Source of the DNA: Candidatus Omnitrophota bacterium | GTDB taxonomy: Bacteria; Omnitrophota; Gorgyraeia; Zapsychrales; JAHFFX01 | Direction: 5' to 3' | Assembly: GCA_023247705.1 (NCBI GenBank) | Contig: JAHFFY010000006.1 | Span: forward strand, 6,623-70,622 | Length of the DNA: 64,000 nucleotides | Part shown: positions 1 to 64,000 of the stretch, piece by piece | How positions within the stretch are numbered: position 1 is the stretch's first letter | How the letters are laid out: every line of letters starts with the position of its first letter | Made by a program: the position numbers and the translations under genes | The notes under the pieces: model-generated | Seen by the model: the letters and a program-made list of their open reading frames with translations, nothing else | Told to the model about the DNA's origin: nothing | Database searches by the model: none

Positions 1-1
1 T

Positions 2-223
2 CGAGCGTATTTGGATCATTATAGGAACAGGCTGATCGGCATCCATATTCACGGTGTTAATGGTTTAAAAGACCATCAGGCCCCCTTTTCCGGCGATTTC
101 GATGGAACAAGCATTTTGGCCGCTCTTTCAAAGGAAACGATCAAAGTGATCGAATCTCATGCCTATGCCACACCTGAAGAAATTAAAGAAGCCCTTGTCA
201 AGCTAAAGGCTTTATGGAAATAA
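2..223 (+). CDS. 3' end of a CDS that starts upstream of the window; product unassigned, possibly a metal-dependent TIM-barrel enzyme
   Basis: Open frame runs from window position 2 with no upstream stop. The track ORF 11..223 begins at TTG, which is unlikely to be a real start. The HIHGVNG motif is only a weak clue. Confidence 0.35.
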   Translation, partial: RAYLDHYRNRLIGIHIHGVNGLKDHQAPFSGDFDGTSILAALSKETIKVIESHAYATPEEIKEALVKLKALWK

Positions 224-262
224 TGAAATGGATATTTTTTTATTAGGAGGAGTGGATGTGTT

Positions 263-2212
263 ATGAAAAAAATATGTTATGGAATATTCTTGTTGTGTTT
301 TCTGATGGCCGGCGGATTTTCTTTCGCAGAAGCCCCACCGATCTCCATTCCACAAAACGTTAATTCTCCCGGTGATGTAAAACCGCAAGGATCAGAAGAA
401 TCTAACCCGCTTTCGTGGGAGCAACAAAATCAACAAGCCCCGTATACGATTTTATTGCAGGAACAACAAGTTAAAGTGCATGAAGATGGATCACAGGACA
501 TTTATAATCATTTTAAAATTAAAATTCAGAATCCGGGTAATGATTTTTCGTGGGAGATGCCGATTTATTATAATAAAGATAAAGAATCCGTTGAAATATT
601 AAACGGCATGCTGACAGATCCCGACGGAAAAATAACGCCAAATAATAATCCGCAAGATGTCTTGGCTTATCCCGAATTTTCCCAATATTCGATGCTGCAT
701 AAGAAAGCTATTTCTTTCTCTGGTACAAAATCGGGAAGTATCGTCGAATTGAGCTTTAAAGGAAAGATATTTAAACCGCTAATTAACAAACAATTTTGGT
801 CAGAAGTTTCTTATCCAAGCGCCCCTACCAAATTATTTAAGAATACATTTATTTTTCCTCGAAAAATGAAGGTCAATTATAAGGAATACAAAATTCAAGA
901 AAAACCACAAATCACCAGCGATCACGCCGATGTTAGTTATTTCTTTCAACTCGAAGAAACAGAAAGTTTTCTATCAGGAAAAAAGTTTATCCCTCCTTTG
1001 CAGGAACTATTGGGGGCCGCGACATTTTCTTCTTTAAAAGATTGGCGTATCTTGGCTAACTGGTATCGCCAGTCGGCTAAACAAATGATTGTTGAAGATC
1101 AGAAAATCAACGATCAAGTTGCCGAATTAATTAAAGATAAGAAGAGCGAACAAGAAAAGGCAACGAGCATTATTGAATTTATTCAAGATCATTTTCGTTT
1201 GGTTCCGGTGCCTTTTGCTCAAAGTCCGGAATTTAGTCCCACCAAGGATGTATTTCATAATCAATACGCTGATAAAAAAGATTGGGTTTTATTGACCAAG
1301 CAAATGTTAGCGGTCGCCGGAATTAAAGCAAATATTTGTCTCCTGCGCAACGAATATGAAGGCGATCCCAATAATGAATTACCTAACCCAGTCGTATTTG
1401 GCGATATCATTTTAGAGGTATTTGTAGACGGCGAGAAATATTTTGTTGATCCTGTTTTAAGAGGTTATTCGCTCGGACATCTGCCATCGACCTATCAAGC
1501 CGCTTATCTTTTTGTGATTACGGATGATCAATATCGTTTTGATCATATCCCGATTTATGATGAAACCAAGAATAAAGTCGTAAGCCACATTAATGTTTTT
1601 ATTGAACCCAGTGGTAACGCGATTTATGAAGTTGAAAACGATTGGGGAGTGGATGTGGGTTTCCCGGTTAAAGAACATTGGCGAAGCCTGACGGGCGAGG
1701 CCAAAAAGCAATTTTATGATTCTTTGGATGATCATTATCTTCAAGGGGCGGCATTAATGGATCGTAAATGGGACGGTTTGGATGATCGTTATGAGTCATT
1801 AAAGAGCCTGATACGATTCAAGAAAAATAACGCCTTCCTGTTATTGAATGATACGACGATGGTCTTAAATGAGAAGCCGGAAAATCGTTTTATCGGGTTT
1901 GATCAAGAGAAACGAAAATATCCGATATACTTTCCTATCAATTCCGTTGTGCAAAACACGATTGTTTATCATATCCCGGCCAATTTTAAAATAGACTCTA
2001 TTCCGGAGAATTATGATTTGAAAAACGACATCCTGGAAATTTCCCGTACGTTTGAATCGCCTGAATCGGACAAGAGCACGATTAAACTGACGGACATTTA
2101 CAGGACCAAACGGGGCAGTTTGCCGAAAGAAAAATATCCGGAACTGCAAGGGATCTGGGAGGCTTTTCGCAAGAATAGTGAGAAATATATTATTTTGAAA
2201 AAGACAAATTGA
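263..2212 (+). CDS. Secreted protein, tentatively DUF3857/transglutaminase-like family
   Basis: 649-aa ORF with an N-terminal signal peptide (MKKICYGIFLLCFLMAGGFSFA) and an upstream SD. The central region resembles DUF3857/TGc-like proteins, but no clear catalytic Cys was seen. Confidence 0.5.
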   Translation: MKKICYGIFLLCFLMAGGFSFAEAPPISIPQNVNSPGDVKPQGSEESNPLSWEQQNQQAPYTILLQEQQVKVHEDGSQDIYNHFKIKIQNPGNDFSWEMPIYYNKDKESVEILNGMLTDPDGKITPNNNPQDVLAYPEFSQYSMLHKKAISFSGTKSGSIVELSFKGKIFKPLINKQFWSEVSYPSAPTKLFKNTFIFPRKMKVNYKEYKIQEKPQITSDHADVSYFFQLEETESFLSGKKFIPPLQELLGAATFSSLKDWRILANWYRQSAKQMIVEDQKINDQVAELIKDKKSEQEKATSIIEFIQDHFRLVPVPFAQSPEFSPTKDVFHNQYADKKDWVLLTKQMLAVAGIKANICLLRNEYEGDPNNELPNPVVFGDIILEVFVDGEKYFVDPVLRGYSLGHLPSTYQAAYLFVITDDQYRFDHIPIYDETKNKVVSHINVFIEPSGNAIYEVENDWGVDVGFPVKEHWRSLTGEAKKQFYDSLDDHYLQGAALMDRKWDGLDDRYESLKSLIRFKKNNAFLLLNDTTMVLNEKPENRFIGFDQEKRKYPIYFPINSVVQNTIVYHIPANFKIDSIPENYDLKNDILEISRTFESPESDKSTIKLTDIYRTKRGSLPKEKYPELQGIWEAFRKNSEKYIILKKTN

Positions 2213-2237
2213 TCAATATTTTATTGGGATGTTAAAC

Positions 2238-2285
2238 ATGGGCTGAGACTCAATCGTTGAGTATTTCAGCCCATATTTTTTGTTT
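2238..2285 (+). terminator. Rho-independent terminator
   Basis: Stem ATGGGCTGA/TCAGCCCAT encloses an inner palindrome ACTCAA..TTGAGT and is followed by ATTTTTTGTTT. Confidence 0.6.
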
Positions 2286-2294
2286 AAAATTTTT

Positions 2295-2320
2295 GTAACT
2301 AATTGTCCTGGTCAAGCGTT
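2295..2320 (+). promoter_or_regulatory. Candidate ECF-type promoter (GTAAC-N17-CGTT) upstream of the sigma factor gene
   Basis: AAC and CGTT elements are spaced 17 nt apart, about 30 nt before the ECF sigma ATG. ECF sigma genes are often autoregulated from such promoters. Confidence 0.3.
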
Positions 2321-2348
2321 TAACGGTTGAGAGAGAGAAAGAAGACGA

Positions 2349-2930
2349 ATGGAGAAGAAAGACGAAGACCTGATGCTCGATTATATTCAAGGCGACACAG
2401 ACGCTTTAACGACGATCTTCCATCGTTACAAGAAACCGCTTTTAAATTATGCCCTGCGCATATTAGGCAACCGGGCGGACGCGGAAGATATTTTAAGCGA
2501 GGTTTTTATGGTAATTTTCAGTAAAAAATATCAATTCAATCCTAACGCTAAATTTTCGACCTGGGCGTACACCGTGACGCGCAATATGTCCATTTCCAGG
2601 ATCCGTCAGAAAAAAAACGTTCTGTCTTTATGGTTCAAAAATGAGGAAACGGATGAGCTGGAACCCTGGGAGATTGCTGATTCTAAATCACTTCCTCCGG
2701 AAGATATACAAAGAGCGGAGACCATTCAACATATCCGCAACGCGATCCAAAAACTTCCTCTCGCTCAGCGCGAGGCCTTGGTTTTGAGGGAATATCACGA
2801 CCTCAATTACGAAGAAATCAGTACGATTCTCAAGTGTTCTTTGGAGAACGTGAAGATTTTGATTTTCAGGGCCAGACAAAATTTAAGTAAAACGATTCCG
2901 TCCTTCGTGAAGGAGGAGAATCATGGCTGA
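2349..2930 (+). CDS. ECF-family RNA polymerase sigma factor (sigma-70 regions 2 and 4)
   Basis: Region 2 motifs (DAEDILSEVFMVIF, FSTWAYTVTRN) are present. Region 4 contains an HTH (LPLAQREALVLREYHDLNYEEISTIL). Length is 193 aa. Confidence 0.9.
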   Translation: MEKKDEDLMLDYIQGDTDALTTIFHRYKKPLLNYALRILGNRADAEDILSEVFMVIFSKKYQFNPNAKFSTWAYTVTRNMSISRIRQKKNVLSLWFKNEETDELEPWEIADSKSLPPEDIQRAETIQHIRNAIQKLPLAQREALVLREYHDLNYEEISTILKCSLENVKILIFRARQNLSKTIPSFVKEENHG

Positions 2931-5655
2931 TCATATCGAAATGCAACAATTAATCTCTGCTTATTTTGACGGCGAACTCTCTCAATCGCAGAAAGAATCG
3001 GTGGAGCAACACATCAAAGAATGCGATTCTTGCCGGCGTTACGCCCAGGAGTTGCAAAAGATTTCGTCTTCGTTAAAAAAGTGGAACGATGAATCTCTCT
3101 CTGCGGACTTAGAACAAAAAATCAACGAACGGCTTAGGACGATCAAGTCTAAGGAGGAGAATATGAATCGGAAAATGATATCCATTGGAGTTGGAACGAG
3201 TGTGGTAACGGTGGTTGTGTTGGCGTTTGTTTTTATGCAGACTTATGCTCAAAGATCTTTGCAGTGCCGGATCCGCGATGCGGGACAATATTTAGCGAAG
3301 AGGAGCTATGATTTGGGTCGGGCAGATCAATATGAACCCCAGTATATTAGTACCGGTTACCAGATCGCGCAGGCAAACAAATCGTCGTCGATTCAGGCAG
3401 CGACACAAACAGCGCCGCGGTTAGAGACCGATTTGGCGATGAGTCGACCAGTAGACAAAGAAGAACCCCAGGAAAAGAAATTGATGGCTGGACTGCAAAG
3501 CAGTTCCGAATATTTAAAACAACGCGGGTATGGTGTTTCGAGTCAAGGTTATCCCGTTGAGAATAAAATTGGACAATTGGCCGACGCCAAGGATTTGCAA
3601 CAAATCCCTGCCTCAAAGGGAAGTTCGCTGGGCGATAGAAGTCAGTATGAGTCTTATTATCTGGAAACGGATTATAACAGTCAACGCAGAGCTAGCGTCA
3701 ATGAAGGTTATAAGAGAACAGATCCTTTTCCTAGCGGCAACATAAACTCAACCTTGTTGTCCGATGAGACGGCTGCGACGGATGCGGTTGGTTATCGTTC
3801 GCGCGAGATCGGCGGATTCCAGCGGGAAGGACAATTGGCTAAGGCACCTGCGACGTCTAATGTCACGATGAACAGCCAGGTGATGAATGTACAGCAGGAA
3901 TTTTGGGGAGGATCATCAAGTTCTCTCAGGGGTTCTTCTTCGGGTGTTGCTGGCACTAAGAATTTAAATGGTGAACTGGCGTCAGCAGGAAGAGATTACG
4001 AAAAATATCAGCAAAATTTTCCGGCAAAAGAAATCGTGCATGAACCGCCACCGCCACCGATGCAATCGAGCCAACCGGCTGGTTATGGCGGTGAGTATGA
4101 ACGAGGGCCGTCGGGGTATCAAGATGATCAATTAAAAAAGGGAATGATGTATACGCAATCTTATACGGCGAATACGGAGGATTACGATCGTAGATTGGAA
4201 AATCCTTTCTTGAATTCTTGGGATGATCCTCTTTCGACGTTCTCTATCGATGTGGATAAAGCCTCGTATGCCAATGTCCGCCGGTTTATTAATGAAGGGC
4301 AATTGCCTCCACCGGAGGCGGTGCGCATTGAAGAGTTGATCAATTATTTTAATTATGATTATCCTCAACCGCATTGGTGGGATGCTCCGTTCACCATCAC
4401 CACCGAGGTGTCGCGTTGCCCTTGGAATCAGGACCATCATCTGGTTTTGATCGGCTTGCAAGGAAAAAAAATCGACAATAATTATATTCCGCCGAGCAAT
4501 TTCGTTTTCTTGATTGATGTGTCTGGCTCGATGGACCAGCCGAATAAATTGCCGCTGTTGAAAGCGTCTTTCAAATCGTTTGTCAAAGAATTGCGCTCCA
4601 ACGACCGGGTTTCGATTGTGGTCTATGCCGATCGGGCCAGTGTCATTCTGGATTCAACGCCCGGTTATGATCAGGATCGTATTTTAAGCGCGATCGACAG
4701 TCTTTCTCCCGGCGGATCCACCGCAGGGGGAGATGGAATCCAGTTGGCTTATCGTATCGCCCAGGATCATTTTATTCCTTCCGGAAATAATCGCGTGATC
4801 CTTGCGACCGACGGCGATTTCAACGTGGGTGTCAGCTCGGACGAAGAGCTGGTGAACTTAATTGAAGAAAAAAGAAACCAGGGCGTTTTCCTGACGGTGT
4901 TGGGTTTGGGAACAGGGAATCTCAAAGACAGCAAGATGGAAAAGCTGGCCGACCACGGCAACGGCAATTATGCCTACCTTGATAATGTGATTGAAGGAGA
5001 AAAGATTCTGATCAACGAGATGTCGGCGACCCTTTTGACCATTGCCAAAGATGTGAAGATCCAGGTCGAGTTTAATCCGGCCAAGGTCAAATATTACCGG
5101 CTGATCGGTTATGAAAATCGATTGTTGGCCAAGGAAGACTTTAATAACGATTACAAAGATGCCGGTGACATCGGTGCGGGACACAGTGTCACCGCGTTGT
5201 ATGAAATCGTTTTGGCCGATTCAAGGGAAGGTCGCAGCGGTTCTCCATCGGTCGATCCGTTGAAATATCAAGACCAGGGCGAATTCGGTCAGGGACGAAT
5301 CATTCCCAGCGTTGATTTGATGACGGTCAAACTCAGATACAAGGAACCGAAATCAATTTCCTTGATTCCATCTCAAACGTATCGTTACAATGGCCCTCAA
5401 GAAGAGAGCAAATTATTAACGCGGGTGATCAAGGAAAGAGACATTCAATCGTCTCCGCGATCGAATCATTTCAAATTCGCCTCGGCGGTCGCGGAATTCG
5501 GATTGTTGTTAAAACATTCTTATTGCCCGGAGGGGGTTTCGTATGACGGTGTCCTTAAAAGAGTGCAGGAATCTTTGGGTAAAGACGCTCAGGGAGAGAG
5601 GGTCGAATTTTTTAGGTTAGTTAAAATGGCGAGATTTTTGGCAGAGAGCCGATAG
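2923..5655 (+). CDS. Anti-sigma factor (zf-HC2, single TM) fused to a YfbK-like DUF3520 + von Willebrand factor A domain
   Basis: The ORF overlaps the sigma gene by 8 nt (ATGGCTGA). The N-terminus carries H-x3-C-x2-C (HIKECDSCRRY) followed by a TM segment at about aa 85-105. A long S/Q/G/Y-rich linker follows. The C-terminus has a vWA MIDAS-like motif (DVSGSM) and YfbK-like segments (SIVVYADRAS, GGSTAGGDGI, ATDGDFNVG). Confidence 0.8.
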   Translation: MADHIEMQQLISAYFDGELSQSQKESVEQHIKECDSCRRYAQELQKISSSLKKWNDESLSADLEQKINERLRTIKSKEENMNRKMISIGVGTSVVTVVVLAFVFMQTYAQRSLQCRIRDAGQYLAKRSYDLGRADQYEPQYISTGYQIAQANKSSSIQAATQTAPRLETDLAMSRPVDKEEPQEKKLMAGLQSSSEYLKQRGYGVSSQGYPVENKIGQLADAKDLQQIPASKGSSLGDRSQYESYYLETDYNSQRRASVNEGYKRTDPFPSGNINSTLLSDETAATDAVGYRSREIGGFQREGQLAKAPATSNVTMNSQVMNVQQEFWGGSSSSLRGSSSGVAGTKNLNGELASAGRDYEKYQQNFPAKEIVHEPPPPPMQSSQPAGYGGEYERGPSGYQDDQLKKGMMYTQSYTANTEDYDRRLENPFLNSWDDPLSTFSIDVDKASYANVRRFINEGQLPPPEAVRIEELINYFNYDYPQPHWWDAPFTITTEVSRCPWNQDHHLVLIGLQGKKIDNNYIPPSNFVFLIDVSGSMDQPNKLPLLKASFKSFVKELRSNDRVSIVVYADRASVILDSTPGYDQDRILSAIDSLSPGGSTAGGDGIQLAYRIAQDHFIPSGNNRVILATDGDFNVGVSSDEELVNLIEEKRNQGVFLTVLGLGTGNLKDSKMEKLADHGNGNYAYLDNVIEGEKILINEMSATLLTIAKDVKIQVEFNPAKVKYYRLIGYENRLLAKEDFNNDYKDAGDIGAGHSVTALYEIVLADSREGRSGSPSVDPLKYQDQGEFGQGRIIPSVDLMTVKLRYKEPKSISLIPSQTYRYNGPQEESKLLTRVIKERDIQSSPRSNHFKFASAVAEFGLLLKHSYCPEGVSYDGVLKRVQESLGKDAQGERVEFFRLVKMARFLAESR

Positions 5656-5682
5656 TTTTATAAATCATTTTGTAACGATCAG

Positions 5683-5713
5683 CGGGCCGCTTTAAAGGCG
5701 GCCCGTTTTTTTT
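5683..5713 (+). terminator. Rho-independent terminator
   Basis: Stem CGGGCCGC, loop TTTAAAG, stem GCGGCCCG, followed by T8. Confidence 0.8.
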
Positions 5714-5942
5714 ATAATCCCCCCGGCCAGTTGAATCATAATAAGATGTTACCAGTTAGGGACAAAAACTTTCTGATCACCTTTGCGTATTCTTTTATTT
5801 CACAGGGAAGATCCCCCTGGTCCGGTCAGGGGTGTAGTCCTGGTAGCGACGTTTTGATCACCACCAAGAATGTCATACGCATGCCCACCAGCTTTCCAGA
5901 CAATTGCCAGGTGCAACAAAAATTTCTATCCTATAAAAAAAT

Positions 5943-5972
5943 TTGACATAAAACAAGCTCCCGTGTTACAGT
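5943..5972 (+). promoter_or_regulatory. Possible sigma70-like promoter (TTGACA-N18-TACAGT) for the small ORF
   Basis: The -35 hexamer is perfect and the -10 is weak. It lies about 70 nt upstream of the 37-aa ORF. Confidence 0.3.
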
Positions 5973-6039
5973 TAAATTAAATCATCTGGAAATTTTTCTG
6001 TGTTCGAGATGTTGTGGTTAGGAAAGGAGGTGAGGAACG

Positions 6040-6153
6040 ATGAAAAAGATTCTTGCCATCGTGTTGCTGGGTTTCGCGTTGTTTGCCGTAGGAACAATGA
6101 CTGCGCTCTCTTTTATGGGCTCAACAGCCATTGCAGCTGAAGGGGGAGAATAA
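6040..6153 (+). CDS. Small hydrophobic peptide (37 aa; MKKILAIVLLGFALFAVGTMTALSFMGSTAIAAEGGE)
   Basis: A strong SD (AGGAAAGGAGGTGAGG) sits 8-10 nt upstream of the ATG. The peptide has a single hydrophobic helix. A terminator hairpin follows immediately. The ORF is below the 60-aa threshold of the supplied track. Confidence 0.5.
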   Translation: MKKILAIVLLGFALFAVGTMTALSFMGSTAIAAEGGE

Positions 6154-6174
6154 TCCCTTTGGAAAGGTTTATAG

Positions 6175-6212
6175 AAAAAGGAGATGTGAGAATGCACACA
6201 TCTCCTTTTTTG
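6175..6212 (+). terminator. Rho-independent terminator
   Basis: Stem AAAAAGGAGATGTG pairs with CACATCTCCTTTTTT around an 8-nt loop. Confidence 0.8.
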
Positions 6213-6316
6213 TTGTGCTTTGTTGGAAACTGTTTTTTATGTTGGTACTGTTGCAAAATAAGAGAAAAATGAAAAACCAACGACAGAAAATGGTTTTTGA
6301 TTCTCGCCTTGGGAGG

Positions 6317-6478
6317 CAAAAAATAACCTCGGAGGTTACTCATTTATTGTCCAGAGGGGGCTTCGTATGAGGAAGTGATCAAACGGGCGCAGGAATCAAC
6401 GGGGAAAGATTTGCAAGGAGAGCCGTCGGAATTTCTTCGTTTAGTGAAGATGGCCAGATTTCTGGCAGAAGGCAGGTA
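6317..6478 (+). pseudogene. Relic of a paralogous copy of the C-terminus of the vWA anti-sigma protein
   Basis: The frame opens after a TAA and has no start codon. It translates to ..CYPEGASYEEVIKRAQESTGKDLQGEPSEFLRLVKMARFLAEGR*. This aligns with the last ~43 aa of the 910-aa protein (YCPEGVSYDGVLKRVQESLGKDAQGERVEFFRLVKMARFLAESR*) at about 70% aa identity and about 75% nt identity. A terminator of the same style follows. Confidence 0.65.
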
Positions 6479-6512
6479 GCGCGCGAAAGAAAATTAAAAG
6501 AGAGCATATCAC

Positions 6513-6544
6513 GCGGGTTGTCCAAAAGGCGACCCGCTTTTTTC
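6513..6544 (+). terminator. Rho-independent terminator (duplicated style)
   Basis: Stem GCGGGT with partner ACCCGC, then TTTTTTC. Confidence 0.7.
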
Positions 6545-6616
6545 TTGCCTTGCAAATATTTTTTTCATTAGGTATAGTAAGCCTTTCAATGAACCGCGAA
6601 AAATTCTTGATGAATT

Positions 6617-8170
6617 ATGAAAAATAAATATTTTTTGATCGGCTGCGTTTTGGTTTCGGTCGTCCTTTCGTATCTTTCTTTCCCGAACTGTTTCAATTTT
6701 TTCGGCTATTGGCCTTTGGCGTGGATTGCTTTGGTTCCGTTTTTCTGGGTGCTGGGGCAATCTTCATTGAGGGAGAGGATTATTTTAGGAAGTATTTTTT
6801 CTATTCTTTTCTTTGGGATCCTCGTGTATTGGACCGCCCCGGTCAGCCTCTTAATTTATATTATCTTTGTCTTGATGTTGTCTTTGGCGCCGATTTTATT
6901 CGCCGTGTTGTTTCCTTGTCCAACTCAAAATAGATGGATCGGTTTGATTTATTGTCCCGCGTTATGGGTGGCGACGGAATTCTTGCGCACGATGGTGATG
7001 GGAGGATTTTCCTGGACGCTGGGGCATTCGCAGAGTTTTCATGTCAACGCGATTCAACTCGCCGGTTGGACCGGGGCCTATGGGATCTCTTTTGTTTTGG
7101 TTTTATTTAATTATTGTCTTTTTTGCATCCTTAAAGAGGAGGGGCATTGGGTTCGTTATACCATTGTTGCGATTGGTACAGTTTCGCTGGTTTTGCTTTA
7201 TGGATATGACGCGACGACAAAAAATATCACTCAAGAATTTCCGTCGCGATTATATGAAGCCTGTCTGATCCAGCCTAATATCACAACACAAGAAAAGTCA
7301 GAAGATGATCATATCGATCAAATTATTGAAAAATATATTCATTTGACGAACCAATGTTTGGATTCTTATCAACCTGATCTGGTTATCTGGCCGGAAACGG
7401 CCATCCCAGATGATTTTATCAAAGATCCAACGATGCGAGGCAGGATTAGTGCCATTGCGACGGAGATCAAAACGCATCTTTTGCTTGGGGCGGCACTGCT
7501 TGAGAACGATCATGATTACAACAGCGCGGTTCTTCTTAACGGCCGCGGCGCTGTTTTGGATATTTATAACAAACAAAATCTTATTCCTTTCCGGGAGTAT
7601 TTGCCGTTTCAGGAGGTTTTTGGTTTTTTGAAGAGTCTCTTTCATGTCGAGATTTATGATTTCTATCCGGGAAGGGCTTTAGGGGTTTTTACAATTCGTA
7701 AAAAGGACGTGTTGAAAAATTATGTTGAGAACAAGTTTGGCGTGGTGTTGTGTTCCGAAGGCGCTTATCCGACGCTCTTTCGAAAACTCGTTTGGCAGGG
7801 AAGCGGATTTGTCGTGGTTATGCTTAACGATGCCTGGTTCAAAAGTCCGGAAGCATTGATCATGCACACCCAAAATGAAATTCTCCGCGCTGTTGAAAAC
7901 AGAATCCCCATCGTGCGTGCGGCCAATTCCGGCTGGTCCTGTGCGATCGATCCTTACGGGCGGGTTAAGTCCTTGGGGCCGGGGATATCTTCTTTAAACA
8001 CCACGGGATTTTATTTATCGCATATCTTTCCTAATAACCAGCCTACATTTTATACCGAAAACGGGGATATTTTTTCATACTTGTGTATTGTTTTTGTTAT
8101 AATGATTTTCGTTATTATTGAAGTTCTTTCGATCAAGCAAAATTTCCAATCTTCTCAAAAGAGACCGTGA
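6617..8170 (+). CDS. lnt: Apolipoprotein N-acyltransferase
   Basis: The N-terminus is polytopic. The CN-hydrolase domain carries WPETAIP (Glu), Lys and the VVLCSEGAY Cys motif. Length is 517 aa. Confidence 0.85.
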   Translation: MKNKYFLIGCVLVSVVLSYLSFPNCFNFFGYWPLAWIALVPFFWVLGQSSLRERIILGSIFSILFFGILVYWTAPVSLLIYIIFVLMLSLAPILFAVLFPCPTQNRWIGLIYCPALWVATEFLRTMVMGGFSWTLGHSQSFHVNAIQLAGWTGAYGISFVLVLFNYCLFCILKEEGHWVRYTIVAIGTVSLVLLYGYDATTKNITQEFPSRLYEACLIQPNITTQEKSEDDHIDQIIEKYIHLTNQCLDSYQPDLVIWPETAIPDDFIKDPTMRGRISAIATEIKTHLLLGAALLENDHDYNSAVLLNGRGAVLDIYNKQNLIPFREYLPFQEVFGFLKSLFHVEIYDFYPGRALGVFTIRKKDVLKNYVENKFGVVLCSEGAYPTLFRKLVWQGSGFVVVMLNDAWFKSPEALIMHTQNEILRAVENRIPIVRAANSGWSCAIDPYGRVKSLGPGISSLNTTGFYLSHIFPNNQPTFYTENGDIFSYLCIVFVIMIFVIIEVLSIKQNFQSSQKRP

Positions 8171-8243
8171 GTTTAAAGAGGGATTGGAGTTGGCGAACGA
8201 AAGGCTCAACAAGAACATCAATTCCCTGCGCGAATTTTAGAGC

Positions 8244-8963
8244 ATGAGATCGACCACAAAAATTATCCCAATCAGGCCTCTCATTATTTTTCAGGCATTC
8301 ATTTTTTTGAATTTTATTGTATTCCTCTCCGTCGCAAGCCGGGACGCGGAAGCTGGAGGCGCTGTCGTCAAGCGACGACAAGCCGCTTCCCAGCAAAGGA
8401 ACATACAAATGCAGCGGCAAATACAGATGCAGGCGCAGCTGCGTATTCATCAACAGCAGATGCAGCAGGTCGCTCTTCAAAGGAAGATGATGCTTAATCC
8501 CGAGAATGTGCAGGCCAACATGCAGGGAAAAGAGATCACCCAGGACATCACCCTCAAGGAAGAGATTGATGAATCCCAGGTCAAGGATGTCGTGGCGATC
8601 GAAGATATCTGGGAAGAATTTAAAACGTCGAGCCGGGCGTGGGCGCTTATCATGGAAACCAAGGCCAAGATGCTGACGATCTCTAAATTCATCGATCAAT
8701 ATCATCAGCAGGGGATCACGATTGGAAAATCTCCTCTTTACTATGCCCGGGTGATTGATACGATGGCCTCAGAAAATCCTACGATGCTCGATCAACCATT
8801 TGAAAAATTATTACAAGCCGTCGCCATCATCGACTATGATTTTGACAACGGTATTGATAAAGACACGCTGGCCATGAAATTATTAGGCGAGAAGGCCTTT
8901 CTTGCCAACAAACAGAGATTAGGAATGGAAGCGCAGGCCCAAGATGCGCGAGTGATCAAATAA
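8244..8963 (+). CDS. Hypothetical secreted Gln-rich protein
   Basis: A signal/TM segment is followed by a Q-rich repetitive region (QMQRQIQMQAQLRIHQQQMQQ). Confidence 0.45.
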   Translation: MRSTTKIIPIRPLIIFQAFIFLNFIVFLSVASRDAEAGGAVVKRRQAASQQRNIQMQRQIQMQAQLRIHQQQMQQVALQRKMMLNPENVQANMQGKEITQDITLKEEIDESQVKDVVAIEDIWEEFKTSSRAWALIMETKAKMLTISKFIDQYHQQGITIGKSPLYYARVIDTMASENPTMLDQPFEKLLQAVAIIDYDFDNGIDKDTLAMKLLGEKAFLANKQRLGMEAQAQDARVIK

Positions 8964-8968
8964 GCAAG

Positions 8969-9697
8969 ATGCCAATATTGCAATTGATGCGTTATCTATT
9001 CTGCTTCGCAAAAGCAATAGAGTTTTCCAGTGTTGCTTTGCAGCAATATTCTCCGAGCAGAATAATTGCTGTGAAACAAACACTGCTGTCCCTAGTACTT
9101 TTGCGAAGGAGAATAAAATCGTTAATCATTTTTCCTTTAGTGCTTTTTTGCTCCGGTTGCGTGGTCTCCTCAATCTCTCCTTTATTCACCGCCAAAGATT
9201 TAATTTCCGACCCCGCCTTGGTCGGTTCATGGTTGTCGATCGAACAGGGAAACCCGGAAGAAATCGCGAATATCAAAGAAGAGTCGACCAATCATTATGC
9301 ATTAGCTTTAAAAGATGCTTCGCAAGAAGACTTGTTCGATCTCTACGTGGTCCAGTTGGGTCAAGCCAGGTTTTTGGATCTTTTTCCTAAAGAAAAACAG
9401 CCGGGAGAATTTTCCAAAATGGAACGAGCCCCGCTTCATTTTTTTTATCGATATGAAATCGTTGAAAATAAACTGCGGTTATTTATGATTGATCCGGACT
9501 GGTTAGAAACCAAAGTCGAGGAAGAAAAGATCAATTTGAATTATAGCAGGATTGGGAAAAAATCAGACTGGTTTGGCCAGGAGATGATTTTAACTTCAAG
9601 CACCGAGGAGCTTCGGCAGTTTGTGATCAATTATGCTTTGCAGGATCCGAAAGCCTTTAAAGAAACGTCCGACGAACCGCTGGTCAAAAAAGAATAA
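8969..9697 (+). CDS. Hypothetical protein, possible lipoprotein
   Basis: Contains the lipobox-like sequence LVLFCSGC. The true start may be an internal codon, and the first ~40 codons are doubtful. Confidence 0.4.
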   Translation: MPILQLMRYLFCFAKAIEFSSVALQQYSPSRIIAVKQTLLSLVLLRRRIKSLIIFPLVLFCSGCVVSSISPLFTAKDLISDPALVGSWLSIEQGNPEEIANIKEESTNHYALALKDASQEDLFDLYVVQLGQARFLDLFPKEKQPGEFSKMERAPLHFFYRYEIVENKLRLFMIDPDWLETKVEEEKINLNYSRIGKKSDWFGQEMILTSSTEELRQFVINYALQDPKAFKETSDEPLVKKE

Positions 9698-11190
9698 TGA
9701 ATAAACAAGGCGCGTATATTCTTGCCATTGATCAAGGCACGACCGGTTCCCGGGCGATCATTTTTAATCGCCAGGGAACAATCGTCAGCGACGCCTATCA
9801 GGAGTTTAAACAGTATTTTCCAAAACCCGGCTGGGTCGAACATGATGCCGAAGAAATCTGGCGGTCGTGTGTCGCCGTAATCCAGCAAGCTCTCCGTAAA
9901 GCAAACATTTCATCTTCCAAGATCGCTGCCATCGGCATCACCAATCAGCGGGAAACGACCGTTGTCTGGAACCGCAGAACTTTCCAACCCGTGCATCGCG
10001 CGATCGTCTGGCAATGCCGGCGGACCGCGGCGTTGTGTGCCAGCGAACGTTTTAAAAAATATAGCGGATTCATTCGAAACAAAACCGGGCTTGTCCTCGA
10101 CGCGTATTTTTCCGGCACCAAGATCAAATGGCTTCTGGATGAAGTCAAAGGCCTGCGTCGGCGCGCGCAACGCGGAGACATTTGCTTTGGTACGATCGAC
10201 AGCTGGCTGATTTGGAATTTGACCGGCGGCAAGGTCCATGCGACCGACACAACCAATGCCTCGCGGACGTTACTTTTTAATATCCGGACGTTGCAGTGGG
10301 ACAAAGAGTTGCTTAAGATTTTTAATGTTCCTTCCAAGATCCTTCCTGAGGTGAAAGGTTCCGGATCGATTTTTGGTTACACGCAATCAGGTGTCGCCGG
10401 TTTAGCGGCGAGTATTCCCATTGCGGCGGTGATGGGTGATCAGCAATCGGCTTTGTACGGCCAGGGTTGTCATACCGCCGGCACCGTAAAAAATACTTAC
10501 GGGACCGGATGCTTTCTGGTTCTGAATACCGGCAAAAAATTTATTCATTCCAGTGAAGGCCTTTTAACGACTCTGGCGTGCGATGCGCGGGGCAAACCGG
10601 TTTACGCGCTCGAGGGATCGGTTTTTATTGCCGGGGCCGCGATCCAGTGGCTGCGCGATCAACTGGGCGTTTTGCAGCGTTCAGGCGATTCGGAAAAGAT
10701 GATTCAAGGATTGAAAGATACCGTCGGGGTCTATTTTGTCCCAGCCTTTACCGGTTTAGGCGCACCGTACTGGAACAGTGAGGCGCGGGGACTGATTTGC
10801 GGTTTGACGCGCGGGGCCAACAAAAACCATATTGTCCGGGCGGCGCTGGAAGCGATGGCGTATCAAACCAAAGATGTTTTTGATCTGATGCAAAAATATT
10901 CTCAATCCAGAATCAAAGAATTGAAGGTCGACGGCGGCGCCTGTCAGAATAATTTCCTGATGCAGTTTCAGTCTGATATGCTCGGCATCCCGATTGTCCG
11001 TCCGAAAATCGTCGAGTCCACGGCCAAAGGGGTCGCCCATTTAGCCGGGCTGACGGTTGGGCTGTGGCGGAAAAAAGATTTAGAAAGCTTTCAGCAAAAG
11101 GACCGGGTTTTTGTCTCCGCAATGGCGGTTGCGCAAAGAAAAGAGAAATATGAGGGCTGGCGGGTTGCGGTGGGGCGGGCGTTAAATTAG
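9697..11190 (+). CDS. glpK: Glycerol kinase
   Basis: Matches the canonical GlpK N-terminus (ILAIDQGTTGSRAIIF, GWVEHDAEEIW, AIGITNQRETTVVWNR). Length is 497 aa and the gene ends with TAG. Confidence 0.92.
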   Translation: MNKQGAYILAIDQGTTGSRAIIFNRQGTIVSDAYQEFKQYFPKPGWVEHDAEEIWRSCVAVIQQALRKANISSSKIAAIGITNQRETTVVWNRRTFQPVHRAIVWQCRRTAALCASERFKKYSGFIRNKTGLVLDAYFSGTKIKWLLDEVKGLRRRAQRGDICFGTIDSWLIWNLTGGKVHATDTTNASRTLLFNIRTLQWDKELLKIFNVPSKILPEVKGSGSIFGYTQSGVAGLAASIPIAAVMGDQQSALYGQGCHTAGTVKNTYGTGCFLVLNTGKKFIHSSEGLLTTLACDARGKPVYALEGSVFIAGAAIQWLRDQLGVLQRSGDSEKMIQGLKDTVGVYFVPAFTGLGAPYWNSEARGLICGLTRGANKNHIVRAALEAMAYQTKDVFDLMQKYSQSRIKELKVDGGACQNNFLMQFQSDMLGIPIVRPKIVESTAKGVAHLAGLTVGLWRKKDLESFQQKDRVFVSAMAVAQRKEKYEGWRVAVGRALN

Positions 11191-11217
11191 AGTCATAAAT
11201 TGAATTTAGGAGAAAAT

Positions 11218-11652
11218 ATGAGCCCGGTGATTATTGCAGTCATAGGAGTGTTTAGTACTTTATTAACTTATTATTTTACAAAAAGTAAAGAGATTGAAGC
11301 GGAACAACGTAAATTAAAATTAAAATATTATGAAAATTTTATCAAGGCTCTAAGTGATGTAGCCATTGATAATCATGATGACGATGCTCAAAGAAGATTA
11401 TCAGAAGGTTTTAATAGTTTAATTGTCATAGCCTCTCCTAAAGTTGTACAACGTCTTATGGAATTTCATGATTTTATTCGTCCTTCTAATACCGAATTGC
11501 CAAGAGAGTCCAAGGAATGGCTCTATAAACATGATGAATTTTTACGGATTTTAGTTAAAGAAATTCGGAAGGATATTTATGGTATAGAAAATGGTGTTGA
11601 GAAAGCCCTCATTCATCTACACTTAATTGGACAAAATCCGAAATCAAAGTAA
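11218..11652 (+). CDS. Hypothetical small membrane-anchored protein in an AT-rich insertion
   Basis: AGGAG SD upstream of the ATG at 11218. The N-terminal TM segment is MSPVIIAVIGVFSTLLTYYF. Local composition is clearly more AT-rich than the flanking glpK and glpD genes. Confidence 0.5.
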   Translation: MSPVIIAVIGVFSTLLTYYFTKSKEIEAEQRKLKLKYYENFIKALSDVAIDNHDDDAQRRLSEGFNSLIVIASPKVVQRLMEFHDFIRPSNTELPRESKEWLYKHDEFLRILVKEIRKDIYGIENGVEKALIHLHLIGQNPKSK

Positions 11653-11667
11653 TCCTCTAATATTTTG

Positions 11668-11696
11668 TTGATTGTCTAATCCCCCTTAGTTATACT
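11668..11696 (+). promoter_or_regulatory. Sigma70-type promoter TTGATT-N17-TATACT for the TA operon
   Basis: Hexamers and spacing were read directly. The -10 overlaps the start of the palindrome listed next. Confidence 0.5.
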
Positions 11697-11726
11697 TCTT
11701 GTGGACTCAATTGAGTCTACAAGAAG
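11695..11726 (+). promoter_or_regulatory. 32-bp near-perfect palindrome, likely the TA autoregulatory operator
   Basis: CTTCTTGTGGACTCAA/TTGAGTCTACAAGAAG matches at 15 of 16 positions in inverted orientation. It spans the -10 and the transcription start region, 15 nt before the antitoxin ATG. Confidence 0.55.
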
Positions 11727-11740
11727 ATTATGAAAGGATT

Positions 11741-12040
11741 ATGAATATGAAATTAGCAATTAATTTGTTGAAAGCTCCGCACATCGGTATTCGAGATTTA
11801 AAAGGCCATTTATCAGAATTTCTTAAGAAAGAAAAGCCAGTGGTTGTAACTGACCGAGGTCAACCCATCAATGTGATCCTGCCTTATGAAGAAATGCTTG
11901 AATTACTCGATATCCTTGATGAAATGGATGACGAAGAAACCAAGAAAACGATTGAGGAAGGAAGAAAATCAATCCGACGGGGAGAAGCAGGGATTCCCGT
12001 CTCCAACCTTTTTAAACAGGTCCGTTCTAAACGGAAATGA
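11741..12040 (+). CDS. Type II antitoxin, Phd/YefM-like
   Basis: Small acidic protein. The sequence VVVTDRGQPINVILPYEEMLELLDILDE resembles Phd/YefM. It overlaps the toxin gene by 4 nt (ATGA). Start is placed at the ATG with an AAAGGA SD; the track ORF started earlier, inside the palindrome. Confidence 0.65.
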   Translation: MNMKLAINLLKAPHIGIRDLKGHLSEFLKKEKPVVVTDRGQPINVILPYEEMLELLDILDEMDDEETKKTIEEGRKSIRRGEAGIPVSNLFKQVRSKRK

Positions 12041-12345
12041 AATATTCCGCCAGATTTCCCAATCAATCTATCCAAAAGAAATTTGAGAAGGCGCTTCTAG
12101 AAATCCCGCAGAAGAACATTCAGGACAGTATTATGGAAATGATTGAAGGCTTGGAAGAAAATCCTCGCCCTTTCGGCCAGAAAATATTTAAAACTTTAAA
12201 ACCATCGATCAGGTTATGGCAATGGTCCGCGCAATATCGGTTGCGCGCGGGAGATGATCGTATTCTTTATGATGTTGATGATGAGCGGAAGATCGTGTGG
12301 ATTCTGGCTTTGAGAAAAAGGAACGAACAGATTTATAAATCGTAA
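12037..12345 (+). CDS. Type II toxin, RelE/ParE superfamily
   Basis: 102-aa basic protein. The C-terminus (YRLRAGDDRILYDVDDERKIVWILALRKR) matches the RelE/ParE signature. Confidence 0.7.
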   Translation: MKYSARFPNQSIQKKFEKALLEIPQKNIQDSIMEMIEGLEENPRPFGQKIFKTLKPSIRLWQWSAQYRLRAGDDRILYDVDDERKIVWILALRKRNEQIYKS

Positions 12346-12355
12346 GGTTGTTTTT

Positions 12356-13858
12356 ATGTTAAGAGACATTTCTCTTTTTTCAAAGACACAGTATGATGTT
12401 TTGATCGTCGGTGGCGGAATCAACGGTGCGGCGATTGCCAATGTGGCGGCGGCCAATGGCCTCAAAGTGGCGCTTTTGGAAAAAGGGGACTTTGCCAGCG
12501 GGACCTCCAGCAAATCGACGAAGTTGATTCACGGCGGGATCCGTTATTTAGAGCGGTTTGAATTCGATCTGGTTCGTGAATCGCTTAAAGAGCGTTACAT
12601 CCAGTTAAAAAGCGTTCCCTATCTCGTCAAACCGTTAGGGTTCATTATTCCCGTCTATAAAACGGACCGGCGGCCGTTATGGATGATTCAATTGGGTGTG
12701 TGGTTGTATGATTTTTTAAGCGGTAAATACAAGATAGGATCTCATCAATTTTTAACCAAAGAGACGGTTTCCAAATTTGTTCCGGCGATCAACACCCAGG
12801 ATTTAATCGGTGGCGTTACTTATTATGACGTGCAGATGGATGACGCGCGGTTGTGTTTGGAAAATGTTTTGATGGCCACCCGGCGCGGCGCGCACGTGGC
12901 CAATTATGTCGAGGTGAACGGATTTATCCAGGAACAAGGGAAGGTCGTGGGCGTCAGGTCTCGGGACATACTAGGACAACAGACCGTTGTCGTTCGAGCC
13001 AAACATGTCGTTTGCGCCGGCGGGCCGTGGACGAATCGTCTGCTCAAATTGACGGATGCGGCGCAGCCGGATAAAATCCGCCTCACCAAAGGGATTCATA
13101 TCATTTATCGCGGGCAGACCGCCCGCGAAGCCCTTTTAATAACTTCACAACAAGATCAGCGTATTTTTTTCATTATTCCATGGATGGGAAATTCCCTGAT
13201 CGGTACAACGGATACGGATTACCGTGGCGATCCGGATCACCTCGAGGTAGAGCCGCAGGACATTCAATATCTTCTGACGCAGGCCAGGCGTGTTTTGCCG
13301 GGCATGGATTTTAAAGAAAGCAATATCATCACGACCTTCGCTGGATTGCGTCCGCTGTTGAATGCGCCGGGCGCGCCGTCGGATCTTTCGCGGAAACATT
13401 CGATTGAAAAAACACCTTCCGGTGTTTGGGTTGTGATCGGAGGAAAATACACGACGTATCGTAAGATCGCCGAGGATTGCGTTAAAAGATTTATTCCGGT
13501 TAAGACCGACGATCAGTATCCGCTTTATGGAAGCGGGATGATCAAAGAAAAGACGGCTGACATCGCCGCGCAATCCGGCATCGCCGCGGCCACGATGGAA
13601 TATTTGATGAATAAATACGGTACACGCTACCAGGATGTTGTTGCTTTGACTCAAAAAAATCCTGAATTGAAAAAGCCGATCTGTTCCTGTTCCCCGGCGA
13701 TCGCCGCCCAGATTGTTTATGCCGTCGAAACGGAAATGGCCCAAACCAAAGAAGACATCATCGAACGGCGGTTAGGGTTAAAATATCTGGACTGCCCGAC
13801 AAAGGCCTGTGAGAAAAATATTGAAAAGTTGATGACGTTAAGTTTTTCTAATTCTTGA
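12356..13858 (+). CDS. glpD: FAD-dependent glycerol-3-phosphate dehydrogenase
   Basis: FAD-binding DVLIVGGGINGAAIA is present near the N-terminus, and the protein has GlpD/GlpA-like length and motifs. It is the functional partner of glpK. Confidence 0.85.
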   Translation: MLRDISLFSKTQYDVLIVGGGINGAAIANVAAANGLKVALLEKGDFASGTSSKSTKLIHGGIRYLERFEFDLVRESLKERYIQLKSVPYLVKPLGFIIPVYKTDRRPLWMIQLGVWLYDFLSGKYKIGSHQFLTKETVSKFVPAINTQDLIGGVTYYDVQMDDARLCLENVLMATRRGAHVANYVEVNGFIQEQGKVVGVRSRDILGQQTVVVRAKHVVCAGGPWTNRLLKLTDAAQPDKIRLTKGIHIIYRGQTAREALLITSQQDQRIFFIIPWMGNSLIGTTDTDYRGDPDHLEVEPQDIQYLLTQARRVLPGMDFKESNIITTFAGLRPLLNAPGAPSDLSRKHSIEKTPSGVWVVIGGKYTTYRKIAEDCVKRFIPVKTDDQYPLYGSGMIKEKTADIAAQSGIAAATMEYLMNKYGTRYQDVVALTQKNPELKKPICSCSPAIAAQIVYAVETEMAQTKEDIIERRLGLKYLDCPTKACEKNIEKLMTLSFSNS

Positions 13859-13941
13859 CAAACAGAAACACAATGTTATAGTGTTTAAGGCTTGGAAGGA
13901 ATTCCTGCCTAGAACAAAATAATTCCACAAATTTCTATGAC

Positions 13942-15054
13942 ATGCCCAAAGCTATTCTTTATTTAGAAGACGGGACCAGCTTTATAGGTCAATCTTTATC
14001 CACGACAGGAGAAACAGCAGGCGAAGTTGTCTTTAATACCGCGATGACGGGCTATCAGGAGGTTTTAACCGACCCGTCGTACGCCGGCCAGATTGTCGTC
14101 ATGACCTATCCTTTGATCGGGAACTACGGGGTCAACCCGGAAGATGTCGAATCGAAGGGCGTTCACGTCAAAGGGTTTGTCGTCAAAGAATTTTGCCGCC
14201 GTCATTCCAATTTCCGCGCCACCCAAAGTCTCATCGCCTATCTCAATGAAAACAAAATTATTGCCGTGGAAGGCATCGACACCCGCGCGTTGACGCGGCA
14301 TCTGCGGCTTTCGGGTGCCATGAAAGGGATGATTTCGACGAAGGATTTTGATCTCAAGAGTCTAGCGAAAAAATTAAAAGCCATCCCCAGCATGGAAGGC
14401 GGAAACTGGGTCAAGGAAGTCACGACCAAGAAAAAATATATCTGGAAATCCGAAGGGAAAAAAGCGACCAAGAAACCGCGTTTCAAAGTCGCCGCGATCG
14501 ATTGTGGAATTAAATTTAATATTTTGCGGATTCTGGAACAGCACGGCTGCGAAACCCATGTGTTTCCCGCTAATGCGAAATTTTCCGAGGTCATGGCCAT
14601 CAAACCCGATGGCCTTTTTCTTTCCAACGGTCCGGGAGATCCCGCGGTTGTGACCGATGTCATCAAGTTGACTAAACAAGCGGCCGGGAAATTGCCGGTC
14701 TTCGGGATTTGTTTGGGAAATCAGATTGTTGGATTGGCCCTCGGCGGTAAAACCTATAAATTGAAATTCGGTCACCACGGCGCTAATCATCCGGTCAAAG
14801 ATCTCGAGAGCCAACGCATCGGGATTACCTCGCAGAACCACGGGTTTTGTGTCGATATGAAAAGCCTCAATCCGGATGAAGTGGAATTGATTCATATGAA
14901 TTTGAACGATCAAACGGTGGAAGGGTTGCGTCATAAGAAGTTTCCTTTGTTTTCAATCCAATATCACCCGGAAGCGGCCCCCGGCCCGACCGACGCGCAG
15001 TATTTGTTTGATGAGTTTATTCGGATGATGGAATGTCATAAGAAAAAGAAATGA
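13942..15054 (+). CDS. carA: Carbamoyl-phosphate synthase small (glutaminase) subunit
   Basis: The CarA N-domain is followed by a class-I GATase domain (GICLGNQ, HHGANHP). Confidence 0.92.
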   Translation: MPKAILYLEDGTSFIGQSLSTTGETAGEVVFNTAMTGYQEVLTDPSYAGQIVVMTYPLIGNYGVNPEDVESKGVHVKGFVVKEFCRRHSNFRATQSLIAYLNENKIIAVEGIDTRALTRHLRLSGAMKGMISTKDFDLKSLAKKLKAIPSMEGGNWVKEVTTKKKYIWKSEGKKATKKPRFKVAAIDCGIKFNILRILEQHGCETHVFPANAKFSEVMAIKPDGLFLSNGPGDPAVVTDVIKLTKQAAGKLPVFGICLGNQIVGLALGGKTYKLKFGHHGANHPVKDLESQRIGITSQNHGFCVDMKSLNPDEVELIHMNLNDQTVEGLRHKKFPLFSIQYHPEAAPGPTDAQYLFDEFIRMMECHKKKK

Positions 15055-15133
15055 TTGCGTGATTCGTCGTTCGTGACTCGGGGTTCGTTTTAACGATCCA
15101 CGAACAATGAACAACGATTCACGAACAACGAAA

Positions 15134-18100
15134 ATGCCACGACGCACAGACATTAAAAAGATATTACTCATCGGCTCCGGCCCGATCGTCATCGGCCAGG
15201 CCTGCGAATTCGATTACTCCGGCACCCAGGCCTGCAAGGCCCTGCGGGAAGAGGGATTTGAGATTGTGTTGGTCAATTCCAATCCGGCGACGATCATGAC
15301 CGATCCCGAGATCGCCGACCAAACCTACATTGAACCGTTGAACCCGGAATTTATCGAACGGATTATCGAAAAGGAACGGCCTGACGCGATTCTCCCGACT
15401 TTGGGCGGGCAGACTGCTTTAAACATTGCGATGAAATTGTGCGAAGGGGGAGTTTTGGAACGCTATAACGTGAAGATGTTGGGTGCGAATTATGATGTGA
15501 TCAAAAAGGCCGAGGACCGGGAATGTTTCAAGAAGGCGGTCCTGAAAGTCGGACTGGATGTGCCGCGTAGCACCTTCGCCCATACTCTTGAGGAAGCCCG
15601 TAAGGCCGCCAAGTCGATCAAATTTCCTTTGATTATCCGCCCGAGTTATACCTTAGGCGGAACCGGCGGCGGGATCGCGCGCGACATGAATGAATTAGAA
15701 AAAATTGCGGCGCTTGGGATTGAAAGCAGCATGATCCACGAGGTTTTGATTGAAGAATCGATCGAAGGGTGGAAAGAGTATGAGTTGGAGGTCATGCGCG
15801 ATAACAAAGATAACGTGGTGATTGTTTGTTCGATTGAAAATTTAGACCCCATGGGGATTCATACCGGAGATAGTATCACGGTCGCCCCGGCGCAGACGTT
15901 GACCGACCGTGAGTATCAGGCGATGCGCAACGCGTCTTTGGCGTTGATCCGCGAGATCGGGGTTGAGACCGGAGGATCGAATATTCAGTTTGCCGTCAAT
16001 CCTAGGAATGGACGGATGGTGGTCATTGAAATGAATCCGCGCGTTTCGCGTTCGTCGGCTTTGGCGAGTAAGGCGACAGGTTTTCCGATTGCCAAATTTG
16101 CTGCAAAATTGGCGGTGGGATATTCCCTTGATGAAATTCAAAATGATATCACCCGCGAGACCCCGGCTTCCTTCGAACCCACGATCGATTATTGTGTGGT
16201 GAAAGCACCGCGTTTTACCTTTGAAAAATTTCCGGAGGCCAAAGATATTTTGGGTGTTTCCATGAAATCCGTCGGTGAAACCATGGCCATCGGCCGCACG
16301 TTTAAAGAAGCTCTGCAAAAGGCCTTACGCGGGTTGGAGATCGGGCATACCGGACTTGATAATAAGGTCGATTTCAAAACGATTCCTGATGAAAAAGTCC
16401 GTCAGCGTCTGGAAGAACCCAACGCCTCGCGCATTTTTTATATTAAATACGCCCTGCAGAAAAAATGGTCGATTGAAAAGATCGCCAAGCTGACGAAGAT
16501 CGATCCGTGGTTTATCGACCAGATCGCGCAGATCGAAGAATTTGAACATATTATTCAGCATGAATTGACACATAGCCTTCGTCTGGGGACCAGGGCATTG
16601 ACCAAGCAACTACTGGCGGATACAAAAAAAGGGACGTTAAAGTCCGGTGGGAAGGCCACGCGATTCCTGAAAAAAGAAGAAAATGACGATGTCGAGATTT
16701 TACGCAAAGCCAAACAGCTCGGCTTCAGCGACGCACAATTAGCGGTTATGGCCAGCGTCAAAGAGGAAGAGATCCGGGCGTTGCGAAAATCCCTAGGCAT
16801 TAAAGCGACTTTTAAAATGGTTGATACCTGTGCCGCTGAGTTTGAAGCTTATACGCCGTATTTTTATTCGACGTATGAAAGTGAGGATGAAGCTGTTTTG
16901 CAAAACGAGGCCTTAACGAAACGCGCGCGATTGCCCCGGAAAAAGATTATGATTTTAGGCGGCGGGCCCAACCGGATCGGCCAAGGGATCGAATTTGATT
17001 ATTGCTGCTGCCATGCCTCCTTCGCCCTCAAAGAGATGGGTTATGAAACCATTATGGTGAATTCCAATCCCGAGACCGTGTCGACGGATTATGATACCTC
17101 TGATCGTTTATACTTCGAGCCGTTAACGTTCGAAGATGTGATGAATGTTATTGAAGTGGAAAAACCTAACGGCGTCATTGTGCAGTTCGGCGGGCAGACG
17201 CCGTTAAATCTGGCCAAACGGTTGCATCAGGCCGGTGTTTCAATCATCGGAACAAGTGTCGCGTCGATCGATTTGGCCGAGAACCGGGAATTGTTTGCAT
17301 CGTTTATCCGAAAACTCGGATTGCTGCAGCCCGAGAATGGATCGGCGATGTCGGTCAAAGAAGTTTTGGAAATTGCTTCCCGGATTGGTTATCCGGTGCT
17401 GGCCCGGCCGTCCTATGTTTTAGGCGGACGCGCCATGCGTATTGTTTATGATCAACAGTCTTTAATGTTGTTTATTGATGAAGCCCAAAAGGTTTCGCAA
17501 GGGCATCCGGTGCTCATCGATAAATTTATTGAAGACGCGATTGAAGTGGATGTGGATGCGATTTGCGATGGAGAATCCGTTTATGTCGCTGGGATCATGG
17601 AACATATTGAGAATGCAGGGATCCATTCCGGAGATTCCGCCTGCGTTTTGCCCCCGCACACAATCAGCGAGTCGTTGGTGAAAGCAATTAAAGACCAAAC
17701 GCGACGCATTGCGATCAATTTGAATGTTATTGGGCTTTTGAATATCCAGTTCGCGATTAAGAACGGCAAGATCTATGTTTTAGAGGTCAATCCGCGCGCG
17801 TCGAGGACATCGCCTTTTGTCAGCAAGGCAACGGGTGTTCCTTTGGCCAGGATTGCCGCGCAGATCATGGCCGGGAAAAAGTTAAGCGATTTCAATCTTT
17901 CGGAGAATGAAACTTTAAAGCACGTTTCCGTTAAAGAGTCGGTTTTGCCTTTTTCGCGTTTTTCCGGTGTGGATATCGTTTTAGGTCCGGAAATGAAATC
18001 AACCGGTGAAGTGATGGGCATTGATGTGAGCTTTGGGGCGGCCTTTGCCAAATCGCAGATCTGTGCCAATCAGGCCTTGCCTAAAAAAGGAAAAATTTTT

Positions 18101-18505
18101 ATCAGCGTCAATGATGCGGACAAACGCCACATCCTTTTTCTGGCCAAACGTCTGATCGATTTGAAATTTTCACTTGTATCCACCGAAGGGACGGCGAAAG
18201 TTTTGCGTTCGGGAGGCGTTAAGGTCGAAACGGTTGATAAACATGAAGAGGGACGAAACAATCTGTTGACATTGATTAAAAAAAATGAGATAAATCTGAT
18301 TATCAATACACCTTCAGGAAAAAAGAGTCAATCAGATATGCGGGCAATTCGGGCGGCTGCCATTTTACATAATGTCCCCTGTATCACAACTCTTCAAGGA
18401 GCTCACGCCGCAGTCAACGGGATTGAGGCGAGTCTAGAGAAAGAATTCTCCGTTCAATCATTACAAGATTACTACAATGAAAGGCACTTAAAATGTGCGG
18501 TATAA
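15134..18505 (+). CDS. carB: Carbamoyl-phosphate synthase large subunit
   Basis: Duplicated ATP-grasp halves ([21 protein letters not shown] and [21 protein letters not shown]) and an MGS-like C-terminus. Start is placed at the internal ATG 15134; the upstream extension MNNDSRTTK lies over an inverted-repeat region. Confidence 0.92.
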
Positions 18506-19884
18506 TCGGCGTTTCTAATCATGAAGAAGCGGCTAAAGTTGCTTTTTTGGGGCTTTATGCTTTGCAACACCGGGGAGAAGAAGCGGCCGGAATCGCTTCT
18601 TATGACGGCAAAGACATTCATATTACGAAAGCGGTGGGATTAGTCGCTGATGCCTTTGATGAAAGATCGTTGGGTGCTCTTAAAGGGAATGTTTCGATCG
18701 GGCATTCACGGTATTCCACAACCGGATCCAGTAATGTAAAAAACGTCCAGCCGTTTCTTGCTATGCATCGCAACAAACCATTGGCCGTCGCGCACAACGG
18801 TAACCTGACCAATACAGAAACCCTCTATAAAAGACTCGAGGACGAAGGCGCTATTTTTCAGACCTCGATGGATTCAGAGATCATCGTGCATTTATTAGCC
18901 AGAATGAAAAACGGCGATATCAAAGACCGTTTTATCAGTGTCCTTTCTCAATTGGAGGGGGCTTTTTCTTTGGTGTTGCTGGTTGGCGATATGATCGTCG
19001 GGGTCCGTGATCCTCAGGGGTTCCGCCCGTTGTGCTTAGGAAAATTGGGAGACGGATATATTTTAGCGAGTGAAACCTGTGCTCTGGATTTGACCAAGGC
19101 CGAGTTTGTCCGGGAGATCGAGGCGGGGGAAGTGGTGCTGATTACGGGAAATAAGATTGAATCGTTTTTCTTGCCGGAGAAGCCCAATCGTAATAAATCT
19201 TTTTGTATCTTTGAAAATATTTATTTTGCCCGTCCGGACAGCAATATTTTTTCAGATAATGTTTATCAGGTCAGGAAGCGATTGGGCGCGCGATTGGCCC
19301 GGGAGCATCCGGTCAAGGCCGATTTTGTGATGGCTATTCCGGATTCCGGAAATTACGCCGCGTTGGGTTATTCTCAGGAATTAAATATCCCCTTAGAAGT
19401 GGCGATGATTCGCAATCATTATATTGGACGGACGTTTATTCAGCCGTCGCAATTCATGAGAGATTTCAGGGTGAGGGTGAAACTGAATCCGATTAAAACG
19501 GTCTTAAAAGATAAAAAAATTATCGTCATCGAAGATTCAATTGTCCGGGGTACAACCAGCCGCAGCCGTGTCGAGGAACTCAGAAAAGCCGGTGTCAAAG
19601 AAATCCATATGCGGATCAGTTGTCCTCCGATCAGGTTTCCTTGTTTTTATGGAATTGATTTCCCGAGCCAATCCGAATTGATCGCGGCCAATAAAAGTGT
19701 GAAAGAGATCGCGGATTTCATTAAAGTCGATTCTTTGGAATATTTGAGCCTTGAGGGGATGCTGAGCGTGGTCAAGGCATCCAAAGATTTTTGCCACGCT
19801 TGTTTTAGCGGACGGTATCCGGTCCCGATTTCAACGACGCAGGGAAAATATCTGCTTGAAACAAATAAAACAACCGGCTCGTAA
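18493..19884 (+). CDS. purF: Amidophosphoribosyltransferase
   Basis: Ntn MCGIIGV start, followed by PRTase and [4Fe-4S]-type C-terminal regions. Overlaps the carB stop. Confidence 0.9.
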
Positions 19885-19895
19885 GGAGACGATGT

Positions 19896-21227
19896 TTGAG
19901 TTTGAGCGCTGTCTGGTCGAGATTAATTGATTTAAAGATTGTTTCAAACAGGTTTTTTATTTGCGGCGTAATTTTTGTGGTTTGTTTGCTGGGCTATAGT
20001 AATAGTTTAAATAACGGTTTCATGCTGGATGACCACGTGATTCTTTTTGGAGAACAAGGGGTCTCCAACAAATCGTTAGTAAAGCTTTTTACGGAACCTC
20101 AGCATTTGTTTTACCGACCGGTCGGCCATTTATTTTTGATGGCCAGTTATGATGTCTTCGGCCATTGCGAAGCGGCGTATCATTGGGCTAATCTTTTATT
20201 GTTTTCCGGCGTCGGTATTTTGTTCTTTTATATCACCTATAGTTTATTTCAAAACACTGCCTTGGCGTGGTTGACCGCTCTTTTATACTGCGTCCATCCC
20301 ATCAACAGCATGCTGGTGAATTATGTGACGGTTACGGTTATTACGACGTTCGTTTTAACCGTGCAGGCGAGTTTTTTGTTGTTTATTAAGTATCTGGATC
20401 ATGACAATAAAGCTTTATATTATGGGAGTATTCTGTTTTTTGTTTTGAGCCTGTTTTCCCATGAGGCCAGCCTGGTTTATCCGTTGTATCTGGTTGGTGT
20501 ACTGTATTTTTTAAGACAGGCTTCTTTGAAAAGGATTGTCGGCCTCTGTTGGCCCTATGCGTTTTTGTCCGTCTTGTATTTTTTGTTCCGGCTGGAATTT
20601 TTCAGTTTGAAAGCGATTGTGACGGCCGTCGCGAAGGTATCGCCTTTATTTAGTGTATATATTTCTTCTGTTTCCAATTTAATTGGCTGGTATTTTTCCA
20701 AATTGATTTTTCCAAAAGGCATCTTGTTTCTTTGGACCGGTCAATGGGACGAAAAAGGATTGTTGCTGGCGGTTCCTAAATTTTTTGCTGTTTTGCTGGT
20801 TGTGGGTTGGTTGATTTTTAGATATTGGAAAGATAGAAAAGCTTTTGCGTTAGCGGTCTTTGTCATCGGTTTTATTCCGGCATTCTGGGCGACTTACGCG
20901 CATTTTCCATTCACCGATCCGTTTATCGAGCCTCATTGGTTTTATTTTTCCTCGTTCGGTTTTTTTTTATTGCTGGCCGACGGGATTTTGAGCCTCAAAG
21001 GTAAAATCAATGGGAAGGTTTGGGGGGTGATCTTATTGGTTGTTTTTGGCTGGAACCTTTTTTTTCTCCGGCAGAACAATGTTCAATGGAAGAGCCAGGA
21101 AAGTTATTGCCGTTACTGGATTAGCTTAAATCAGGGCAATATGACACCGTTTTATGGATTGGGCAAGGCGCTATTGGCCAAAGGGGATTATCCGGCGGCT
21201 TTGGAATTATTCGAGAAAGGCATGTAG
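19896..21227 (+). CDS. Polytopic membrane protein with C-terminal TPRs, TMTC/PMT-like (DUF1736-like), truncated by an in-frame TAG
   Basis: About 11 TM helices. Loop-1 motif NSLNNGFMLDD resembles the Fx(x)DD motif of TMTC/GT-C enzymes. TPR repeats begin about 40 aa before the stop. Confidence 0.6.
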   Translation: MSLSAVWSRLIDLKIVSNRFFICGVIFVVCLLGYSNSLNNGFMLDDHVILFGEQGVSNKSLVKLFTEPQHLFYRPVGHLFLMASYDVFGHCEAAYHWANLLLFSGVGILFFYITYSLFQNTALAWLTALLYCVHPINSMLVNYVTVTVITTFVLTVQASFLLFIKYLDHDNKALYYGSILFFVLSLFSHEASLVYPLYLVGVLYFLRQASLKRIVGLCWPYAFLSVLYFLFRLEFFSLKAIVTAVAKVSPLFSVYISSVSNLIGWYFSKLIFPKGILFLWTGQWDEKGLLLAVPKFFAVLLVVGWLIFRYWKDRKAFALAVFVIGFIPAFWATYAHFPFTDPFIEPHWFYFSSFGFFLLLADGILSLKGKINGKVWGVILLVVFGWNLFFLRQNNVQWKSQESYCRYWISLNQGNMTPFYGLGKALLAKGDYPAALELFEKGM

Positions 21228-21482
21228 GTCTCGACGTATAACGCAGCGTATATCATCAGCGATATCGGTTATGCATATTTTTTGAACGGTAATTTTTCCA
21301 AAGCCAGAGAGTTTTATGACAAAGCCATGGAAGATGCTCCGGAATATTCGGTGACGTATTATTACTTAGGATTGCTTTATTTAAAAGAAAACAAAATGGG
21401 CAAAGCCAAAAAGGCTTTTTCTTGGGCGCGCGAGATATATCCGAAAGACCCGCGTTATCAAGAATATCTGGCACGACTCTAA
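21228..21482 (+). other. In-frame continuation (TPR repeats) of the preceding gene after an amber codon
   Basis: Same reading frame as 19896..21227. A TPR unit spans the TAG (..ALELFEKGM*VSTYNAAYIISDIGYAYFLNGNFSKAREFYDKAMED..). TAG is a genuine stop elsewhere in the window, for example at glpK. Confidence 0.55.
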
Positions 21483-21505
21483 AAAAGCGATTATAATTTC
21501 CTCTT

Positions 21506-23113
21506 ATGAGTAAATTCATTTTCATTACCGGCGGTGTCGTTTCAAGCTTGGGCAAAGGGATTGCGGCTGCGTCAATCGGCAAATTGCTGGAAGCCAGAGG
21601 TCTTGCCACGACCTTGATTAAATGCGATCCGTATTTGAATGTTGATCCCGGCACCATGAATCCCTACCAGCACGGCGAAGTTTATGTGACCGATGATGGA
21701 GCGGAAACCGATTTGGACCTCGGCCACTACGAACGCTTCACCAATGCCCGGGTGAGTCATGACAATAATATTACGACCGGAAAAATATATTATTCGGTCA
21801 TTATGAAGGAACGCAGAGGTGATTATCTGGGAAAGACCGTCCAGATTATTCCTCATATCACGGATGAGATTAAACGCAGTATCCGTAAAGTCGCTAAAGA
21901 CCGGGACGTCGACATTACGATCGTTGAGATCGGCGGGACGGTTGGCGACATTGAAAGCCTTCCATTTCTCGAGGCCATTAGACAAATGCGCTGGGAATTG
22001 GGCGTCGGTTACGCCCTGAATATCCATGTCACGCTTCTTCCTTACATCAAATCCGCTGGAGAACAAAAGACCAAGCCCACCCAGCACAGCGTCGGCCGTT
22101 TAAGAGAAATCGGAATTATTCCTGATATTTTGCTGTGCCGGACCGAGAAACATATTTCTAAAGAAGAAAGAGAAAAGATCGCTCTTTTCTGCAACGTTGA
22201 CAAAGAAGCAGTCATTGAGGCCAGCGATGTCAAACATATTTATGAAGTACCGTTGGCTTTAAAAAAAGAGAGTCTGGATGACCTGATTCTCAAACGGCTG
22301 AATATCAAGAGCGAAGAGAAAGATTTGAAAGAATGGGAAGATGTGGTCGTGAAGCGTTTACGCAATCCTCAAAAAGAGGTCAACATCGCGGTCGTCGGTA
22401 AATACATCACTTTACCTGATGCTTATAAATCCATTTATGAAGCCCTGGTTCATGGAGGAATCGCCAACAATGCGCGCGTAAATATTCTTAAAATCGATTC
22501 TGAAGATCTGGAAGGCAAAAATCTGGATAAACAGCTAAAGGGGATTGACGGGATGCTCATTCCCGGCGGATTCGGCGCAAGAGGCATTATGGGAAAGGTC
22601 AATGCGGTTAAATATGCCAGAGAAAAGAAAATTCCATTCCTGGGCATTTGTTTGGGAATGCAGATCGCCACGATCGAATTCGCAAAAAATGTTTGTGGCT
22701 TGAAGGATGCCAATTCAACCGAGTTTGACAAAGAGACCAAAGACCCGGTCATTAGCCTGCTCGAAGAACAAAAACATGTCAAAGACATGGGCGCTACAAT
22801 GCGCTTAGGCGCTTTCTCCTGTCAGCTGCAGAAAGATTCGCACAGTTTTCAGGCTTATAAAAAAGAAAATATCTCGGAACGTCACCGTCACCGCTATGAA
22901 TTTAATAACGTGTATCGAGAGATGTTTGAGAAGGCTGGCCTTATTTTTTCCGGAATCAACACTCAAAAAGATTTAGTCGAGATCGTTGAACTCAAATCCC
23001 ACCCTTGGTTTGTCGCATGTCAGTTTCATCCGGAATTCCAATCCAAACCGGAACGCGCCCATCCGCTGTTTCGTCATTTCATTAAAGCCGCTTTAGCGAA
23101 TCAAGGTAAATAA
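21506..23113 (+). CDS. pyrG: CTP synthase
   Basis: N-terminal synthase domain ([15 protein letters not shown]) and C-terminal GATase (GICLGMQ). Confidence 0.92.
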
Positions 23114-23375
23114 TTTTTAAGAGTCCTGGAATTTGTAAAAAATTAACCAGATGTTTTCTTTTGAGTTAAGCGGTGCAAGGGTTTGAATCGGGGGAAAAGT
23201 TGGATTGAAATTTAATCGATTCTGTATATAATAGGTCGTTATGCGCGGGTGGTCTTCTTCGCGCCGTGATAAGAAATTGATAGTAAGCGCTTCGAAGCAC
23301 CGTTGGTCTTGAGCTAGGAAGAGTGAAGCTACTATGAAGTCTTACTATTGTTTTAATGATTAGAGACGAAATAGA

Positions 23376-23457
23376 GCGCGGGTGGCGGAATTGGTATACG
23401 CGCACGTTTGAGGGGCGTGTGGGGTAACCCGTGAGAGTTCAAGTCTCTCCCCGCGCA
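23376..23457 (+). tRNA. tRNA-Leu, anticodon GAG, type II with long variable arm
   Basis: Cloverleaf folded by hand. Acceptor GCGCGGG/CCCGCGC. 3-bp D stem. Anticodon stem CACGT/GCGTG with loop TTGAGGG. Variable hairpin GGGG-TAA-CCC. T arm GAGAG-TTCAAGT-CTCTC. Discriminator A. No CCA is encoded. Confidence 0.8.
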
Positions 23458-23636
23458 TTTGATTGACGATGCGAAGGGTTCTCCCGCATTTTCTGGATTT
23501 GTGTTGTTGTATGCGGGACCTCGCTTCAAGAAATATTATTTATTATAATTAGAAAAGGCGGGGAAGTCTTTCCCCGCGTATTTATTGATATGAGGGGGCA
23601 AAATACCCCCTTGTTTATCCCTTCATATTTCTGCAT

Positions 23637-24372
23637 GAAAACATACTTTTTCTTATCTTTAAAAATTTTCAAAAAAAGTTTTTCTTTTTATTTTGATCAT
23701 TTAATATTTTTTACGAAATTGGCGACCGGACTTTGTCTGCCCTGGTCCGTCATTTTTGTTTTGCTTTTTTTTTCAGGATTAAAAGAAGAACCTCTTCTGG
23801 TTGTCCTGAGAATTTTTACTTGGGTGGCTTTGATTTTGATCTTTGTGTTGTATATTGCGGTGGTTAAATCGATCGAACGGCTGGAGCAAGGTGAGAAGAA
23901 AAGTGTTTTATCTTGTTATCGGGAGGCGATCAAGTTATTGCCTGCCTTTCTCAAAGTGCTGGGCTGGCTGGTCCTTAAAATTTTTTTGTGGGTGCTGCTG
24001 TTGCTTGTTCCCGGTTTTATCTTTGGATGTTTTTACTCTTTTTCCTTGTTAGCGTTTCTTATTCATCAGAAAAAGGGAAAAGAAGCGCTTATTCATAGTC
24101 AATCTTTAATCAAACCTAATCTGGGACGGTTCATCGTAGCGTGTTCGGTGATATCAATTGTGATGCAGATTGTCTGGCTATTAATTATATTCTGGGCCGA
24201 CAGGGCGTATGGTATTCCATTATTTTCTAAGAATTTACTTAAGCTGATTGTGAATATCTCATTGATTAATTTATTTACAGTTATTATTAACATTTTGCCG
24301 GTTGTTTTTTCTGTTTTTCTTTATCGAGCGTTTTGCCAGGAAAAGGAAAGTATTAATCCGAATCTTACATAA
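23637..24372 (+). CDS. Hypothetical polytopic membrane protein
   Basis: About 6 TM segments. Start moved to the ATG at 23637, because the track start lies inside a terminator-like hairpin. Confidence 0.45.
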
Positions 24373-24426
24373 AGCGCAGAGGGATGGTTAATTTTATTTA
24401 CAATTTAATTTCTAAAGGAGTGGAAG

Positions 24427-25131
24427 ATGCGTCGAGATATTCTGGTTAGCGCGAGCATTCTTTGCGCTGATTTTCTACAATTAGACAAGGAAATAAAAAA
24501 AAGCGAGGCGGCCGGATGTGATATGCTCCATGTCGATGTGATGGATGGACATTTTGTCCCTAACATTACGATCGGCCAGGTGATCATTCAGGCCATTCGG
24601 CCTATAACGAAACTTCCTATTGAAGTGCATCTTATGATTGAGAATCCTTGGCTTTATATTGATTCGTTTATTGACGCAGGCGCGGATGTTATTTCTATCC
24701 ATGCTGAATGTTACGGGCAACGGAGAGTTTCTTGTCTGGATTTAGGGAAGTTTCCCAAGGAAGTTGATTCGATAAACTTGGAAAAGGCTAAAGCGGATAT
24801 ATTGAAAATTAAACAAATGGGGAAGAAGGCTTTTATGGCGGTTAATCCAGGAACGCCAATGTGTTTGGACCGTTTATTGAAAGATTTGGATGGTGTTTTA
24901 ATTATGTCGGTTAATCCGGGTTTTGTTAAACAAAAATTTATACCGGAGGTTTTATCTAAAGTTCAGGAAGTGAGGAAAAAGTTTTCAGGAGATATTGTCA
25001 TTGATGGCGGGATTAATGCTGTGACCGCCAAACCAGCGGTTAAAGCAGGGGCGAATATCCTTGTGACCGCCAGTTATTTCTTTTCGGCTGTCGATCCGCA
25101 AGGGGCGGTAAAAGTCTTGAAAGAAGGGTAG
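24427..25131 (+). CDS. rpe: Ribulose-phosphate 3-epimerase
   Basis: ILCADFLQLDKEIKKSEAAGCDMLHVDVMDGHFVPNITIG matches the Rpe signature. The protein is slightly long (234 aa) and has an insert. Confidence 0.85.
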   Translation: MRRDILVSASILCADFLQLDKEIKKSEAAGCDMLHVDVMDGHFVPNITIGQVIIQAIRPITKLPIEVHLMIENPWLYIDSFIDAGADVISIHAECYGQRRVSCLDLGKFPKEVDSINLEKAKADILKIKQMGKKAFMAVNPGTPMCLDRLLKDLDGVLIMSVNPGFVKQKFIPEVLSKVQEVRKKFSGDIVIDGGINAVTAKPAVKAGANILVTASYFFSAVDPQGAVKVLKEG

Positions 25132-25346
25132 AACCTGTTCGAGATAATAAGCTTATAAATATCATTAATTGAAAATATTATTTCACCGTGTTATACTTTA
25201 ACTGCTTCAAATCAAAATTTATAATTTTAGGATTTGACCCAACCCGTGATTGAAATTGAATCCAATGTTCAATTAATCATAAACGATTTTTTTGATAGAC
25301 AACTGAGGTTGTATTTTATTGGACAAAAATCGGGGTCAATATTCTC

Positions 25347-28148
25347 ATGATTATTAAACCCACCAATTCTAAAAATCTGCGTAAAATTGGGCAAACAGCA
25401 ATAGAATATCTTTTATTATTATGTTTGGTCGCTGGTGTGGTCCTTGCCTCTTTTAACGCGTTAGTCCCTCGAGCACAAGTAGCATCCGGTCAATTTTATA
25501 ATAAAGCTGCAGAAAGTATTATGGGAGCTCCTCCGGTTATTCCTTGTATGGCTGATGGGACTTGTAGCGCCACACCACCTACTTCCTGCGGTTTGATCAA
25601 TAGCGGTTTTGACAATTGCGGTCGTATCTGTCAGATCGCGTCAAAACCCTGTTGTGCTCCCGTCGGCTGTCTTGCCGGTGATTGCGGCCTGAAGGATGAT
25701 GGGTGTGGAACACAGATTAACTGCGGTCCATGTTGTATGCCTGTTGGTTGTTTACCGGGAGAATGTGGACTCATACCTGATGATGGATGTGGTAATCCTA
25801 TTGATTGCGGTCCTTGTTGTCTTATTCCCAGTTGTTTACCTGGAGAGTGTGGGATGAAATTTAATCCATGTACCGGGGCTAATGATATTGATTGTGGGAT
25901 ATGTTGTTCTCCGAGTGGATGTTTACCAAGCGAGTGCGGTCTTAAAGATAATGGTTGTGGCGTACAGATCAATTGTGGGACATGTTGTGCTCCGGTTGGC
26001 TGCTTAACAGGTGAATGCGGGACTAAGGATGATGGTTGCGGGACGATTATCGATTGCGGCGCTTGTATTCCTCCTGGATGTGGCGCGACACCGGTTTTCA
26101 CCAATGCGACGGTTCAACTCGGAGGATCGAATCATGGAGATACGCGAGATGTCATATGTGATCCGGGTTATGTGGGGACATCCGTGACCATTATTTGTGA
26201 CGCAGGGACTTGGGTCGGAGCTGGACCAAGTTGTTTGAGTCCTAATGATTGTGCTGGAGGATCAATTCAGATCGGGATCGGGGTTACCGGAATATTTCCT
26301 CCTACGAGACATGGAGATACCGTTACATTCGTATGTCCAGCAGGGTTTACTGGAAGTCCGTGGATGCTGTGTATGTTTGGATCATGGCAGACCTTGATTG
26401 GTGCTTGTGATCCTATTCCATCTTCTTGCTCTGCGGGAGTTGTCCCCATCGGATCAGGTATTTTGGGTGCCGTCCCGGTCACAATACATAATGATACTGT
26501 TTCGTTTAATTGTCCAACAGGATATACAGGGAGTCCAACGGTAAGATGCAACAATGGAACTTGGGAAGTTGTCCTAGGGGCTTGTGATTTAATTCCGGCT
26601 GAGTGTCCGGCATTTGTTGTTTCTCTAGCAGGAGGAGGTACAGTGACTTTTCCTTCGACTCCTTCGGGCCAGACCGTAACAATGACTTGTCCAGCGGGAT
26701 ATCTAGGATCGTTATCCAGTAATTGTTTTTCTGGTTCTTGGAATCCTATTCTTGGAGCCTGTGATATTTCCTTTGCTGATTGTCCTGTATGGGTGATTGA
26801 TTTAGGAGGAGGAAAAACATTGACTTTTCCGTCTACGCCCCCAGGAAATACCGTCACGGTCAATTGCCCTATAGGGTTTAGTGGCGCTATGTCCAGCACC
26901 TGTAGCTTTGGCGTGTGGGGCAGTATTTTGGGAGGGTGTAATATTGCATTTCCGAATTGTCTTTCTTTTCTGGTTCCTATAGGCGGGGGAAATCAGGCAA
27001 CTTTCCCAGATACCCCTTCTGGTCAAACCGCCATCATTTTTTGTCCATCAGGGTTCTCTGGACAATTAACTAATATTTGTTTTGCTGGCGCTTGGGGGAT
27101 AACTTTAGGGTCATGCGCTCCGATTATCCCTGGTTCATGTTCTGGATTTACAGTTACCTTGTCAGGTGGAGAAACTGTGACCTTCCCAAACGCCATTGAC
27201 GGGCAGACTCTAACCGCCCCATGCCCTCCCAATTATAGCGGAACATTGTCCAATACTTGTAGTTTAGGATCGTGGGGGCCTATGGTGGGAGCGTGTACGC
27301 CTCTTCCCATTGATGGGGGTTGGTGTTGGAATTTGTGGGGGGACTGTTCTGCTGGTTGCGGTCTTCCGGGAACACAAACGCGAACGGTAATTGGTTGTAA
27401 TTGTCCGACTCCATCCAATGGTGGAGCGTTTTGTTCCGGCCCATCGACTGAGACACAGGCTTGTATAGGTTTATGTTCTGCCCCTGTAGATGGCGGATGG
27501 TGTTGGTCTAATTGGAGTACCTGCTCTGCGGGTTGTGGAGGAACAGGGACACAGACAAGAACAGCAACTGGTTGTGGATGTCCTGCTCCTGCTAATGGTG
27601 GAGCATCTTGTTCTGGTGCAACGTCTGAGACGCAGAGTTGCAGCACTCCTCCTTGTACTTGTACGGGTCCTGTTCCATCAAACGCAAATATTTGTTCGGG
27701 TGATGATATCGGACTGATGGTGGATACACCTTATTCCGTTGTGATGACGTGTGGCGCACCAAAATGTGAATACACTTGTAAGCCGGGTTTTATTCCGGAT
27801 GGTGCGACTTGTCGACTTCCGGGTTGCGTTGGCCCGATACCAGGAAATGCTACAATTTGTAGCGGAGATGATATTGGTGTGGCCGTAGATACTCCTAGAG
27901 TTATTGTTGGATTTTGTGGTCCAGTAAAATGTGAATATCTCTGCAATTCAGGTTTTGTTCCTTCCGGGACATCTTGTCGTATTCCTCAGTGTACCGGGGT
28001 CATCCCAAGTAATTCAAATTTATGTCCTGGAGACGATCTAGGTCTTCCATTCGATTCTCGCAATATTCTTGTTGGTGCCTGCGGCCCGGCAAAATGTGAA
28101 TATACATGTAAAGCAGGCTTTACTTTCAATGGAGCATCCTGTAATTAA
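25347..28148 (+). CDS. Large secreted Cys-rich protein with an Flp-pilin-type leader, tandem Cys repeats, Sushi/CCP-like modules and thrombospondin type-1 repeats
   Basis: The N-terminus (KIG/QTAIEYLLLLCLVAGVVLA) matches the class III prepilin motif G/xTAIEY. Five ~29-aa repeats of the form PCCxPxGCLxGECGxKDDGCGxxIDCG follow. About 7 modules have 4 Cys plus a conserved GxW (CPAGYxGSxxxxCxxGxWxxxxGAC). There are two WxxWxxCSAGCGxGTQTRT TSP1-like repeats and three C-terminal ~55-aa repeats. Confidence 0.75.
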   Translation: MIIKPTNSKNLRKIGQTAIEYLLLLCLVAGVVLASFNALVPRAQVASGQFYNKAAESIMGAPPVIPCMADGTCSATPPTSCGLINSGFDNCGRICQIASKPCCAPVGCLAGDCGLKDDGCGTQINCGPCCMPVGCLPGECGLIPDDGCGNPIDCGPCCLIPSCLPGECGMKFNPCTGANDIDCGICCSPSGCLPSECGLKDNGCGVQINCGTCCAPVGCLTGECGTKDDGCGTIIDCGACIPPGCGATPVFTNATVQLGGSNHGDTRDVICDPGYVGTSVTIICDAGTWVGAGPSCLSPNDCAGGSIQIGIGVTGIFPPTRHGDTVTFVCPAGFTGSPWMLCMFGSWQTLIGACDPIPSSCSAGVVPIGSGILGAVPVTIHNDTVSFNCPTGYTGSPTVRCNNGTWEVVLGACDLIPAECPAFVVSLAGGGTVTFPSTPSGQTVTMTCPAGYLGSLSSNCFSGSWNPILGACDISFADCPVWVIDLGGGKTLTFPSTPPGNTVTVNCPIGFSGAMSSTCSFGVWGSILGGCNIAFPNCLSFLVPIGGGNQATFPDTPSGQTAIIFCPSGFSGQLTNICFAGAWGITLGSCAPIIPGSCSGFTVTLSGGETVTFPNAIDGQTLTAPCPPNYSGTLSNTCSLGSWGPMVGACTPLPIDGGWCWNLWGDCSAGCGLPGTQTRTVIGCNCPTPSNGGAFCSGPSTETQACIGLCSAPVDGGWCWSNWSTCSAGCGGTGTQTRTATGCGCPAPANGGASCSGATSETQSCSTPPCTCTGPVPSNANICSGDDIGLMVDTPYSVVMTCGAPKCEYTCKPGFIPDGATCRLPGCVGPIPGNATICSGDDIGVAVDTPRVIVGFCGPVKCEYLCNSGFVPSGTSCRIPQCTGVIPSNSNLCPGDDLGLPFDSRNILVGACGPAKCEYTCKAGFTFNGASCN
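25647..26095 (+). repeat. Five tandem ~87-nt coding repeats (Cys-rich units)
   Basis: Read directly from the translation at aa ~101-240. Confidence 0.7.
27312..27660 (+). repeat. Two tandem TSP1-like coding repeats
   Basis: GGWCWNLWGDCSAGCGLPGTQTRT.. and GGWCWSNWSTCSAGCGGTGTQTRT.. are seen directly in the translation. Confidence 0.7.
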
Positions 28149-28191
28149 TCATTTTTGAAAAATTAAATCTTTCAGATCGATTGATTAATCT

Positions 28192-28749
28192 ATGTTAAGA
28201 TTTTTCGGAACCAAAAAGGATCAATATTTAATCTTTGATCTTTTCTTTTTTCTTGCCTTTCTCTTCCTCGTCATCATTCCAATGATTTATCTGGGTTTTA
28301 CAGGAAAACAAATCGATAAACTACCGCGATGTGTAAAATATCTTAATAGTACATTTAAGTTATTTCCAAATCGAATCCCTTTTTGGTCGATTGTTTACAT
28401 GCAGGTTCAACTTCAAAAGGATGGGTCATGGATGACTTTAGTTGATGATCATTATTTTCAAGCGCCGCCTTTTGGTTATCGTTTGAGAATAAACCGGTTT
28501 TTTGAATTATTTTGGAAAGGGTCAAAAGCCAAGAATGCTCAATTGGAATTAGCTTTATGGATCGGGCAACGTTTTGAGGAGATCAATCATGTGACTCCGT
28601 ATATGGTGCGTTTATTGGTCGCTCAATATCTCCCTCGGGAGGAATGCCCCATCGGTTATTGGCAGAAACCCACTTTAGAATCTTTTCCAAAAGACAAAAT
28701 TATATTATTGGCAAGTTTTTTTTACGACACTCATGGACAAGTTGAATAA
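28192..28749 (+). CDS. Hypothetical membrane-anchored protein (upstream partner of the HTTM gene)
   Basis: 185 aa with one N-terminal TM segment. Overlaps the next gene by 17 nt. Confidence 0.4.
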   Translation: MLRFFGTKKDQYLIFDLFFFLAFLFLVIIPMIYLGFTGKQIDKLPRCVKYLNSTFKLFPNRIPFWSIVYMQVQLQKDGSWMTLVDDHYFQAPPFGYRLRINRFFELFWKGSKAKNAQLELALWIGQRFEEINHVTPYMVRLLVAQYLPREECPIGYWQKPTLESFPKDKIILLASFFYDTHGQVE

Positions 28750-29653
28750 AATATTGGATGTTGTCCTTAAATTTTGTTTAGCTCCGAGTGATCCTATCAA
28801 GTTAGATTCTTTGAGACTGTCTTTAGGGATTACGTTAATTCTTTATTTTGCTAAGTGGTGGGAGCATGCTGGAGAATGGTTGACATCGTCAGGATATCAT
28901 GTTTCCGCCAAGGTGTATGAAAATGTGCCTATTCTTCCGCCTTTAAATCCGGAATTCTTGCCGTGGTTTGGCATTATTTTCTGGTGCAGTTTGATCCTTT
29001 GGACATTAGGTTGGAAGACCAAAATAACCAACTGGTTAGTTTTGGCAGGGGTATCCTATGTTACGTTCGTGGATGTTTTGATGGCTTATACGATTAATAA
29101 ATATTGTGTATTGGCATTAATTTGCATGAGTCTTGCTCCGGCAGGGGAATACTGGAGTATTTCTCCTAAGAAGTTTTCTCGCGGTCCCTCTGTTTGGCCT
29201 ATTCGGGTATTGCAGTCTTTTGTGATTGTGCAGTATTTTTTTGCCGGGTGGAATAAATGCTTTTTGGGAGGGGACTGGTTAAAATATCCAGATGTGTTGT
29301 GGTCTCAGGTGCAGGGATTTTATGTAACAGATTTTACGGCTTGGCTAATAAGCGTTATGCCTAAAGAAGGGTGGACCTTTATGCAGTACGACGCTTTAAG
29401 TTTTGAGCTTTTGTCGCCGTTTCTTTTTTTGATCAAACGATTACGGCCGATTGGATTTGTCTGGGGATTGGGGTTTCAAATCGTCGTGGCATCAACAATG
29501 CACATGTTAATTTATTTCAGTTTACAGATGCTGTGTTTTTATCTGCTTTTTTTCGATGATAAGACTCTGCATGAGATAAGATTTTTTATTCTTAAAACCT
29601 TCAAAGAAATTAAACAAGAATTATCTTATTCTTTCCGTTGGTTTCTGACATAG
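28733..29653 (+). CDS. HTTM-domain (vitamin K-dependent gamma-carboxylase-like) membrane protein, tentative
   Basis: The N-terminal motif DPIKLDSLRLSLGITLILYF resembles the HTTM signature D..SLA.FRI..G. There are 4-5 TM helices with conserved W/Y/P residues. Length is 306 aa. Confidence 0.45.
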   Translation: MDKLNKILDVVLKFCLAPSDPIKLDSLRLSLGITLILYFAKWWEHAGEWLTSSGYHVSAKVYENVPILPPLNPEFLPWFGIIFWCSLILWTLGWKTKITNWLVLAGVSYVTFVDVLMAYTINKYCVLALICMSLAPAGEYWSISPKKFSRGPSVWPIRVLQSFVIVQYFFAGWNKCFLGGDWLKYPDVLWSQVQGFYVTDFTAWLISVMPKEGWTFMQYDALSFELLSPFLFLIKRLRPIGFVWGLGFQIVVASTMHMLIYFSLQMLCFYLLFFDDKTLHEIRFFILKTFKEIKQELSYSFRWFLT

Positions 29654-30555
29654 GTGCTTTTCTCAATACTCTTGGCGTATTTCTTTAATTCGGCTCCGAT
29701 CTCGCTGATTTGAGCGACATGTGTAATTTTTTGTTTTGCGTTGCTCACGATTCCGATGGAGATGGAGAGAAGTCCAATCTTGATTTCGTTGCCTTGCCTG
29801 TCTTTTCCGGTAATATATCCGCTTTTTTTATCCTCTTCATTATAGAATTGAGGCGCCATCTTATCGAATTCTTCGATAATCTTTTGACAAATCGAATCCA
29901 TCAATTGATCTTCCACGATAAAAACAAAATCATCTCCTCCGATATGCCCAACGAAGGGATCATTTCCGCCTTTTTCTTTGGCCACATTAATAAGGATTCT
30001 GGCTGTCGCGCGGATGATTTCGTCCCCTTTTTCAAAACCGTATTTATCATTATAAATTTTAAATTTGTCGAGATCAGCGTAACCGACGGCGAAGGTTTGT
30101 CCCTTATTGATCCGGTGCTGAAGCTCTTCCATGATGGAGGTGTTGCCGGGAAGGTGAGTCAGGGGATTGGCATCAAGGCTGCGGACGGTTCTTCTTAGGA
30201 TCATGTGGATTCGGGCGAGTAATTCATCCGGTTCGAAAGGCTTCACCAGATAATCATCGGCGCCGGCTTCGATCCCGCCGACCATGTCTTTGACCTCTCC
30301 TTTGCCGGTTAACATGATGATCGGGATATGCCGCAAGAGAATATCTTTTTTCAGGGCTTTGCAAAATTCCGGGCCGGTCATGATGGGCATGACATAATCA
30401 CAAATAATGAGATCTGGATTTTTTTGTTGGGTCATCAAAAGCCCTTCTTTGCCGTTATACGCCTGGAAGACTTCGTAATTTTCGGACAGGGTTAGATGGA
30501 GGACATCCAGGATGTCCGGATCATCGTCGATAGTTAATATTTTTTCTTTATGCAT
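29626..30555 (-). CDS. Response regulator receiver domain fused to a GGDEF domain with a GGDDF variant motif
   Basis: REC domain has DDDPD and D at DYVMP. GGDEF-domain segments are YADLDKFKIYNDKYGFEKGDEII and HIGGDDFVFIVED. No RxxD I-site was seen. Confidence 0.8.
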   Translation of the reverse strand: MHKEKILTIDDDPDILDVLHLTLSENYEVFQAYNGKEGLLMTQQKNPDLIICDYVMPIMTGPEFCKALKKDILLRHIPIIMLTGKGEVKDMVGGIEAGADDYLVKPFEPDELLARIHMILRRTVRSLDANPLTHLPGNTSIMEELQHRINKGQTFAVGYADLDKFKIYNDKYGFEKGDEIIRATARILINVAKEKGGNDPFVGHIGGDDFVFIVEDQLMDSICQKIIEEFDKMAPQFYNEEDKKSGYITGKDRQGNEIKIGLLSISIGIVSNAKQKITHVAQISEIGAELKKYAKSIEKSTYVRNQRKE

Positions 30556-30598
30556 AGCATTTTCCTCATAGTTGATGCTGCTGTTTCGTAGCGGTTGC

Positions 30599-32116
30599 TT
30601 AAACTTTTTCTTTGGTTGATTCGGCGCTTATCTTTTCATCATTGTTGATGATTGGTAAAGAAAAGTAAAAGGTTGTGCCTTCGTTCACTTTGCTTGCCAC
30701 CCAAATTCTTCCATGATGAGCTTCGATAATATTTTTGGCCAAGGTCAATCCTAGACCGGTCCCTTTGACATTCTGATTGATCTCATTCTCGACGCGATAA
30801 AATTCGTTAAATAATTTTGGAAGATCTTCCTCTTTGATCCCTATCCCGGTGTCAGCCACCGAGAACACAATCATTTCTTTGCCTAATTCGGTTTTGATGG
30901 TGATCGTTCCGTTTAAGGGAGTAAATTTGATCGCGTTGTTGATGAGATTGATAAATACGCGTTCGATTTGACTGATATCGACAAAAATTTCGGGGGTATT
31001 TTTTGCGATGACCGTTTTCAGCTGAATATTTTTTTCCTTCATTTGAGGGGTTAATAGATCGCGGACGTTTTCAATGATTGAAGAAACGTTATGCTTAAGC
31101 AGCCGCATCTCAACCCGTCCGGATTCAATGCGCGCGATGTCCAAAAGATCGTTAATCATTTTGACGAGGTTATCGGAATGTTTGTTGATTTTTTCGAGGC
31201 GGTCTTTGACCTGAGGAGAGATCTCCCCCAGTTTACCGCTCATGAGGATGGACGCGTACCCTTTAACCGAGGTGAGGGGGGTGCGCAATTCGTGAGAAAC
31301 TGCCGAGATGAAATCGGATTTCATCTTGCTGACTTTTTTCACGTCTTCCAGCGCAATGGCCAATTGCTTTGTTCTGTCTTGGATCTTGGATTCCAGATCC
31401 TGGCGTGAACGGTAAACTTGTTCGAATAGCTGGGCGTTTTCCAGAGATTGCCCGATTTGATTGGCCAGGATCGAAAGCAATTCTTCGTCGCCTTCCGTGA
31501 TCGGGGAGGTGTGCGAGCGGTTCCCGATGAAAATAATCCCTATAATCCCTTCCTGCGTTAAGATCGGAGCCAGGATAAAATGTTCCACATCGAAAATACG
31601 GATGATTCTTTCTTTGATTTGTTTCGGAGAGTTTGAGGAGGAGAACGTATGTCCTTCTCGTAAAGATGAGTAGAGATTCGTATCCTTTTCTAAGTTGGAA
31701 AGGATATAAAGGATTTCTTCTTTGGAAAATCCGGACTCGATGCGGCAATGTAATTTTTTGTCGGCATCCAATATGACAATTAAATGTTTCTCAAAGCCAA
31801 GCTCGGACATAAGCGGCTGATCCAAACGCCGGAAAATTTCTTCTTCATCAAGGGTGGTGGAGATTAAGCGCGAGGTTTTTTGCAGCGTGTTGAGTCCGTT
31901 TAAACGTTTGTCGAGTTCTTCTTGAGCTTTGTTAAGTTCGAGATCGGTCTTGACGATGAGTTTCGCTTGTTCATCCAAATCGTTGAACGAACGTAGCATT
32001 TTGTTATGAGATTCTTTTAATTCTTTGATCTGGTCGATTTTTCCCAGCAGCATGAAGATGAGAATTCCGATCGACATAAAAAGGACAATGCCAATAATGT
32101 TAACAATATTTTCCAT
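30599..32116 (-). CDS. Sensor histidine kinase (TM, coiled coil, GAF, HisKA, HATPase)
   Basis: H-box HELRTPLTSVKGY. G-boxes GTGLGLTLAKNIIEAHHGRIWV. GAF-like end LANQIGQSLENAQLFEQV. Confidence 0.85.
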   Translation of the reverse strand: MENIVNIIGIVLFMSIGILIFMLLGKIDQIKELKESHNKMLRSFNDLDEQAKLIVKTDLELNKAQEELDKRLNGLNTLQKTSRLISTTLDEEEIFRRLDQPLMSELGFEKHLIVILDADKKLHCRIESGFSKEEILYILSNLEKDTNLYSSLREGHTFSSSNSPKQIKERIIRIFDVEHFILAPILTQEGIIGIIFIGNRSHTSPITEGDEELLSILANQIGQSLENAQLFEQVYRSRQDLESKIQDRTKQLAIALEDVKKVSKMKSDFISAVSHELRTPLTSVKGYASILMSGKLGEISPQVKDRLEKINKHSDNLVKMINDLLDIARIESGRVEMRLLKHNVSSIIENVRDLLTPQMKEKNIQLKTVIAKNTPEIFVDISQIERVFINLINNAIKFTPLNGTITIKTELGKEMIVFSVADTGIGIKEEDLPKLFNEFYRVENEINQNVKGTGLGLTLAKNIIEAHHGRIWVASKVNEGTTFYFSLPIINNDEKISAESTKEKV

Positions 32117-32132
32117 ATCAATTATTCTTTAT

Positions 32133-33323
32133 TTATCCAATGGCCAGAATAACGATACTTTCATTTTGTAAATGGGTTTTTTTGACGTGGTCACTTGGAT
32201 GAAAAGGCGAAATTTCACCGTAAGAATACATCCCCAACATGGGTATGTCTTTACCTAAAATTTCTTTAACCATTTGAATCTCTTGGAAGGCGTCCCGACC
32301 TAATAGTTTATGTCGAGTAAAACATTCAAAGATGAGCACTATTTGCGGTTTTTTACCTTGAAGCGATTCTTTGGCTTCGGTCGCAGCTTCCACAGCCGCT
32401 TGCATGCAAGAATCTTTATTGCCGATCATGATATGGGCATTCGCACCTTCGGGGACTTCACCCTGACATACAATACTCCCATCGTTTAAGATGTCAATAG
32501 CATTCCGCAATAAATATTCTGTTTCACCTTCGATATATATACCGAGAGGATACATAATAGCCATCCGGCTGCGCTGTTTGGATCGCCGATTATTCTGGAC
32601 TTCTTCTCCGAAATATTCTTCATAGATATTGCATGCTTTTTTTCCGTCGATCATTTTGATGATGTGTCCGTCCACTTTGTTGACAACCCTGGGACGCCCC
32701 AACGGCTTCCAGCCATGACGATTGGCTATTCCCAAATTCAGTTGTCCGCCGATCAATAAGCCGCCGGCACCGTTATACATTGCTTTGTCCTGATAATATT
32801 GATAGGTTCTTCTGAATTGAAAATCATCGCTGCTGCCAGCGCCGACAATGGGTAATATCGTCCCTAAAATTTCCTGAACGCCTTTGATCATGAGAGAGAG
32901 GTCTTTGAGCAATCCATCGGCAAAAAAGAGAAAACCCAGACGTTTATATTGACCAAGGGTCGTAAGCGCGCTCTTGGCCAAGTGGTTTCCGGCGGTCCTG
33001 GTGTCTTGACTCGAAATGTCATTGACCGATCCTATTCCAAATTTTAGTTCGTCAGAACTGATGGCGAGTACAGCTATCCCGCGCATTTGAATGCCAGAGG
33101 AGAGGATGATCCCCGCTGTTGAGCAACCGATTGTTTGAGGATCATCTAAGATGTTCTGAATCGTTCTTAACGCTTCGTTGGAATTATAGTGGATGGTATT
33201 AAAAACAATGGCGAGATCAATGGACTCTTGTTGCGTCTGCTGTTTGGCAATATAGGCGGCTTCTTGGGCCGCTCGTTGTGTGTCAGGATCTTGGCTATAA
33301 CCAATACCGATATGGGTTGGCAC
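32133..33323 (-). CDS. FIST-domain sensory protein, tentative
   Basis: Length (396 aa), its position upstream of the HK and GGDEF genes in the same operon, and FIST-N-like segments (DLAIVFNTIHYN..GCSTAGII). Confidence 0.45.
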   Translation of the reverse strand: MPTHIGIGYSQDPDTQRAAQEAAYIAKQQTQQESIDLAIVFNTIHYNSNEALRTIQNILDDPQTIGCSTAGIILSSGIQMRGIAVLAISSDELKFGIGSVNDISSQDTRTAGNHLAKSALTTLGQYKRLGFLFFADGLLKDLSLMIKGVQEILGTILPIVGAGSSDDFQFRRTYQYYQDKAMYNGAGGLLIGGQLNLGIANRHGWKPLGRPRVVNKVDGHIIKMIDGKKACNIYEEYFGEEVQNNRRSKQRSRMAIMYPLGIYIEGETEYLLRNAIDILNDGSIVCQGEVPEGANAHIMIGNKDSCMQAAVEAATEAKESLQGKKPQIVLIFECFTRHKLLGRDAFQEIQMVKEILGKDIPMLGMYSYGEISPFHPSDHVKKTHLQNESIVILAIG

Positions 33324-33480
33324 GCTTCAAAATCTCCCTTTCTCGGAAAAAAATTAGTTAAAAGACTATTATTACACTGCATCAGGAATGAATTTTTTGA
33401 TTTTACACGGGAGTAGATAAAGTTGATTCTATTCTAATGAGAGGGGAATCAAGTGTCAATTGTTGTGTCAATAATTTTTG

Positions 33481-33509
33481 TTGACCTCGAGGAGGTTTAT
33501 GGGTATATT
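33481..33509 (+). promoter_or_regulatory. Sigma70 promoter TTGACC-N17-TATATT upstream of tRNA-Glu
   Basis: Near-consensus hexamers with a 17-nt spacer, about 75 nt before the tRNA 5' end. Confidence 0.55.
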
Positions 33510-33583
33510 CTATTAGCTCTCAGGTCATAATTCGTGGCACATAGCAAAACCTATGAGCTACGAGTTAACCCTATCCGCTAAAA

Positions 33584-33658
33584 AGGCCCCATCGTCTAGC
33601 CTGGTCCAGGACAAAAGATTCTCAGTCTTTAGACGCGGGTTCAAATCCCGCTGGGGCT
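33584..33658 (+). tRNA. tRNA-Glu, anticodon CUC
   Basis: Hand-folded. Acceptor GGCCCCA/TGGGGCT with one G-U pair. D stem GTCT/GGAC. Anticodon stem AAAGA/TCTTT with loop TTCTCAG. T arm GCGGG-TTCAAAT-CCCGC. Length 75 nt. Confidence 0.7.
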
Positions 33659-33724
33659 ATATTTTTCGGTGAAAGGACAGAAAAACATTCTTGCCAGTCA
33701 AGTTTAATGTGTTAATATAACCCT

Positions 33725-33958
33725 ATGACAGTCGCCCTTAAACAAGAATACAAATTTTTTCTTTCCCACCTCGAGGAGTTCTCCCAAAAACATCTCCATG
33801 AGTTCGTGCTTATTAAAGGCGAACAGGTCGTCGATTTTTTTTCTTCTTATGAAAAAGCTCTCCGTGAAGGACTGAAACGGTTCGGGAACGTCCCTTTTTT
33901 TATAGAAGAAGTGAAAAAGGAAGAAGAAGTCCATTATTTTTATCACGGAATAAAGTAA
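33725..33958 (+). CDS. Hypothetical 77-aa protein
   Basis: ORF lies directly upstream of the protease gene and is translationally coupled to it. Confidence 0.35.
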   Translation: MTVALKQEYKFFLSHLEEFSQKHLHEFVLIKGEQVVDFFSSYEKALREGLKRFGNVPFFIEEVKKEEEVHYFYHGIK

Positions 33959-34390
33959 TTGATGTCTAGTATCATTTCTGCCACATCACCGTATCTTCTG
34001 GAAAACGGCCCCATTTACCCAGTCATTATTACACCATCATTCCCTACTATTGAGATTTTATGGTTGGAGAGAAAAGACGTCCTGCATATTAAAGTACAGG
34101 CATTATTTGATACTGGAGCGCAGACCACGGCGATTAGTGAAAAAGTTTCCCACTCTCTGAAACTTGTTCCAAGAGGCACCACCAAAGTTTACACATCCCA
34201 ATCCAGCAAGATTGTTAATAAATATGATATAGCGTTGGAATTTGATTCGGATATGTATATCAATACCTTAAGGGTATTTGGTGCCGATCTCCAAGATCAC
34301 AGCATTGATTGCTTGATTGGCCGGGACGTTCTGCAATTCGGCGTTTTCACGTATGATGGCCTGAACAAAAGGTTTAAATTAACGTTTTAA
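33959..34390 (+). CDS. Retropepsin-like (clan AA) aspartic protease, single domain
   Basis: Catalytic motif ALFDTGAQTTAIS (D-T-G-A) and C-terminal LIGRDVL. The 143-aa size matches standalone bacterial retropepsin-like proteins. Confidence 0.6.
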   Translation: MMSSIISATSPYLLENGPIYPVIITPSFPTIEILWLERKDVLHIKVQALFDTGAQTTAISEKVSHSLKLVPRGTTKVYTSQSSKIVNKYDIALEFDSDMYINTLRVFGADLQDHSIDCLIGRDVLQFGVFTYDGLNKRFKLTF

Positions 34391-34456
34391 GTTCGCATTA
34401 TTACACTAATCTTAAAAGTTCTTTCTTTTATCCAGTTCGGGCTATTGAATACTTGG

Positions 34457-34497
34457 CCCTCTGCGATATAAATAGTTGTAGAGGGTTTTTATTTTTT
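34457..34497 (+). terminator. Probable rho-independent terminator
   Basis: Stem CCCTCT/AGAGGG with a 17-nt loop, followed by TTTTTATTTTTTT. Confidence 0.45.
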
Positions 34498-34519
34498 TGT
34501 TAATGATAGAATTTAATAT

Positions 34520-35932
34520 ATGAAAAAAGTATTTATATTCTTGCTTTTAATGATTTTGATTCTTTCAGGTTTTTCTTACGCAGAGATGATTTTTAATGAC
34601 GTTAGCCGTCTTAATCCTATCCATGTTAGACAAATTATTCAACCTACGACTATCGAAGAAATAAGAAGTAAAATTTTGGAAGCTCAAAGGCTAAATTTGA
34701 GAATTAGTATCGCCGGGAAGCGGCATAGTCAGGGGGGACAACAATCCTGTGAGGACTGCATTGTTTTGGATATGCTGAGTTTTAATAAAATTCTTTTATT
34801 GGATGTTAAGAACCTCATCATTCGCGTACAAAGCGGAGCAACATGGGATCAAATTCAGCGGTATATCAATCCGTTCAATTTATCTTTGGAAGTTATGCAG
34901 ACATCGAATATCTTTACTGTCGGCGGATCCTTGAGCGCGAATGTTCATGGACGGGACGTTCGTTATGGTGATATACGTAATGCCGTCAAGTCCTTCCGGT
35001 TAATATTAGCTGACGGTAATATCGTGAATGTAAGCCGAGAAGAAAATCTTGAATTATTTCGTCTGGTCATTGGCGGCCTGGGATTATTTGGCGTGATTTT
35101 AGATGTGGATATTACATTAACTGACAATGATGTCTATGAAGAACACGACAAGATAATGAACTACAAAGAATACTCGCAGTATTTTAAGAGAAATATAAAA
35201 GACAACCCGAATACATGGCTGCATTTTGCATCGCTGTCAATATCCCCAGACGATAATTTTTTAAAAGAGATGATCGTGACGTCATATCAGAAATCCGATA
35301 GGAAGTTGAAAAATCAGAATTTAAGCGAAGAAATGGATGTTGCTCGAAATAAATTTTTCTTTGGGCTATCGAGAAAATATTCGTGGGGTAAACAACTGCG
35401 GTGGTATTTGCAGAAAGTCTTGGGGGAAGAGTCGAAAGGGGGACAACTCATTTCAAGAAACAATGCGATGAGGAATCCGGTTAAATTTTTAGATTATTAC
35501 TCTTCTAAAGATACGGACATTCTCCAGGAATATTTTATTCCTGTTGATCGATTTGCTGAATTTGTGGATGGTTTGCGGGGTATTGTTAAAAATGATAAGG
35601 TAAATTTAATGAACGTTGGGGTGAGGCATGTTCCTGCGGACAATACCGGCTATATTTCATATGCTCCACAAGACTCTATTGCTGTGGTCCTTTATATTAA
35701 TCAAAAGATTTCGGATAAGGGAAAAAAAGATGCTAAAGCTTGGACTCGTCGGATCGTTGATTTGGTATTAAAATGCGAAGGTACATATTATTTGGTTTAT
35801 CAACTTTATCCGACAAGAGAACAGTTAAAGAGAGCCTATCCTAAGATCGATGAATTTTTCAGTAAGAAAAGATTTTATGACCCGCAGGAAATCTTTATGA
35901 ATAAGTTTTATGAAACTTATAGTCAAAATTGA
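34520..35932 (+). CDS. Secreted FAD-binding (PCMH-type, FAD_binding_4) oxidoreductase
   Basis: Signal peptide present. RISIAGKRHSQGG lies in the FAD-binding region. Length 470 aa. Confidence 0.6.
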   Translation: MKKVFIFLLLMILILSGFSYAEMIFNDVSRLNPIHVRQIIQPTTIEEIRSKILEAQRLNLRISIAGKRHSQGGQQSCEDCIVLDMLSFNKILLLDVKNLIIRVQSGATWDQIQRYINPFNLSLEVMQTSNIFTVGGSLSANVHGRDVRYGDIRNAVKSFRLILADGNIVNVSREENLELFRLVIGGLGLFGVILDVDITLTDNDVYEEHDKIMNYKEYSQYFKRNIKDNPNTWLHFASLSISPDDNFLKEMIVTSYQKSDRKLKNQNLSEEMDVARNKFFFGLSRKYSWGKQLRWYLQKVLGEESKGGQLISRNNAMRNPVKFLDYYSSKDTDILQEYFIPVDRFAEFVDGLRGIVKNDKVNLMNVGVRHVPADNTGYISYAPQDSIAVVLYINQKISDKGKKDAKAWTRRIVDLVLKCEGTYYLVYQLYPTREQLKRAYPKIDEFFSKKRFYDPQEIFMNKFYETYSQN

Positions 35933-36256
35933 TTTACTCTTCATTGATTCTAGAACTTGTCCCAAAATTGCTTCTGTGAATTTGTTGCGGGTTCTGTCCC
36001 TGCGGCACCCTGCCGTCCTCATCACCTGCGGGCGGCAGGGAACCCGCCTCCGGGCCACCCGCACGAAAATCCTGACGAGAAATTTTGGGATAAGTTCTAA
36101 TACTTTTGGGGAGTATTTACGCTTTGCGCAGATTGTACTTGGCCAGCGGACAGCAGCAGAAGTCCTTGAATTTGAATATAGATTTTAATACATCCTTAAC
36201 ATGCGTATGCACATAGACTATAAAGTATTTCAGATATGAAAATGTTTTATAATCAC

Positions 36257-37588
36257 TTAAAATAGAATTTGTGCGAGACGCTTGAAATGTTTCCTGACCC
36301 ATTGCGGCCGGAAATAGTATTGGGTATAAGCATTAGAAGTTTTTTTCTCCAGGAATGCTTTGGAAAGCGTGTCATGATGCCAGACGAGATTGGAATAACT
36401 GAAATCTTCCCAGTCGATGTTTAATAGTTTGCTGCGATAATTATCAAAGACAATCGTCCCCGGCTGAGGAGTAAAGATGTGGAAGGTGGCAAACATTGAA
36501 TTGAGTTGTTTGGCGTAATTGATCGTATCCCGGACGCTTTGTTCGCTTTCATGGGAAAATCCGACGATATAATTAGTTTGAACGATGACCCCGGATTTTT
36601 CCAGAAGATTGATTTTGCGGAAGGCGTCTTCTTTCTTGTATCCCCGCCGCAGATTTTCTTTCAAGAGTGCGTCATTGCTGCTTTCGATGCCCGTGATGAT
36701 GTAGCGCAATCCCGCTTTTGCCATCAAGGGAAGGTCTTCGTCTTTAAACGTGTCTAGCCGCGCTTCACAGCTCCAGTTGATTTTTAAATTCTTGGCGATG
36801 AGTTTTTCCATGAAGACATGAAAGTCTTTGCGGTTCTCACCGAAGTTCGGATCACGAAACATGAAGTAGCGGATGTGATGTTGATTGTAATAATGGTCAA
36901 TGGTTTTAAGAACATAGTCGCTGTCGAATTGCCGGGCCTTGCCGTAAAACGCGGCGTAGGGACAATAGTTGCAGGTCATGCTGCAGCCGCGGGATTTCTG
37001 GATGCTGATCCCGAGTTCTTTGGAAAACGGCCGTTTGGCGTAATATCCGTTGCGGATAAACGGAGACCAGTCGATCATGGGAAGTTCGTTTAAGTTTTCC
37101 GGGCTGCTGGAACGAATAATTTTTTCCGCCGGAAATCCCTTCTGGAAGATGCCCTGCATCGCTGTCTCGGGATCTCCGGTAATAATACAGTCCGCGACAT
37201 TCTGATAGATCTCCGGCATCGCGGAGGCGAACGACCCAACGACGACTACTTTGATTTGCGCTAGAGCGGTTTTCAAAGCCTTGATAAAACTAACTTCATT
37301 GCGATAATCGACCATGCTGCTTAGAACAATGGCGATTTGAGTATTGGTTTGAATATCCTGGGCGTGGGAGGTGTGATAAGCGGTCGTTTCGTGATGATGC
37401 TGATGACAGACCCCAGCGAGCTGAGCGAGAATAATCGGCGGGGCGCTGAAAAAAGAGTTGAGGGACCGGTTCAACAGCGTTCCTATAAAATTGTTTCCCA
37501 GGCGGATGCGCTTGCCGAGACCGCCGGCCATTTCTTTGGCGATGTAATCGTTTTGGTTGGGCTTGACTTCGATTAAAGCGATATGCAT
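36257..37588 (-). CDS. B12-binding domain radical SAM protein
   Basis: Radical SAM motif CSMTCNYCPY (CxxxCxxC) follows an N-terminal cobalamin-binding-like domain. Confidence 0.8.
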   Translation of the reverse strand: MHIALIEVKPNQNDYIAKEMAGGLGKRIRLGNNFIGTLLNRSLNSFFSAPPIILAQLAGVCHQHHHETTAYHTSHAQDIQTNTQIAIVLSSMVDYRNEVSFIKALKTALAQIKVVVVGSFASAMPEIYQNVADCIITGDPETAMQGIFQKGFPAEKIIRSSSPENLNELPMIDWSPFIRNGYYAKRPFSKELGISIQKSRGCSMTCNYCPYAAFYGKARQFDSDYVLKTIDHYYNQHHIRYFMFRDPNFGENRKDFHVFMEKLIAKNLKINWSCEARLDTFKDEDLPLMAKAGLRYIITGIESSNDALLKENLRRGYKKEDAFRKINLLEKSGVIVQTNYIVGFSHESEQSVRDTINYAKQLNSMFATFHIFTPQPGTIVFDNYRSKLLNIDWEDFSYSNLVWHHDTLSKAFLEKKTSNAYTQYYFRPQWVRKHFKRLAQILF

Positions 37589-37714
37589 GTTTTCGTTTTC
37601 GGGTTGCGGGTTGGCGAGTTTGACGGGTTAGGGTTCTTGACATCTTTACCGTCATTGACGGTAGCTATGAACCCGCCGAGTTCGGTAATCCGTTAAACTC
37701 ATCTTTCTAGAAAT

Positions 37715-39505
37715 CTAAACGGTATCCAAGATTCCTTTCGGAACTAAGTTTTCCTTTGTTACATCTTTAGATTTTACTTTGCGAAACCGTTCCCGGATAA
37801 TCCTTAAACAAAACCGCGTTCCGTCTTTGATGACTGATGATTTTACTTTGCCGCTTAACCGCGCGCGTTCTCTGGATGGAATCTCAGAGATCTGACGATT
37901 CAAACGCAGTGTGTTGACCAGTAGTTCGATTTCGATTTCATATCCATCGGCGTTGTATTCAAAGGCGTGATAAACGTCGCGGTGGAAAACTTTAAAACCA
38001 TTCAGCGCATCTGACAGATATCTTCCGTGTAAAAACCCGAAAAGCCAAGTCAAAACAATATTCCCGAACGCCCGCACCCGCGTGTATTCCTGGCTTCCGC
38101 CGATAATCCGGGAGGCGATGACCAATCCGTTATGTCTTTTGATCTCATCGACCATGGCACAGAGATCAGAGGCATCGTGGGAAAAGTCCGCGTCCATCAT
38201 CACCAGAAATCTTCCCGAGGCGATATCAAACCCCGATCGCAGGGCCGCTCCTTTGCCAGGATCGTTTTTGTTGTCGATCACTTTGACGAACGGATAACGT
38301 TGGGCGATGGCGGCTGTTTTGTCGCTGGAACGGTCATTGACCACAATCACTTCATAAGAATAAGGGGAGATGTCCATAAACAATCCGACTTCATCTAGTA
38401 CCGAGGCGATATTGGTTTCTTCATTCTTGGCCGGGATCACAATGGAGACATCGCATTGGCTTTTGCTTTGGTTTTGTTTTTGGTTCACGTAAAAAATATT
38501 GTCGCGATTGCGGTTAACCCAATCGCTCAATTTTTTAACGCCTTCTTCGGGGGCGATCCGCGGCTGCCAGTTCAAAAGCTGTTGGATTTTTTGGATGTTG
38601 GAAATATAAACTTTTTGATCTTTCATCCGCCAGTCCTGGTAATCAATTTTGAGCGGCGGATTGCTTTGCTTATTGAGTATTTTGACTAATTCATTCAGCG
38701 ATAACGTATTGGCCGGGCCGCCTCCGATATTAAAAGCCTGGCCTTTAATGCGATCGATGTTCAGGAGAGCTTTTTCATATAAATCAATCAGATCATCGAT
38801 GTATAAAACATCCCGGACCTGGTTGCCGTCTCCAAAAATCGTCAAAGGTTTTTCGAGCAACGAACAAATCGTAAACCACGCGACCCACCCCTGGTCTTCC
38901 ATCCCGTATTGATGTGGTCCGTAAATACAGGACTGACGGAACACGACGGTCGGGATCCCGTAGGTTTTATGGTAGTCCAGAAAATACTGGTCCGCGGCGC
39001 CTTTCGAACAGCCGTAAGGGGTTTCGAAGTTCAGTTGATTCTCTTCTGAAAATCCATCGGAATCCTTGATCGCGTAACGGCCGTTTTGCAGGTTGATTTG
39101 TTCATCGGTGTTTCCATAAACTTTATTGGTCGAGGCGTAAAGGATCGTGGGCTTATTCTGGCTGTGACGGGCGAGTTCCAGGAGATTAAACGAACCCTGC
39201 AGGTTCGCGCGGAAATCGCGCACCGGATTTTTGATGGACAGGGTCACGGCCACTTGTGCCGCCATATGCAGGACAATGTCGGGCTTGCAGGAAAAAAATA
39301 TTTCGCGGAAATCTTTGAAATAACTGATGTCGATATTTGAGAATTCGATCTTTGATTTTTTAGCCTGCTTGAGATTGGCGTCGACCCCAACGCGGCTGCA
39401 ATCATCAATGATGTGAACATGATTGGTTTTGGCAAAATGGCATGCGGCGTTAAAGCCGATAAAACCCAAACCACCGGTAATGAGGATTTTCTTATCTTTA
39501 ATCAT
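37715..39505 (-). CDS. Fusion of an NAD-dependent sugar epimerase/dehydratase (N-terminal) with a family-2 glycosyltransferase (C-terminal, DPM/GtrB-like)
   Basis: N-terminal Rossmann ILITGGLGFIGFN and SDR-type YxxxK. C-terminal GT2 motifs VSIVIPAKNEE, VIVVNDRSSD and MMDADFSHD. Confidence 0.7.
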   Translation of the reverse strand: MIKDKKILITGGLGFIGFNAACHFAKTNHVHIIDDCSRVGVDANLKQAKKSKIEFSNIDISYFKDFREIFFSCKPDIVLHMAAQVAVTLSIKNPVRDFRANLQGSFNLLELARHSQNKPTILYASTNKVYGNTDEQINLQNGRYAIKDSDGFSEENQLNFETPYGCSKGAADQYFLDYHKTYGIPTVVFRQSCIYGPHQYGMEDQGWVAWFTICSLLEKPLTIFGDGNQVRDVLYIDDLIDLYEKALLNIDRIKGQAFNIGGGPANTLSLNELVKILNKQSNPPLKIDYQDWRMKDQKVYISNIQKIQQLLNWQPRIAPEEGVKKLSDWVNRNRDNIFYVNQKQNQSKSQCDVSIVIPAKNEETNIASVLDEVGLFMDISPYSYEVIVVNDRSSDKTAAIAQRYPFVKVIDNKNDPGKGAALRSGFDIASGRFLVMMDADFSHDASDLCAMVDEIKRHNGLVIASRIIGGSQEYTRVRAFGNIVLTWLFGFLHGRYLSDALNGFKVFHRDVYHAFEYNADGYEIEIELLVNTLRLNRQISEIPSRERARLSGKVKSSVIKDGTRFCLRIIRERFRKVKSKDVTKENLVPKGILDTV

Positions 39506-39709
39506 TCCTTATGTATTATATTTATTTTTCTTCTTTGTGACAGGAAATTATTATTATTGAGCGATTCTTTGCTCAGGTTAAAGAGAAGCTCCATAAAGGC
39601 TGAAAAAAGATCTTTCCTATTATCCGGCTTAATGGTATTTTAATAAAAAATCGTCATCCGGGATTTCAGCAAGATCAGAGGGATATCCATAAACACTTCA
39701 AAAGAGCAT

Positions 39710-40762
39710 ATGATGGTTAATGTCGGGCTTATTGGATGCGGATATTGGGGACCGAATCTTTTAAGAAATTTTTTAGAACTTTCCAATTGTCAGATTAAAG
39801 CGATCGCTGAATTGGATGATTCCCGTATCGACTATCTTAATCAAAAGTTTCCTTCCCTTCCAACAACCAAAGACTATCGTGATCTCATGAATGGTTCGAT
39901 TGACGCCGTTGTCATTGCGACCCAACCTCGAACACATTATTCACTCGCCAAGGAAGCTTTACAAAATAAAAAACATGTGTTGGTCGAAAAACCGTTAGCG
40001 ATGAGTGTGGCCCAGGCCCGCGAGCTGATCGAATTGGCCAACAAACACCAGCGCAAACTCATGGTCGGACATACGTTCGAATACAGCGAGCCGGTCAGGC
40101 TTTTGAAAAAATATATGCACTCCGAGGAAATCGGACGGCTGTATTATCTTTATTCCCAGCGCGTCAATTTCGGTATTGTCCGTCAGGATGTGAATGCCCT
40201 TTGGAACTTAGCACCGCATGATATTTCGATCATCCTGTATCTATTGGAAAAAATGCCGGTTATGGTTTCCGCCAAGGGAGTCGATTTCTTGCAGAAAGGG
40301 ATCGAAGATATCGTTTTTATGGTTTTGCATTTTCCCGACGATGTGATCGCGCATGTGCATGTCAGCTGGCTGGACCCCAATAAAGTCCGCCGGATGACGC
40401 TGGTGGGCAGCGAGAAGATGATTGTTTACGATGATGTCAGCGATGCTAAAATCAAAATCTATGACAAAGGGATCAAAAAACAGAACATCACCGAATCGCT
40501 GGGGCGTTATGATGATTTTGGACAATATCAGTCGATCAAATTCGCCGGCGATGTGATTTTACCCAAGATCGATTTGGTGGAACCCTTGAAGAACGAATGC
40601 GCGCATTTCATCGAGTGTATTCAGCAGGACAAAGATCTTTTGACCGGTGGTGATAACGGATTGCGGGTTGTTCATGTTTTGGAAGCGGCCTCCCGGTCGA
40701 TGCGTCAGGACGGGAAAAATGTGGCTATTGAACCGCTCGAAACTTTTGTGACGGCAGAATAG
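39710..40762 (+). CDS. Gfo/Idh/MocA-family NAD(P)-dependent oxidoreductase (sugar dehydrogenase)
   Basis: VGLIGCGYWGPN Rossmann N-terminus and family-typical C-domain. Confidence 0.8.
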   Translation: MMVNVGLIGCGYWGPNLLRNFLELSNCQIKAIAELDDSRIDYLNQKFPSLPTTKDYRDLMNGSIDAVVIATQPRTHYSLAKEALQNKKHVLVEKPLAMSVAQARELIELANKHQRKLMVGHTFEYSEPVRLLKKYMHSEEIGRLYYLYSQRVNFGIVRQDVNALWNLAPHDISIILYLLEKMPVMVSAKGVDFLQKGIEDIVFMVLHFPDDVIAHVHVSWLDPNKVRRMTLVGSEKMIVYDDVSDAKIKIYDKGIKKQNITESLGRYDDFGQYQSIKFAGDVILPKIDLVEPLKNECAHFIECIQQDKDLLTGGDNGLRVVHVLEAASRSMRQDGKNVAIEPLETFVTAE

Positions 40763-40797
40763 GTTTTTCATCCTTTTTTTATGAGCGAAAGTCTACG

Positions 40798-41949
40798 ATG
40801 AAAACAAATAAAATTCCCTTAGTCGACTTAAAAAGACAATATCAATCGATCGAACAGGAAATGATGGCGGCAATCAAAAATGTCCTGGACGAAACTTCGT
40901 TTATTCTCGGGGAGCCGGTTGCGTGTTTTGAAAAATCATTTGCCGGTCTCTGCGGTGTCGCCTCCGGTATCGGAACAAGCTCCGGGACGACCGCGCTGCA
41001 TTTGGCTTTAGTTGCCCTCGGGATCGTCCCGGGCGATGAAGTGATAACGGTCGCCAATACGTTCATCGCAACGAGTGAAGCTATTTCCCAGACAGGTGCG
41101 AAGGTCGTTTTTGTCGATATCGATGAGAAGACTTATAATCTGGATATTTCTAAATTGGAAGAGAAAATCACCGCGCGAACGAAAGCGATCATTCCCGTTC
41201 ATCTTTTCGGTCAAAGCGCGGACATGGAGGCGATCATGCAAATCGCCCGAACAAAAAATTTAAAAGTGATCGAAGACGCCTCCCAGGCGCATCTGGCCGA
41301 GTTTAAAGGAAAACGCGTGGGGAGTTTTGGCGACGCCGCGTGTTTTAGTTTTTATCCGGGGAAAAATCTCGGCGCTTACGGCGATGCCGGGATCGTTGTC
41401 ACCAATCATCAGACATTAGCGCAGAAAATGCGGATTTTATCCAACCACGGGAGAATCAATAAATACGAGCATCTGGTGGAAGGTTACAATTATCGACTGG
41501 ATACGCTGCAAGCCGCCGTTTTGAATGTCAAACTGAAATATTTGGACCAGTGGACGCAGAAGAGGCGCCAGATCGCTCATCTCTATGATATCTTGCTGAA
41601 AGACGCCGCGGTCAAGACCCCTTTCGTTGATGAACGCGCCAGACATGTTTATCATTTGTATGTGATCCGCCTTGCCGATCGTTTGCGTCTTGAAAAAATT
41701 TTGACAGAACACGGCATCGCAACGGGCGTGCATTATCCCGTTCCGCTTCATTTACAGAAGGCCTACCAATATCTCGGTTACAAAAAAGGTGATCTTCCGG
41801 TCACCGAACGATGCGCCGACGAAATTTTATCGCTCCCGATCTTTCCCGAACTGACCAATGAAGAAATTAATACGATCGGCCATGTGATCCGCCGGGAATT
41901 AAAACATAAGCGAGACGAATCCCTGGAGAGGGTCGCCCAGAATGTATAG
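40798..41949 (+). CDS. DegT/DnrJ/EryC1/StrS-family PLP-dependent sugar aminotransferase
   Basis: Family-typical motifs including SFYPGKNLGAYGDAG (PLP-Lys). Confidence 0.85.
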   Translation: MKTNKIPLVDLKRQYQSIEQEMMAAIKNVLDETSFILGEPVACFEKSFAGLCGVASGIGTSSGTTALHLALVALGIVPGDEVITVANTFIATSEAISQTGAKVVFVDIDEKTYNLDISKLEEKITARTKAIIPVHLFGQSADMEAIMQIARTKNLKVIEDASQAHLAEFKGKRVGSFGDAACFSFYPGKNLGAYGDAGIVVTNHQTLAQKMRILSNHGRINKYEHLVEGYNYRLDTLQAAVLNVKLKYLDQWTQKRRQIAHLYDILLKDAAVKTPFVDERARHVYHLYVIRLADRLRLEKILTEHGIATGVHYPVPLHLQKAYQYLGYKKGDLPVTERCADEILSLPIFPELTNEEINTIGHVIRRELKHKRDESLERVAQNV

Positions 41950-42886
41950 AACAAAGAAAGTCAGTCTGGTTATTCCTGCCTATAATGAGTCCAAATTAAT
42001 TAAACCGACCTTACAGCATGTGCCGGAGTGTATCGATAAAATTTATGTCGTTGACGACGCCTCAACCGATCAGATGGAAAAGGTTGTCCGTGATTTGGCC
42101 CAGAGCGATCGACGGATAACTCTGATCCGGCATGAAACAAACATGGGGCCCGGCCAGGCGATCATCACCGGTTATCTCAAATCATCGCATGAGGGATATG
42201 ATATCGCCGTGGTGGTGGGCGGTGATTACCAAATGCCGCTCGATGAAGTCGACCGATTTCTGGATCCTTTGGTCGACGGCAAAGCGGATTACACCAAAGG
42301 CAACCGGTTTTTATTGTGGGATATCACGCGTGAGAAAATGCCCAGGATCCGCATCCTGGGAAATGTGATCATCACCGCTTTGACCAAGATCGCTTCGGGT
42401 TATTATAAGATTATGGATGTCGTCGACGGATATACCGCCATCACTAAGGAAGCAATCGATCGGATCGATTGGAACAGGGCCTGGAAAAAATATGGGTATC
42501 CGATGGATTTTTTGATCCGGCTCAACGCTTATGGTTTTCGCGTTAAAGATGTTGCGCGCACGGCCATTTATCTCAAAGGAGAACGCCAGTCGCAGATCAA
42601 GGGATTGCGTTACGCGCTGAAAGTGTCGCCGATGTTGATCCGCGGATTTTTCTGGCGGATGCTTTTCCGGTATGTTTATCTGGATTTTCATCCGCTGGTC
42701 TTTTTCTTTTTTTGCGGGATGATCCTTTTGCCACTGGGGTTGCTGTTCGGGATCTTTTTGATTTTTCAGGCGGTGGCCGGCGTTGGAGTCTCCGGTCCGC
42801 GAGCGATTGTGTGCGCGTTGGCGATTATTACAGGTTTACAATTTTTATTGTTCGGGATGTGGTTTGATATGGAAGCAAGCAAGTGA
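41942..42886 (+). CDS. GT2 polyprenyl-phosphate sugar transferase (GtrB/ArnC-like) with a C-terminal TM pair
   Basis: VSLVIPAYNE and VDDASTDQ near the N-terminus. Two C-terminal TM helices. Confidence 0.7.
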   Translation: MYRTKKVSLVIPAYNESKLIKPTLQHVPECIDKIYVVDDASTDQMEKVVRDLAQSDRRITLIRHETNMGPGQAIITGYLKSSHEGYDIAVVVGGDYQMPLDEVDRFLDPLVDGKADYTKGNRFLLWDITREKMPRIRILGNVIITALTKIASGYYKIMDVVDGYTAITKEAIDRIDWNRAWKKYGYPMDFLIRLNAYGFRVKDVARTAIYLKGERQSQIKGLRYALKVSPMLIRGFFWRMLFRYVYLDFHPLVFFFFCGMILLPLGLLFGIFLIFQAVAGVGVSGPRAIVCALAIITGLQFLLFGMWFDMEASK

Positions 42887-44694
42887 TGATCCGGAGATCG
42901 AGGGAATCCGCGACGTCCTTGATCACCTGGGTGACCAGATCACCATTATTTATGAAGACAGTAGAATATTGGGAACAGCTTAGCGGGTCGAAAAAGTTAG
43001 AACCGATCTCACCGCCAGTGAGGTCGGCGCCAAAGATTTTGGGCGCCTTGAAACACCTTTGCGCGCTTGCGGTCGTTTCGTTTTTTCTTATCTATAATTT
43101 TTTTGCGGTTGGTAAATATTCCGCTTATCCCTGGTGGCACCAGCACGGCAACGACGTCGACGGTACTTACGCGGGAACAACCGTGGCCCTCTTAAACAAT
43201 GGACCGTTGCTTTATATCCATCATCCGGGAGGGATGGTCTATTCGATCCATGGGACCGTTTACCGGTTTCTGGCTTTTTTTAATGACGCTTATTACCGGT
43301 TAATGCATCTGCGTGAGGTCAGGAATTATAATCAGGCCGTTGAAATTTTGGATCTCGCCGTCCACGCCAGCCGTATTATTACCCTTTTTATTGGGATTGG
43401 ATTTTTGATTGTGTTTTACGCGGTCATTTACCGGCTGACGCGGCGTTTGTCGGTGGCGTTTTTGTTAACGTTTTTTCTGGGAACATCCAAGGCCTTTGTG
43501 CAACATACGTACATGATCAGGCCGGAGGTGCCGAATTTATTATTTTTCCTGGCGGGGCTTTGTTGGACTTTGGTTCAACGGCAACGGAAGAAATTGTCGT
43601 TTCGGGATCTTGGGTGGTCAAGCGTACCCATCGGAATTTTTTTAGTATTTTCTATCTTATCGAAGATCCAGATCGGCCCCGGGGTCGCGATTTATTTTGT
43701 GCTGATGATGTGCTTTCTCTTGTGGGGGCAACAGGATTTTTTGGGGAAACTCAGACAGGAATATTTTTATTATGGTTTTGTTTTGTCTTTGATCAATTTT
43801 TTGGCGATGCCGTGGTGGGCGCTGAAGCGACCGGGATTTTTAACGCCGGAATATGTGCACGCGTTGCATCCGGCCTCGGATGACCGCAAGGTTTATGGGG
43901 CAGCACCGGAAAATTTTTTTGCCCCGATTTTGATTCTCTGTGGTTTGATGTGTATCGTCTCAGGGGTTTTATGGATGAAAAAAGAAAAGGTCATTGAAAA
44001 CGTTTTGTTGAAAAAGATCTCTTCGATGGTTTTATTTTTTAATATGGTGATCTCCGGGGGCATCCTCGCGGTGTATTTAATTTTTTTGCCTGTATCCGCA
44101 ACCTTGACGCAGTATATGGAAAACACCCGGCATCTGGTTTACGCGACACTGACCAATGTAACGTACGGGGGATTTTTGGTCAACCGGGTGATCAATTTGG
44201 GAACGCTGAAGAAAATCTGGACGATGCACGCGGGGCAAAGTCAGTTGGCCGGAATAAATTTTTTATATGTCGCGATCGGCGTTTTTATCGCGGCGACGGC
44301 ACGCTTATTCTTAAAATCGACGACGAACAAAGGCCAATACGGGATCATCCTGGTTATTTTGGGCTTGGGACTGATGATGGATGTTTTGGCCTCGATGCGC
44401 TGGCAGGTTTTGTATGTTTACTACGCGTTCTATTCTTTGACTTTTCTGACCTTAAGCGTAGGATGGTGGATGGCGTTAGAATGGCAAAATAAGCGGGATT
44501 GGATTTCTTTTGTTAAGTTTGGAGTTCTGGTTTTGTTCGCAGCAAATGTTTTCGTCGGTGGATGGGCTTTGCTGGCCCAGCCCAAAGCCAGCGGGGTCAG
44601 TCATCAAAATCCGTTGGAAGAATATCAAACGACGCGCAGTCTGGGGGCTTCGTTCTGGAAGGTCGTGGATGAAAGTATAAAAGGTATTAATTAA
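42883..44694 (+). CDS. GT-C-fold polytopic membrane glycosyltransferase (ArnT/GtrC-like), tentative
   Basis: At least 12 TM helices. The first external loop contains HQHGNDVDGTYAG (DxD-like). Gene order is aminotransferase, GT2, then this membrane protein. Confidence 0.5.
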   Translation: MMIRRSRESATSLITWVTRSPLFMKTVEYWEQLSGSKKLEPISPPVRSAPKILGALKHLCALAVVSFFLIYNFFAVGKYSAYPWWHQHGNDVDGTYAGTTVALLNNGPLLYIHHPGGMVYSIHGTVYRFLAFFNDAYYRLMHLREVRNYNQAVEILDLAVHASRIITLFIGIGFLIVFYAVIYRLTRRLSVAFLLTFFLGTSKAFVQHTYMIRPEVPNLLFFLAGLCWTLVQRQRKKLSFRDLGWSSVPIGIFLVFSILSKIQIGPGVAIYFVLMMCFLLWGQQDFLGKLRQEYFYYGFVLSLINFLAMPWWALKRPGFLTPEYVHALHPASDDRKVYGAAPENFFAPILILCGLMCIVSGVLWMKKEKVIENVLLKKISSMVLFFNMVISGGILAVYLIFLPVSATLTQYMENTRHLVYATLTNVTYGGFLVNRVINLGTLKKIWTMHAGQSQLAGINFLYVAIGVFIAATARLFLKSTTNKGQYGIILVILGLGLMMDVLASMRWQVLYVYYAFYSLTFLTLSVGWWMALEWQNKRDWISFVKFGVLVLFAANVFVGGWALLAQPKASGVSHQNPLEEYQTTRSLGASFWKVVDESIKGIN

Positions 44695-44793
44695 AAATTT
44701 CAAATCACAAATAAATTCCAAAATACAAACATCCTATTTAAAAATCGGTCTTTGGGATTTAGACATTGTGAATTGTTTGTGTTTTAAAAAATT

Positions 44794-45936
44794 ATGAATA
44801 ATTCTGATATGAAAATTTGTTCGCGGTGCGTCTTGGATACCACAGTCCCGCGGATTCATTTTGATCCTGCGGGGATCTGTCAATTTTGCCGGATTCATGA
44901 TGAACTGGAGAAGGAATTTCCTTTAAATCAAACCAGCGAAGAAAAATTTAAACAATTGATCGATAGGGTCAAGCAAGAAGGCCGCGGCCGGCCGTATGAT
45001 ATTATCGTCGGAGTAAGCGGCGGACGGGATAGCACGTATGCGTTGTATGTAGCGGTTCAATTGGGGTTGCGCCCGCTTGCGGTGCATTTCGACAACGGCT
45101 GGAATTCTGAAATCGCGGTGAGCAATATCAAGAACGCCACAACCAAACTGGATGTGGACTTGCATACCTTTGTCATCGATTGGGAGGAGTTTAAAGATTT
45201 GCAGATTGCGTTCTTGAAGGCCTCGGTTCCGGACGCGGAAATCCCGACGGATGTTGCGATCCACGGCTTATTGCATAAAGTGGCGGCGCAGGAGGGAATT
45301 AAATATCTGGTCTTCGCCCATTCGTTTCGCACCGAAGGTGTCGCTCCTTTGGAGTGGACGTATATGGACGGCCGGTATATCCAAAGCATTCAGCGGCGGT
45401 TCGGGACGAAAAAACTCATCCATTATCCTAATGTGACTCTTCGGGATTTGTTTTATTATAAAGTCGTAAAGCAGATCAAGGTGATTCCGCTTTTGGTCTA
45501 TGTGCCGTATGATCAAAAGCAGGTCGAGGATATCTTGGAAAAAAAACTCGGCTGGAAATATTACGGCGGACATCATCATGAATCCTATTACACGCATTTT
45601 TTTCAATCCTATTATCTTCCGCATAAATTCAATATCGATAAAAGAAAAATCGAGTATTCCGCGCTGATCCGTTCAGGTCAAATGAAAAGGCAGGCCGCTT
45701 TGGATGAGATTGTTCAGGAATGCTATCCTTATGAACCGCAGCTGGTCGATTATACGTTAAGCAAGCTGGGTTTAAGTCGTCAAGAATTTGAAGGGATTTT
45801 AAAAGCAGATCGAAAATCATTTCATGATTACCCTACCTATTATCCAATGATCCATAGGATGAATGTTCTGATTAAATTGGCCACGAAATTTAATCTGGTG
45901 CCGAAACATCTGTATTTAAAATTTCTTGCCGCGTAA
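44794..45936 (+). CDS. N-acetyl sugar amidotransferase (WbuX/PseA-like PP-loop ATP pyrophosphatase)
   Basis: N-terminal Cys ribbon (CSRCVLDTTVP..GICQFC) followed by PP-loop VGVSGGRDSTYAL. Confidence 0.7.
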   Translation: MNNSDMKICSRCVLDTTVPRIHFDPAGICQFCRIHDELEKEFPLNQTSEEKFKQLIDRVKQEGRGRPYDIIVGVSGGRDSTYALYVAVQLGLRPLAVHFDNGWNSEIAVSNIKNATTKLDVDLHTFVIDWEEFKDLQIAFLKASVPDAEIPTDVAIHGLLHKVAAQEGIKYLVFAHSFRTEGVAPLEWTYMDGRYIQSIQRRFGTKKLIHYPNVTLRDLFYYKVVKQIKVIPLLVYVPYDQKQVEDILEKKLGWKYYGGHHHESYYTHFFQSYYLPHKFNIDKRKIEYSALIRSGQMKRQAALDEIVQECYPYEPQLVDYTLSKLGLSRQEFEGILKADRKSFHDYPTYYPMIHRMNVLIKLATKFNLVPKHLYLKFLAA

Positions 45937-45950
45937 AAGAGAGTCTTACG

Positions 45951-46742
45951 ATGTTAAAACCGAGAATGATCCCCTGTTTATTATTAAAAGGCAACGGACT
46001 GGTCAAGACGGTGCAGTTTAAAGACCCGACCTATGTCGGTGATCCCATCAACACGTTTCGTATCTTTAATACCAAGGAAGTCGATGAGATTATTTTACTT
46101 AACATCGCTGCGACGCGCAGACAGGAATCATTTCCGTTAAACCTCTTAAGCCGGATTTTCGAAGAATGTTTTATGCCGTTGACGTATGGCGGCGGGATTA
46201 AAAATTTGGACGATATGAAGAGAATTTTTAATACCGGGGTGGAAAAGGTGGCGGTGAACAGCGCGGTCGCCGGAAATTTTTCATTGATTCAAGAGGCGGC
46301 GCAGGCTTTCGGCAGCCAGAGCATCATCGTGTCCATGGATGTTCGTCAGGAAAAAGATCGTTCCTACGGGATTTACAGCGAGGGAGGAACAAAATTAATA
46401 TCGAATGATCCGGTCGGGTTCGCCCGGGCCATGGAAGCCCAGGGTGCCGGGGAGATCCTTTTGAATTCGATCGACCGGGACGGGACGATGCAAGGTTATG
46501 ATGTCGATTTGATCCAATCGATATCGGACAGTGTTAATATCCCGGTCATCGCCTGTGGTGGGGCGGGGAGTCTCGATGATTTCGGCAAGGCGGTTTATCA
46601 AGGGCATGCCTCCGCAGTGGCCGCAGGGAGCTTGTTTGTTTTTCACGGGCGGCGGCGGGCGGTTTTAATCAGTTTTCCAACGAGGCAGGAACGGGAAACG
46701 TTGTTTAAAGAAGAGATCGATTATCATGCGCATCGTTGTTGA
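45951..46742 (+). CDS. HisF-like imidazole glycerol phosphate synthase cyclase-subunit homolog (WbuZ-like)
   Basis: The HisF fold signature runs throughout (IPCLLLKG.., TYGGGIK, IPVIACGGAGS). Confidence 0.75.
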   Translation: MLKPRMIPCLLLKGNGLVKTVQFKDPTYVGDPINTFRIFNTKEVDEIILLNIAATRRQESFPLNLLSRIFEECFMPLTYGGGIKNLDDMKRIFNTGVEKVAVNSAVAGNFSLIQEAAQAFGSQSIIVSMDVRQEKDRSYGIYSEGGTKLISNDPVGFARAMEAQGAGEILLNSIDRDGTMQGYDVDLIQSISDSVNIPVIACGGAGSLDDFGKAVYQGHASAVAAGSLFVFHGRRRAVLISFPTRQERETLFKEEIDYHAHRC

Positions 46743-47763
46743 CATCAATCATCCGGCCCACGTGCATTTTTTCAAGCATTTCATTTGGACGATGCAAAAA
46801 AAAGGGCATGAGCTGTTGATCACCGCAAGCGACAAAGATATCGCATGCCAATTGTTATCCAATCTGCAGTTCGCTTATTTGAATTTGGGACGGTACGGGA
46901 AGACATTTCTCAGGAAATTGATCAATATTCCGGTCATGGATTGGAAACTTTATCGTGCGGTCAAACATTTTAAGCCGGATATTTTTTTGGGTTTGGCGTC
47001 GGTGCGTGCGGCGCATGTCGCGGCTCTTTTGAAAAGAAAATGTATCAATTTCGATGATACGGAAAATGGCACGGCGGAGGTCGCGCTTTATTTGCCGTTT
47101 GTTCACCGTGTGTGCACGCCGTCCTGTTATCAAAAAAGATTGGGTCCGAAACAGATCCGTTACGCGGGGTATCACGAGTTGGCTTATTTGCATCCCGATT
47201 GTTTTGCGCCGGACCCTTCGATTTTGAATTTATTGGGCGTGAACAAAGAAGAGAAATTTGTCGTGATGCGTTTTATTTCCTGGCAGGCGGTGCATGATAT
47301 CGGACATCAGGGATTATCGCTGGATATGAAAAGAAAAGCTGTGAAAGAATTTTCACGTTATGCGAAGATTTTTATCACTTCAGAATCCCCGCTGCCGGCG
47401 GATTTGGAGGCGTATCGTATTAAAATCCCTCCGGAAAGAATCCATCACGCGTTGGCGTACGCGGCGTTGTGTTACGGCGAGAGCGCGACGATGACCTCCG
47501 AAAGCGCGGTCTTGGGAACACCAGCGATCTTTTTAGATAATGTCGGCCGCGGCTACACGGATGAAGAAGAAAAGCGCTACGGCGCTGTTTTTAATTTTAC
47601 CGAATCGATAGAAGACCAACAAAAATCCATCGACAAAGGGATTGCATTGTTGACAACAGACCGCCTTAAAGCCGTCTGGCAGGACAAAAGATCACGGTTG
47701 CTGAAAGAAAAGATCGATGTGACCTCCTGGATGATTGAGTTGGTTGAAAAAGAAATGGGTTAA
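46726..47763 (+). CDS. DUF354-family protein (putative GT-B-like transferase)
   Basis: The N-terminus MRIVVDINHPAHVHFFKHFIWTMQKKGHELLITA matches the characteristic DUF354 start. Confidence 0.5.
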   Translation: MRIVVDINHPAHVHFFKHFIWTMQKKGHELLITASDKDIACQLLSNLQFAYLNLGRYGKTFLRKLINIPVMDWKLYRAVKHFKPDIFLGLASVRAAHVAALLKRKCINFDDTENGTAEVALYLPFVHRVCTPSCYQKRLGPKQIRYAGYHELAYLHPDCFAPDPSILNLLGVNKEEKFVVMRFISWQAVHDIGHQGLSLDMKRKAVKEFSRYAKIFITSESPLPADLEAYRIKIPPERIHHALAYAALCYGESATMTSESAVLGTPAIFLDNVGRGYTDEEEKRYGAVFNFTESIEDQQKSIDKGIALLTTDRLKAVWQDKRSRLLKEKIDVTSWMIELVEKEMG

Positions 47764-47864
47764 GTTAAGGATGGGGATTGGGGCGACGATGGGCGGTTTG
47801 GCCGGCGATGGAAGTCCAACAGCCAAACCGCCCGGGAGTCCTCCACAATAACACGAAAGCGACT

Positions 47865-49688
47865 ATGTGCGGCATTTGCGGTTTCTATACCACTTTTAAA
47901 ACCAATGACGAAGATATCCATCTCGTTGAAGCGATGAATCACCGGCAACGGCATCGCGGTCCGGATGACGAAGGTCTGTTTGTCGATGAACAATGCGTTT
48001 TGGGGCACCGGCGTCTGGCGGTGATCGATCTTTCGAAAGACGGCCATCAGCCTTTTTTTTCCGAAGATAAACGTTACGTGTTGATCTATAACGGCGAAAT
48101 TTATAATTATATCGAGCTTCGTCGGGAATTGGAGTCTTTGAATTGTGTTTTTCACACAAAGACGGATACGGAGGTGCTGCTGAAATCCTATCAGCAGTGG
48201 GGAATTTCGTGTTTGCACCGTTTTAACGGCATGTTCGCTTTTGCAATTTATGACACGCAAAAGCGCACGTTATTGCTCGCCCGCGACCGGTTCGGGGTGA
48301 AACCGCTTTATTATATTCATCTGGGCTCGCATTTTTATTTTGCCTCCGAGATCAAATCCTTGAGGCTGGTTCCTTGTTTAAAGCCGTCTGTTCGTTATCA
48401 GAGTCTTTTTGATTATCTGGTCTTTAACCGGACGGATATTTATGATGAGACATTTCTGGAAGGGATCAAAAGAATACCGAAAGGGCACTATGGTTTTTTA
48501 AACAAAGATTTATTTCAATTGACCCAATGGTGGGACGCGGACCATTATTTAAACAAACAGGGTTCGGTTGATTTCAAAGAAGCCATCCAAAAACTCGAGG
48601 AATTGCTGATCTCGGCGACGCATTTGCGAATGAGAAGTGATGTGACGGTCGGCTCGTGCTTAAGTGGCGGATTAGATTCCTCGATCTTGACGGGAATCCT
48701 TTTTACGCACTGTAAAGCCCGGGACGATTATCCCGCGTTCACTTCCTCCCTCCCCGGCCACCAGCTTGACGAAACAAAGTATATTGATTTTTTAAATCAC
48801 CGCTATCCTTTTAAGAACTATCGCACCTATCCGACCGCTCAATCGGCTTATCAGAACTTTAATGATTTTATTTTTGCTGTCGAAGAACCGGTTGGCGACG
48901 CCACATTTTACGCCCAGTATGAGGTCATGCGTTTAGCCAAAGAAAACGGAGTGACTGTTTTACTAGACGGGCAAGGGGCGGATGAAAGTTTTGCCGGATA
49001 TCAATATTTTCACGGGTTTTATCTGAACGGTTTATTGCGAAAAAGAAGATATGGTCCTTTTTTAAAGGAGTTGACGAATAGTTTGCTGCGGTCGCAAAAA
49101 GAGTTTTATCTGGAAACTTTGGCGTTTCGGGTTCTGCCCGATGATTTTAGAAAAAAGATGCTTCTGAAAACATTGCCGTTTTTGGACCGCGATTTTTTTT
49201 ATCAGTATATCGATTCGAGCTTGATCTATAAAAAGTTTTTCGAGGCAGATGATCTGAACACGAGCCTGGTGCGCCATTTTCAATTTAAGCTGGAACACCT
49301 TTTGCGCATCGAGGACCGGACCTCCATGGCTTTTTCACTGGAAGCAAGACTTCCGTATCTCGATTATCGTTTGGTTGAATATGTTTTAGGACTGCCGGAA
49401 TTTTACAAGATCAAAAACGGCCAGACCAAATATCTGCAAAAAAAATCCGTAGGCTGCTACACTGTACCGGAGATTTTAAACAGGCGGGACAAGATCGGCT
49501 TCGGGATCCCAACGAGCGAGTGGATGAACACGCCGGCCTGGAAAGAGCTCAGCCAAGAAAATTATTCGGAATTACAAACAGTTTTTCCGAAAGTATTTCG
49601 TAAAGACCGGCCATTGCCCGAGGGCGGATCGCACCGCTGGAAGATGAATCAATTGGCGGCATGGAAGCAAATGATATTGGTTTCTTGA
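47865..49688 (+). CDS. asnB: Asparagine synthase (glutamine-hydrolysing)-family amidotransferase
   Basis: Ntn MCGICGF start. Synthetase-domain PP-loop SGGLDSS. Start moved to the internal ATG at 47865. Confidence 0.8.
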   Translation: MCGICGFYTTFKTNDEDIHLVEAMNHRQRHRGPDDEGLFVDEQCVLGHRRLAVIDLSKDGHQPFFSEDKRYVLIYNGEIYNYIELRRELESLNCVFHTKTDTEVLLKSYQQWGISCLHRFNGMFAFAIYDTQKRTLLLARDRFGVKPLYYIHLGSHFYFASEIKSLRLVPCLKPSVRYQSLFDYLVFNRTDIYDETFLEGIKRIPKGHYGFLNKDLFQLTQWWDADHYLNKQGSVDFKEAIQKLEELLISATHLRMRSDVTVGSCLSGGLDSSILTGILFTHCKARDDYPAFTSSLPGHQLDETKYIDFLNHRYPFKNYRTYPTAQSAYQNFNDFIFAVEEPVGDATFYAQYEVMRLAKENGVTVLLDGQGADESFAGYQYFHGFYLNGLLRKRRYGPFLKELTNSLLRSQKEFYLETLAFRVLPDDFRKKMLLKTLPFLDRDFFYQYIDSSLIYKKFFEADDLNTSLVRHFQFKLEHLLRIEDRTSMAFSLEARLPYLDYRLVEYVLGLPEFYKIKNGQTKYLQKKSVGCYTVPEILNRRDKIGFGIPTSEWMNTPAWKELSQENYSELQTVFPKVFRKDRPLPEGGSHRWKMNQLAAWKQMILVS

Positions 49689-49753
49689 TTACTGATGTCC
49701 CTCCCCCTTTACGGGGGAGGATAGGTGGGGGGAACAAGATCGGGGAGAAAAGA

Positions 49754-50944
49754 ATGGACGTTACGAGTCAGCACCCGAATTATCAAAACCTTCTCGAAAA
49801 CATTGTAGCCTCGGCCAAAGAAAAAGATTACGCCGGTTATGGCAAGTTTGACGCGTTGAACAGTCCTGTTCTCGAAGTCATGTCTTTGAATGATCCGTGG
49901 TTGCGGTTGATCTTGATTCAGCTCGTCAAGGAATGCCCGTTTCATGTCCGTCCGTTTTTGGGGGTGCGGATTTCGCGTAATCCGAAAGGCATTGCGCTGT
50001 TCGCGCGCACGTATTTGTTTTTGTATCAATTGACGCAAAAAAAAGAATTCCTGACAGAGGCGCGCAATCTTTTGGACTGGCTTCTCGCCAATCCTTCGCC
50101 GGATCAGGACCATCTGTGCTGGGGATACAATTTTATCTGGCAGGACATTCCTCCGTTTTTGCAGAACCGTCATGAGCCCAACTGCATCGTGACGATCTTC
50201 GCCGGTGAGGCGTTTGTTCACGCGTATCGGGTGACACGGGAGGATCAATATTTAAAGACCGCGCGTAACATCGCGGATTTTATTCTTAGAGATTTACCGG
50301 TTTTATATGAAAATAGAGAAGAGCGGGGCATTGGTTATATTTTAGGCCCAGCCGCCTCGATCGTTTTGAACAGCCAGGTTTTATCCGGCGCTTTGTTGAC
50401 CAAGATCGGGAAACATACCGGCGAAAAAGAATTAATCCAGGACGCGGTCAAACAGTTAAATTATACCTTTAACCGCCGGACGGAATACGGCGCCTGGTAT
50501 TACACCGATCCCCCGGGAAAATCCCCGATCCGCCATGACAATTATCATACCGGAGGGATCCTGGATGGTTTTCTTGAATTTTTTGAAGAGACAAAAGACG
50601 ACCGGTATCAGAATGGGTATTGGCAGGGCCTGGATTATTATCAACGTCATTTGTTTGAAAAAGACGGAGCACCGCGCTGGATGAGCGACCGACGTTATCC
50701 CTACGATGTCCATGGGGCGGCACAGGGAATTATCTCGTTTACCAAGGCGGGCCGTTATAAAAAAGAATACCGTCCGCAGGCCAGGATGATCCTGGATTGG
50801 ACGATTCAATATTTGTATCGAAAGAAAACGCGGGATTTTATTTACCGGCAGGGGCGATTTATGAAATGGAATTATTCTCTGATGCGCTGGTGCAACGCCT
50901 GGATGGCCCGGGCGCTGGCGGAATTTTGTATTGTGGTAGAATGA
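49754..50944 (+). CDS. Hypothetical protein, possibly an alpha/alpha-toroid polysaccharide-modifying enzyme
   Basis: ORF with a GGGGAGAAAAG SD. No confident family assignment. Rich in W/Y residues. Confidence 0.35.
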   Translation: MDVTSQHPNYQNLLENIVASAKEKDYAGYGKFDALNSPVLEVMSLNDPWLRLILIQLVKECPFHVRPFLGVRISRNPKGIALFARTYLFLYQLTQKKEFLTEARNLLDWLLANPSPDQDHLCWGYNFIWQDIPPFLQNRHEPNCIVTIFAGEAFVHAYRVTREDQYLKTARNIADFILRDLPVLYENREERGIGYILGPAASIVLNSQVLSGALLTKIGKHTGEKELIQDAVKQLNYTFNRRTEYGAWYYTDPPGKSPIRHDNYHTGGILDGFLEFFEETKDDRYQNGYWQGLDYYQRHLFEKDGAPRWMSDRRYPYDVHGAAQGIISFTKAGRYKKEYRPQARMILDWTIQYLYRKKTRDFIYRQGRFMKWNYSLMRWCNAWMARALAEFCIVVE

Positions 50945-50995
50945 GGGGTTTTCGAATATTGCGTCATTGACGAGCGATATTAAAAAGAGGTCTTT

Positions 50996-51766
50996 ATGTT
51001 CATCGGTCGGGAATTGTGTTTGGATGAATCGTTGTCAAAACTGGAACGGGCGTATATCTGGCTTTTGGGCGTGCCGATCAACGGGTTACGCATCCGGGCA
51101 CGGCGTATCCTGCCGCATATTTCCGGAAAATATAAATCCATCCTGGACGCGGGTTGCGGCCCCGGCGTATTTTCTTTTACCCTTGCCAAGTTCTTGCCTC
51201 AAAGCGCGATCACCGGCATTGATGTTGATCAGAATTTACTGGAACGAAATAAAACCATCGCCCAAAAAAGCAAATTGCGGAATTGTTCGTTTATATATCA
51301 AGACATTAATATGATGTCGTTCAAGGAACAATATGATCTGGTTTTATGCGTGGACAACCTGGAACATATTGAAGATGATCAGAACGCTTTAAAAAATTTC
51401 TATAATGCCCTACAATACGGAGGTGATTTGATCCTGCATGTGCCGGCCTATTACCGGCGTTGGCTTTTTTTCAGATGGGCGGTCAATTTTGATGTCGATG
51501 GCCATTTCCGGCCCGGCTACACCAAAGAAGCGCTCGAAGAAAAGATAAAATTAGCTGGTTTTACCGTTAAAGAGCTTTATTATACTTATGGGTGGCTGGA
51601 GACCGTCACCAATAATATTTCTTATTTAATTACCGGAGCAAGGATGAGAAGAAAGCATTTGTATGCTTTTGTTTTTCCTGTCCTGAATATTATTTCTTTT
51701 TTGGGAAGAAATTCGAAACCTAAACGTGGTGCTGGAGTATTGGTGTTGGCAAGAAAGGAGTCCTAA
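50996..51766 (+). CDS. Class I SAM-dependent methyltransferase
   Basis: Motif I ILDAGCGPGVFS and a post-I acidic residue. Confidence 0.8.
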   Translation: MFIGRELCLDESLSKLERAYIWLLGVPINGLRIRARRILPHISGKYKSILDAGCGPGVFSFTLAKFLPQSAITGIDVDQNLLERNKTIAQKSKLRNCSFIYQDINMMSFKEQYDLVLCVDNLEHIEDDQNALKNFYNALQYGGDLILHVPAYYRRWLFFRWAVNFDVDGHFRPGYTKEALEEKIKLAGFTVKELYYTYGWLETVTNNISYLITGARMRRKHLYAFVFPVLNIISFLGRNSKPKRGAGVLVLARKES

Positions 51767-53295
51767 TGGAAACGTTAACGCTTCCTTTGGTGCAGGAACA
51801 ACCGGTTCAAACGAAAGAAATCAAGATTAAAGAGGTTGTTTTAGTTGCGCCTGGAAATCCCCGCATACAATTTGGTGCGATCATTAATCTTCCCTTAGCG
51901 TTGTTGTGTCTGGCCGGCTGGCTGCGCCGCGATGAACGGTTTAAAGATAAAATTCGTATTCTGGATATGAATATCCAGAAGATAACGGAGGCGGATTTTA
52001 AAGATGTTGCGCTGATTGGTCTCACCGCGATCACCGGACACGATATCGAATTTGCCCTGCAGGCCGCGCGCATGGCCAAGACCGTCAACCCCAAGGTCAT
52101 CGTCGTTTGGGGAGGAATTCATGCCTCGTTGATGCCGGAACAAACCATCGCCCATGAGCTCGTGGATGTGGTGGCGATCGGTGAAGGCGAAGAAACTTTC
52201 CGGGAACTGGTGGAATCGGTGATGGAGGAAAAAGATCTGGCCGGCATCCCGGGCACCTGGGTCAAAAAGGACGGAAATATCGTGAAGGGCCCGGCGCGTC
52301 CGATCGTTGATATGAACACCCTGCCTTTGCCCGCCTATGATTTGGTGAATGTCGGTCATTATCATAATATCCAGCGTCAATTCAATTATCAATCTTCGCG
52401 CGGCTGTCCTTACCGTTGCGCTTTTTGTTATAACGTGGTTTTTACCGCCCGCAAATGGCGCAGCAAGAGCGCTCCCAAAATTATTCAGGAATTAAGATAT
52501 CTCCACGAAACCTACGGCGTCATGAATTATATTATGGACGACGATGAATTTTTGATTAACATTAAAAGAGCCCAGGAAGTGTTTCAGGGTATTATCGACA
52601 ATCATCTTAATTTTACGATGACGATTTCCTGCCGCCTGGATATGGTGCAAAGGATTCCTGAGGAAATGCTGCATACGATGAAAAAAGCCGGGGTCAAGCA
52701 GATTTTTTTCGGGGCCGAATCCGGGTCCGAGACCATCTTAAAAGATATTTTAAAAGACCTGAAAACCGAAGACATCCTCAAAGGCGCAAACCGCGTGTGC
52801 AAGATCGGCATTCGGCCGGTTTTGAGTTTTATGAGCGGTTTTCCAACGGAAACGTTTGACGATTTCAAGCAGACGCTGGAAATCATTGAAAAATTATGGC
52901 AGGGGCACCCGTTGATCACGGTCAACGGGATTTTTCCATTTAATCCTTATCCGGGGACCGAGTTATATCACGCGGCGATTAAGGCAGGCTTTAAGGCCCC
53001 GAAAACTTTAGAAGAATGGGGCAAATGGGAATTCCAATATGACCCAGACCATCCTTGGCTCGACAAGAAAAAGAGACGCTGGATGCAGATCGCTTTTTAT
53101 ATCGTCCGGTTTAAATATTATCTCAAACGCTTGGAAGACCGTTATGATAATGACCTGAAAGTCAGGATGCTGAAGGTTTTGGTTTCACCGCTTTTACTTT
53201 CCGCTAAAATCCGCTGGAACCAAAAATGGTTCGCCGCGGCCTGGGAATGGGACCTGTTTGCCTTCATAGTGCGCAAGACCTTCCGTTATTTATAG
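51766..53295 (+). CDS. B12-binding domain radical SAM protein
   Basis: SRGCPYRCAFCYN (CxxxCxxC) after an N-terminal B12-binding-like domain. Confidence 0.8.
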   Translation: METLTLPLVQEQPVQTKEIKIKEVVLVAPGNPRIQFGAIINLPLALLCLAGWLRRDERFKDKIRILDMNIQKITEADFKDVALIGLTAITGHDIEFALQAARMAKTVNPKVIVVWGGIHASLMPEQTIAHELVDVVAIGEGEETFRELVESVMEEKDLAGIPGTWVKKDGNIVKGPARPIVDMNTLPLPAYDLVNVGHYHNIQRQFNYQSSRGCPYRCAFCYNVVFTARKWRSKSAPKIIQELRYLHETYGVMNYIMDDDEFLINIKRAQEVFQGIIDNHLNFTMTISCRLDMVQRIPEEMLHTMKKAGVKQIFFGAESGSETILKDILKDLKTEDILKGANRVCKIGIRPVLSFMSGFPTETFDDFKQTLEIIEKLWQGHPLITVNGIFPFNPYPGTELYHAAIKAGFKAPKTLEEWGKWEFQYDPDHPWLDKKKRRWMQIAFYIVRFKYYLKRLEDRYDNDLKVRMLKVLVSPLLLSAKIRWNQKWFAAAWEWDLFAFIVRKTFRYL

Positions 53296-53305
53296 TCTAG
53301 AGGGA

Positions 53306-53956
53306 TTGGCGTTGAACGAGCATCCATGGAAAATCCTGAATCAGCGCGTTAAAGAAGAACCTTACCACGTCGTTCCGGGGGTTCTTTCTTTGTTAAACGG
53401 CTATTGGCATAAGTTAAAATTTTTTTTATCAGGCAAAAGGGTCAAGATCGGAAAATGCTTTCGGGTCTACGGAAAATTCAGAGTCATCGGGCCGGGGCAA
53501 GTCGAGATCGGCGATCATTGTTTGTTTGAATGTTCGATTTTAGGGCCGGCGGTTTTTTATACTGAGTTTCCTGATGCGGTGATCCGTTTAGGGGACCATG
53601 TGACATTAAATGGCCTGGTCATGCAATGTTATCAAAATATTGCGATCGGTGATTATTGTTCTCTGGCCGACGCATTTATTACCGATTCGCAGAATCATCA
53701 TTTGTCCGCCGATCGGCGGTTTTTATCCAATCGCACGATCCCCAAGGCCCCGGTGGTGTTAAGCCGGAATATTTGGGTCTGCTCCAAGGTCGTTATTTTA
53801 CCCGGGGTATTGATCGGTGAGAACAGTGTGATCGGGGCTTGTTCTTTAGTTCGCAGCGATGTCGCGGCGAATAGTTTTTATTCCGGAAATCCAGCGCGCT
53901 TTATTCAAAAGATTCCGCCATCCAATCATGAAAAGTTTAAACCAGCAAAGTCTTAG
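53306..53956 (+). CDS. Hexapeptide-repeat (left-handed beta-helix) acetyl/acyltransferase
   Basis: Repeated [LIV]-G-x-x-x-x hexads, for example IGDHCLF, LGDHVTLNG, IGDYCSL, IGENSVIGA. Confidence 0.65.
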   Translation: MALNEHPWKILNQRVKEEPYHVVPGVLSLLNGYWHKLKFFLSGKRVKIGKCFRVYGKFRVIGPGQVEIGDHCLFECSILGPAVFYTEFPDAVIRLGDHVTLNGLVMQCYQNIAIGDYCSLADAFITDSQNHHLSADRRFLSNRTIPKAPVVLSRNIWVCSKVVILPGVLIGENSVIGACSLVRSDVAANSFYSGNPARFIQKIPPSNHEKFKPAKS

Positions 53957-54959
53957 TCCCTCAACAAATTCCTTTTTATCGGTTGATCCTTTGATCCGGA
54001 AAAAAGTTTTTTTTCTTCTGCGTTTGAGCGTGACGCTGGTTTTAATCCTCTTTCTGTTATCTTCCGTCGGATTCAATGCATTTTGGAAGACGATGACGCT
54101 CATAACGCCTTTTTGGGGAATCTTGGCTGTCATTGCTTCTGTTGTGCTTTTTTTTCTCTCGAGCATCAATATTTGGATATTATTAAAAGGATTACGGCCG
54201 TTGGCCTATCAGAAATTTTTTCGGCACTATCTTTACGGTTTTATTGTGACGTTGGTGGCACCCGGGCAAATGGGGGACGCTTCGTTGACGTTATTTCTGA
54301 AGAAAGAAGGGATCCCAATCCGGCAAAGCAGTGTCGTTTATATTTTGGATAAAAGTATGACATTTTTGATCTTCATGTCGGTGAGCGCGTGGGGGGCGGG
54401 GCTTTTATTTGAACCATTGCGCGGGATCCGTTGGCTGGTCATGGTGCCATTGGCGGGATTTGTTCTTTTTTGGACGATGGCGTATTGTTCGTTGAGTTTT
54501 TTTGCGAGATTAAATATTTTTAAGAAAATGGACCAATGGCTGGAAGGCGCGAAAGATACACTCGATATCTTGAAGACACGCTGGGACATTTTGGCGGTCA
54601 ACTTCATCCTGGCCTGGGTGAAATGGGGTGTGCTGAGCCTTTGTTATTTTTTCGCTTTCCTGGCGTTTCAAAAATGGGTCGATTGGCCGGCGATCGGTAT
54701 TATTCCTATTTTATCGTCGTTGGCGGGATATATTCCAATCTCTTTAAGCGGGATCGGCATCACGGAAATGGCGGCGGTTTATCTATTCTCTTTACAGGGG
54801 GTGGAAAAATCTGTCGTGTTAAGCGCGTATATTTTCCTGCGATTGATCCAGTTTGCGATGGCGGGGATTGTTTTATTGTTTTTCGAAAAGAGTAATTCTT
54901 TTGAAAAAGAATCCATTCTGAATGAACCTGCAGTCTTGGCGGATGGCGAATCAAGATGA
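53928..54959 (+). CDS. Flippase-like/MprF transmembrane-domain (UPF0104) protein
   Basis: 8 TM helices. The start was chosen at the MKSLNQQ ATG to limit overlap with the preceding gene. Confidence 0.45.
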   Translation: MKSLNQQSLSPSTNSFLSVDPLIRKKVFFLLRLSVTLVLILFLLSSVGFNAFWKTMTLITPFWGILAVIASVVLFFLSSINIWILLKGLRPLAYQKFFRHYLYGFIVTLVAPGQMGDASLTLFLKKEGIPIRQSSVVYILDKSMTFLIFMSVSAWGAGLLFEPLRGIRWLVMVPLAGFVLFWTMAYCSLSFFARLNIFKKMDQWLEGAKDTLDILKTRWDILAVNFILAWVKWGVLSLCYFFAFLAFQKWVDWPAIGIIPILSSLAGYIPISLSGIGITEMAAVYLFSLQGVEKSVVLSAYIFLRLIQFAMAGIVLLFFEKSNSFEKESILNEPAVLADGESR

Positions 54960-56938
54960 ATCGAGAACGAAATAATTCCTCCGGACCGATTGACACCGAA
55001 CATACAATCGACCTTGAGCTGATGAAGCAGGCTCTTTTGATCCGCTGCGTTGAAAATCGGCTTTTGGAATTGTTTTCGCAGGGAAAGTTGAATGGCACAA
55101 TACATACTTGCGTTGGTCAGGAGTTTGTCGGGCTGGCGTTTGCCGGTCAGGCCGACGCCCGCGATATTATTTTCTCGAACCACCGCTGCCACGGGCATTA
55201 TCTGAGTTTCACCAAAGATGTCGACGGTCTGGTGGCGGAGTTGATGGGGAAATCCACCGGCGTTTGCGCTGGGATCGGAGGCAGCCAGCATCTTTGTAAA
55301 AATAATTTTTATTCAAACGGGATCCAGGGGGGAATCGTTCCGGTGTGCGCCGGGATGACGTTGGCACAAAAGCTGAATCGCACTGGTCAGATTGGCATGG
55401 TTTTTTTAGGCGATGGGATGTTGGGCGAAGGAATTGTGTATGAGACGATGAATATTGTGGCCAAGTGGGACATTCCGCTTTTATTTGTTTGCGAAAATAA
55501 TTATTATGCCCAATCGACGCCTCAGGATATTAATTTTGCCGGAGATATTTTAAGACGGGCCGGGGCGTTCGGGATCAAAACCTGTACGAGTCATATTTGG
55601 ACCACGGGCGGTTTATTCGAACAAGCGCGCGAATCGATCGCGTATGTGCGCCGGGAGCGCAAACCGCTTTTTCATTGTGTCGAAGCGTATCGTCTCAATC
55701 CCCATTCCAAGGGCGATGACGACCGCGACCCGCAGGAGATCGAACGATATCGAAAAAAAGATCCGCTGAATATTTTTTCCCAGGAAAATCCTGCGCTTTA
55801 TCAGGAGTATTTAAAAGAGATCAATCTTCAAATCGATTCGGCCATTGCGCGCGCGGACCACGCGCAAGCATTGACGCTTGATCAATATTGCGATCATCCC
55901 ACCAGATTAACACCGGCGACAACCTGGCAGGCGGTTGAGACCGTGGATGTCAGGCAAGTGGATTTGATTAACGGATTTTTCAAAACAAAGATGAAGGAAG
56001 ATCCGAAGATTTTGTTTATCGGTGAGGACGTACTTTCTCCTTACGGAGGCGCCTTCAAGGTCGCGCGGGATTTGTCGCAGCTTTTCCCCCGTCAGGTTTT
56101 TTCGACACCGATCAGTGAAGCGGCGATCACGGGATTGGCCAATGGGCTTGCCCTCGGAGGATTTAGGCCGTTTTTGGAAATTATGTTCGGTGATTTTGTC
56201 ACATTGTGTATGGACCAGCTTCTTAATCACGCGTCGAAATTTTATCACATGTACAATAAGCAGGTGAAATGTCCATTGGTCATCCGGCTTCCAATGGGAG
56301 GCCGCCGCGGTTACGGGCCCACTCATTCCCAGACGCTGGATAAATTGGTGCTGGGGTTGCCGAATATCAAGACCGTTGCGTTAAACACGCTGATCAATCC
56401 GCAATCGATTTATGAGACGATTTTAGATGAGGAAGAACATCCGGTCATTGTGATCGAGAATAAACTGGACTACGGACGCAAGATCGCCGCCAAGAGAATC
56501 GCGAATTATGTTTATGAAGAAACCGACGGCGATTATCCGGTGGTCCGCATCCGGCCGGTGTCTTCTTTTCCGACCGCGACGATTGTGTGTTACGGCGGGA
56601 TGGTGGAGATCGTGCTGGAGACGATCGATCTTGTGTTCGAAGAACTGGATTTAAAACCGGAGCTCTTGGTTCTCTCCCAAATTTCTCCAATTGATGTGCG
56701 AGAAATCATCGCGTCAGTTGAAAAAACAAAACGGTTATACGTCATTGAGGAAGGTGTCATGGCCGGCGGTATAGGCAGCGAGATCATCGCCGGCGTTACG
56801 GAAATGATGAATGAAAAAATCGTCGCCCGGAGAATCGCCGCGTTGCCGGTTCCGATTCCTTCGGCCAAATCACTGGAGAGCCAAATCCTTCCGACACAAC
56901 AATCTATTTTAAAGGCGATCGCGCAATCACTACAATGA
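54956..56938 (+). CDS. Fused E1 alpha/beta component of a TPP-dependent 2-oxoacid (pyruvate/acetoin-type) dehydrogenase
   Basis: N-terminal half is E1-alpha, with a TPP motif (GDG..N region, LFVCENNYYA). C-terminal half is E1-beta (KILFIGEDVLSPYGGAFKV, transketolase-like C-terminus). Confidence 0.8.
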   Translation: MNRERNNSSGPIDTEHTIDLELMKQALLIRCVENRLLELFSQGKLNGTIHTCVGQEFVGLAFAGQADARDIIFSNHRCHGHYLSFTKDVDGLVAELMGKSTGVCAGIGGSQHLCKNNFYSNGIQGGIVPVCAGMTLAQKLNRTGQIGMVFLGDGMLGEGIVYETMNIVAKWDIPLLFVCENNYYAQSTPQDINFAGDILRRAGAFGIKTCTSHIWTTGGLFEQARESIAYVRRERKPLFHCVEAYRLNPHSKGDDDRDPQEIERYRKKDPLNIFSQENPALYQEYLKEINLQIDSAIARADHAQALTLDQYCDHPTRLTPATTWQAVETVDVRQVDLINGFFKTKMKEDPKILFIGEDVLSPYGGAFKVARDLSQLFPRQVFSTPISEAAITGLANGLALGGFRPFLEIMFGDFVTLCMDQLLNHASKFYHMYNKQVKCPLVIRLPMGGRRGYGPTHSQTLDKLVLGLPNIKTVALNTLINPQSIYETILDEEEHPVIVIENKLDYGRKIAAKRIANYVYEETDGDYPVVRIRPVSSFPTATIVCYGGMVEIVLETIDLVFEELDLKPELLVLSQISPIDVREIIASVEKTKRLYVIEEGVMAGGIGSEIIAGVTEMMNEKIVARRIAALPVPIPSAKSLESQILPTQQSILKAIAQSLQ

Positions 56939-58257
56939 ACCAATTCGAAGACATCAAAATCCCTCAAGAGAACCTCAACGACGAATTCGTTAAGATCGTA
57001 GATTTTTTTTGTGCAGATGAGTCGCCGGTGAAAACAGACGATAAGCTATTGGCCATCGAAACTTCCAAGGCGACGGTAAATTTATACGCCGTTACTTCTG
57101 GATTTGTGAAATATCTGTGCCGCGAAGGAGAGGAGGTTAAGGTCGGCGCGACGATCGCCAAGATCTATAAAGATTTGGCTGCCTTAAGAAATGATTCTGG
57201 AAAAAGTAGTCTTAATGTTTTACCAGCTGCCCGTTCCCAATTATCCGCCAAGTTCTCGAAGGCTGCGCTGAATTTTATTTCAAAGTATGCGATCAATGAA
57301 CTTGTTTTTGAACACAAGGATTTTGTGACGTTGGATGATGTCCGGGCGTATTGGAACAAATCGAGAGATATTCCAGTCGATCGAGCGCAAGACGATTTGG
57401 GGTCCGCAAATTCAGCGGTCAACGGCGTTGAGTATAAAGAAATTCCACCGAGCAAAAGAAAAGAGATCGAAATTCTTTCGGATGTCCAGCAGTCAGGATT
57501 GACCAGCACGGTCAGTGTTCTGGTTGATACTTTCTCGATCGGCGAGAGGATGAAATCTTTGAGAATTTTCAAAGATTCTTTGTTGCCGTGGATTATTTGT
57601 GAAATCTACGATCTGATCGCGCAATATCCGGAGTTTAATGCGTTTTATCAGGACCAGCGTGTCGGGTATTACAAGGCAATTCATCTTGGCTTGGCCGTGA
57701 ATATCAACGATGGACTGAAGCTTTTACGATTACCCGATTTGAGCAAGCAGCAAATTAAAAATGTGGAAGAGGCGGTCTTTTCGCTGATCAATAAATATCT
57801 GGATAAAGCCCTTTCGCTGGAAAATTTAAGTCAAACCACATTCACGTTGACCGATCTTTCTTCGTCGGGGGTGGATTTTTTTATTCCTTTGGTTGCGCAA
57901 AGACAATCTGCGATCCTTGGTATTGGGAAAGTTGATCGCTTGACCCAGCAATGCCGGCTGACGCTTTGTTTTGATCACCGGGTCGCGGATGGAAAAGCGG
58001 CTGCGGATTTTTTAAGCGATTTAAAAGCGCGCATCGAAAAGGCGGTGCCGCAACGAGCTCATGAGGCCCGCAGCGTTCTAGCCCAAGGATTTCTCGCGCG
58101 GTCCGCAAAGAAACAGAATGCTCCTTCGCCGATGTGCTTTCGCTGTTTCAAAACGTTAAGTGAAGATCAGGAACACCAGGGTGTCGGTTTCCTCAAGGTG
58201 CTGGCGCATGACGGGCAGGAACGGTGGATTTGTATAACTTGTTTACAGGGATATTAG
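56935..58257 (+). CDS. E2-like acyltransferase: lipoyl/biotinyl-like N-domain, 2-oxoacid dehydrogenase catalytic domain, C-terminal Cys4 ribbon
   Basis: Lipoyl-like LAIETSKATVNL. Catalytic FDHRVADGKAAADFL (DHRxxDG). Terminal CFRCF..CITC. Confidence 0.7.
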   Translation: MNQFEDIKIPQENLNDEFVKIVDFFCADESPVKTDDKLLAIETSKATVNLYAVTSGFVKYLCREGEEVKVGATIAKIYKDLAALRNDSGKSSLNVLPAARSQLSAKFSKAALNFISKYAINELVFEHKDFVTLDDVRAYWNKSRDIPVDRAQDDLGSANSAVNGVEYKEIPPSKRKEIEILSDVQQSGLTSTVSVLVDTFSIGERMKSLRIFKDSLLPWIICEIYDLIAQYPEFNAFYQDQRVGYYKAIHLGLAVNINDGLKLLRLPDLSKQQIKNVEEAVFSLINKYLDKALSLENLSQTTFTLTDLSSSGVDFFIPLVAQRQSAILGIGKVDRLTQQCRLTLCFDHRVADGKAAADFLSDLKARIEKAVPQRAHEARSVLAQGFLARSAKKQNAPSPMCFRCFKTLSEDQEHQGVGFLKVLAHDGQERWICITCLQGY

Positions 58258-58267
58258 TCTAAAAATA

Positions 58268-58912
58268 ATGGATAAGACTCAGAAAATCAAAGAGATCGTG
58301 GCGACATTCTTGAAGACGACTTCGGAGCGTGTCGCTGAAGATACGATCATTGATAACACAACGATCGTCGGATCGATCTGGATCCATCGCATGTATGCTG
58401 TCTTGGCCAGGGATCTTAATGTTGATATCCAGGATTATCAGCGGATTAAAACGTTCGGTGAACTGGTGCATCGTTTGAACGGCGGGCCTGAAGCAATTAA
58501 ACAAGAATCGTGCAAGGAGGAGCTAGATTTTTCCGGATTATTATCGTCGCAAGGAAGTGATCCGGTGAACACCAGTCAACCGATCCAGGCCGGGATTGAC
58601 ATGGAAGACATCGACCATCTGCCTACCGTGAAAGATTTCAGAAAAGATCCGTTCTACGTCAGGAATTTTAGCGCGAAGGAGATCGAATATTGTCTGGCCC
58701 AACCGAACCCTTTGCAGAGTTTCGCCGGGCTCTTTGCCGCCAAAGAAGCGATTATCAAAGCGGATAATGTTTATAAAAAAGTTCCATTCCACCAACTGGA
58801 AATTGTTCACGATCAAAACGGTAAACCGTCCTTTGCCGATTTTTCTATCTCTATCTCACATAGTCGTCATCAGGTGGTTGCGTTGGCGATCCGATTAAAT
58901 CTCACTATTTGA
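58268..58912 (+). CDS. Fusion of an acyl-carrier-protein-like domain with holo-ACP synthase (AcpS-type 4'-phosphopantetheinyl transferase)
   Basis: The C-terminus has AcpS motifs (GIDMEDI, FAAKEAIIKA, ISISHS). The N-terminal ~75 aa form an ACP-like helical bundle with a candidate Ser in VGSI. Confidence 0.6.
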   Translation: MDKTQKIKEIVATFLKTTSERVAEDTIIDNTTIVGSIWIHRMYAVLARDLNVDIQDYQRIKTFGELVHRLNGGPEAIKQESCKEELDFSGLLSSQGSDPVNTSQPIQAGIDMEDIDHLPTVKDFRKDPFYVRNFSAKEIEYCLAQPNPLQSFAGLFAAKEAIIKADNVYKKVPFHQLEIVHDQNGKPSFADFSISISHSRHQVVALAIRLNLTI

Positions 58913-61122
58913 GCCCGGCAAGTTTTTTTAAAAAAATGCGCCTTACACGGTTTTTTATAAAACACTTGATTTTTTTCATCCCTATTTTTTTGTGGCTTTT
59001 TATTTATCGAAAAGCCCTGATGGGGGGACCTTGCATGACCCGCCACGGCATGGATTATTATTTCCTCATAAAATATTATATGGAAAATTTGATTCGCGGC
59101 GTTTTTCCGATGTGGGACCCCTTTCTTTTTTGGGGGAAGGCGGATGATCTGGATATGCGGTTTATCGGCGAGTTCAATCCGTTCTTGTGGCTATATCCTT
59201 TGTTTTTAAAACTTGGTTTTGCCCCGCCGCAAAGCTTTATCTTTTACGCAATCAGTTATTTTTTCATCGGGTTAATCGGGTTCTATCTGTTGGCTAAAAG
59301 AATTTTCAAGGATCGGCTTCTGGCATGTTGCGCGTTCGTATTGTTCTTGTTTTCCTCGGAAGTGGCCCCGATCTTTAATAACTTTTGCATCGCGTTATTG
59401 GTTGTTCCCGCGGTTTGGTTTTTTTATTTCCTGGTCGCTTTCGCACAGGAGCCGGACCAGAAATTTTTTTTGGGGTTGGTCTTTTCGGTGATGATCCTTG
59501 CGATCACTTACATGCCGTTTTATTGGTTGACTGTCTTGATATTTTTCCTGATCAGCTTTATCGTTTTATATCCGAAGGAAACCAAAACGATTTTGGGGCG
59601 CTGGATGAATTTTATCGTCCGAAATAAATTGATCGTACTGTTCGGTGTCTTGGCGATTGGTCTGGCCATGATCCCCGGCATCCTGTGGTATTGTTCGGCG
59701 CAGCGGGGGGATTTTGTTTTCTCATGGCGGCATGCCGGGGCAGAAGATCCTAACGCGGCCAGCGTGAATATTGAAACCATCAATGCCGGCGGGATTATCG
59801 CGCCGTATATTTTCAAATCATTGTTTTCCCATTTAGATCAGGCGGATCTTTTTTTCTATATTCCCGGAGTTTGTTTTGTCATTCTGGCGTTAGCCGTGCT
59901 TAATCGTTTGAACCGGGTATCGATCATTTTATTTGTGGTCGGTTTTATTATTTTCCTGATTACCCTCGCGGACTTGACACCGGTGCACCGGCTGCTTTAT
60001 CAGTCGGTTTATTTTTTCCGGCTCTTTCGAAACATTTTTTATTTTCTTTATATGGCGATTCCGGTTTTCATTTTATTCTGTGTAGAACAATTGCGTTTGT
60101 TATTCAACAATCAGCCGATTGATACGAAGACGAAAATTTATAAGCTGGGTGGCATTTTTCTGCTGCATTTGGGTTTCTTGTGGTTTCTTTACCGGCAGGA
60201 AGATATCATTCCTTCGTTTTATATTACGGTGGGGTTAAGTTTTATTTTTTTTGCTTCCTATTATCTCGGCTGGATTAAGCGGGAAAGACCTGTGTTCGCG
60301 GCTACACTGATCATTCTCCTGGTTTTATCACCGGTGGACGTTTTCAGGTCCTGTCTTAAAAACGGATTTTCGATCGTTGACTGGAAACCGAAGGACCGTT
60401 TTTATCCGCGGTTTTCTTTTCTGCGCCCTTTTAAAAAAGACGAGGGCGATTTTTATAAAGGAAAAAGTCCGCAGGACGTCCAGGACGCGTCGGGATTTGC
60501 TTCATGGAAATATTCGGGCTATCCGGCGTCTTATCTGTTGCATGAGCACATTAATCACGATATTCTGGAGACTTATGTCCGGCACAAATTCGTTGTATAC
60601 GATAACGCACAAACTCGGGACGGACAGCAATTTGATTTTAAAGTAATGGAAAAGGTTTTTGCACAAAGAAAGAACATCGCTTTTGTCTTTCCGGACCCAT
60701 TGCGCCCGATCGCTTCTTCATCGGCGTCTTCGCTTGATTCAATCTCAGGCGAACCTTTATTTGTGGAAGGAAACTCGTCTGAATTCCAGCTTGATGTCTT
60801 CGACATCAATCGCGTTCAAGTGAAAACGATGTTTCCGGTACAAAAATTTCTTGTTTATAATGACAACTATGATCCGGCCTGGCAGGTTTTTGTTAATGGC
60901 CGACGGGAAGAGATCTTGCGGGCCAATCTGGCGTTTAAAGGAATTTGGCTTAAGCCGGGCAAGAATGTGGTTGAGTTCCGATACGGATCATGGCCGCGGC
61001 ATTTTGTTAATTTTTTTCTTTTGTTCTTTTTTAATGGTTTCTTTCTTTATCTTGTTGGGCGGTGGATTTTATTTTACCGCGGCAACACAGGGATCAAAGA
61101 TGTTCAGATGAAGACCGCGTAG
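58909..61122 (+). CDS. Large polytopic membrane protein, YfhO/GT-C-like putative glycosyltransferase
   Basis: 737 aa with many TM helices. The N-terminal loop FPMWDPFLFWGKADD is reminiscent of YfhO. A soluble C-terminal domain is present. Confidence 0.4.
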   Translation: MSPASFFKKMRLTRFFIKHLIFFIPIFLWLFIYRKALMGGPCMTRHGMDYYFLIKYYMENLIRGVFPMWDPFLFWGKADDLDMRFIGEFNPFLWLYPLFLKLGFAPPQSFIFYAISYFFIGLIGFYLLAKRIFKDRLLACCAFVLFLFSSEVAPIFNNFCIALLVVPAVWFFYFLVAFAQEPDQKFFLGLVFSVMILAITYMPFYWLTVLIFFLISFIVLYPKETKTILGRWMNFIVRNKLIVLFGVLAIGLAMIPGILWYCSAQRGDFVFSWRHAGAEDPNAASVNIETINAGGIIAPYIFKSLFSHLDQADLFFYIPGVCFVILALAVLNRLNRVSIILFVVGFIIFLITLADLTPVHRLLYQSVYFFRLFRNIFYFLYMAIPVFILFCVEQLRLLFNNQPIDTKTKIYKLGGIFLLHLGFLWFLYRQEDIIPSFYITVGLSFIFFASYYLGWIKRERPVFAATLIILLVLSPVDVFRSCLKNGFSIVDWKPKDRFYPRFSFLRPFKKDEGDFYKGKSPQDVQDASGFASWKYSGYPASYLLHEHINHDILETYVRHKFVVYDNAQTRDGQQFDFKVMEKVFAQRKNIAFVFPDPLRPIASSSASSLDSISGEPLFVEGNSSEFQLDVFDINRVQVKTMFPVQKFLVYNDNYDPAWQVFVNGRREEILRANLAFKGIWLKPGKNVVEFRYGSWPRHFVNFFLLFFFNGFFLYLVGRWILFYRGNTGIKDVQMKTA

Positions 61123-61150
61123 CTGGGCAAGACAACAGACAGAGGTTTTT

Positions 61151-62092
61151 ATGTTTTTGGTTTGGGGCAAAGATATTTCAAAATATCTTTTCACGAGAGT
61201 TTTTATTTTATACCTCGCGGCGTTTTTTGTGTTTTGGGGAGTACTGGACCAGAAGAAAGCCAAGAAAAAAATTCTCAATTATCTCGCTCTCCCGATCAAT
61301 TATCTTGTATTGTTCGCCGATCAACAAGAGGCATTTGATGCCAAGAAATTATCCGATTACGCAGCGTTTTATGAGACATATATCGATAATGTTCCCGGTG
61401 CGTTAGATGCGTATGCCGCTTTAGGGGTTTGTTATTATTTTTTGGGAAAAACTAAAAAGGCGATTGAGGTTTTCAGCAAGGCTATCAATTCCAATCCGCC
61501 TTGTTTTTGGTTCTATTATAATCTGGGTGCTATTTATTTTAATTTGGGTGATTATACGAGAGCCTCAGCATTATTCAAGAAAGCGGTGATCATGGATCCC
61601 GCCGGAACTTTTTATTTCCTGCGGTCTTCCAGGATCTTTACTCTGATCGAATCGCCCCAGTTGACCGACTCATACCACCCGTACATCAAGCCGGTTTCGC
61701 TGGAGCAGATTGGATCAAAGATGCAGACAGGTTATCAAAAGGCGTATGAAGCGCTGATGAAAAGCGCTTATTTTCTCAACGACGGACCGGCGGCTTTAGA
61801 ATACGCGGTTAAATCTCTCGAATTAAATCCGGGGGATCCTGCGGTTTATTTTTATAGCGGCATATTGACTTATCAGTTGGGCCGCGTCTCCGATGCGGCG
61901 CAGTTTTTTAAGGAATCCTTGAAGAATGATCCCAGAAATCCTGAAACGTTTTATTATCTGGGACTTTGTTTCAATCGGCTGAAACAAAATGACGTCGCCA
62001 AAAAGTTTTTTGAAGAAGCCGTTCTCCTCGGCAAAAAGGACCGGCAGGAGTTGGGATTTACCAAAGAACCGATGCGGTTGGTGGTGTTCTAA
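61151..62092 (+). CDS. TPR-repeat protein with an N-terminal TM anchor
   Basis: Multiple 34-aa TPR units (AYAALGVCYYFLGKTKKAIEVFSKAI, YNLGAIYFNLGDYTRASALFKKAV, and others). Confidence 0.7.
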   Translation: MFLVWGKDISKYLFTRVFILYLAAFFVFWGVLDQKKAKKKILNYLALPINYLVLFADQQEAFDAKKLSDYAAFYETYIDNVPGALDAYAALGVCYYFLGKTKKAIEVFSKAINSNPPCFWFYYNLGAIYFNLGDYTRASALFKKAVIMDPAGTFYFLRSSRIFTLIESPQLTDSYHPYIKPVSLEQIGSKMQTGYQKAYEALMKSAYFLNDGPAALEYAVKSLELNPGDPAVYFYSGILTYQLGRVSDAAQFFKESLKNDPRNPETFYYLGLCFNRLKQNDVAKKFFEEAVLLGKKDRQELGFTKEPMRLVVF

Positions 62093-62203
62093 TAACTGCT
62101 TTGAGTTCCACGGGCATGCCCATGGGTATCTACTCGTTAAATTATATTTTAAGAATCGTTTCAGCAATACGGTGATCAAAAGGAACGATAATCGTATAGC
62201 GCA

Positions 62204-62280
62204 GTGCAAAAGTTTTGCAACACAGTTTGGGGAAGTATCTCCTCTAGAAAATATTCAAAAATGTTGCAGAACTTTTGCAC
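62204..62280 (+). promoter_or_regulatory. Pair of inverted 18-bp sites (GTGCAAAAGTTTTGCAAC and GTTGCAGAACTTTTGCAC), each internally palindromic (TGCAAAA-N-TTTTGCA), upstream of a GT-C gene
   Basis: Read directly. The sites are 17/18 reverse complements of each other, about 41 bp apart, and 35-110 nt upstream of the ATG at 62314. Confidence 0.4.
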
Positions 62281-62313
62281 CAGGCTATAAGGGCAGAAGG
62301 GGAAGACAGTAAG

Positions 62314-63837
62314 ATGAATCGAGAATGTTCGTTTCGCCAGGGCAATATTTTATCATTCGCGGTTCTGTGTCTTCTTTTAATCGGAAACCTCTTCTTTTTG
62401 AAATATAACGCGTTTCGTTATTTCCATTTTTACGATATGTGCTTTTCTTTGGACGGCGGGTGGCGGATTTTAAAAGGGCAGAAACCGTATATCGATTTCA
62501 TTTATTTTTCCGGACCGATTCATTTATATCTGCACGCGCTGTTCTTTAAATTATTTGGCTTTGGAAAGACCGCAGTCTGGGTCCATCTTTGGATGGTGAA
62601 CTCGATCGTCGTGGTTTTTGTCTATCTGTTGACGTATCGGTGGATGCCGTTTTATTTAACTTTTTTGGTGGCGGTTTTAACGACGACCTCATTTTATTGG
62701 CCGGTCTCGCATCCGTGGCACGATCAATCGACGCATTTATGGGGCATTGTGGGGATCGCTTATTTAAGCCGGAGGATTCCATTCACAAAACCATCTCAAG
62801 CATTTCAAACCGGATTGTTTTGCGGGGTCATGGCTGTTTTATCTTTTATGACTAAAATAAACATTGGAATGGCTTATCTCGTCTTGTTTGCGCTTGTTTG
62901 TTTGGTCTCCGACCAAAGAAAAAACGCCTTGCTCGGTTACGGGATCGGCCTTGGCGCAGCCTTGATCGTCATGCGCTTATTGATCACGGATCCCAAAGCG
63001 TACATTGATCAAATCGTCACCTATGGGCAATTGACACGAGATCAGCGCTTATCGGGGTTTCTGCAAATTTCAAAATGGCTGAGCAATTATTATTGGTTTC
63101 CGCTCGTGATCGTTGGTTTGAACATCTGTGCTTTTGTAAAGCCTTTAAAGGAATGGATCATTTTATTTATCGGGACATTTGTCGTCGCAATAATCTCCAT
63201 TGTCTCGGGACAGATGATCCCTGAGGCGAATGTTTGTTTATGGGGGGTTTTTCTGGGATTGGCTTTTATTCTTTTATTCAAAAAAAGAAATCTGATCCGG
63301 GGAGGGAAACATGTTTTGTTGTGGAGATCATCCCTGGGGGCTTTAATCATTTTTACGTTTGTGTTGATCGGTTTTTCGGTTAAGTTTGGTTTGGATCTGA
63401 AGGCGTGGACGTATATCACCGGCAAGACACCAGTCGGCGTTTACGCCATCGAAACAGAACCATTCAAAGGATGGCACACCGACCCGATCAAAGGACAAGC
63501 CCTGGATCAATTCGCTAATTTTATTAAAAGCAATGTTCCTGCGGATCAATCGTTGCTGGTGCTTTCTGATTTGCAGATTCTATACGCGCTGACCGGACGG
63601 GACAGTTATCGGGGAATTCCTCTTTTTGTTTTTCGCAAGAATCACATGCCGGTCCCGGGCAAACAGCTGGAGGAGGTCTCGCGGCATCTGCGGGAGCACT
63701 TGCCGGATTGGATTATTCTGGATGTAGACAATTATTTTTTGGAAATACCGTATTTGGGATTAAAGGATATTATTAACAAAGATTATTTTGTCGTTTTTCC
63801 CTCGGGGCCATATGCCCTGATAAGGCACAGGATTTAA
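62314..63837 (+). CDS. GT-C-fold polytopic membrane glycosyltransferase (ArnT/PMT-like), tentative
   Basis: About 12 TM helices. Loop-1 acidic motif (FYDMCFSLDGGW). SD AGGGGAAG before the ATG at 62314. Confidence 0.45.
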   Translation: MNRECSFRQGNILSFAVLCLLLIGNLFFLKYNAFRYFHFYDMCFSLDGGWRILKGQKPYIDFIYFSGPIHLYLHALFFKLFGFGKTAVWVHLWMVNSIVVVFVYLLTYRWMPFYLTFLVAVLTTTSFYWPVSHPWHDQSTHLWGIVGIAYLSRRIPFTKPSQAFQTGLFCGVMAVLSFMTKINIGMAYLVLFALVCLVSDQRKNALLGYGIGLGAALIVMRLLITDPKAYIDQIVTYGQLTRDQRLSGFLQISKWLSNYYWFPLVIVGLNICAFVKPLKEWIILFIGTFVVAIISIVSGQMIPEANVCLWGVFLGLAFILLFKKRNLIRGGKHVLLWRSSLGALIIFTFVLIGFSVKFGLDLKAWTYITGKTPVGVYAIETEPFKGWHTDPIKGQALDQFANFIKSNVPADQSLLVLSDLQILYALTGRDSYRGIPLFVFRKNHMPVPGKQLEEVSRHLREHLPDWIILDVDNYFLEIPYLGLKDIINKDYFVVFPSGPYALIRHRI

Positions 63838-63839
63838 AG

Positions 63840-64000
63840 ATGAATTTATCCGAACTCACATCTCGCCTCGATCGGTGGACGGCCAGCAAATTGTCTCTGG
63901 CCGTGATCGGCTTTGTTCTTTTTTTCGCCTTGATCGCGGCCTATTCTCAGTATCTTCGCACCATCAGACAGATTGAAACGGGTGTTTTTTCCGCCGATAA
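63840..64000 (+). CDS. 5' end of a CDS continuing beyond the window (membrane protein)
   Basis: ATG at 63840 followed by a TM segment (LSLAVIGFVLFFALIAAY). The ORF is still open at the window end. Confidence 0.4.
   Translation, partial: MNLSELTSRLDRWTASKLSLAVIGFVLFFALIAAYSQYLRTIRQIETGVFSAD

Follow-up and report, generated by a model that had tools for sequence, protein, structure and literature searches.

The sigma/anti-sigma pair encoded in the analysed window, a stretch of 64,000 nt from a Candidatus Omnitrophota bacterium (GCA_023247705.1, contig JAHFFY010000006.1, positions 6,623-70,622 of the forward strand), is a self-contained bicistron with its own promoter and with strong terminators on both sides (Table 1). 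The first gene encodes an ECF sigma factor and the second a 910-aa anti-sigma factor in which a zinc-finger anti-sigma domain, one TM helix, a disordered tether and a YfbK-type vWA module follow one another. An ECF sigma coupled to a vWA-bearing anti-sigma had already been proposed from the letters of the DNA in an earlier sequence-only reading, and the Pfam matches, the TM segment and the structural model agree with that proposal. It is rather likely that the pair works as a stand-alone, positively autoregulated switch, in which a ligand at the MIDAS of the vWA module would gate regulated proteolysis.

Table 1. Features of the sigma/anti-sigma locus and of its upstream neighbour (positions in the window; residues of the anti-sigma)
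Feature	Position	Strand	Basis or remark
DUF3857 gene	263-2212	+	Pfam; upstream of the sigma gene
Intrinsic terminator of the DUF3857 gene	2238-2281	+	Between the DUF3857 gene and the sigma operon
ECF-type promoter TTGTAAC-N17-CGTTTA	2293-2322	+	27 nt upstream of the sigma ATG
ECF (group 4) sigma-70 factor, 193 aa	2349-2930	+	Pfam, TIGR02937
Predicted cytoplasmic class I / ZAS anti-sigma domain, residues 1-79	2923-3159	+	zf-HC2, RsiW profile
Predicted single TM helix, residues ~85-106, N-in/C-out	3175-3240	+	Kyte-Doolittle
Predicted disordered periplasmic tether, residues 107-415	3241-4167	+	pLDDT, composition
Predicted extracytoplasmic YfbK-type module, residues 416-910	4168-5655	+	Pfam, model
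Intrinsic terminator, end of the bicistron	5681-5715	+	Hairpin then T8

The sigma and anti-sigma ORFs (2349-2930 and 2923-5655, as first given) were verified together with the 8-base stretch that they share (2923-2930, ATGGCTGA), and the same pairing, with an overlap of 4 or 8 bases, was seen in every relative examined, the other neighbours being variable. The core of the original reading holds, namely an ECF sigma, translationally coupled, with a single-pass zf-HC2 anti-sigma that bears a YfbK-type vWA module on its extracytoplasmic side. Because the genes share 8 bases and their pairing is conserved, we infer that the anti-sigma binds and inhibits its cognate sigma. The upstream terminator consists of a hairpin at 2238-2274 (dG -20.7 kcal/mol, z -5.8) followed by a T-run, and the downstream one has a 12-bp stem with 8 G-C pairs (dG -21.5 kcal/mol, z -5.1). 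In the 960-bp gap that follows (5656-6616), no Rfam RNA was found at gathering thresholds and the matches with E<=1 were at chance level, so that an RNA gene considered for this region was dropped.

The sigma factor belongs to the ECF (group 4) class, since it has regions 2 and 4 only (Sigma70_r2, E 5.7e-15; Sigma70_r4_2, E 2.2e-14; no other sigma region was matched by Pfam) and scores 105.2 bits with the TIGR02937 sigma70-ECF model, for which the cutoff is 42.9. Its closest solved structure is SigW (5WUQ_A, E 1.2e-20). The vWA-linked sigmas of Ignavibacteria, Verrucomicrobia and Planctomycetes are 22-30% identical to the sigma of the window, below the 31% identity of an unrelated ECF, which indicates that the fusion accompanies more than one ECF lineage.

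The promoter listed in Table 1 is the only zero-mismatch match to its motif in the window. At the equivalent site 5' of the orthologous sigma gene, TTGTAAC-N16-CGTT(T/A/G)A was found in L002, L005, L006, L007 and L025, and L058 carries TTGTAAC-N17-CGTC; the promoter is conserved at six independent loci. That five independent relatives have it in front of their sigma orthologue points to autoregulation, and the operon is presumably under positive control of its own product. A search for target promoters in the 64-kb window with the strict and the relaxed motif rendered the operon's own promoter as the sole exact site, and the matches with up to 2 mismatches were at chance level and lay inside genes. 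The AAC-N17-CGTT promoter that the sequence-only reading had anticipated for target genes was found at the sigma gene itself (2295-2320), and further targets were not found in the 64-kb window. A TGAAC-N16-CGTT sequence at 34362-34386, upstream of a FAD_binding_4 gene, was rejected as weak and no better than chance.

In the N-terminal part of the anti-sigma, a zf-HC2 domain (Pfam, residues 7-38, E 2e-10) contains the zinc motif H30-x3-C34-x2-C37 (HIKECDSC at 30-37), and H4 is also present. H30, C34 and C37 are invariant in the homologues compared (n=18), and the predicted model has four helices, with pLDDT block means of 94-97 over residues 11-50 and lower values past residue 50. This helical N-terminus with H-x3-C-x2-C corresponds to a class I / ZAS anti-sigma domain, for which the profile comparison gave RsiW (5WUQ_C) as the best match (E 1e-10, positions 5-77), with weak matches to RsrA (E 0.064) and ChrR. 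Residues 85-106 are the sole segment with a 19-residue Kyte-Doolittle mean above 1.6 (maximum 2.41), the flanks of this segment carry six K/R on the N-terminal side and three on the C-terminal side, and the predicted model places a helix at 93-130. A single-pass topology is thus predicted, with the N-terminus in and the C-terminus out, as in anti-sigmas of the RIP-controlled RseA/RsiW type. The zf-HC2 motif and the one TM helix had both been noticed at the outset, and both are present.

A different role for the zinc motif has to be considered at this point. RsrA senses thiol oxidation, and H-x3-C-x2-C might likewise constitute a cytoplasmic redox/zinc switch, with the extracytoplasmic module as unrelated cargo, for instance an anchored adhesin or scaffold. 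The invariance of the complete ZAS motif would fit such a switch, as would the weak similarity of the profile to RsrA and ChrR, but the best match is to a membrane-bound protein, RsiW, and zinc is structural in the membrane ZAS proteins (RsiW, RslA). Moreover, the Cys motif is altogether absent from three verrucomicrobial/planctomycete vWA anti-sigmas (L044, L047 and L058), which indicates that the architecture works without it, and we consider redox sensing quite unlikely as the function of this protein.

The extracytoplasmic module was matched by three Pfam domains in YfbK-type order, each near its full profile length: vWF_A (PF12450, residues 416-508, E 7e-40), VWA (528-685, E 1e-16) and YfbK_C (PF12034, which is DUF3520; 702-904, E 2e-61). 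All the domains named beforehand for the anti-sigma (zf-HC2, DUF3520 and VWA) were matched by Pfam, and the proposed DUF3520-plus-vWA module stands as to its domains but not as to their order, since DUF3520 comes last. The DVSGSM MIDAS pointed out earlier corresponds to DVSGS at 532-536, and the full set of MIDAS residues comprises D532, S534, S536, T600 and D630. Across 83 sequences, D532, S534, S536 and D630 do not vary and T600 is kept in at least 90%; the predicted MIDAS is intact and conserved, and about 100 further positions of the module are likewise the same from phylum to phylum. The model of the module has a pLDDT of ~90, and a Foldseek search with it rendered ArnB/ArnAB (8S05, E 1.6e-16) and ITIH1 (6FPY, E 5e-13), with 4FX5, 5A8J and Sec23/24 as further matches; the proteins that resemble it in structure (ArnB, ITIH1, pilus adhesins) are vWA modules of the MIDAS type that bind proteins. 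ArnB, the Sec23/24-like proteins and ITIH share with the module a MIDAS vWA domain together with a beta-sandwich and are protein-binding platforms, but they are only 12-16% identical to it. They come from the cytoplasm of archaea or are secreted by eukaryotes, and they have no sigma link.

Closer relatives are found in the YfbK family (the 'Ca-activated chloride channel homolog' of KEGG), which has the three full-length Pfam domains and the intact MIDAS, but most of whose members appear to start from a lipobox or a signal peptide, frequently with CarboxypepD_reg after it. Among the YfbK homologues at the best 80 GTDB loci, 5 have an adjacent sigma gene and 75 do not; many of the latter have N-termini that, judged by eye, resemble signal peptides or lipoboxes, consistent with the module acting outside the cytoplasm. 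Both in the version joined to an anti-sigma domain and in the free secreted or lipoprotein forms of Cyanobacteria, Bacteroidota and Acidobacteria, the module keeps 51-59% identity between phyla. This argues for a conserved ligand and suggests that the ligand could be a universal envelope component. Given the invariant MIDAS, a sensor role of the vWA domain, as first suggested, is plausible.

In the autoregulated switch that we favour, the anti-sigma domain would hold the sigma factor at the membrane at rest. A ligand in the periplasm, probably an envelope component that bears a carboxylate and is widely conserved, would bind to or leave the MIDAS, and this change would open the tether or the juxtamembrane region to a site-1 protease. 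An intramembrane (site-2) cut and the cytoplasmic breakdown of the anti-sigma domain would then free the sigma factor, as happens with RsiW, RseA and RsiV, and the freed sigma would transcribe its own operon and a regulon lying outside the 64-kb window. No site-1 protease or S2P was found among the window ORFs scanned for domains, up to ~42 kb. The nearest solved relatives of both partners come from one complex, Bacillus subtilis SigW-RsiW (5WUQ), and in RsiW, too, a class I zinc-binding anti-sigma domain precedes a single TM helix; the promoter is likewise of the AAC...CGT type. The extracytoplasmic domain of RsiW is, however, small (~100 residues), whereas the anti-sigma of the window has a 300-aa tether and a 500-aa vWA/YfbK module; RsiW is cut by PrsW and then by RasP. 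RsiV, the SigV anti-sigma, is itself the receptor for lysozyme, with a DUF4179-type domain and cleavage by signal peptidase. It is comparable by analogy only, in the proposed logic that the extracytoplasmic domain of an anti-sigma directly binds the signal and licenses site-1 cleavage, but its sequence and fold are not known to be related to those of the window anti-sigma.

The tether is about 300 aa long, rich in S, Q, G, A and Y and predicted to be disordered, with a pLDDT of about 33 (about 30-39 over residues 129-410), and its length and sequence vary among homologues. It had been described as a low-complexity S/Q/G/Y linker; the enrichment is there, but with a residue entropy of 3.98 bits, against 4.10 in the globular part, the tether is not truly low-complexity. 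As RseB does for RseA, and the extracytoplasmic part of RsiW for RsiW itself, the vWA module might act as a shield that keeps a stress-activated site-1 protease off the tether or the juxtamembrane region, without responding to any specific signal, and the switch would then report generic envelope damage or misfolding. The position of SigW/RsiW as the closest solved relatives and a long, disordered tether that would be accessible to proteases are consistent with shielding, and so is the presence, directly upstream of the sigma gene in L005, of an HtrA-type Trypsin-PDZ protease gene and three HSP20 genes. This protease neighbourhood occurs, however, in one relative only, and the MIDAS and the ~100 other invariant positions of the module exceed what a passive shield would need. 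We regard pure shielding as doubtful.

The tether also contains the conserved short motifs DQYEPQY (135-141) and QYESYY (241-246), and a QYE(P/A/S)YY-like motif is present in 28 of 57 ZAS-type homologues. Such an acidic motif, conserved in a tether that otherwise is not, could sit in the MIDAS of its own vWA domain as a pseudo-ligand, until a conserved envelope ligand or the mechanical stretching of the tether ousts it and leaves the tether open to proteolysis. This elaboration, displacement included, is in our view unlikely; if true, a bacterial sigma factor would for the first time be seen to be governed by integrin-style recognition of a ligand through a metal ion.

A YfbK-like vWA fold that follows a TM helix and a disordered linker is also a feature of the recently proposed TolA/TonB-like vWA 'force transducer' families, which would be coupled to a TolQR-type motor and are marked by adjacent tolQ(R) genes and either by a TolR-like Asp or by an SHLS/His motif within the TM helix (PMC12204202). 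The shared topology could suggest that the anti-sigma is one of these transducers. The TM helix MISIGVGTSVVTVVVLAFVFMQ, however, has neither the SHLS/His motif nor an Asp, tolQ, tolR and exbBD are absent from the flanks in the window and in the relatives examined, and at its N-terminus the protein carries an anti-sigma domain, with a sigma gene as the partner. With motif and motor genes missing, a force transducer is effectively refuted and extremely improbable.

The gene upstream of the bicistron encodes a protein with a DUF3857 domain (PF12969, residues 75-231, E 5.9e-18), for which a sequence search for solved structures rendered no relative. In the sequence-only reading this protein was labelled DUF3857/transglutaminase-like and placed in the same envelope-sensing unit as the pair. 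The first part of the label is borne out, but no transglutaminase family was matched by Pfam even at E<=10, and membership of the unit is not supported. A three-gene unit, in which the secreted DUF3857 protein would serve the vWA sensor as partner or ligand, is suggested by the adjacency of the gene to the sigma gene on the same strand and by an N-terminus that resembles a signal peptide. Against it, a strong terminator separates the genes and the sigma operon has its own promoter; in relatives that share the flanks (AP_endonuc_2 on the upstream side, lnt and glpK on the downstream side) the DUF3857 gene is missing from this place, and at the 11 sigma-linked loci examined no such gene lies upstream of sigma. 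The DUF3857 gene of the window is preceded by the 3' end of an AP_endonuc_2 gene (2-223), while in L002, L006 and L025 the sigma gene comes directly after AP_endonuc_2, which indicates that the DUF3857 gene is a lineage-specific insertion. A common unit is very unlikely.

The anti-sigma/vWA architecture is common in metagenomes, including Omnitrophota-like bacteria, Ignavibacteria and the PVC group, and the type of pair is not new, as it is already catalogued in the 2021 ECF re-classification and correctly annotated. A passage of Casas-Pastor et al. (2021, PMC7826278) describes for ECF289 a neighbouring anti-sigma with DUF3520 fused to a vWF domain. The window anti-sigma, at gene position +1, has YfbK_C/DUF3520, VWA and vWF_A, a match to ECF289 that concerns the anti-sigma architecture only. 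A search of the literature on vWA anti-sigmas, ECF289, DUF3520 and YfbK found no relevant experimental study. What is added here is a self-contained, presumably autoregulated bicistron with a conserved TTGTAAC-N16/17-CGTT promoter and a SigW/RsiW-like cytoplasmic side, as well as a YfbK module that is unusually conserved and joined to several ECF lineages. These properties make the family a reasonable target for finding the ligands of YfbK-type proteins.

Downstream of the pair, the window has lnt, and so have three independent relatives (contigs L002-L004 of P0003, L006 and L025). No ECF-type promoter precedes lnt, and it was rejected as a conserved third gene of the operon, given the lack of that promoter and the other genes found at this place in more distant relatives, which are DUF4139, CarboxypepD_reg with cytochrome oxidase, or TPR genes. 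We read the lnt linkage as probable inherited synteny.

The sigma/anti-sigma pair is real, and the sequence-only reading had for the most part described it correctly, including the positions of both ORFs. The genes are translationally coupled, with an overlap of 8 bases (ATGGCTGA) and a Shine-Dalgarno sequence (GAAGGAGGAG) directly 5' of the anti-sigma ATG. Regarding domain composition, the sigma protein matched Sigma70_r2 and Sigma70_r4_2 in Pfam and the NCBIfam ECF superfamily model (105 bits; cutoff 42.9), and all Pfam matches of the two proteins were well over the curated cutoffs. The topology of the anti-sigma is defined by a sole candidate membrane helix, residues 85-106 (Kyte-Doolittle 19-residue maximum, 2.41; no other window in the protein above 1.6), with K/R commoner on its N-terminal side than on its C-terminal side. 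The objections that the protein might lack the vWA/DUF3520 domains or the helix both fall, since both exist. The order proposed for the module was nevertheless wrong, DUF3520 being C-terminal of vWA, and the linker is biased in composition and disordered but not strictly low-complexity (entropy 3.98 bits vs 4.10 for the globular part).

Features of the sigma/anti-sigma operon and its borders
Feature	Window position	Strand	Anti-sigma residues	Details
Terminator of upstream gene	2238-2274			Hairpin then T-run; dG -20.7 kcal/mol, z -5.8
ECF-type promoter	2293-2322			TTGTAAC-N17-CGTTTA; between first terminator and sigma ATG
ECF sigma ORF	2349-2930	+		193 aa
Anti-sigma ORF	2923-5655	+		910 aa
zf-HC2			7-38	Pfam
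DQYEPQY	3325-3345		135-141	Related motif
QYESYY	3643-3660		241-246	Canonical motif copy
vWF_A (PF12450)			416-508	Pfam
VWA			528-685	Pfam
YfbK_C (PF12034, formerly DUF3520)			702-904	Pfam
Terminator of anti-sigma gene	5681-5715			12-bp G+C-rich hairpin + T8; dG -21.5; starts 26 nt past gene

Among solved structures, Bacillus subtilis SigW (5WUQ chain A, E 1.2e-20) is nearest to the sigma in sequence, and a profile of the anti-sigma N-terminus, built from 12 homologues, gave as its best match RsiW (E 1e-10, positions 5-77), the partner chain of SigW in the same crystal, followed by ChrR, RslA and DdvA, with RsrA far behind. Among 18 homologues the sole invariant residues of this region are H30, C34 and C37; H4 lies where ChrR carries its fourth zinc ligand. 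A cytoplasmic redox role could be envisaged for this zinc motif, but it is unlikely, because there are related vWA anti-sigmas without the cysteines. An AlphaFold2 model (83 homologues, mean pLDDT 69.7) showed four helices in residues 1-79 (block means 94-97 for residues 11-50, lower past 50), a long helix spanning the membrane segment, an unstructured stretch at 129-410 (pLDDT about 33) and a confident globular module at 411-910 (pLDDT about 90).

A zero-mismatch match to the ECF-type promoter was found within the 64-kb window only ahead of the sigma gene. Taken by itself this match is unremarkable, because relaxed forms of the pattern occur in the window at chance frequency; what counts is conservation. 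TTGTAAC-N16-CGTT(T/A/G)A is present at the same place 5' of the orthologous sigma, 50-63% identical to ours, in five independent relatives (loci L002, L005, L006, L007 and L025), and a planctomycete locus (L058) carries TTGTAAC-N17-CGTC. A promoter conserved in this way is the textbook mark of an ECF operon under positive autoregulation. The AAC-N17-CGTT promoter that had been predicted for target genes is borne out, but before the sigma gene itself; the motif search found no regulon member in the 64-kb window. Given this promoter and the flanking hairpins, the two genes form a bicistron that has a promoter and a terminator of its own. At L025 (4290-4385), three tandem -35-like elements (GGTAACTTCTGGTAACTTCCTTGTAACTTTTTT) lie 5' of the conserved CGTTTA -10, ahead of the orthologous sigma.

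A third partner had been proposed in the upstream gene (263-2212), whose product matches DUF3857 (E 6e-18); its transglutaminase label was not borne out, no such family being found even at E<=10. The window opens on the 3'-terminal part of an AP_endonuc_2-type gene (2-223; residues ...IGIHIHGVNGLKDHQAPFSGDFD...), and in L002, L006 and L025 this same gene directly adjoins sigma on its upstream side, so that the DUF3857 gene is an insertion specific to the lineage of the window. It stands between neighbours that are conserved, the terminator insulates it, and a three-gene sensing unit finds no support, given that terminator and the relatives without the gene there. Downstream, lnt, glpK, glpO and carAB are found in L002, L006 and L025 as in the window. 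Behind the pair comes lnt (6617-8170), both here and in three independent relatives (the first represented by contigs L002-L004, the others by L006 and L025); more distant relatives lack this arrangement, and lnt has no ECF-type promoter ahead of it. This linkage is probably inherited synteny, a tie to lipoprotein or envelope biology being conceivable. At L005 (3358-6089), the operon is preceded by genes for three HSP20 proteins, a MerR regulator and an HtrA-type Trypsin-PDZ protease, a stress-response neighbourhood.

Foldseek neighbours of the YfbK-type module included ArnB/ArnAB (8S05, E 1.6e-16), a Catenulispora vWA protein (4FX5), ITIH1 (6FPY), pilus-tip adhesins and Sec23/24, all of them MIDAS-type protein-binding vWA platforms with a beta-sandwich behind. 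The MIDAS consists of D532, S534, S536, T600 and D630; across 83 sequences the first three and D630 never vary, T600 shows at least 90% conservation, and about 100 other module positions are conserved likewise. Compared with its homologues from Cyanobacteria, Bacteroidota and Acidobacteria, the module is 51-59% identical. Since this cross-phylum conservation is high, and equal in tethered and secreted forms, it suggests a conserved envelope ligand and not a lineage-specific signal. The anti-sigma domain would sequester sigma, sensing would go through the MIDAS, and regulated intramembrane proteolysis could set sigma free, on the model of RsiW, RseA and RsiV; the analysis turned up neither a ligand nor, among the ORFs scanned for domains up to about 42 kb of the window, a protease gene for this release. 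The main rival to ligand sensing is that the module acts as a shield and a generic stress protease is the real sensor, as the HtrA-like protease and HSP20 genes beside the operon in one relative might indicate. The tether (residues 107-415) is unalignable except for a short acidic-aromatic motif, QYE(P/A/S)YY, similar forms of which are present in 28 of 57 homologues with a zinc-binding (ZAS-type) domain. Conservation extends to a juxtamembrane Q-x-Y-x-x-R motif; both could be protease or docking sites. Within residues 808-826 of YfbK_C (window 5344-5400) there is a 15-residue insertion, SISLIPSQTYRYNGP (about 812-826), unique among 18 aligned homologues and modelled at low confidence (pLDDT about 52).

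The ECF289 entry of Casas-Pastor et al. (PMC7826278) describes an adjacent anti-sigma with DUF3520 fused to a vWF domain, so that the architecture is already catalogued. A full-text search for ECF289, DUF3520, YfbK and vWA anti-sigma returned no experimental work, and our pair is a further example of a catalogued, experimentally uncharacterised architecture. The recently proposed TolA/TonB-like vWA transducers (PMC12204202) were rejected as a model on the TM motif and on the motor genes, which are missing beside the pair here and in the relatives examined.

About half of the best 120 database matches combine zf-HC2 with the three YfbK-type domains, with such source names as exist pointing to Omnitrophota/Omnitrophica, Ignavibacteriales and Chlorobi; proteins of the latter two have a CarboxypepD_reg domain inserted in the tether. 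On each relative's contig that was examined, the anti-sigma is preceded by an ECF sigma gene that overlaps it by 4 or 8 bases. Among the best 80 YfbK-like loci in GTDB representatives (one genome per species), only five have an adjacent ECF sigma gene (two with a ZAS-type domain, three without), so that within a large secreted family the anti-sigma form is in the minority; the other 75 have no adjacent sigma, and many of their N-termini resemble signal peptides or the signals of lipoproteins. The vWA-linked sigma factors of Ignavibacteria, Verrucomicrobia and Planctomycetes are 22-30% identical to the window sigma, less than an unrelated ECF (31%), and by this measure the module has evidently been joined to ECF factors of more than one lineage. 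At species level the nearest relative is L025, with 67% full-length identity; its label is uncultured Planctomycetales MAG, and several other close relatives carry the label Omnitrophota.

A 136-nt direct repeat (73% identity) lies at 5520-5655 and 6344-6479. From its second copy a 44-aa relic (YCPEGASYEEVIKRAQESTGKDLQGEPSEFLRLVKMARFLAEGR*) can be translated that shares 75% identity with the anti-sigma C-terminus (tblastn E 2e-17), is at protein level marginally closer to the relatives than the current end is, and has its own terminator (6513-6537) just before lnt. It looks like an 824-bp insertion or 3'-end replacement stranded an older end of the anti-sigma gene. This 824-bp stretch contains a sigma-70-like promoter (TTGACA-18-TACAGT with TG, 5943-5972), a strong RBS, a 37-aa hydrophobic ORF (6040-6153; MKKILAIVLLGFALFAVGTMTALSFMGSTAIAAEGGE) and a perfect 14-bp hairpin terminator (6175-6210); no Pfam or Rfam identity was found for 5943-6211. 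Elsewhere in the window, ARAGORN called a tRNA-Leu(GAG) at 23376-23457, the Rfam gathering-threshold scan giving only tRNA-Glu (33585-33659). A 933-aa ORF (25347-28148) weakly matches two eukaryote-type domains, HRM (hormone receptor) and thrombospondin type 1; none of its stretches passes alone, and it is probably a Cys-rich repeat protein.

Follow-up and report, generated by a model that had tools for sequence, protein, structure and literature searches.

A Flp-type pilin module predicted to carry about 17–18 disulfide-rich, animal-like modules in a Candidatus Omnitrophota bacterium

Flp/Tad pilins are normally the smallest known pilins: classic Flp pilins have 40–60 aa in the mature form, and about 40–90 aa is the mature size expected of the class. 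Sushi/CCP and thrombospondin type-1 (TSP1) modules are usually regarded as adhesion domains of the animal lineage. A single gene in the Omnitrophota DNA stretch analysed here (64 kb in total, hereafter the window) appears to join the two, and this raises the question of what kind of protein it encodes and where that protein acts. The gene (25347..28148, + strand, ATG start, stop codon included) specifies 933 aa with 99 Cys (10.6%), 15.3% Gly and 9.4% Pro. Sequence comparison and structure modelling together predict a tiny Tad/Flp-type pilin fused to about 17–18 disulfide-rich, animal-like modules of four types. An identical protein is found in two independent assemblies (an NCBI contig of 75 kb and an ENA contig of 23 kb) and ordinary bacterial genes lie on both sides; the ORF is therefore not an assembly chimera.

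The N-terminus reads MIIKPTNSKNLRKIG/QTAIEYLLLLCLVAGVVLASF. A predicted basic leader peptide (MIIKPTNSKNLRKIG, aa 1–15; 25347..25391, +) ends in Gly and forms a class III leader of the type KIG/QTAIEY, with Gln at +1, Glu at +5 and Tyr at +6; cleavage after G15 is inferred. This motif occurs only once in a six-frame translation of the 64-kb window. The putative Flp-type pilin module (aa 16–62; 25392..25532, +) contains QTAIEY plus ~22 hydrophobic residues, LVPR..GQFYNKAAESIMG and the start of a Pro-rich linker (APP). Comparison with other pilins indicates a conserved Flp-type module in the first ~62 aa: (i) these residues are homologous to stand-alone pilins of 56–76 aa (E 2.4e-8 in 5.8 billion sequences), and a query of the first 66 aa matches both P0008, a 72-aa pilin, and P0007, which contains Flp_Fap and Class_IIIsignal (E ~2.5e-8); (ii) the module is present in 28 metagenome loci, and Glu +5 and Tyr +6 are invariant across 25 family members; (iii) Class_IIIsignal matches 23 of these 25 members (best E 1.9e-6) and Flp_Fap 16 (best E 5.7e-6); and (iv) the best solved-structure matches of the family profile are the mature Tad pilins 8u1k and 8u2b (cryo-EM filaments), and the alignment to them puts TAIEY at mature positions 2–6, so that cleavage would fall at G15/Q16. 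The preliminary description of the sequence had taken KIG/QTAIEY for a class III (Flp/Tad) prepilin motif, and both the Pfam matches of the family and the 8u1k/8u2b alignment agree with this.

The Pfam models are weaker on the 933-aa protein itself. Flp_Fap (PF04964), which had been proposed as a check, gives no match there, and Class_IIIsignal (PF04021) reaches 11–15 bits against a cut-off of 23.7. Pfam searches of the protein also returned no match to the N_methyl/IPR012902 motif (G/FTLxE) or to TadE, TadF or TadG, and a marginal TadF match was found in only 2 of the 25 family N-termini. The pilin module ends in ..IMG and is followed by APPVIP; bare orthologues stop at this point and extensions start at it. 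The predicted mature protein of ~918 aa is outside the size of small Flp pilins, which the positional orthologues of 56–76 aa fit.

Beyond the pilin module, a linker and first Cys-rich stretch (aa 63–101; 25533..25649, +) contains 5 Cys and is possibly a degenerate A-like unit, as judged from the sequence only. It is followed by five tandem A repeats (aa 102–240; 25650..26066, +) of the type CCxPxGCLxGECGxxxDGCGxxIDCGx, which contain six Cys each, are spaced CC-x4-C-x4-C-x6/7-C-x5-C and share 44–78% mutual identity. The five repeats had been noticed earlier and stand, but not with the uniform length of 29 aa ascribed to them, since they measure 27–29 aa. Relatives of the A repeats were found only in P0002, P0004 and P0005 (E ~1e-12); the repeats have no match in Pfam, and their profile has none among solved structures.

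The next seven modules (B1–B7, aa 241–656; 26067..27314, +) are assigned to the Sushi/CCP family by profile, Pfam HRM and predicted fold. They are ~59 aa long with four Cys (C-x27-C-x11-C-x11-C), an invariant Trp and 26–54% mutual identity. The B-module profile matches only CCP proteins in the PDB (best CR2, E 2e-15), the full protein matches CR1 among solved structures (E 1.4e-15), and the Pfam family HRM, whose fold is Sushi-like, is matched with 38.1 bits (cut-off 26.2). An AF2 model of B1–B3 has a pLDDT of 86.8, and its 50 best Foldseek matches are all CCP arrays, with E values down to 3e-6. The modules thus have the features expected of Sushi/CCP/SCR domains, i.e. ~60 aa, four Cys, a Trp between Cys3 and Cys4, G-[YF] after Cys2 and a predicted CCP fold. 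The earlier suggestion of about seven four-Cys Sushi/CCP modules is upheld by these results. Of the two checks proposed for it, structure prediction was positive for B1–B3, whereas Pfam Sushi (PF00084) does not match the 933-aa protein itself; that model does match the relatives P0088 (99.9 bits), P0148, P0038 and P0112.

Two predicted thrombospondin type-1 repeats (TSRs; aa ~656–771; 27315..27659, +) come next and are 64% identical to each other. Pfam TSP_1 (PF00090) matches two stretches of the protein with 27.7 bits (cut-off 21.6), and TSR2-3 of thrombospondin-1 (3r6b) matches across both repeats with E 5e-17; UNC5B and properdin also match. The two TSP1 repeats of the preliminary description are thereby confirmed. 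They belong to a variant form that has one more pair of Cys (GGWCW...GCxCPxP), in which WCWxxW is accompanied by two additional Cys, and which also occurs in the bacterial relatives P0007 and P0038. Among the best TSR matches are SCO-spondin-like proteins of amphioxus and mussel (50–56% identity).

The protein ends in three C modules (aa 772–933; 27660..28145, +) of a kind that is common in Omnitrophota surface proteins. Each has ~55 aa and six Cys and ends in KCEYxC..GF...G..C, and the three share 50–60% mutual identity. The presence of three such repeats with KCEYxC ends had been described correctly; their relationship to Sushi had not been recognised. The C-module profile matches only CCP proteins, and on this sequence relationship we tentatively assign the modules to a divergent Sushi-like variant. 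Omnitrophota proteins that have an ordinary signal peptide, such as P0012, contain the same B, C and TSR modules.

A homologue search by word index gave three matches for the full protein, and relatives were instead collected by an exhaustive HMMER search. The exact combination of modules is found once among 1.84 billion representative proteins, in line with the earlier impression that the architecture had not been described. In the same set, P0038 is the only protein that has the leader and three module types in common with the 933-aa protein. The NCBIfam search of the 933-aa protein gave no match.

P0038 (leader, TSR, Sushi and C modules) also provides a genomic link to Tad pili. It is encoded within a full Tad cluster together with Rotamase, RcpC, the secretin RcpA, a fusion of TadZ and TadA, TadB, TadC and six small pilins whose leaders are of the same type; in a Tad cluster, nine genes in a row have this leader type. 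Published work reports that clusters of this kind are conserved among Omnitrophota (bioRxiv 10.1101/2023.11.21.568195; PMC10066038). Tad genes also adjoin the pilin gene in four other loci (L094, L105, L111 and L117). By Pfam, the 64-kb window contains no Tad gene. Pfam searches of the window and of the Tad loci detected no A24 prepilin peptidase, and neither did a search for the GxGDxK motif in the membrane ORFs of all fetched loci. Because neither a prepilin peptidase nor a Tad gene lies in the window, processing of the 933-aa protein by a prepilin peptidase is only inferred.

We interpret the protein as a modular pilin of the Flp/Tad class (type IVc) that serves as an adhesin on a Tad pilus, with a probability of roughly 0.6; its cleavage and its incorporation into a filament are inferences. 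The pilin module (15-aa leader, ~47 aa mature) and Pro-rich linker would carry ~870 aa of bead-like, disulfide-bonded modules (5–6 A, 7 Sushi/CCP, 2 TSR and 3 C). The N-terminal helix is inferred to insert the protein into the inner membrane, with the Cys-rich part folding oxidatively in the periplasm, and a prepilin peptidase would cut after G15, as the motif and the alignment to solved mature Flp pilins imply. Tad genes located elsewhere in the genome would supply the machine that loads the pilin into a pilus, where, given its size, it would most probably be rare or sit at the tip. Modular pilins and Tad 'Tip' minor pilins suggest by analogy that the ~50-nm string of modules would then extend outside the cell and act as an adhesin towards the surface of a host, prey or particle.

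The surroundings of the gene suggest that it may have a second connection. It is flanked upstream by rpe (ribulose-phosphate 3-epimerase; 24427..25131, +) and faces three convergent genes, i.e. a PleD-like response regulator–diguanylate cyclase (REC+GGDEF; 29626..30555, −), a histidine kinase (GAF, HisKA and HATPase_c; 30599..32116, −) and a FIST sensor-domain protein (32133..33323, −), all identified by Pfam and synteny. The kinase has one N-terminal TM helix (aa ~7–25) and no periplasmic domain. The order rpe → pilin → ←RR-GGDEF←HK←FIST recurs in at least 22 metagenomic loci: in 19 loci the gene immediately preceding the pilin gene is an rpe orthologue (49–68% identical), and in at least 22 an RR-GGDEF orthologue (66–83% identical) adjoins the pilin gene. 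In this conserved slot beside a c-di-GMP two-component system, the 933-aa gene takes the place of a small pilin gene, to which it is orthologous by position. Slot pilins elsewhere have 56–617 aa with hypervariable, non-homologous extensions (nothing, one TSR, Cys-knots or an intein-tipped array), and the version in the window is the largest. A downstream pair of genes (a 185-aa protein and HTTM) was considered as part of the conserved unit and rejected, as it is absent from all other slot loci.

Strict pairing of the pilin with RR-GGDEF, kinase and FIST in at least 22 loci, most of them without Tad genes, could also mean that the protein is never or rarely polymerized and serves as a pilin-like co-receptor, anchored in the inner membrane, whose variable, Cys-rich ectodomain binds a ligand while its helix signals directly to the adjacent kinase and PleD-like cyclase. 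A kinase with one TM helix and without a periplasmic sensor domain would suit such a partnership, and in Caulobacter the TM helix of PilA binds TM1 of PleC (PMC7196804). We nevertheless consider this unlikely. In a diderm, an inner-membrane anchor would confine the ectodomain to the periplasm, where TSR and CCP modules have no obvious target; P0038, with the same kit of modules, is encoded in a Tad operon; and the pilin gene and the genes on the kinase side are convergent and not co-transcribed. The pilin module also keeps a conserved periplasmic helix (..FYNK..GIMG) past the TM segment, which suggests constraints from filament packing.

The N-terminus could alternatively be a signal-anchor or ordinary Sec signal that merely resembles a Flp leader. 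The protein would then have nothing to do with pili and would be a conventional adhesin, secreted or on the outer surface, or else an S-layer or matrix protein. The sub-threshold Pfam pilin models on the 933-aa protein and the occurrence of B, C and TSR modules behind ordinary signal peptides, as in P0012, are compatible with this. What makes it improbable is that homology to stand-alone pilins spans ~62 aa and so extends beyond the hydrophobic stretch, that the family with its invariant Glu +5 and Tyr +6 matches Flp_Fap, Class_IIIsignal and solved Flp pilins, and that the same leader type is shared by the nine consecutive Tad cluster genes. Mis-assembly of a piece of metazoan DNA into a bacterial contig, or the very recent acquisition of an animal gene, might be read from the amphioxus and mussel matches and from the GC content of the gene (0.49 vs 0.38–0.40 in the flanks), but is effectively refuted by the single uninterrupted ORF with a bacterial pilin module at its start, the two assemblies, the synteny of the slot in at least 22 bacterial loci, the modules common to other bacterial proteins (including those of Omnitrophota and Ca. 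Magasanikbacteria), the bacterial occurrence of the extra-Cys-pair TSR and the Gly/Pro/Ala/Cys-rich composition, which the raised GC fits.

A displayed modular pilin of the Flp/Tad class can be compared with several known systems. Modular type IV pilins include PilB with a vWA module and PilC with a lectin module in Streptococcus sanguinis, and multi-repeat forms reach 860 aa, in a Ca. Falkowbacteria protein that has 12 repeats (survey by Raynaud et al. 2021; PMC8179133). As described there, a small pilin module with a class III signal and Glu +5 is joined by a short linker to adhesion modules for display on the filament; the 933-aa protein likewise has an N-terminal pilin module joined by a linker to non-pilin modules and so satisfies the definition of a modular pilin. 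The surveyed pilins are defined by IPR012902/N_methyl of the T4a/T2SS class, whereas the present protein has a headless pilin module with a Flp/Tad leader (G/QTAIEY) and thus belongs to a different pilin class; its 17–18 extra modules include Sushi and TSR, neither of which is mentioned in the available passages (PMC8179133). With Flp/Fap pilins such as Caulobacter PilA and P. aeruginosa Flp (8u1k, 8u2b), it shares a Gly/Ala leader end, TAIEY, Glu +5/Tyr +6, a hydrophobic helix of ~20 residues and, through its relatives, a leader family tied to RcpC/RcpA/TadZ-A/TadB/TadC clusters; it differs in its predicted ~918-aa mature form, Gln at +1 and location in a separate slot and not in a Tad cluster.

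Myxococcus KilL, KilM and KilN are Tad 'Tip' minor pilins whose distal domains vary (Herrou et al. 2025; PMC12075869). They are similar in that pilin-like proteins with variable domains set the target range of a Tad-class pilus, in a predatory or host-dependent lifestyle such as has been proposed for Omnitrophota. However, Kil tips are TadE/F/G-like pilins with beta-stranded heads that assemble into heterotrimers (PMC12075869), while the carrier here is a Flp-like, helix-only module whose variable part consists of strung eukaryote-type disulfide modules. The Sushi/CCP and TSP1 families themselves are those of metazoan complement regulators, properdin, thrombospondin and SCO-spondin and of apicomplexan TRAP-type adhesins, which are likewise extracellular, adhesive and arranged as beads on a string. 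The Omnitrophota protein departs from these in its bacterial host, its pilin anchor, the extra disulfide pair and shortened Trp ladder of its TSRs, and its CCP modules with GYxG instead of the metazoan GYxLxG; the A and C modules are lineage-specific.

The closest parallel to the slot is Caulobacter, in which a Flp pilin is sensed by PleC/PleD in a surface-sensing circuit (PMC7196804). Both systems combine a Flp-type pilin, a membrane histidine kinase and a REC-GGDEF protein, which in the slot are linked genomically in at least 22 loci. By contrast, where PleC has two TM helices and a periplasmic domain, the slot kinase has a single TM helix plus GAF, FIST is an additional component, and coupling is hypothetical. 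Because the gene lies in a slot with a single-TM kinase, a PleD-like cyclase and FIST, the membrane pool of the 933-aa pilin may also be read by the adjacent kinase, which would couple contact to c-di-GMP in a manner similar to PilA-PleC-PleD; this remains speculative. In its fullest form, the slot would be a contact-sensing device of Omnitrophota in which a lineage-specific, swappable extracellular cassette on the pilin sets the surface recognised and the kinase reads the pilin-helix pool to set c-di-GMP; extension, retraction or ligand engagement may change that pool. We hold this only as a doubtful proposal. If it were true, a host-dependent nanobacterium would be using animal-type CCP/TSR arrays as the heads with which a pilus-based sensor recognises its target.

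Modular pilins account for the gain of new functions by simple filaments and, in the available parts of the Raynaud et al. (2021) survey, are catalogued only for the T4a/T2SS class. On our preferred reading as a displayed modular pilin, this locus would extend the principle to the Flp/Tad class, with an extreme of about 17 grafted modules, and the series of positional orthologues from a bare pilin to 933 aa marks the graft point after the ..GIMG-PP junction. The invariant pairing of the slot pilin with a PleD-like c-di-GMP system makes pilin-based surface sensing outside Caulobacter a hypothesis that can be tested. Sushi and TSP1 modules on a putative pilus subunit of uncultured, host-dependent bacteria would bear both on how Omnitrophota attach to their partners and on how far these modules reach in evolution.

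The open reading frame at 25347..28148 (+) is real, as the preliminary description had held, and encodes a 933-aa protein with 99 Cys (10.6%) and abundant Gly, Pro, Thr and Ser. Its N-terminus reads MIIKPTNSKNLRKIG/QTAIEYLLLLCLVAGVVLASF, a leader pattern with no second occurrence when the window is translated in all six frames. The repeat anatomy described earlier is also borne out: five six-Cys A repeats (aa 102-240; 27-29 aa; pairwise identity 44-78%) are followed by seven four-Cys B modules (aa 241-656; ~59 aa; C-x27-C-x11-C-x11-C with an invariant Trp), two thrombospondin type-1 repeats (TSRs; aa 656-771; 64% identical) and three six-Cys C modules (aa 772-933; ~55 aa; 50-60% identical). 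The protein is recorded identically in two contigs (NCBI, 75 kb; ENA, 23 kb). The source is a Candidatus Omnitrophota bacterium, whose CTP synthase shares 81-85% identity with those of Omnitrophota and PVC MAGs. Eukaryotic contamination or a chimera as the source of the gene was rejected. Within the gene, GC content reaches 0.49 (26001..28000) versus 0.38-0.40 in neighbouring 2-kb windows; this probably results from the Gly/Pro/Ala/Cys-rich composition, and a foreign origin of the module-coding DNA is not excluded.

The identities of several modules are established. For the TSRs, Pfam TSP_1 scores 27.7 bits (cut-off 21.6) and both repeats are covered by a match to thrombospondin-1 TSR2-3 (3r6b, E 5e-17) among solved-structure sequences. 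The protein as a whole also matches UNC5, properdin, factor H and complement receptor 1 (E 1.4e-15) there. The B modules had been described as Sushi/CCP domains and a Pfam search suggested as a check; the 933-aa protein itself has no match to Pfam Sushi, nor to Flp_Fap or N_methyl, and Class_IIIsignal stays sub-threshold. The B modules are nevertheless genuine Sushi/CCP modules on three grounds: (i) a profile of all seven matches only CCP/Sushi proteins (i.e. CR2 at 2e-15, FXIII-B, vaccinia VCP, factor H, beta2-GPI, the GABA-B sushi domain and CSMD1), apart from one adhesion GPCR; (ii) in a Foldseek search of PDB with the AF2 model of B1-B3 (pLDDT 86.8), the top 50 matches are all CCP arrays (E down to 3e-6, probability about 1.0); and (iii) relatives sharing the B module score up to 99.9 bits for Pfam Sushi and 155 bits for HRM. 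Because HRM domains adopt a Sushi-like fold, the HRM match of the 933-aa protein (38.1 bits, cut-off 26.2) agrees with this assignment. The A repeats matched nothing in Pfam or among solved structures, and their relatives occur only in three lipoprotein-like metagenome proteins.

The N-terminus is, on sequence evidence, more than a motif and represents a pilin module. In a search of 5.8 billion sequences, residues 1-66 matched P0008, a stand-alone protein of 72 aa, and P0007, a fragment with Flp_Fap and Class_IIIsignal annotations, both with E ~2.5e-8; scanning metagenomes with the module gave 28 loci that carry it. The family alignment conserves [GA]/QTAIEY, the hydrophobic helix, a second stretch (..LLPR..G.FYNK..GIMG) and then a Pro-rich end; Class_IIIsignal is detected in 23 of 25 members and Flp_Fap in 16. 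The top solved-structure matches of the family profile are mature Tad pilins from cryo-EM filaments (8u1k PilA and 8u2b Flp). In the alignment to these pilins, TAIEY takes up mature positions 2-6, so the predicted cleavage site is G15/Q16. The proposed Flp-type leader is thus supported by homology to small pilins and by this alignment, but not by a Pfam Flp_Fap match of the protein itself.

Comparison of gene neighbourhoods reveals a conserved slot. At 22 or more loci, the gene for the pilin module has rpe on one side, on the same strand, and on the other a convergent RR-GGDEF / GAF-histidine kinase / FIST set; the flanking genes share 42-83% identity with their window counterparts. The slot product may be a bare pilin (56-93 aa), a pilin with a single reduced TSR-like unit (104-177 aa) or with unrelated Cys-rich segments (133-257 aa), a 617-aa orthologue with 92 Cys (L095:1353-3206 (+)) or the 933-aa protein. 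An intein/Hint domain (Intein_splicing 36.6 bits, cut-off 35.8) forms the end of the 617-aa orthologue, suggesting that its extension undergoes autoproteolytic processing or is released. Every extension starts immediately after the ..GIMG-PP junction, and the extensions are mostly non-homologous to one another. The closest flanks (L096, L098 and L099; GGDEF identity 81-83%) enclose pilin versions of only 113-117 aa. The shared slot, the variable extensions and these short versions show that the 933-aa protein is a positional orthologue of a small Flp-like pilin; the pilin C-terminus is a module-grafting hot spot.

In the window, two genes stand between the pilin gene and the GGDEF gene. One (28192..28749 (+)) starts 43 nt past the 933-aa gene and encodes a 185-aa protein without a Pfam match; the other (28733..29653 (+)) overlaps it by 17 nt and encodes a 306-aa HTTM-domain membrane protein (vitamin-K-dependent-carboxylase-like, PF05090). 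No homologue of either is present at any of the syntenic loci (at least 22), which marks the pair as an insertion specific to the window. It adjoins a protein made of metazoan-type extracellular modules. The slot histidine kinase (30599..32116 (-)) has one N-terminal TM helix (aa ~7-25) followed by GAF-HisKA-HATPase and is essentially without a periplasmic part, a layout in keeping with an intramembrane-sensing type; its partner is a cytoplasmic FIST protein (32133..33323).

The fully annotated window contains no Tad or T4P genes. Elsewhere in it, at 2349..5655 (+), an ECF-type sigma factor precedes a zf-HC2 anti-sigma-like protein of 910 aa that has vWF_A, VWA and YfbK_C domains. Glycan/lipid modification is the theme of a long cluster at 36257..58257 (two B12-binding radical SAM enzymes, DegT aminotransferase, GT2 enzymes, PMT-like mannosyltransferase, asparagine synthase, LPG_synthase_TM, E1/E2 2-oxoacid dehydrogenase components and PPTase).

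The Tad association of the leader family is established from other loci. P0038 (1410 aa), the sole protein among 1.84 billion representatives to combine this leader type with TSR, Sushi and C modules, is encoded within a full Tad cluster: Rotamase PPIase, RcpC, RcpA secretin, a TadZ-TadA fusion, DUF192, a 640-aa unknown, six small pilins (53-139 aa), 438-aa and 1084-aa proteins, P0038, TadB and TadC. All nine pilin-like genes there, P0038 included, have [GA]/Q(V)xxxE-type leaders. Published work describes clusters of this type as a conserved feature of Omnitrophota (bioRxiv 10.1101/2023.11.21.568195), a phylum with reportedly widespread Tad systems (PMC10066038). Tad genes adjoin the pilin-module gene in four of the 28 family loci; in L094, a member of 541 aa with 112 Cys lies directly upstream of RcpC-RcpA-TadZ/A. 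Neither the window nor the P0038 cluster nor the Tad-adjacent family loci yielded an A24 prepilin peptidase. The large members at L094:8298-9923 and L086:10001-14233 carry many copies of a Cys-rich unit (CGDGxCxxxExxxxCxxDCGxC) that is non-homologous to the A repeat. At L105:6366-10156, TadA/TadB/TadC-like genes lie immediately upstream of a pilin with a QTAIEYLL motif; this locus appears archaeal from a by-eye reading of GatD/GatE-like ORFs, which fits the resemblance of the leader to archaeal class III signals.

The best-supported reading is that the 933-aa protein is a modular Flp-class pilin. Its cleavage, export, pilus display, adhesion target and signalling are inferred. The protein would enter the membrane by its N-terminal helix, a prepilin peptidase would cut after G15 and a Tad machine encoded elsewhere would load it; most plausibly it would be presented in low copy number or as a tip subunit, its ~17 disulfide-bonded beads forming a flexible string that serves as an adhesin. 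The constant presence of a single-TM kinase and a PleD-like cyclase beside the gene suggests a second, sensing role: speculatively, the kinase may sense the pool of pilin helix in the membrane and thereby set the c-di-GMP level. The analogue is Caulobacter PilA-PleC-PleD, in which a kinase senses such a pool and sets c-di-GMP (PMC7196804). That the protein is instead retained in the membrane as a co-receptor for this kinase is possible but doubtful. An ordinary secreted adhesin whose signal only resembles a pilin leader is less probable still, because the N-terminal homology spans 62 aa. The preliminary description, which had read the protein as a surface adhesin or matrix protein processed by a Tad/prepilin peptidase, is confirmed in its observation and supported in its interpretation; the processing remains unproven.

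A modular pilin of this kind follows the principle demonstrated by S. sanguinis PilB/PilC (PMC8179133) and resembles Myxococcus Tad tips in its variable domains (PMC12075869). It would work like the surveyed modular pilins but falls outside their IPR012902 class. Compared with Flp pilins, it meets the sequence hallmarks but fails the size criterion and alone stays below Pfam thresholds. TSP1 and Sushi usually count as adhesion domains of the animal lineage (PMC3417536); in an exhaustive search, a minority of prokaryote-like proteins had them, including Ca. Magasanikbacteria proteins and P0027. Two metagenome cases, a 1392-aa true type IV pilin (P0027; N_methyl, GFTLVE, PulG-like head) with 16 Pfam TSP_1 repeats and related 892-897-aa 'PulG pseudopilins' (P0003/P0006) with four-Cys modules and a TSR, indicate that uncultured bacteria have TSR arrays on T4a/T2SS-class pilins as well. 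We found no literature description of Flp-class pilins with Sushi/TSR-type arrays or of the rpe / pilin / RR-GGDEF-HK-FIST slot. The conserved slot with its pilin-module gene, in which the core is maintained and the extension is hypervariable, is newly found here.

Follow-up and report, generated by a model that had tools for sequence, protein, structure and literature searches.

Carrier proteins that are loaded by pyruvate dehydrogenase (PDH)-like E1 and E2 components, with the E3 supplied in trans, have been proposed or demonstrated in the pathways to quinocarcin/naphthyridinomycin (QncN/L/M), to scleric acid (SclQ1-4 and the phosphopantetheinyl transferase (PPTase) SclP) and to the pepteridines (PMC6335953, PMC5384830, PMC7570522). 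PDH-like E1/E2 pairs that prime a carrier in place of CoA, without an E3, are on record (PMC5384830, PMC6335953). With QncN/QncL/QncM, NapB/NapD/NapC, DinU/DinS/DinT (dnacin) and SclQ1-4 + SclP, a ThDP enzyme and a lipoyl-E2 load a dedicated ACP with a C2 glycolyl unit (PMC6335953, PMC7570522). In the pepteridine pathway of Photorhabdus, a PDH-like E1 and an E2-NRPS fusion are proposed to prime a T domain with an acyl group derived from a 2-oxo acid; this cluster has no E3 of its own and borrows that of the host (PMC5384830).

On a 64-kb stretch of DNA (the window) from an Omnitrophota bacterium, three adjacent genes in an island for cell-surface sugars look like a PDH-type machine by which a small acyl group is loaded onto a self-activating carrier and not onto CoA. 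The same unannotated cassette is found again in the surface-polysaccharide loci of numerous other bacteria. An earlier note on this DNA, the interpretation of which is partly supported by our analysis, had proposed an undescribed route. Carrier loading by PDH-like E1/E2 is known, as outlined above; the glycan setting and this architecture, of which we found no description, appear to be undescribed.

Gene organization

The three genes lie exactly where the earlier note had placed them and encode the fused E1, E2-like and ACP::AcpS proteins that it had recognized; its domain calls proved correct by Pfam, motif reading and comparison of an ACP profile with the PDB. The cassette and its neighbours are:

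53306-53956, + strand, hexapeptide-repeat (left-handed beta-helix) O-acyltransferase of the LacA/Maa/WbbJ/WcaF type (Pfam, NCBIfam)
53859-54959, + strand, polytopic membrane protein with an LPG_synthase_TM/flippase-like domain (PF03706, 1.7e-29; TIGR00374, 4.1e-14)
54956-56938, + strand, fused E1 alpha-beta, a PDH-type ThDP enzyme of 660 aa (Pfam, NCBIfam, motifs)
56935-58257, + strand, E2-like dihydrolipoyl acyltransferase of 440 aa (Pfam, PDB sequence matches, AF2, Foldseek)
58268-58912, + strand, ACP::AcpS protein of 214 aa
58909-61122, + strand, large multi-pass membrane protein, weakly matched by YfhO (GT-C; Pfam, 7.8e-4, under the cut-off)

Overlaps of 4 nt had been reported throughout the cassette; this holds for E1 and E2 (ATGA), whereas a 10-nt spacer separates E2 from ACP::AcpS. 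Overlaps of 4 nt also join the cassette to its neighbours on both sides: upstream to the flippase-like gene, which stands between the hexapeptide acyltransferase and E1, through ATGA, and downstream to the YfhO-like gene through a TTG start on the ACP::AcpS stop (TTGA). The start of the flippase-like gene is uncertain, its first ATG giving a 98-nt overlap with the hexapeptide gene and an in-frame ATG at 53928 one of 29 nt.

The fused E1

The single E1 chain consists of an alpha part (approximately aa 20-308) and a beta part (approximately aa 335-659) and was matched by Pfam E1_dh (1.4e-39), Transket_pyr (4.5e-22) and Transketolase_C (5.9e-17). Its ThDP site is intact, as judged from a motif on the translation:

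55409-55501, + strand, ThDP/Mg2+-binding motif GDG-x26-NN, aa 152-182 (regular expression on the translation)

The GDG..NN residues are near-invariant among 65 orthologues. The alpha catalytic His, in YRLNPHS, aligns with that of human E1a (YRYHGHS), and the Glu of TPISE and the His of THSQ are kept in the beta part. The E1 orthologues are 52-62% identical. The protein scored 198 bits against TIGR03182 (PDH E1 alpha) and 176 bits against PDH E1 beta, both far under the equivalog cut-offs.

These assignments bear on a reading of strict Qnc/Nap/Scl type, in which E1 would act as a ketose-phosphate transketolase and a glycolyl (hydroxyacetyl) unit would pass through the ACP to give a glycolylated, possibly O-methylated sugar. 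The component list equals that of the scleric acid cluster (E1a, E1b, lipoyl-E2, ACP, PPTase), FkbH, the alternative known route to hydroxylated C3 units on ACP, fills the E1 slot of one locus (L006), and O-methyltransferase genes lie beside the cassette in some loci. The ThDP half, however, scores as E1_dh/PDH E1 alpha, whereas the Nap and Din counterparts are annotated as two-component transketolases, and the methyltransferases belong to usually sugar-methylating types and are present in a minority of loci. We consider this reading quite improbable.

The E2-like protein

The E2 runs from a lipoyl domain through a small helical domain and a catalytic domain to a Cys4 ribbon. Pfam Biotin_lipoyl (2.3e-07, aa 18-77) and 2-oxoacid_dh (9.9e-31, aa 211-369) were matched, as were E2 cores in the PDB by sequence (8e-16), and the AF2 model (pLDDT 85) gave Foldseek matches to E2s down to 1e-25. 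Its features are:

57067-57069, + strand, codon of K45, predicted lipoyl-lysine of the ETSK motif (conservation)
57259-57366, + strand, small three-helix domain, aa 109-144 (AF2 helices, conserved pattern)
57427-58041, + strand, catalytic domain of CAT fold (conservation), with the H348 codon at 57976-57978
58135-58242, + strand, C-terminal Cys4 ribbon, C401, C404, C433 and C436 (conservation, AF2)

The lipoyl motif ETSKA remarked on earlier is borne out by the translation and by alignment, K45 being invariant in 71/71 orthologues and S44 and E42 each present in 70/71. A sister-clade E2 (P0196) has ETSK too, with LipB-like, LipA and E3 genes directly downstream.

The small domain sits where a peripheral-subunit-binding domain would be. 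AF2 places its helices at 109-117, 122-125 and 133-144 (block-mean pLDDT 76-94), and the pattern FS..A..L...F...DFV...DV is kept across orthologues; the segment is absent from the E2 of L006, the one E2 with no E1 in its locus. It is a possible, if unproven, E1-docking module; a search of the PDB with its sequence profile found no peripheral-subunit-binding domain.

The window has FDHRVADG as its catalytic motif, most relatives FDHRVTEG. H348 and D347 are invariant in 71/71 orthologues, as are F346 and G353; R349 occurs in 70/71, and position 352 is E in 63 sequences and D in 2. In the TFT(I/L)TDLS segment (53-sequence alignment A3), F303, T304, D307 and L308 are invariant, and T302 and T306 are conserved in at least 90%.

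The CxxC..CxxC ribbon is likewise real. Its spacing on the translation is C401-x2-C404...C433-x2-C436, it was modelled by AF2 at a pLDDT of about 92, and all four Cys are invariant in the 71/71 E2 orthologues that adjoin a separate ACP::AcpS gene. The ribbon is missing in 3/3 E2 relatives paired with a small stand-alone ACP, and also in a covalent E2::ACP::AcpS fusion (P0463). It probably docks the ACP::AcpS protein; both partners are from trimer-forming families.

The carrier and its phosphopantetheinyl transferase

The third gene encodes two domains:

58268-58483, + strand, atypical acyl-carrier domain, aa 1-72 (ortholog profile against the PDB, AF2)
58580-58912, + strand, AcpS-type 4'-phosphopantetheinyl transferase domain, aa ~105-214 (Pfam, NCBIfam, PDB)

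The N-terminus is ACP-like, as had been supposed, though atypical. It was not matched by Pfam PP-binding at E<0.01; when a profile of this N-terminus from 24 diverse orthologues was compared with the PDB, the six best matches were all ACPs (best E = 0.008), and S36 aligned onto their DSL serine. This residue (codon 58373-58375, motif (G/S)S(I/V)x(L/I)HRMYA) is the predicted phosphopantetheine site and is invariant in the 24 orthologues together with H40 and Y43. In the AF2 model (pLDDT 87), a small helical domain with helices at 3-15, 36-50 and 63-70, S36 starts helix 2 (SIWIHRMYAVLARDL), which, unlike that of classical ACPs, is not acidic.

The AcpS domain was matched by Pfam ACPS (3.6e-13, aa 109-195), scored 50.6 bits against TIGR00556, above the cut-off, and matched the fungal FAS PPT domain and bacterial AcpS in the PDB. 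GxD (D111) and FAAKEAxxK (E160, K164) are invariant. In this family the domain is always joined to the extra carrier domain. Many relatives also bear a C-terminal hydrophobic tail.

E3 and lipoyl cycling

The earlier observation that no E3 is nearby was upheld: neither a class-I disulfide-reductase motif nor homologues of E3, LipA or LipB were found in the 64-kb window, and E3 was not found within +-10 kb in 85 loci. The sister locus L089 has the order ACP - E1 - E2(ETSK) - E3 - LipB-like - LipA, beside glycosyltransferases. An E3 with a conventional CoA-linked role in a related operon was what the earlier note had said would speak against it; L089 answers to this in the letter but not in spirit, since its operon also has a dedicated ACP, which points to lipoyl redox cycling and not to such a role.

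A reading in which an ordinary catabolic dehydrogenase complex for 2-oxo acids or acetoin just happens to lie inside a glycan island, followed by an unrelated housekeeping AcpS, is disfavoured. The E2 relatives are publicly annotated "2-oxo acid dehydrogenase subunit E2" and the E1 resembles that of PDH, but every score is far under the NCBIfam equivalog cut-offs, E3 was not found within +-10 kb in the 85 loci, and the AcpS domain always comes with its extra carrier domain. The family-specific ETSK and Cys4 features of E2, and synteny with ACP::AcpS and a hexapeptide acyltransferase in polysaccharide loci across phyla, also argue against this explanation, which we find hardly credible.

Distribution, variants and neighbouring genes

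The order E1-E2-ACP::AcpS is kept in about 61/63 informative loci. Of the 63 loci that extend far enough upstream, 61 have E1 upstream of the carrier gene and 62 have E2 there, once over-extended ORF starts are corrected; the cassette is a conserved module and not a one-off. Most loci are from Chitinophagaceae, others from Bacteroidales, Omnitrophota, Phycisphaerales, Fibrobacterota, Deltaproteobacteria and further groups; Niastella populi, Niastella caeni and Pinibacter aurantiacus are among the cultured bacteria with the cassette. The surrounding genes encode GT4, GT2, sugar epimerases, CpsB, Wzy-like and AsnB-like proteins.

Several variants depart from this layout. In P0463 the lipoyl, E2 catalytic, ACP-like and AcpS domains form one chain of 625 aa, adjoining a fused E1 and a hexapeptide protein, and the ribbon-less E2 relatives pair with stand-alone ACPs. 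L006 retains the lipoyl-E2 and has FkbH and a small ACP in place of E1; a simple acyl-loading model does not explain it.

The earlier note had assigned attachment of the unit to the neighbouring acyltransferase and GT-C enzymes. The former is conserved: a hexapeptide protein of the same cluster lies no more than 6.5 kb from the carrier gene in 51/52 loci, always amid glycan genes. The window copy, which shares 22-36% identity with Chitinophagaceae orthologues, was matched by Pfam Hexapep (5.6e-08) and by NCBIfam WbbJ (6.3e-18), maltose O-acetyltransferase (1.9e-16) and the WcaF family (5.5e-15), and its nearest solved structures are LacA/Maa-type O-acetyltransferases. The GT-C neighbour is window-specific: the YfhO-like cluster has no members other than those of the window and of L001, itself a copy of this contig. 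The flippase-like gene lies outside the conserved cassette in other loci. Neither a ketosynthase nor an adenylating enzyme nor any further loader or user of an ACP was found in the conserved cassette, which leaves E2 as the sole candidate loader and the hexapeptide acyltransferase as the sole candidate user of acyl-ACP.

Proposed function

On balance, we lean towards the cassette being a dedicated module that supplies acyl groups for the decoration of surface glycans. The fused E1 would decarboxylate a small 2-oxo acid and reductively acylate K45 of E2, the catalytic domain of which (H348) would transfer that group to the private carrier, onto the phosphopantetheine thiol at S36, and not to CoA; the fused AcpS domain would convert its own carrier domain to the holo form. 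The hexapeptide (WcaF/LacA-like) enzyme would spend the acyl-ACP on a sugar of the locus polysaccharide or of a glycolipid, and dihydrolipoyl-E2 would be returned to its oxidised state by a lipoamide dehydrogenase, the gene of which lies elsewhere or, in one related locus, in cis. We infer this function with support from the P0463 fusion, the pairs with stand-alone ACPs, and E3, LipB and LipA in cis in L089. The earlier suggestion that a private, self-phosphopantetheinylating carrier replaces CoA is backed by strict synteny, the E2::ACP::AcpS fusion and the co-variation of ribbon and carrier. As to the unit transferred, for which acyl or hydroxyalkyl had been put forward, it would be acyl and not hydroxyalkyl, because E1 chemistry on lipoamide yields S-acyl; a C2-C3 unit, e.g. 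acetyl, glycolyl or propionyl, is most likely. Counting against the model are the carrier domain, with no PP-binding match, a non-acidic helix 2 and a best PDB E-value of 0.008, and the characterised LacA, Maa and WcaF relatives, which, judged by their names, use acyl-CoA. So do the weak relationship of the window hexapeptide enzyme to those of Chitinophagaceae, the lack of E3 and lipoylation genes in the 64 kb, the layout of L006 and the failure of a sequence profile to confirm the putative E1-binding domain.

In a rival reading, E1/E2 make ordinary acyl-CoA (e.g. acetyl- or propionyl-CoA) locally for a CoA-dependent hexapeptide enzyme, and ACP::AcpS serves another step, for example by carrying some second substituent or by acting as PPTase on a carrier whose gene lies elsewhere. 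In its favour, all canonical catalytic residues are kept in E2, the hexapeptide enzyme is from a CoA-using family and the ACP-like domain is atypical. Such a division of labour leaves unexplained the near-obligate adjacency of ACP::AcpS to E2, their union in a single chain, the ribbon/carrier co-variation and the need for a private E1/E2 in cells already making acetyl-CoA; moreover, the loci conserve no further enzyme that uses an ACP. We regard this reading as unlikely.

Comparison with known systems

Like the classical PDH, BCKDH and acetoin dehydrogenase complexes, the cassette has the alpha/beta fold of E1 with its catalytic residues, the E2 order of lipoyl, linker and catalytic domains, and the catalytic His. 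It differs in having no E3 in cis, in ETSK instead of E(T/S)DK as lipoyl motif, in scores under the equivalog cut-offs, in its obligate link to a carrier protein, and in the Cys4 ribbon, which replaces the C-terminus that drives core assembly in classical E2s.

In Dlt D-alanylation and in the LpxA and LpxD reactions, as proposed here, a carrier protein brings an acyl group to a cell-envelope polymer, but neither system has a lipoyl or ThDP loader. The Dlt carrier is loaded by an adenylating enzyme and an MBOAT is used; LpxA and LpxD are left-handed beta-helix (hexapeptide-fold) acyltransferases that accept long acyl chains from the housekeeping ACP, and they demonstrate that acyl-ACP can act as donor for enzymes of this fold. 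Fungal type I FAS alpha likewise has a carrier and an AcpS-type PPTase in cis, and the window AcpS domain resembles the fungal PPT domain best in both sequence and fold; the fungal protein is a megasynthase of ~1900 aa, whereas the didomain here is free-standing and has 214 aa.

The pepteridine system illustrates that E2 and carrier can share one chain, as in P0463. Its carrier is an NRPS T domain, its acceptor a tetrahydropterin and its transfer C-domain dependent, and it has no AcpS fusion, Cys4 ribbon or glycan context.

By component list, the Qnc/Nap/Din/Scl systems share with the cassette E1-alpha-like and E1-beta-like parts, an E2 with lipoyl and acyltransferase domains and a dedicated small carrier, to which scl adds a PPTase in the cluster; the acceptor is the carrier and not CoA, and the gene lists consulted include no E3 (PMC6335953, PMC7570522). 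Those systems belong to actinomycete secondary metabolism, where they supply NRPS condensation domains; their ThDP subunits are, by annotation, two-component transketolases acting on ketose phosphates, whereas that of the cassette is of E1_dh/PDH type. In the cassette, moreover, E1a is fused to E1b and the ACP to an AcpS-type PPTase, the E2 carries a Cys4 ribbon, and the putative consumer is a hexapeptide acyltransferase in the glycan loci of Bacteroidota, Omnitrophota and other bacteria.

Gene organization

The cassette comprises three open reading frames, which our ORF reading returned with exactly the coordinates proposed for them in the earlier note on this DNA. They sit within a long run of co-directional genes and are listed below together with a CTP synthase encoded in the same window, whose relatives place this DNA in an Omnitrophota genome.

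Coding sequences of the cassette and a further gene of the window
54956-56938, + strand, fused E1, 660 aa (ORF reading)
56935-58257, + strand, E2, 440 aa (ORF reading)
58268-58912, + strand, ACP::AcpS, an atypical acyl-carrier domain fused to an AcpS-type phosphopantetheinyl transferase (PPTase), 214 aa (ORF reading)
21506-23113, CTP synthase, ~80% identical to many Candidatus Omnitrophota proteins

The junctions were read directly. Translational coupling through 4-nt overlaps, claimed for all three genes, holds for E1/E2 (ATGA) and for both flanks, that is, between the upstream membrane gene and E1 (ATGA) and between ACP::AcpS and the next gene (TTGA), but not for E2/ACP::AcpS, which are separated by a 10-nt spacer (TAG tctaaaaata ATG). 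The upstream membrane gene is flippase-like; its annotated start gives a 98-nt overlap (53859-53956) with the preceding hexapeptide O-acyltransferase gene (HEX, 53306-53956), which an in-frame ATG at 53928 would reduce to 29 nt.

Among the window genes around the cassette are those coding for a GFO-type oxidoreductase, a DegT aminotransferase, a GT2, a PMT-like GT-C, a methyltransferase, a WbpG-like amidotransferase with HisF, an AsnB-like protein, two B12-radical SAM enzymes, and flippase-like and YfhO-like proteins. These surroundings point to a modified amino-sugar glycan, partly built on a lipid carrier. None of these glycan genes is conserved with the cassette elsewhere. This includes the downstream GT-C neighbour (58909-61122), which had been suggested to attach the acyl unit along with the neighbouring acetyltransferase and which we reject as a general partner and acyl-ACP consumer on this ground.

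Further features of the window were recorded. A long, co-directional sugar-modification operon upstream of the cassette (39710-53295) encodes a GFO-type oxidoreductase, DegT aminotransferase, ArnC-like GT2, PMT-like GT-C, DUF354, AsnB-like and GH88-like proteins, a methyltransferase, a B12-radical SAM enzyme and a WbpG-like PP-loop amidotransferase with HisF, the last being an acetamidino-sugar signature. On the strand opposite to this operon are the second B12-radical SAM gene (36257-37588) and a gene for an epimerase::GT2 fusion (37715-39505). A 933-aa protein (25347-28148) has weak matches to HRM (hormone receptor) and thrombospondin type 1, eukaryote-type domains that are unusual in a bacterium, and a 910-aa protein (2923-5655) has a zf-HC2 anti-sigma zinc finger at its N-terminus along with vWF_A, VWA and YfbK_C domains.

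The E1 component

HMM searches bore out the proposed fusion of E1 alpha and beta in one 660-aa chain, since a single ORF matches both halves: Pfam E1_dh (1.4e-39), Transket_pyr (4.5e-22) and Transketolase_C (5.9e-17). The alpha half is nearest to mitochondrial-type PDH E1 alpha (~121-123 bits), with BCKDH alpha at merely 59-81 bits. The features of an alpha2beta2-type E1 are all present, namely the ThDP motif (GDG-x26-NN, aa 152-182), the alpha catalytic His (YRLNPHS aligned on human YRYHGHS), and the conserved beta Glu (TPISE) and His (THSQ). The protein matches E1_dh and PDH E1 alpha models and not Transketolase_N, which makes a 2-oxo acid a more likely substrate than a ketose phosphate. The NCBIfam models for PDH E1 alpha and beta gave scores of 198 and 176, against cut-offs of 394 and 321, respectively.

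The E2 component

The E2 contains Biotin_lipoyl (2.3e-07, aa 18-77) and 2-oxoacid_dh (9.9e-31, aa 211-369) Pfam domains, and thus both a lipoyl domain with a modifiable Lys and a catalytic domain with the DHR His. The best NCBIfam model among PDH, OGDH and acetoin E2 proteins scored 89 against a cut-off of 722. Residue conservation was counted over 71 non-redundant orthologues. The predicted lipoyl-lysine, K45, is invariant, and E42 and S44 are each found in 70/71. The lipoyl motif (ETSKA) does carry Ser in place of Asp, as the first reading had it; its conservation among the orthologues makes ETSK, rather than ETDK, a family signature and not a private substitution. The catalytic residues, whose absence would have spoken against an E2, are retained: F346, D347, H348 and G353 are invariant, and the acid ahead of G353 is Glu in 63 orthologues and Asp in two, including that of the window. 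The four cysteines of the C-terminal ribbon (C401, C404, C433 and C436) are also invariant.

An AF2 model (pLDDT 85) begins with a beta lipoyl domain at aa 3-78 and, after a disordered linker, has a small, conserved three-helix domain at aa 109-144. A second linker leads to the catalytic domain (aa 165-369), which is followed by a long helix (aa 373-389) and a well-modelled ribbon (aa 401-437). Foldseek matched the model to E2 cores and to full-length E2 models. No peripheral-subunit-binding domain was found, either as a Pfam E3_binding match or when a 27-sequence profile of aa 100-146 was compared with the PDB, which returned chance-level matches only.

The ACP::AcpS protein

The C-terminal part of the third protein (aa ~105-214) matches Pfam ACPS (3.6e-13) and scores above the cut-off of TIGR00556. 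Its best sequence and fold matches are the PPT domain of fungal FAS and bacterial AcpS (Foldseek TM ~0.7-0.8 on the target), and D111, K159, E160 and K164, which make up the GxD and KEA..K motifs, are invariant.

The N-terminus gave no carrier-domain match in Pfam or NCBIfam, with PP-binding (PF00550) not detected at E<0.01; aa 1-72 are nevertheless conserved family-wide, with S36, H40 and Y43 invariant within the motif (G/S)S(I/V)x(L/I)HRMYA. When the family profile of this domain was compared with the PDB, the six best matches were all acyl carrier proteins (best E-value 0.008), with S36 aligned on the DSL serine. The AF2 helices span residues 3-15, 36-50 and 63-70, placing S36, the predicted phosphopantetheine site, at the start of helix 2. 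With the whole model, Foldseek mainly recovered matches to the AcpS domain and was uninformative on the carrier domain. We accept aa 1-72 as an atypical carrier domain, so that the ACP-like N-terminus on which the first interpretation depended stands. Helix 2 (S-I-W-I-H-R-M-Y, with R41 and M42 at least 90% conserved) is not acidic, unlike the helix 2 expected of an ACP, and this may be why the carrier brings its own PPTase.

In alignment A1, most Chitinophagaceae ACP::AcpS proteins (P0009, P0014, P0017, P0020, P0065 and others) have an additional hydrophobic segment at the C-terminus that probably serves as a membrane anchor; the window protein and its closest relatives lack this segment.

Distribution and synteny

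An indexed search revealed at least 169 relatives of ACP::AcpS, and an exhaustive one 328 representatives at 50% identity (E<=1e-30). Public names are generic ("E2", "PPTase superfamily"), and neither NCBIfam nor Pfam contains a specific model for the cassette proteins. A locus scan using one genome per species yielded 79 loci. Most belong to the Chitinophagaceae (Niastella, Pinibacter, Segetibacter, Ferruginibacter, Puia and Flavihumibacter); others include Bacteroidales, Saprospiraceae, Phycisphaerales, Fibrobacterota and one deltaproteobacterium. An Omnitrophota locus was found separately, by protein look-up.

In the 63 loci with enough upstream sequence, E1 and E2 lie directly upstream of ACP::AcpS in 61 and 62, respectively, the latter count being composed of 53 assigned by script and nine with over-extended ORF starts assigned from their coordinates. 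The true exceptions to the order E1-E2-ACP::AcpS are loci L081 and L006. In 51/52 loci a HEX gene belonging to a single sequence cluster is found no more than 6.5 kb away, in 48 of them upstream. The usual order in the Chitinophagaceae is GT4 - HEX - (AT3) - E1 - E2 - ACP::AcpS - GT2 - two sugar epimerases/dehydratases - CpsB, the AT3-family membrane acyltransferase being inserted between HEX and E1 in ~18 loci. Wzy-like, AsnB-like and pectate-lyase-fold genes also occur near these cassettes. Ketosynthases, adenylating enzymes and other ACP partners are absent from the conserved gene set of the loci, and no protein with a Pfam NRPS domain was called in the loci whose genes had Pfam families listed.

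The window HEX has a Pfam Hexapep match and NCBIfam matches to WbbJ, Maa and WcaF, all below the equivalog cut-offs. Its alignment to 3ECT spans the catalytic His region, and GSHD is conserved in the Chitinophagaceae orthologues; it thus has the left-handed beta-helix repeats and the His in the ..SH.. loop that characterize LacA, Maa and WcaF.

Locus L081 (9400-10447), on a Ferruginibacter chromosome, looks like a deletion of the cassette core: HEX is followed directly by a truncated AcpS remnant that matches over aa 106-210 only, with no E1, E2 or carrier domain.

E3 and locus variants

The earlier note had remarked that no E3 lies near the cassette. Searches for a class-I disulfide-reductase motif (PROSITE-like) were negative in the 64-kb window and within 10 kb on either side in the 88 loci other than L089, and tblastn with the E3, LipB and LipA of L089 revealed no homologue in the window or those 88 loci. 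L089 (5769-12067) contains ACP - E1 - E2 - E3 (Pyr_redox_2/dim) - LipB-like - LipA beside GT2 and GT1 genes. An E3 gene in the same operon of related genomes, with a conventional CoA-linked role, had been named as a refuting finding. An E3 does exist in cis here, but the same locus, whose E2 is ribbon-less, carries a stand-alone ACP before E1, and it forms a self-sufficient lipoyl system within a glycan locus. The presence of E3, LipB-like and LipA genes in cis indicates that in this sister clade the ETSK lysine would be lipoylated and the redox cycle would operate. A conventional PDH or acetoin dehydrogenase was rejected because the scores fall far under the equivalog cut-offs, no E3 was found in the window or the 88 loci, and the linkage to ACP::AcpS and HEX is conserved.

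The three ribbon-less E2 relatives (P0156, P0196 and P0234) have the same ETSK and FDHRVTEG signatures, and their neighbours are a fused E1 and a small, free-standing ACP of 74-84 aa with no AcpS fusion; in L088 this ACP shows a WDSL motif, and in the other two loci it matches PP-binding. In P0463, a protein of 625 aa, lipoyl, E2 catalytic, ACP-like (GSISLHRMYA) and AcpS domains form one chain without the Cys4 ribbon; its locus, L090 (6067-11115), reads fused E1 - E2::ACP::AcpS - 370-aa hexapeptide protein. The ribbon is therefore present in 71/71 cases with a separate ACP::AcpS, and absent in 3/3 with a plain ACP and in 1/1 with a covalently attached carrier, a distribution that fits a putative docking role. 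Known structures of AcpS-type enzymes, like those of E2 cores, are trimeric, which makes a threefold complex of E2 and ACP::AcpS plausible. L090 lies among conjugation and defence genes (TraH, TraF, SSB and LmuB_C), and a mobile element may therefore carry the cassette.

Two further loci differ in E1. In L086, E1 alpha and beta are separate genes, and the ACPS gene is found ~0.9 kb downstream of E2, with a hexapeptide gene, a GT and Wzy beyond it. In L006 (4601-10651), an FkbH-like enzyme, an 85-aa WDSL ACP and a MaoC/SDR fusion take the place of E1, and lipoyl-E2, ACP::AcpS and the hexapeptide enzyme are retained. The L006 E2 lacks the helical segment aa 109-144; this loss, together with the segment's position and predicted three-helix fold, supports its assignment as a candidate E1-binding module. 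The lipoyl domain kept in the E1-less L006 is left unexplained by the E1-E2 model.

Proposed function

From the domain identities, conserved catalytic residues, synteny, and fusion and co-variation patterns, we propose the following route. E1 would decarboxylate a small 2-oxo acid and acylate lipoyl-K45; H348 of E2 would catalyse trans-thioesterification to the phosphopantetheine on S36, installed in cis by the AcpS domain; the hexapeptide enzyme would transfer the acyl group to a sugar, and E3 would act in trans. The argument by elimination for E2 as the loader and the hexapeptide enzyme as the user is strong, since the conserved set offers no further ACP partner, whether a ketosynthase, an adenylating enzyme or any other. 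The genomic linkage points to ACP rather than CoA as the likely acyl acceptor. That a private system should be needed speaks against plain acetyl as the acyl group. A hydroxyacyl unit is weakly suggested by the FkbH variant and by the methyltransferase genes that sometimes adjoin the cassette.

Taken further, the cassettes may represent a widespread class of lipoyl-dependent acyl-ACP synthases for envelope glycans, to which we give somewhat less than an even chance. In such a system a PDH-type E1, a Zn-ribbon E2 and a trimeric, self-priming ACP::AcpS would form a threefold-symmetric assembly loading an acyl group unavailable as a CoA thioester (such as a glycolyl or propionyl group or, for the FkbH variant, glyceroyl), and a WcaF-like hexapeptide enzyme would use acyl-ACP, not acyl-CoA, on the polysaccharide.

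Recognition by phages and the immune system, biofilm properties and industrial rheology are all influenced by the acyl substituents of polysaccharides and glycolipids, for which acyl-CoA is the donor commonly assumed. If the proposal is true, a ThDP/lipoyl/ACP donor module beside a sugar acyltransferase would be new donor chemistry in glycan biosynthesis. It would mean that polysaccharides can be acylated by a new route and that E2 has a new kind of docking element, and it might account for acyl substituents of bacterial glycans that have lacked an explanation. Acceptor choice by E2 cores is a further topic for which the Cys4 ribbon and the arrangement of ACP and AcpS in cis are of interest. 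The family is large, widespread and mechanistically coherent, and carries only generic names. The prediction is directly testable, as the cassette occurs in cultured strains (Niastella, Pinibacter, Segetibacter and Ferruginibacter).

Comparison with known systems

Dedicated carriers are loaded by E1 plus lipoyl-E2 systems, either PDH-like or transketolase-like, in the quinocarcin, naphthyridinomycin, dnacin and scleric acid pathways (PMC6335953, PMC7570522), and in the scleric acid cluster a PPTase is clustered as well (PMC6335953). In the pepteridine pathway, where a PDH-like E1 and E2 are likewise proposed to prime a carrier, E3 is missing and, according to the authors, must be borrowed (PMC5384830). 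The carrier-loading principle is thus already known. The observations of the earlier note were confirmed as a whole; of its interpretation, the domain calls and the private carrier find support, and the novelty of the principle does not. For the glycan setting and the cassette architecture we found no description: searches for a cassette of E1, E2 and ACP in loci for polysaccharides, O-antigens or nonulosonic acids were negative in the searchable literature, which lacks most subscription journals and so gives weak evidence.

Compared by component list, the modules of the Qnc/Nap/Scl glycolyl-ACP systems (ThDP enzyme, lipoyl-E2, adjacent ACP and PPTase) are all present and adjacent in the cassette (PMC6335953). 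By annotation, the Nap and Din ThDP proteins are transketolases, whereas the window E1 is of the E1_dh type. The Qnc/Nap/Scl product is fed to an NRPS, whereas no Pfam NRPS domain occurs among the listed genes of the cassette loci. The cassette differs from these precedents in its glycan context, its putative hexapeptide consumer, its fused E1_dh-type E1, its E2 with ETSK and Cys4 ribbon, and its ACP::AcpS didomain. If the proposal holds, the logic by which E1/E2 primes a carrier, known from a few natural-product clusters of actinomycetes and Photorhabdus, would also reach into the primary envelope biology of Bacteroidota, Omnitrophota and other phyla.
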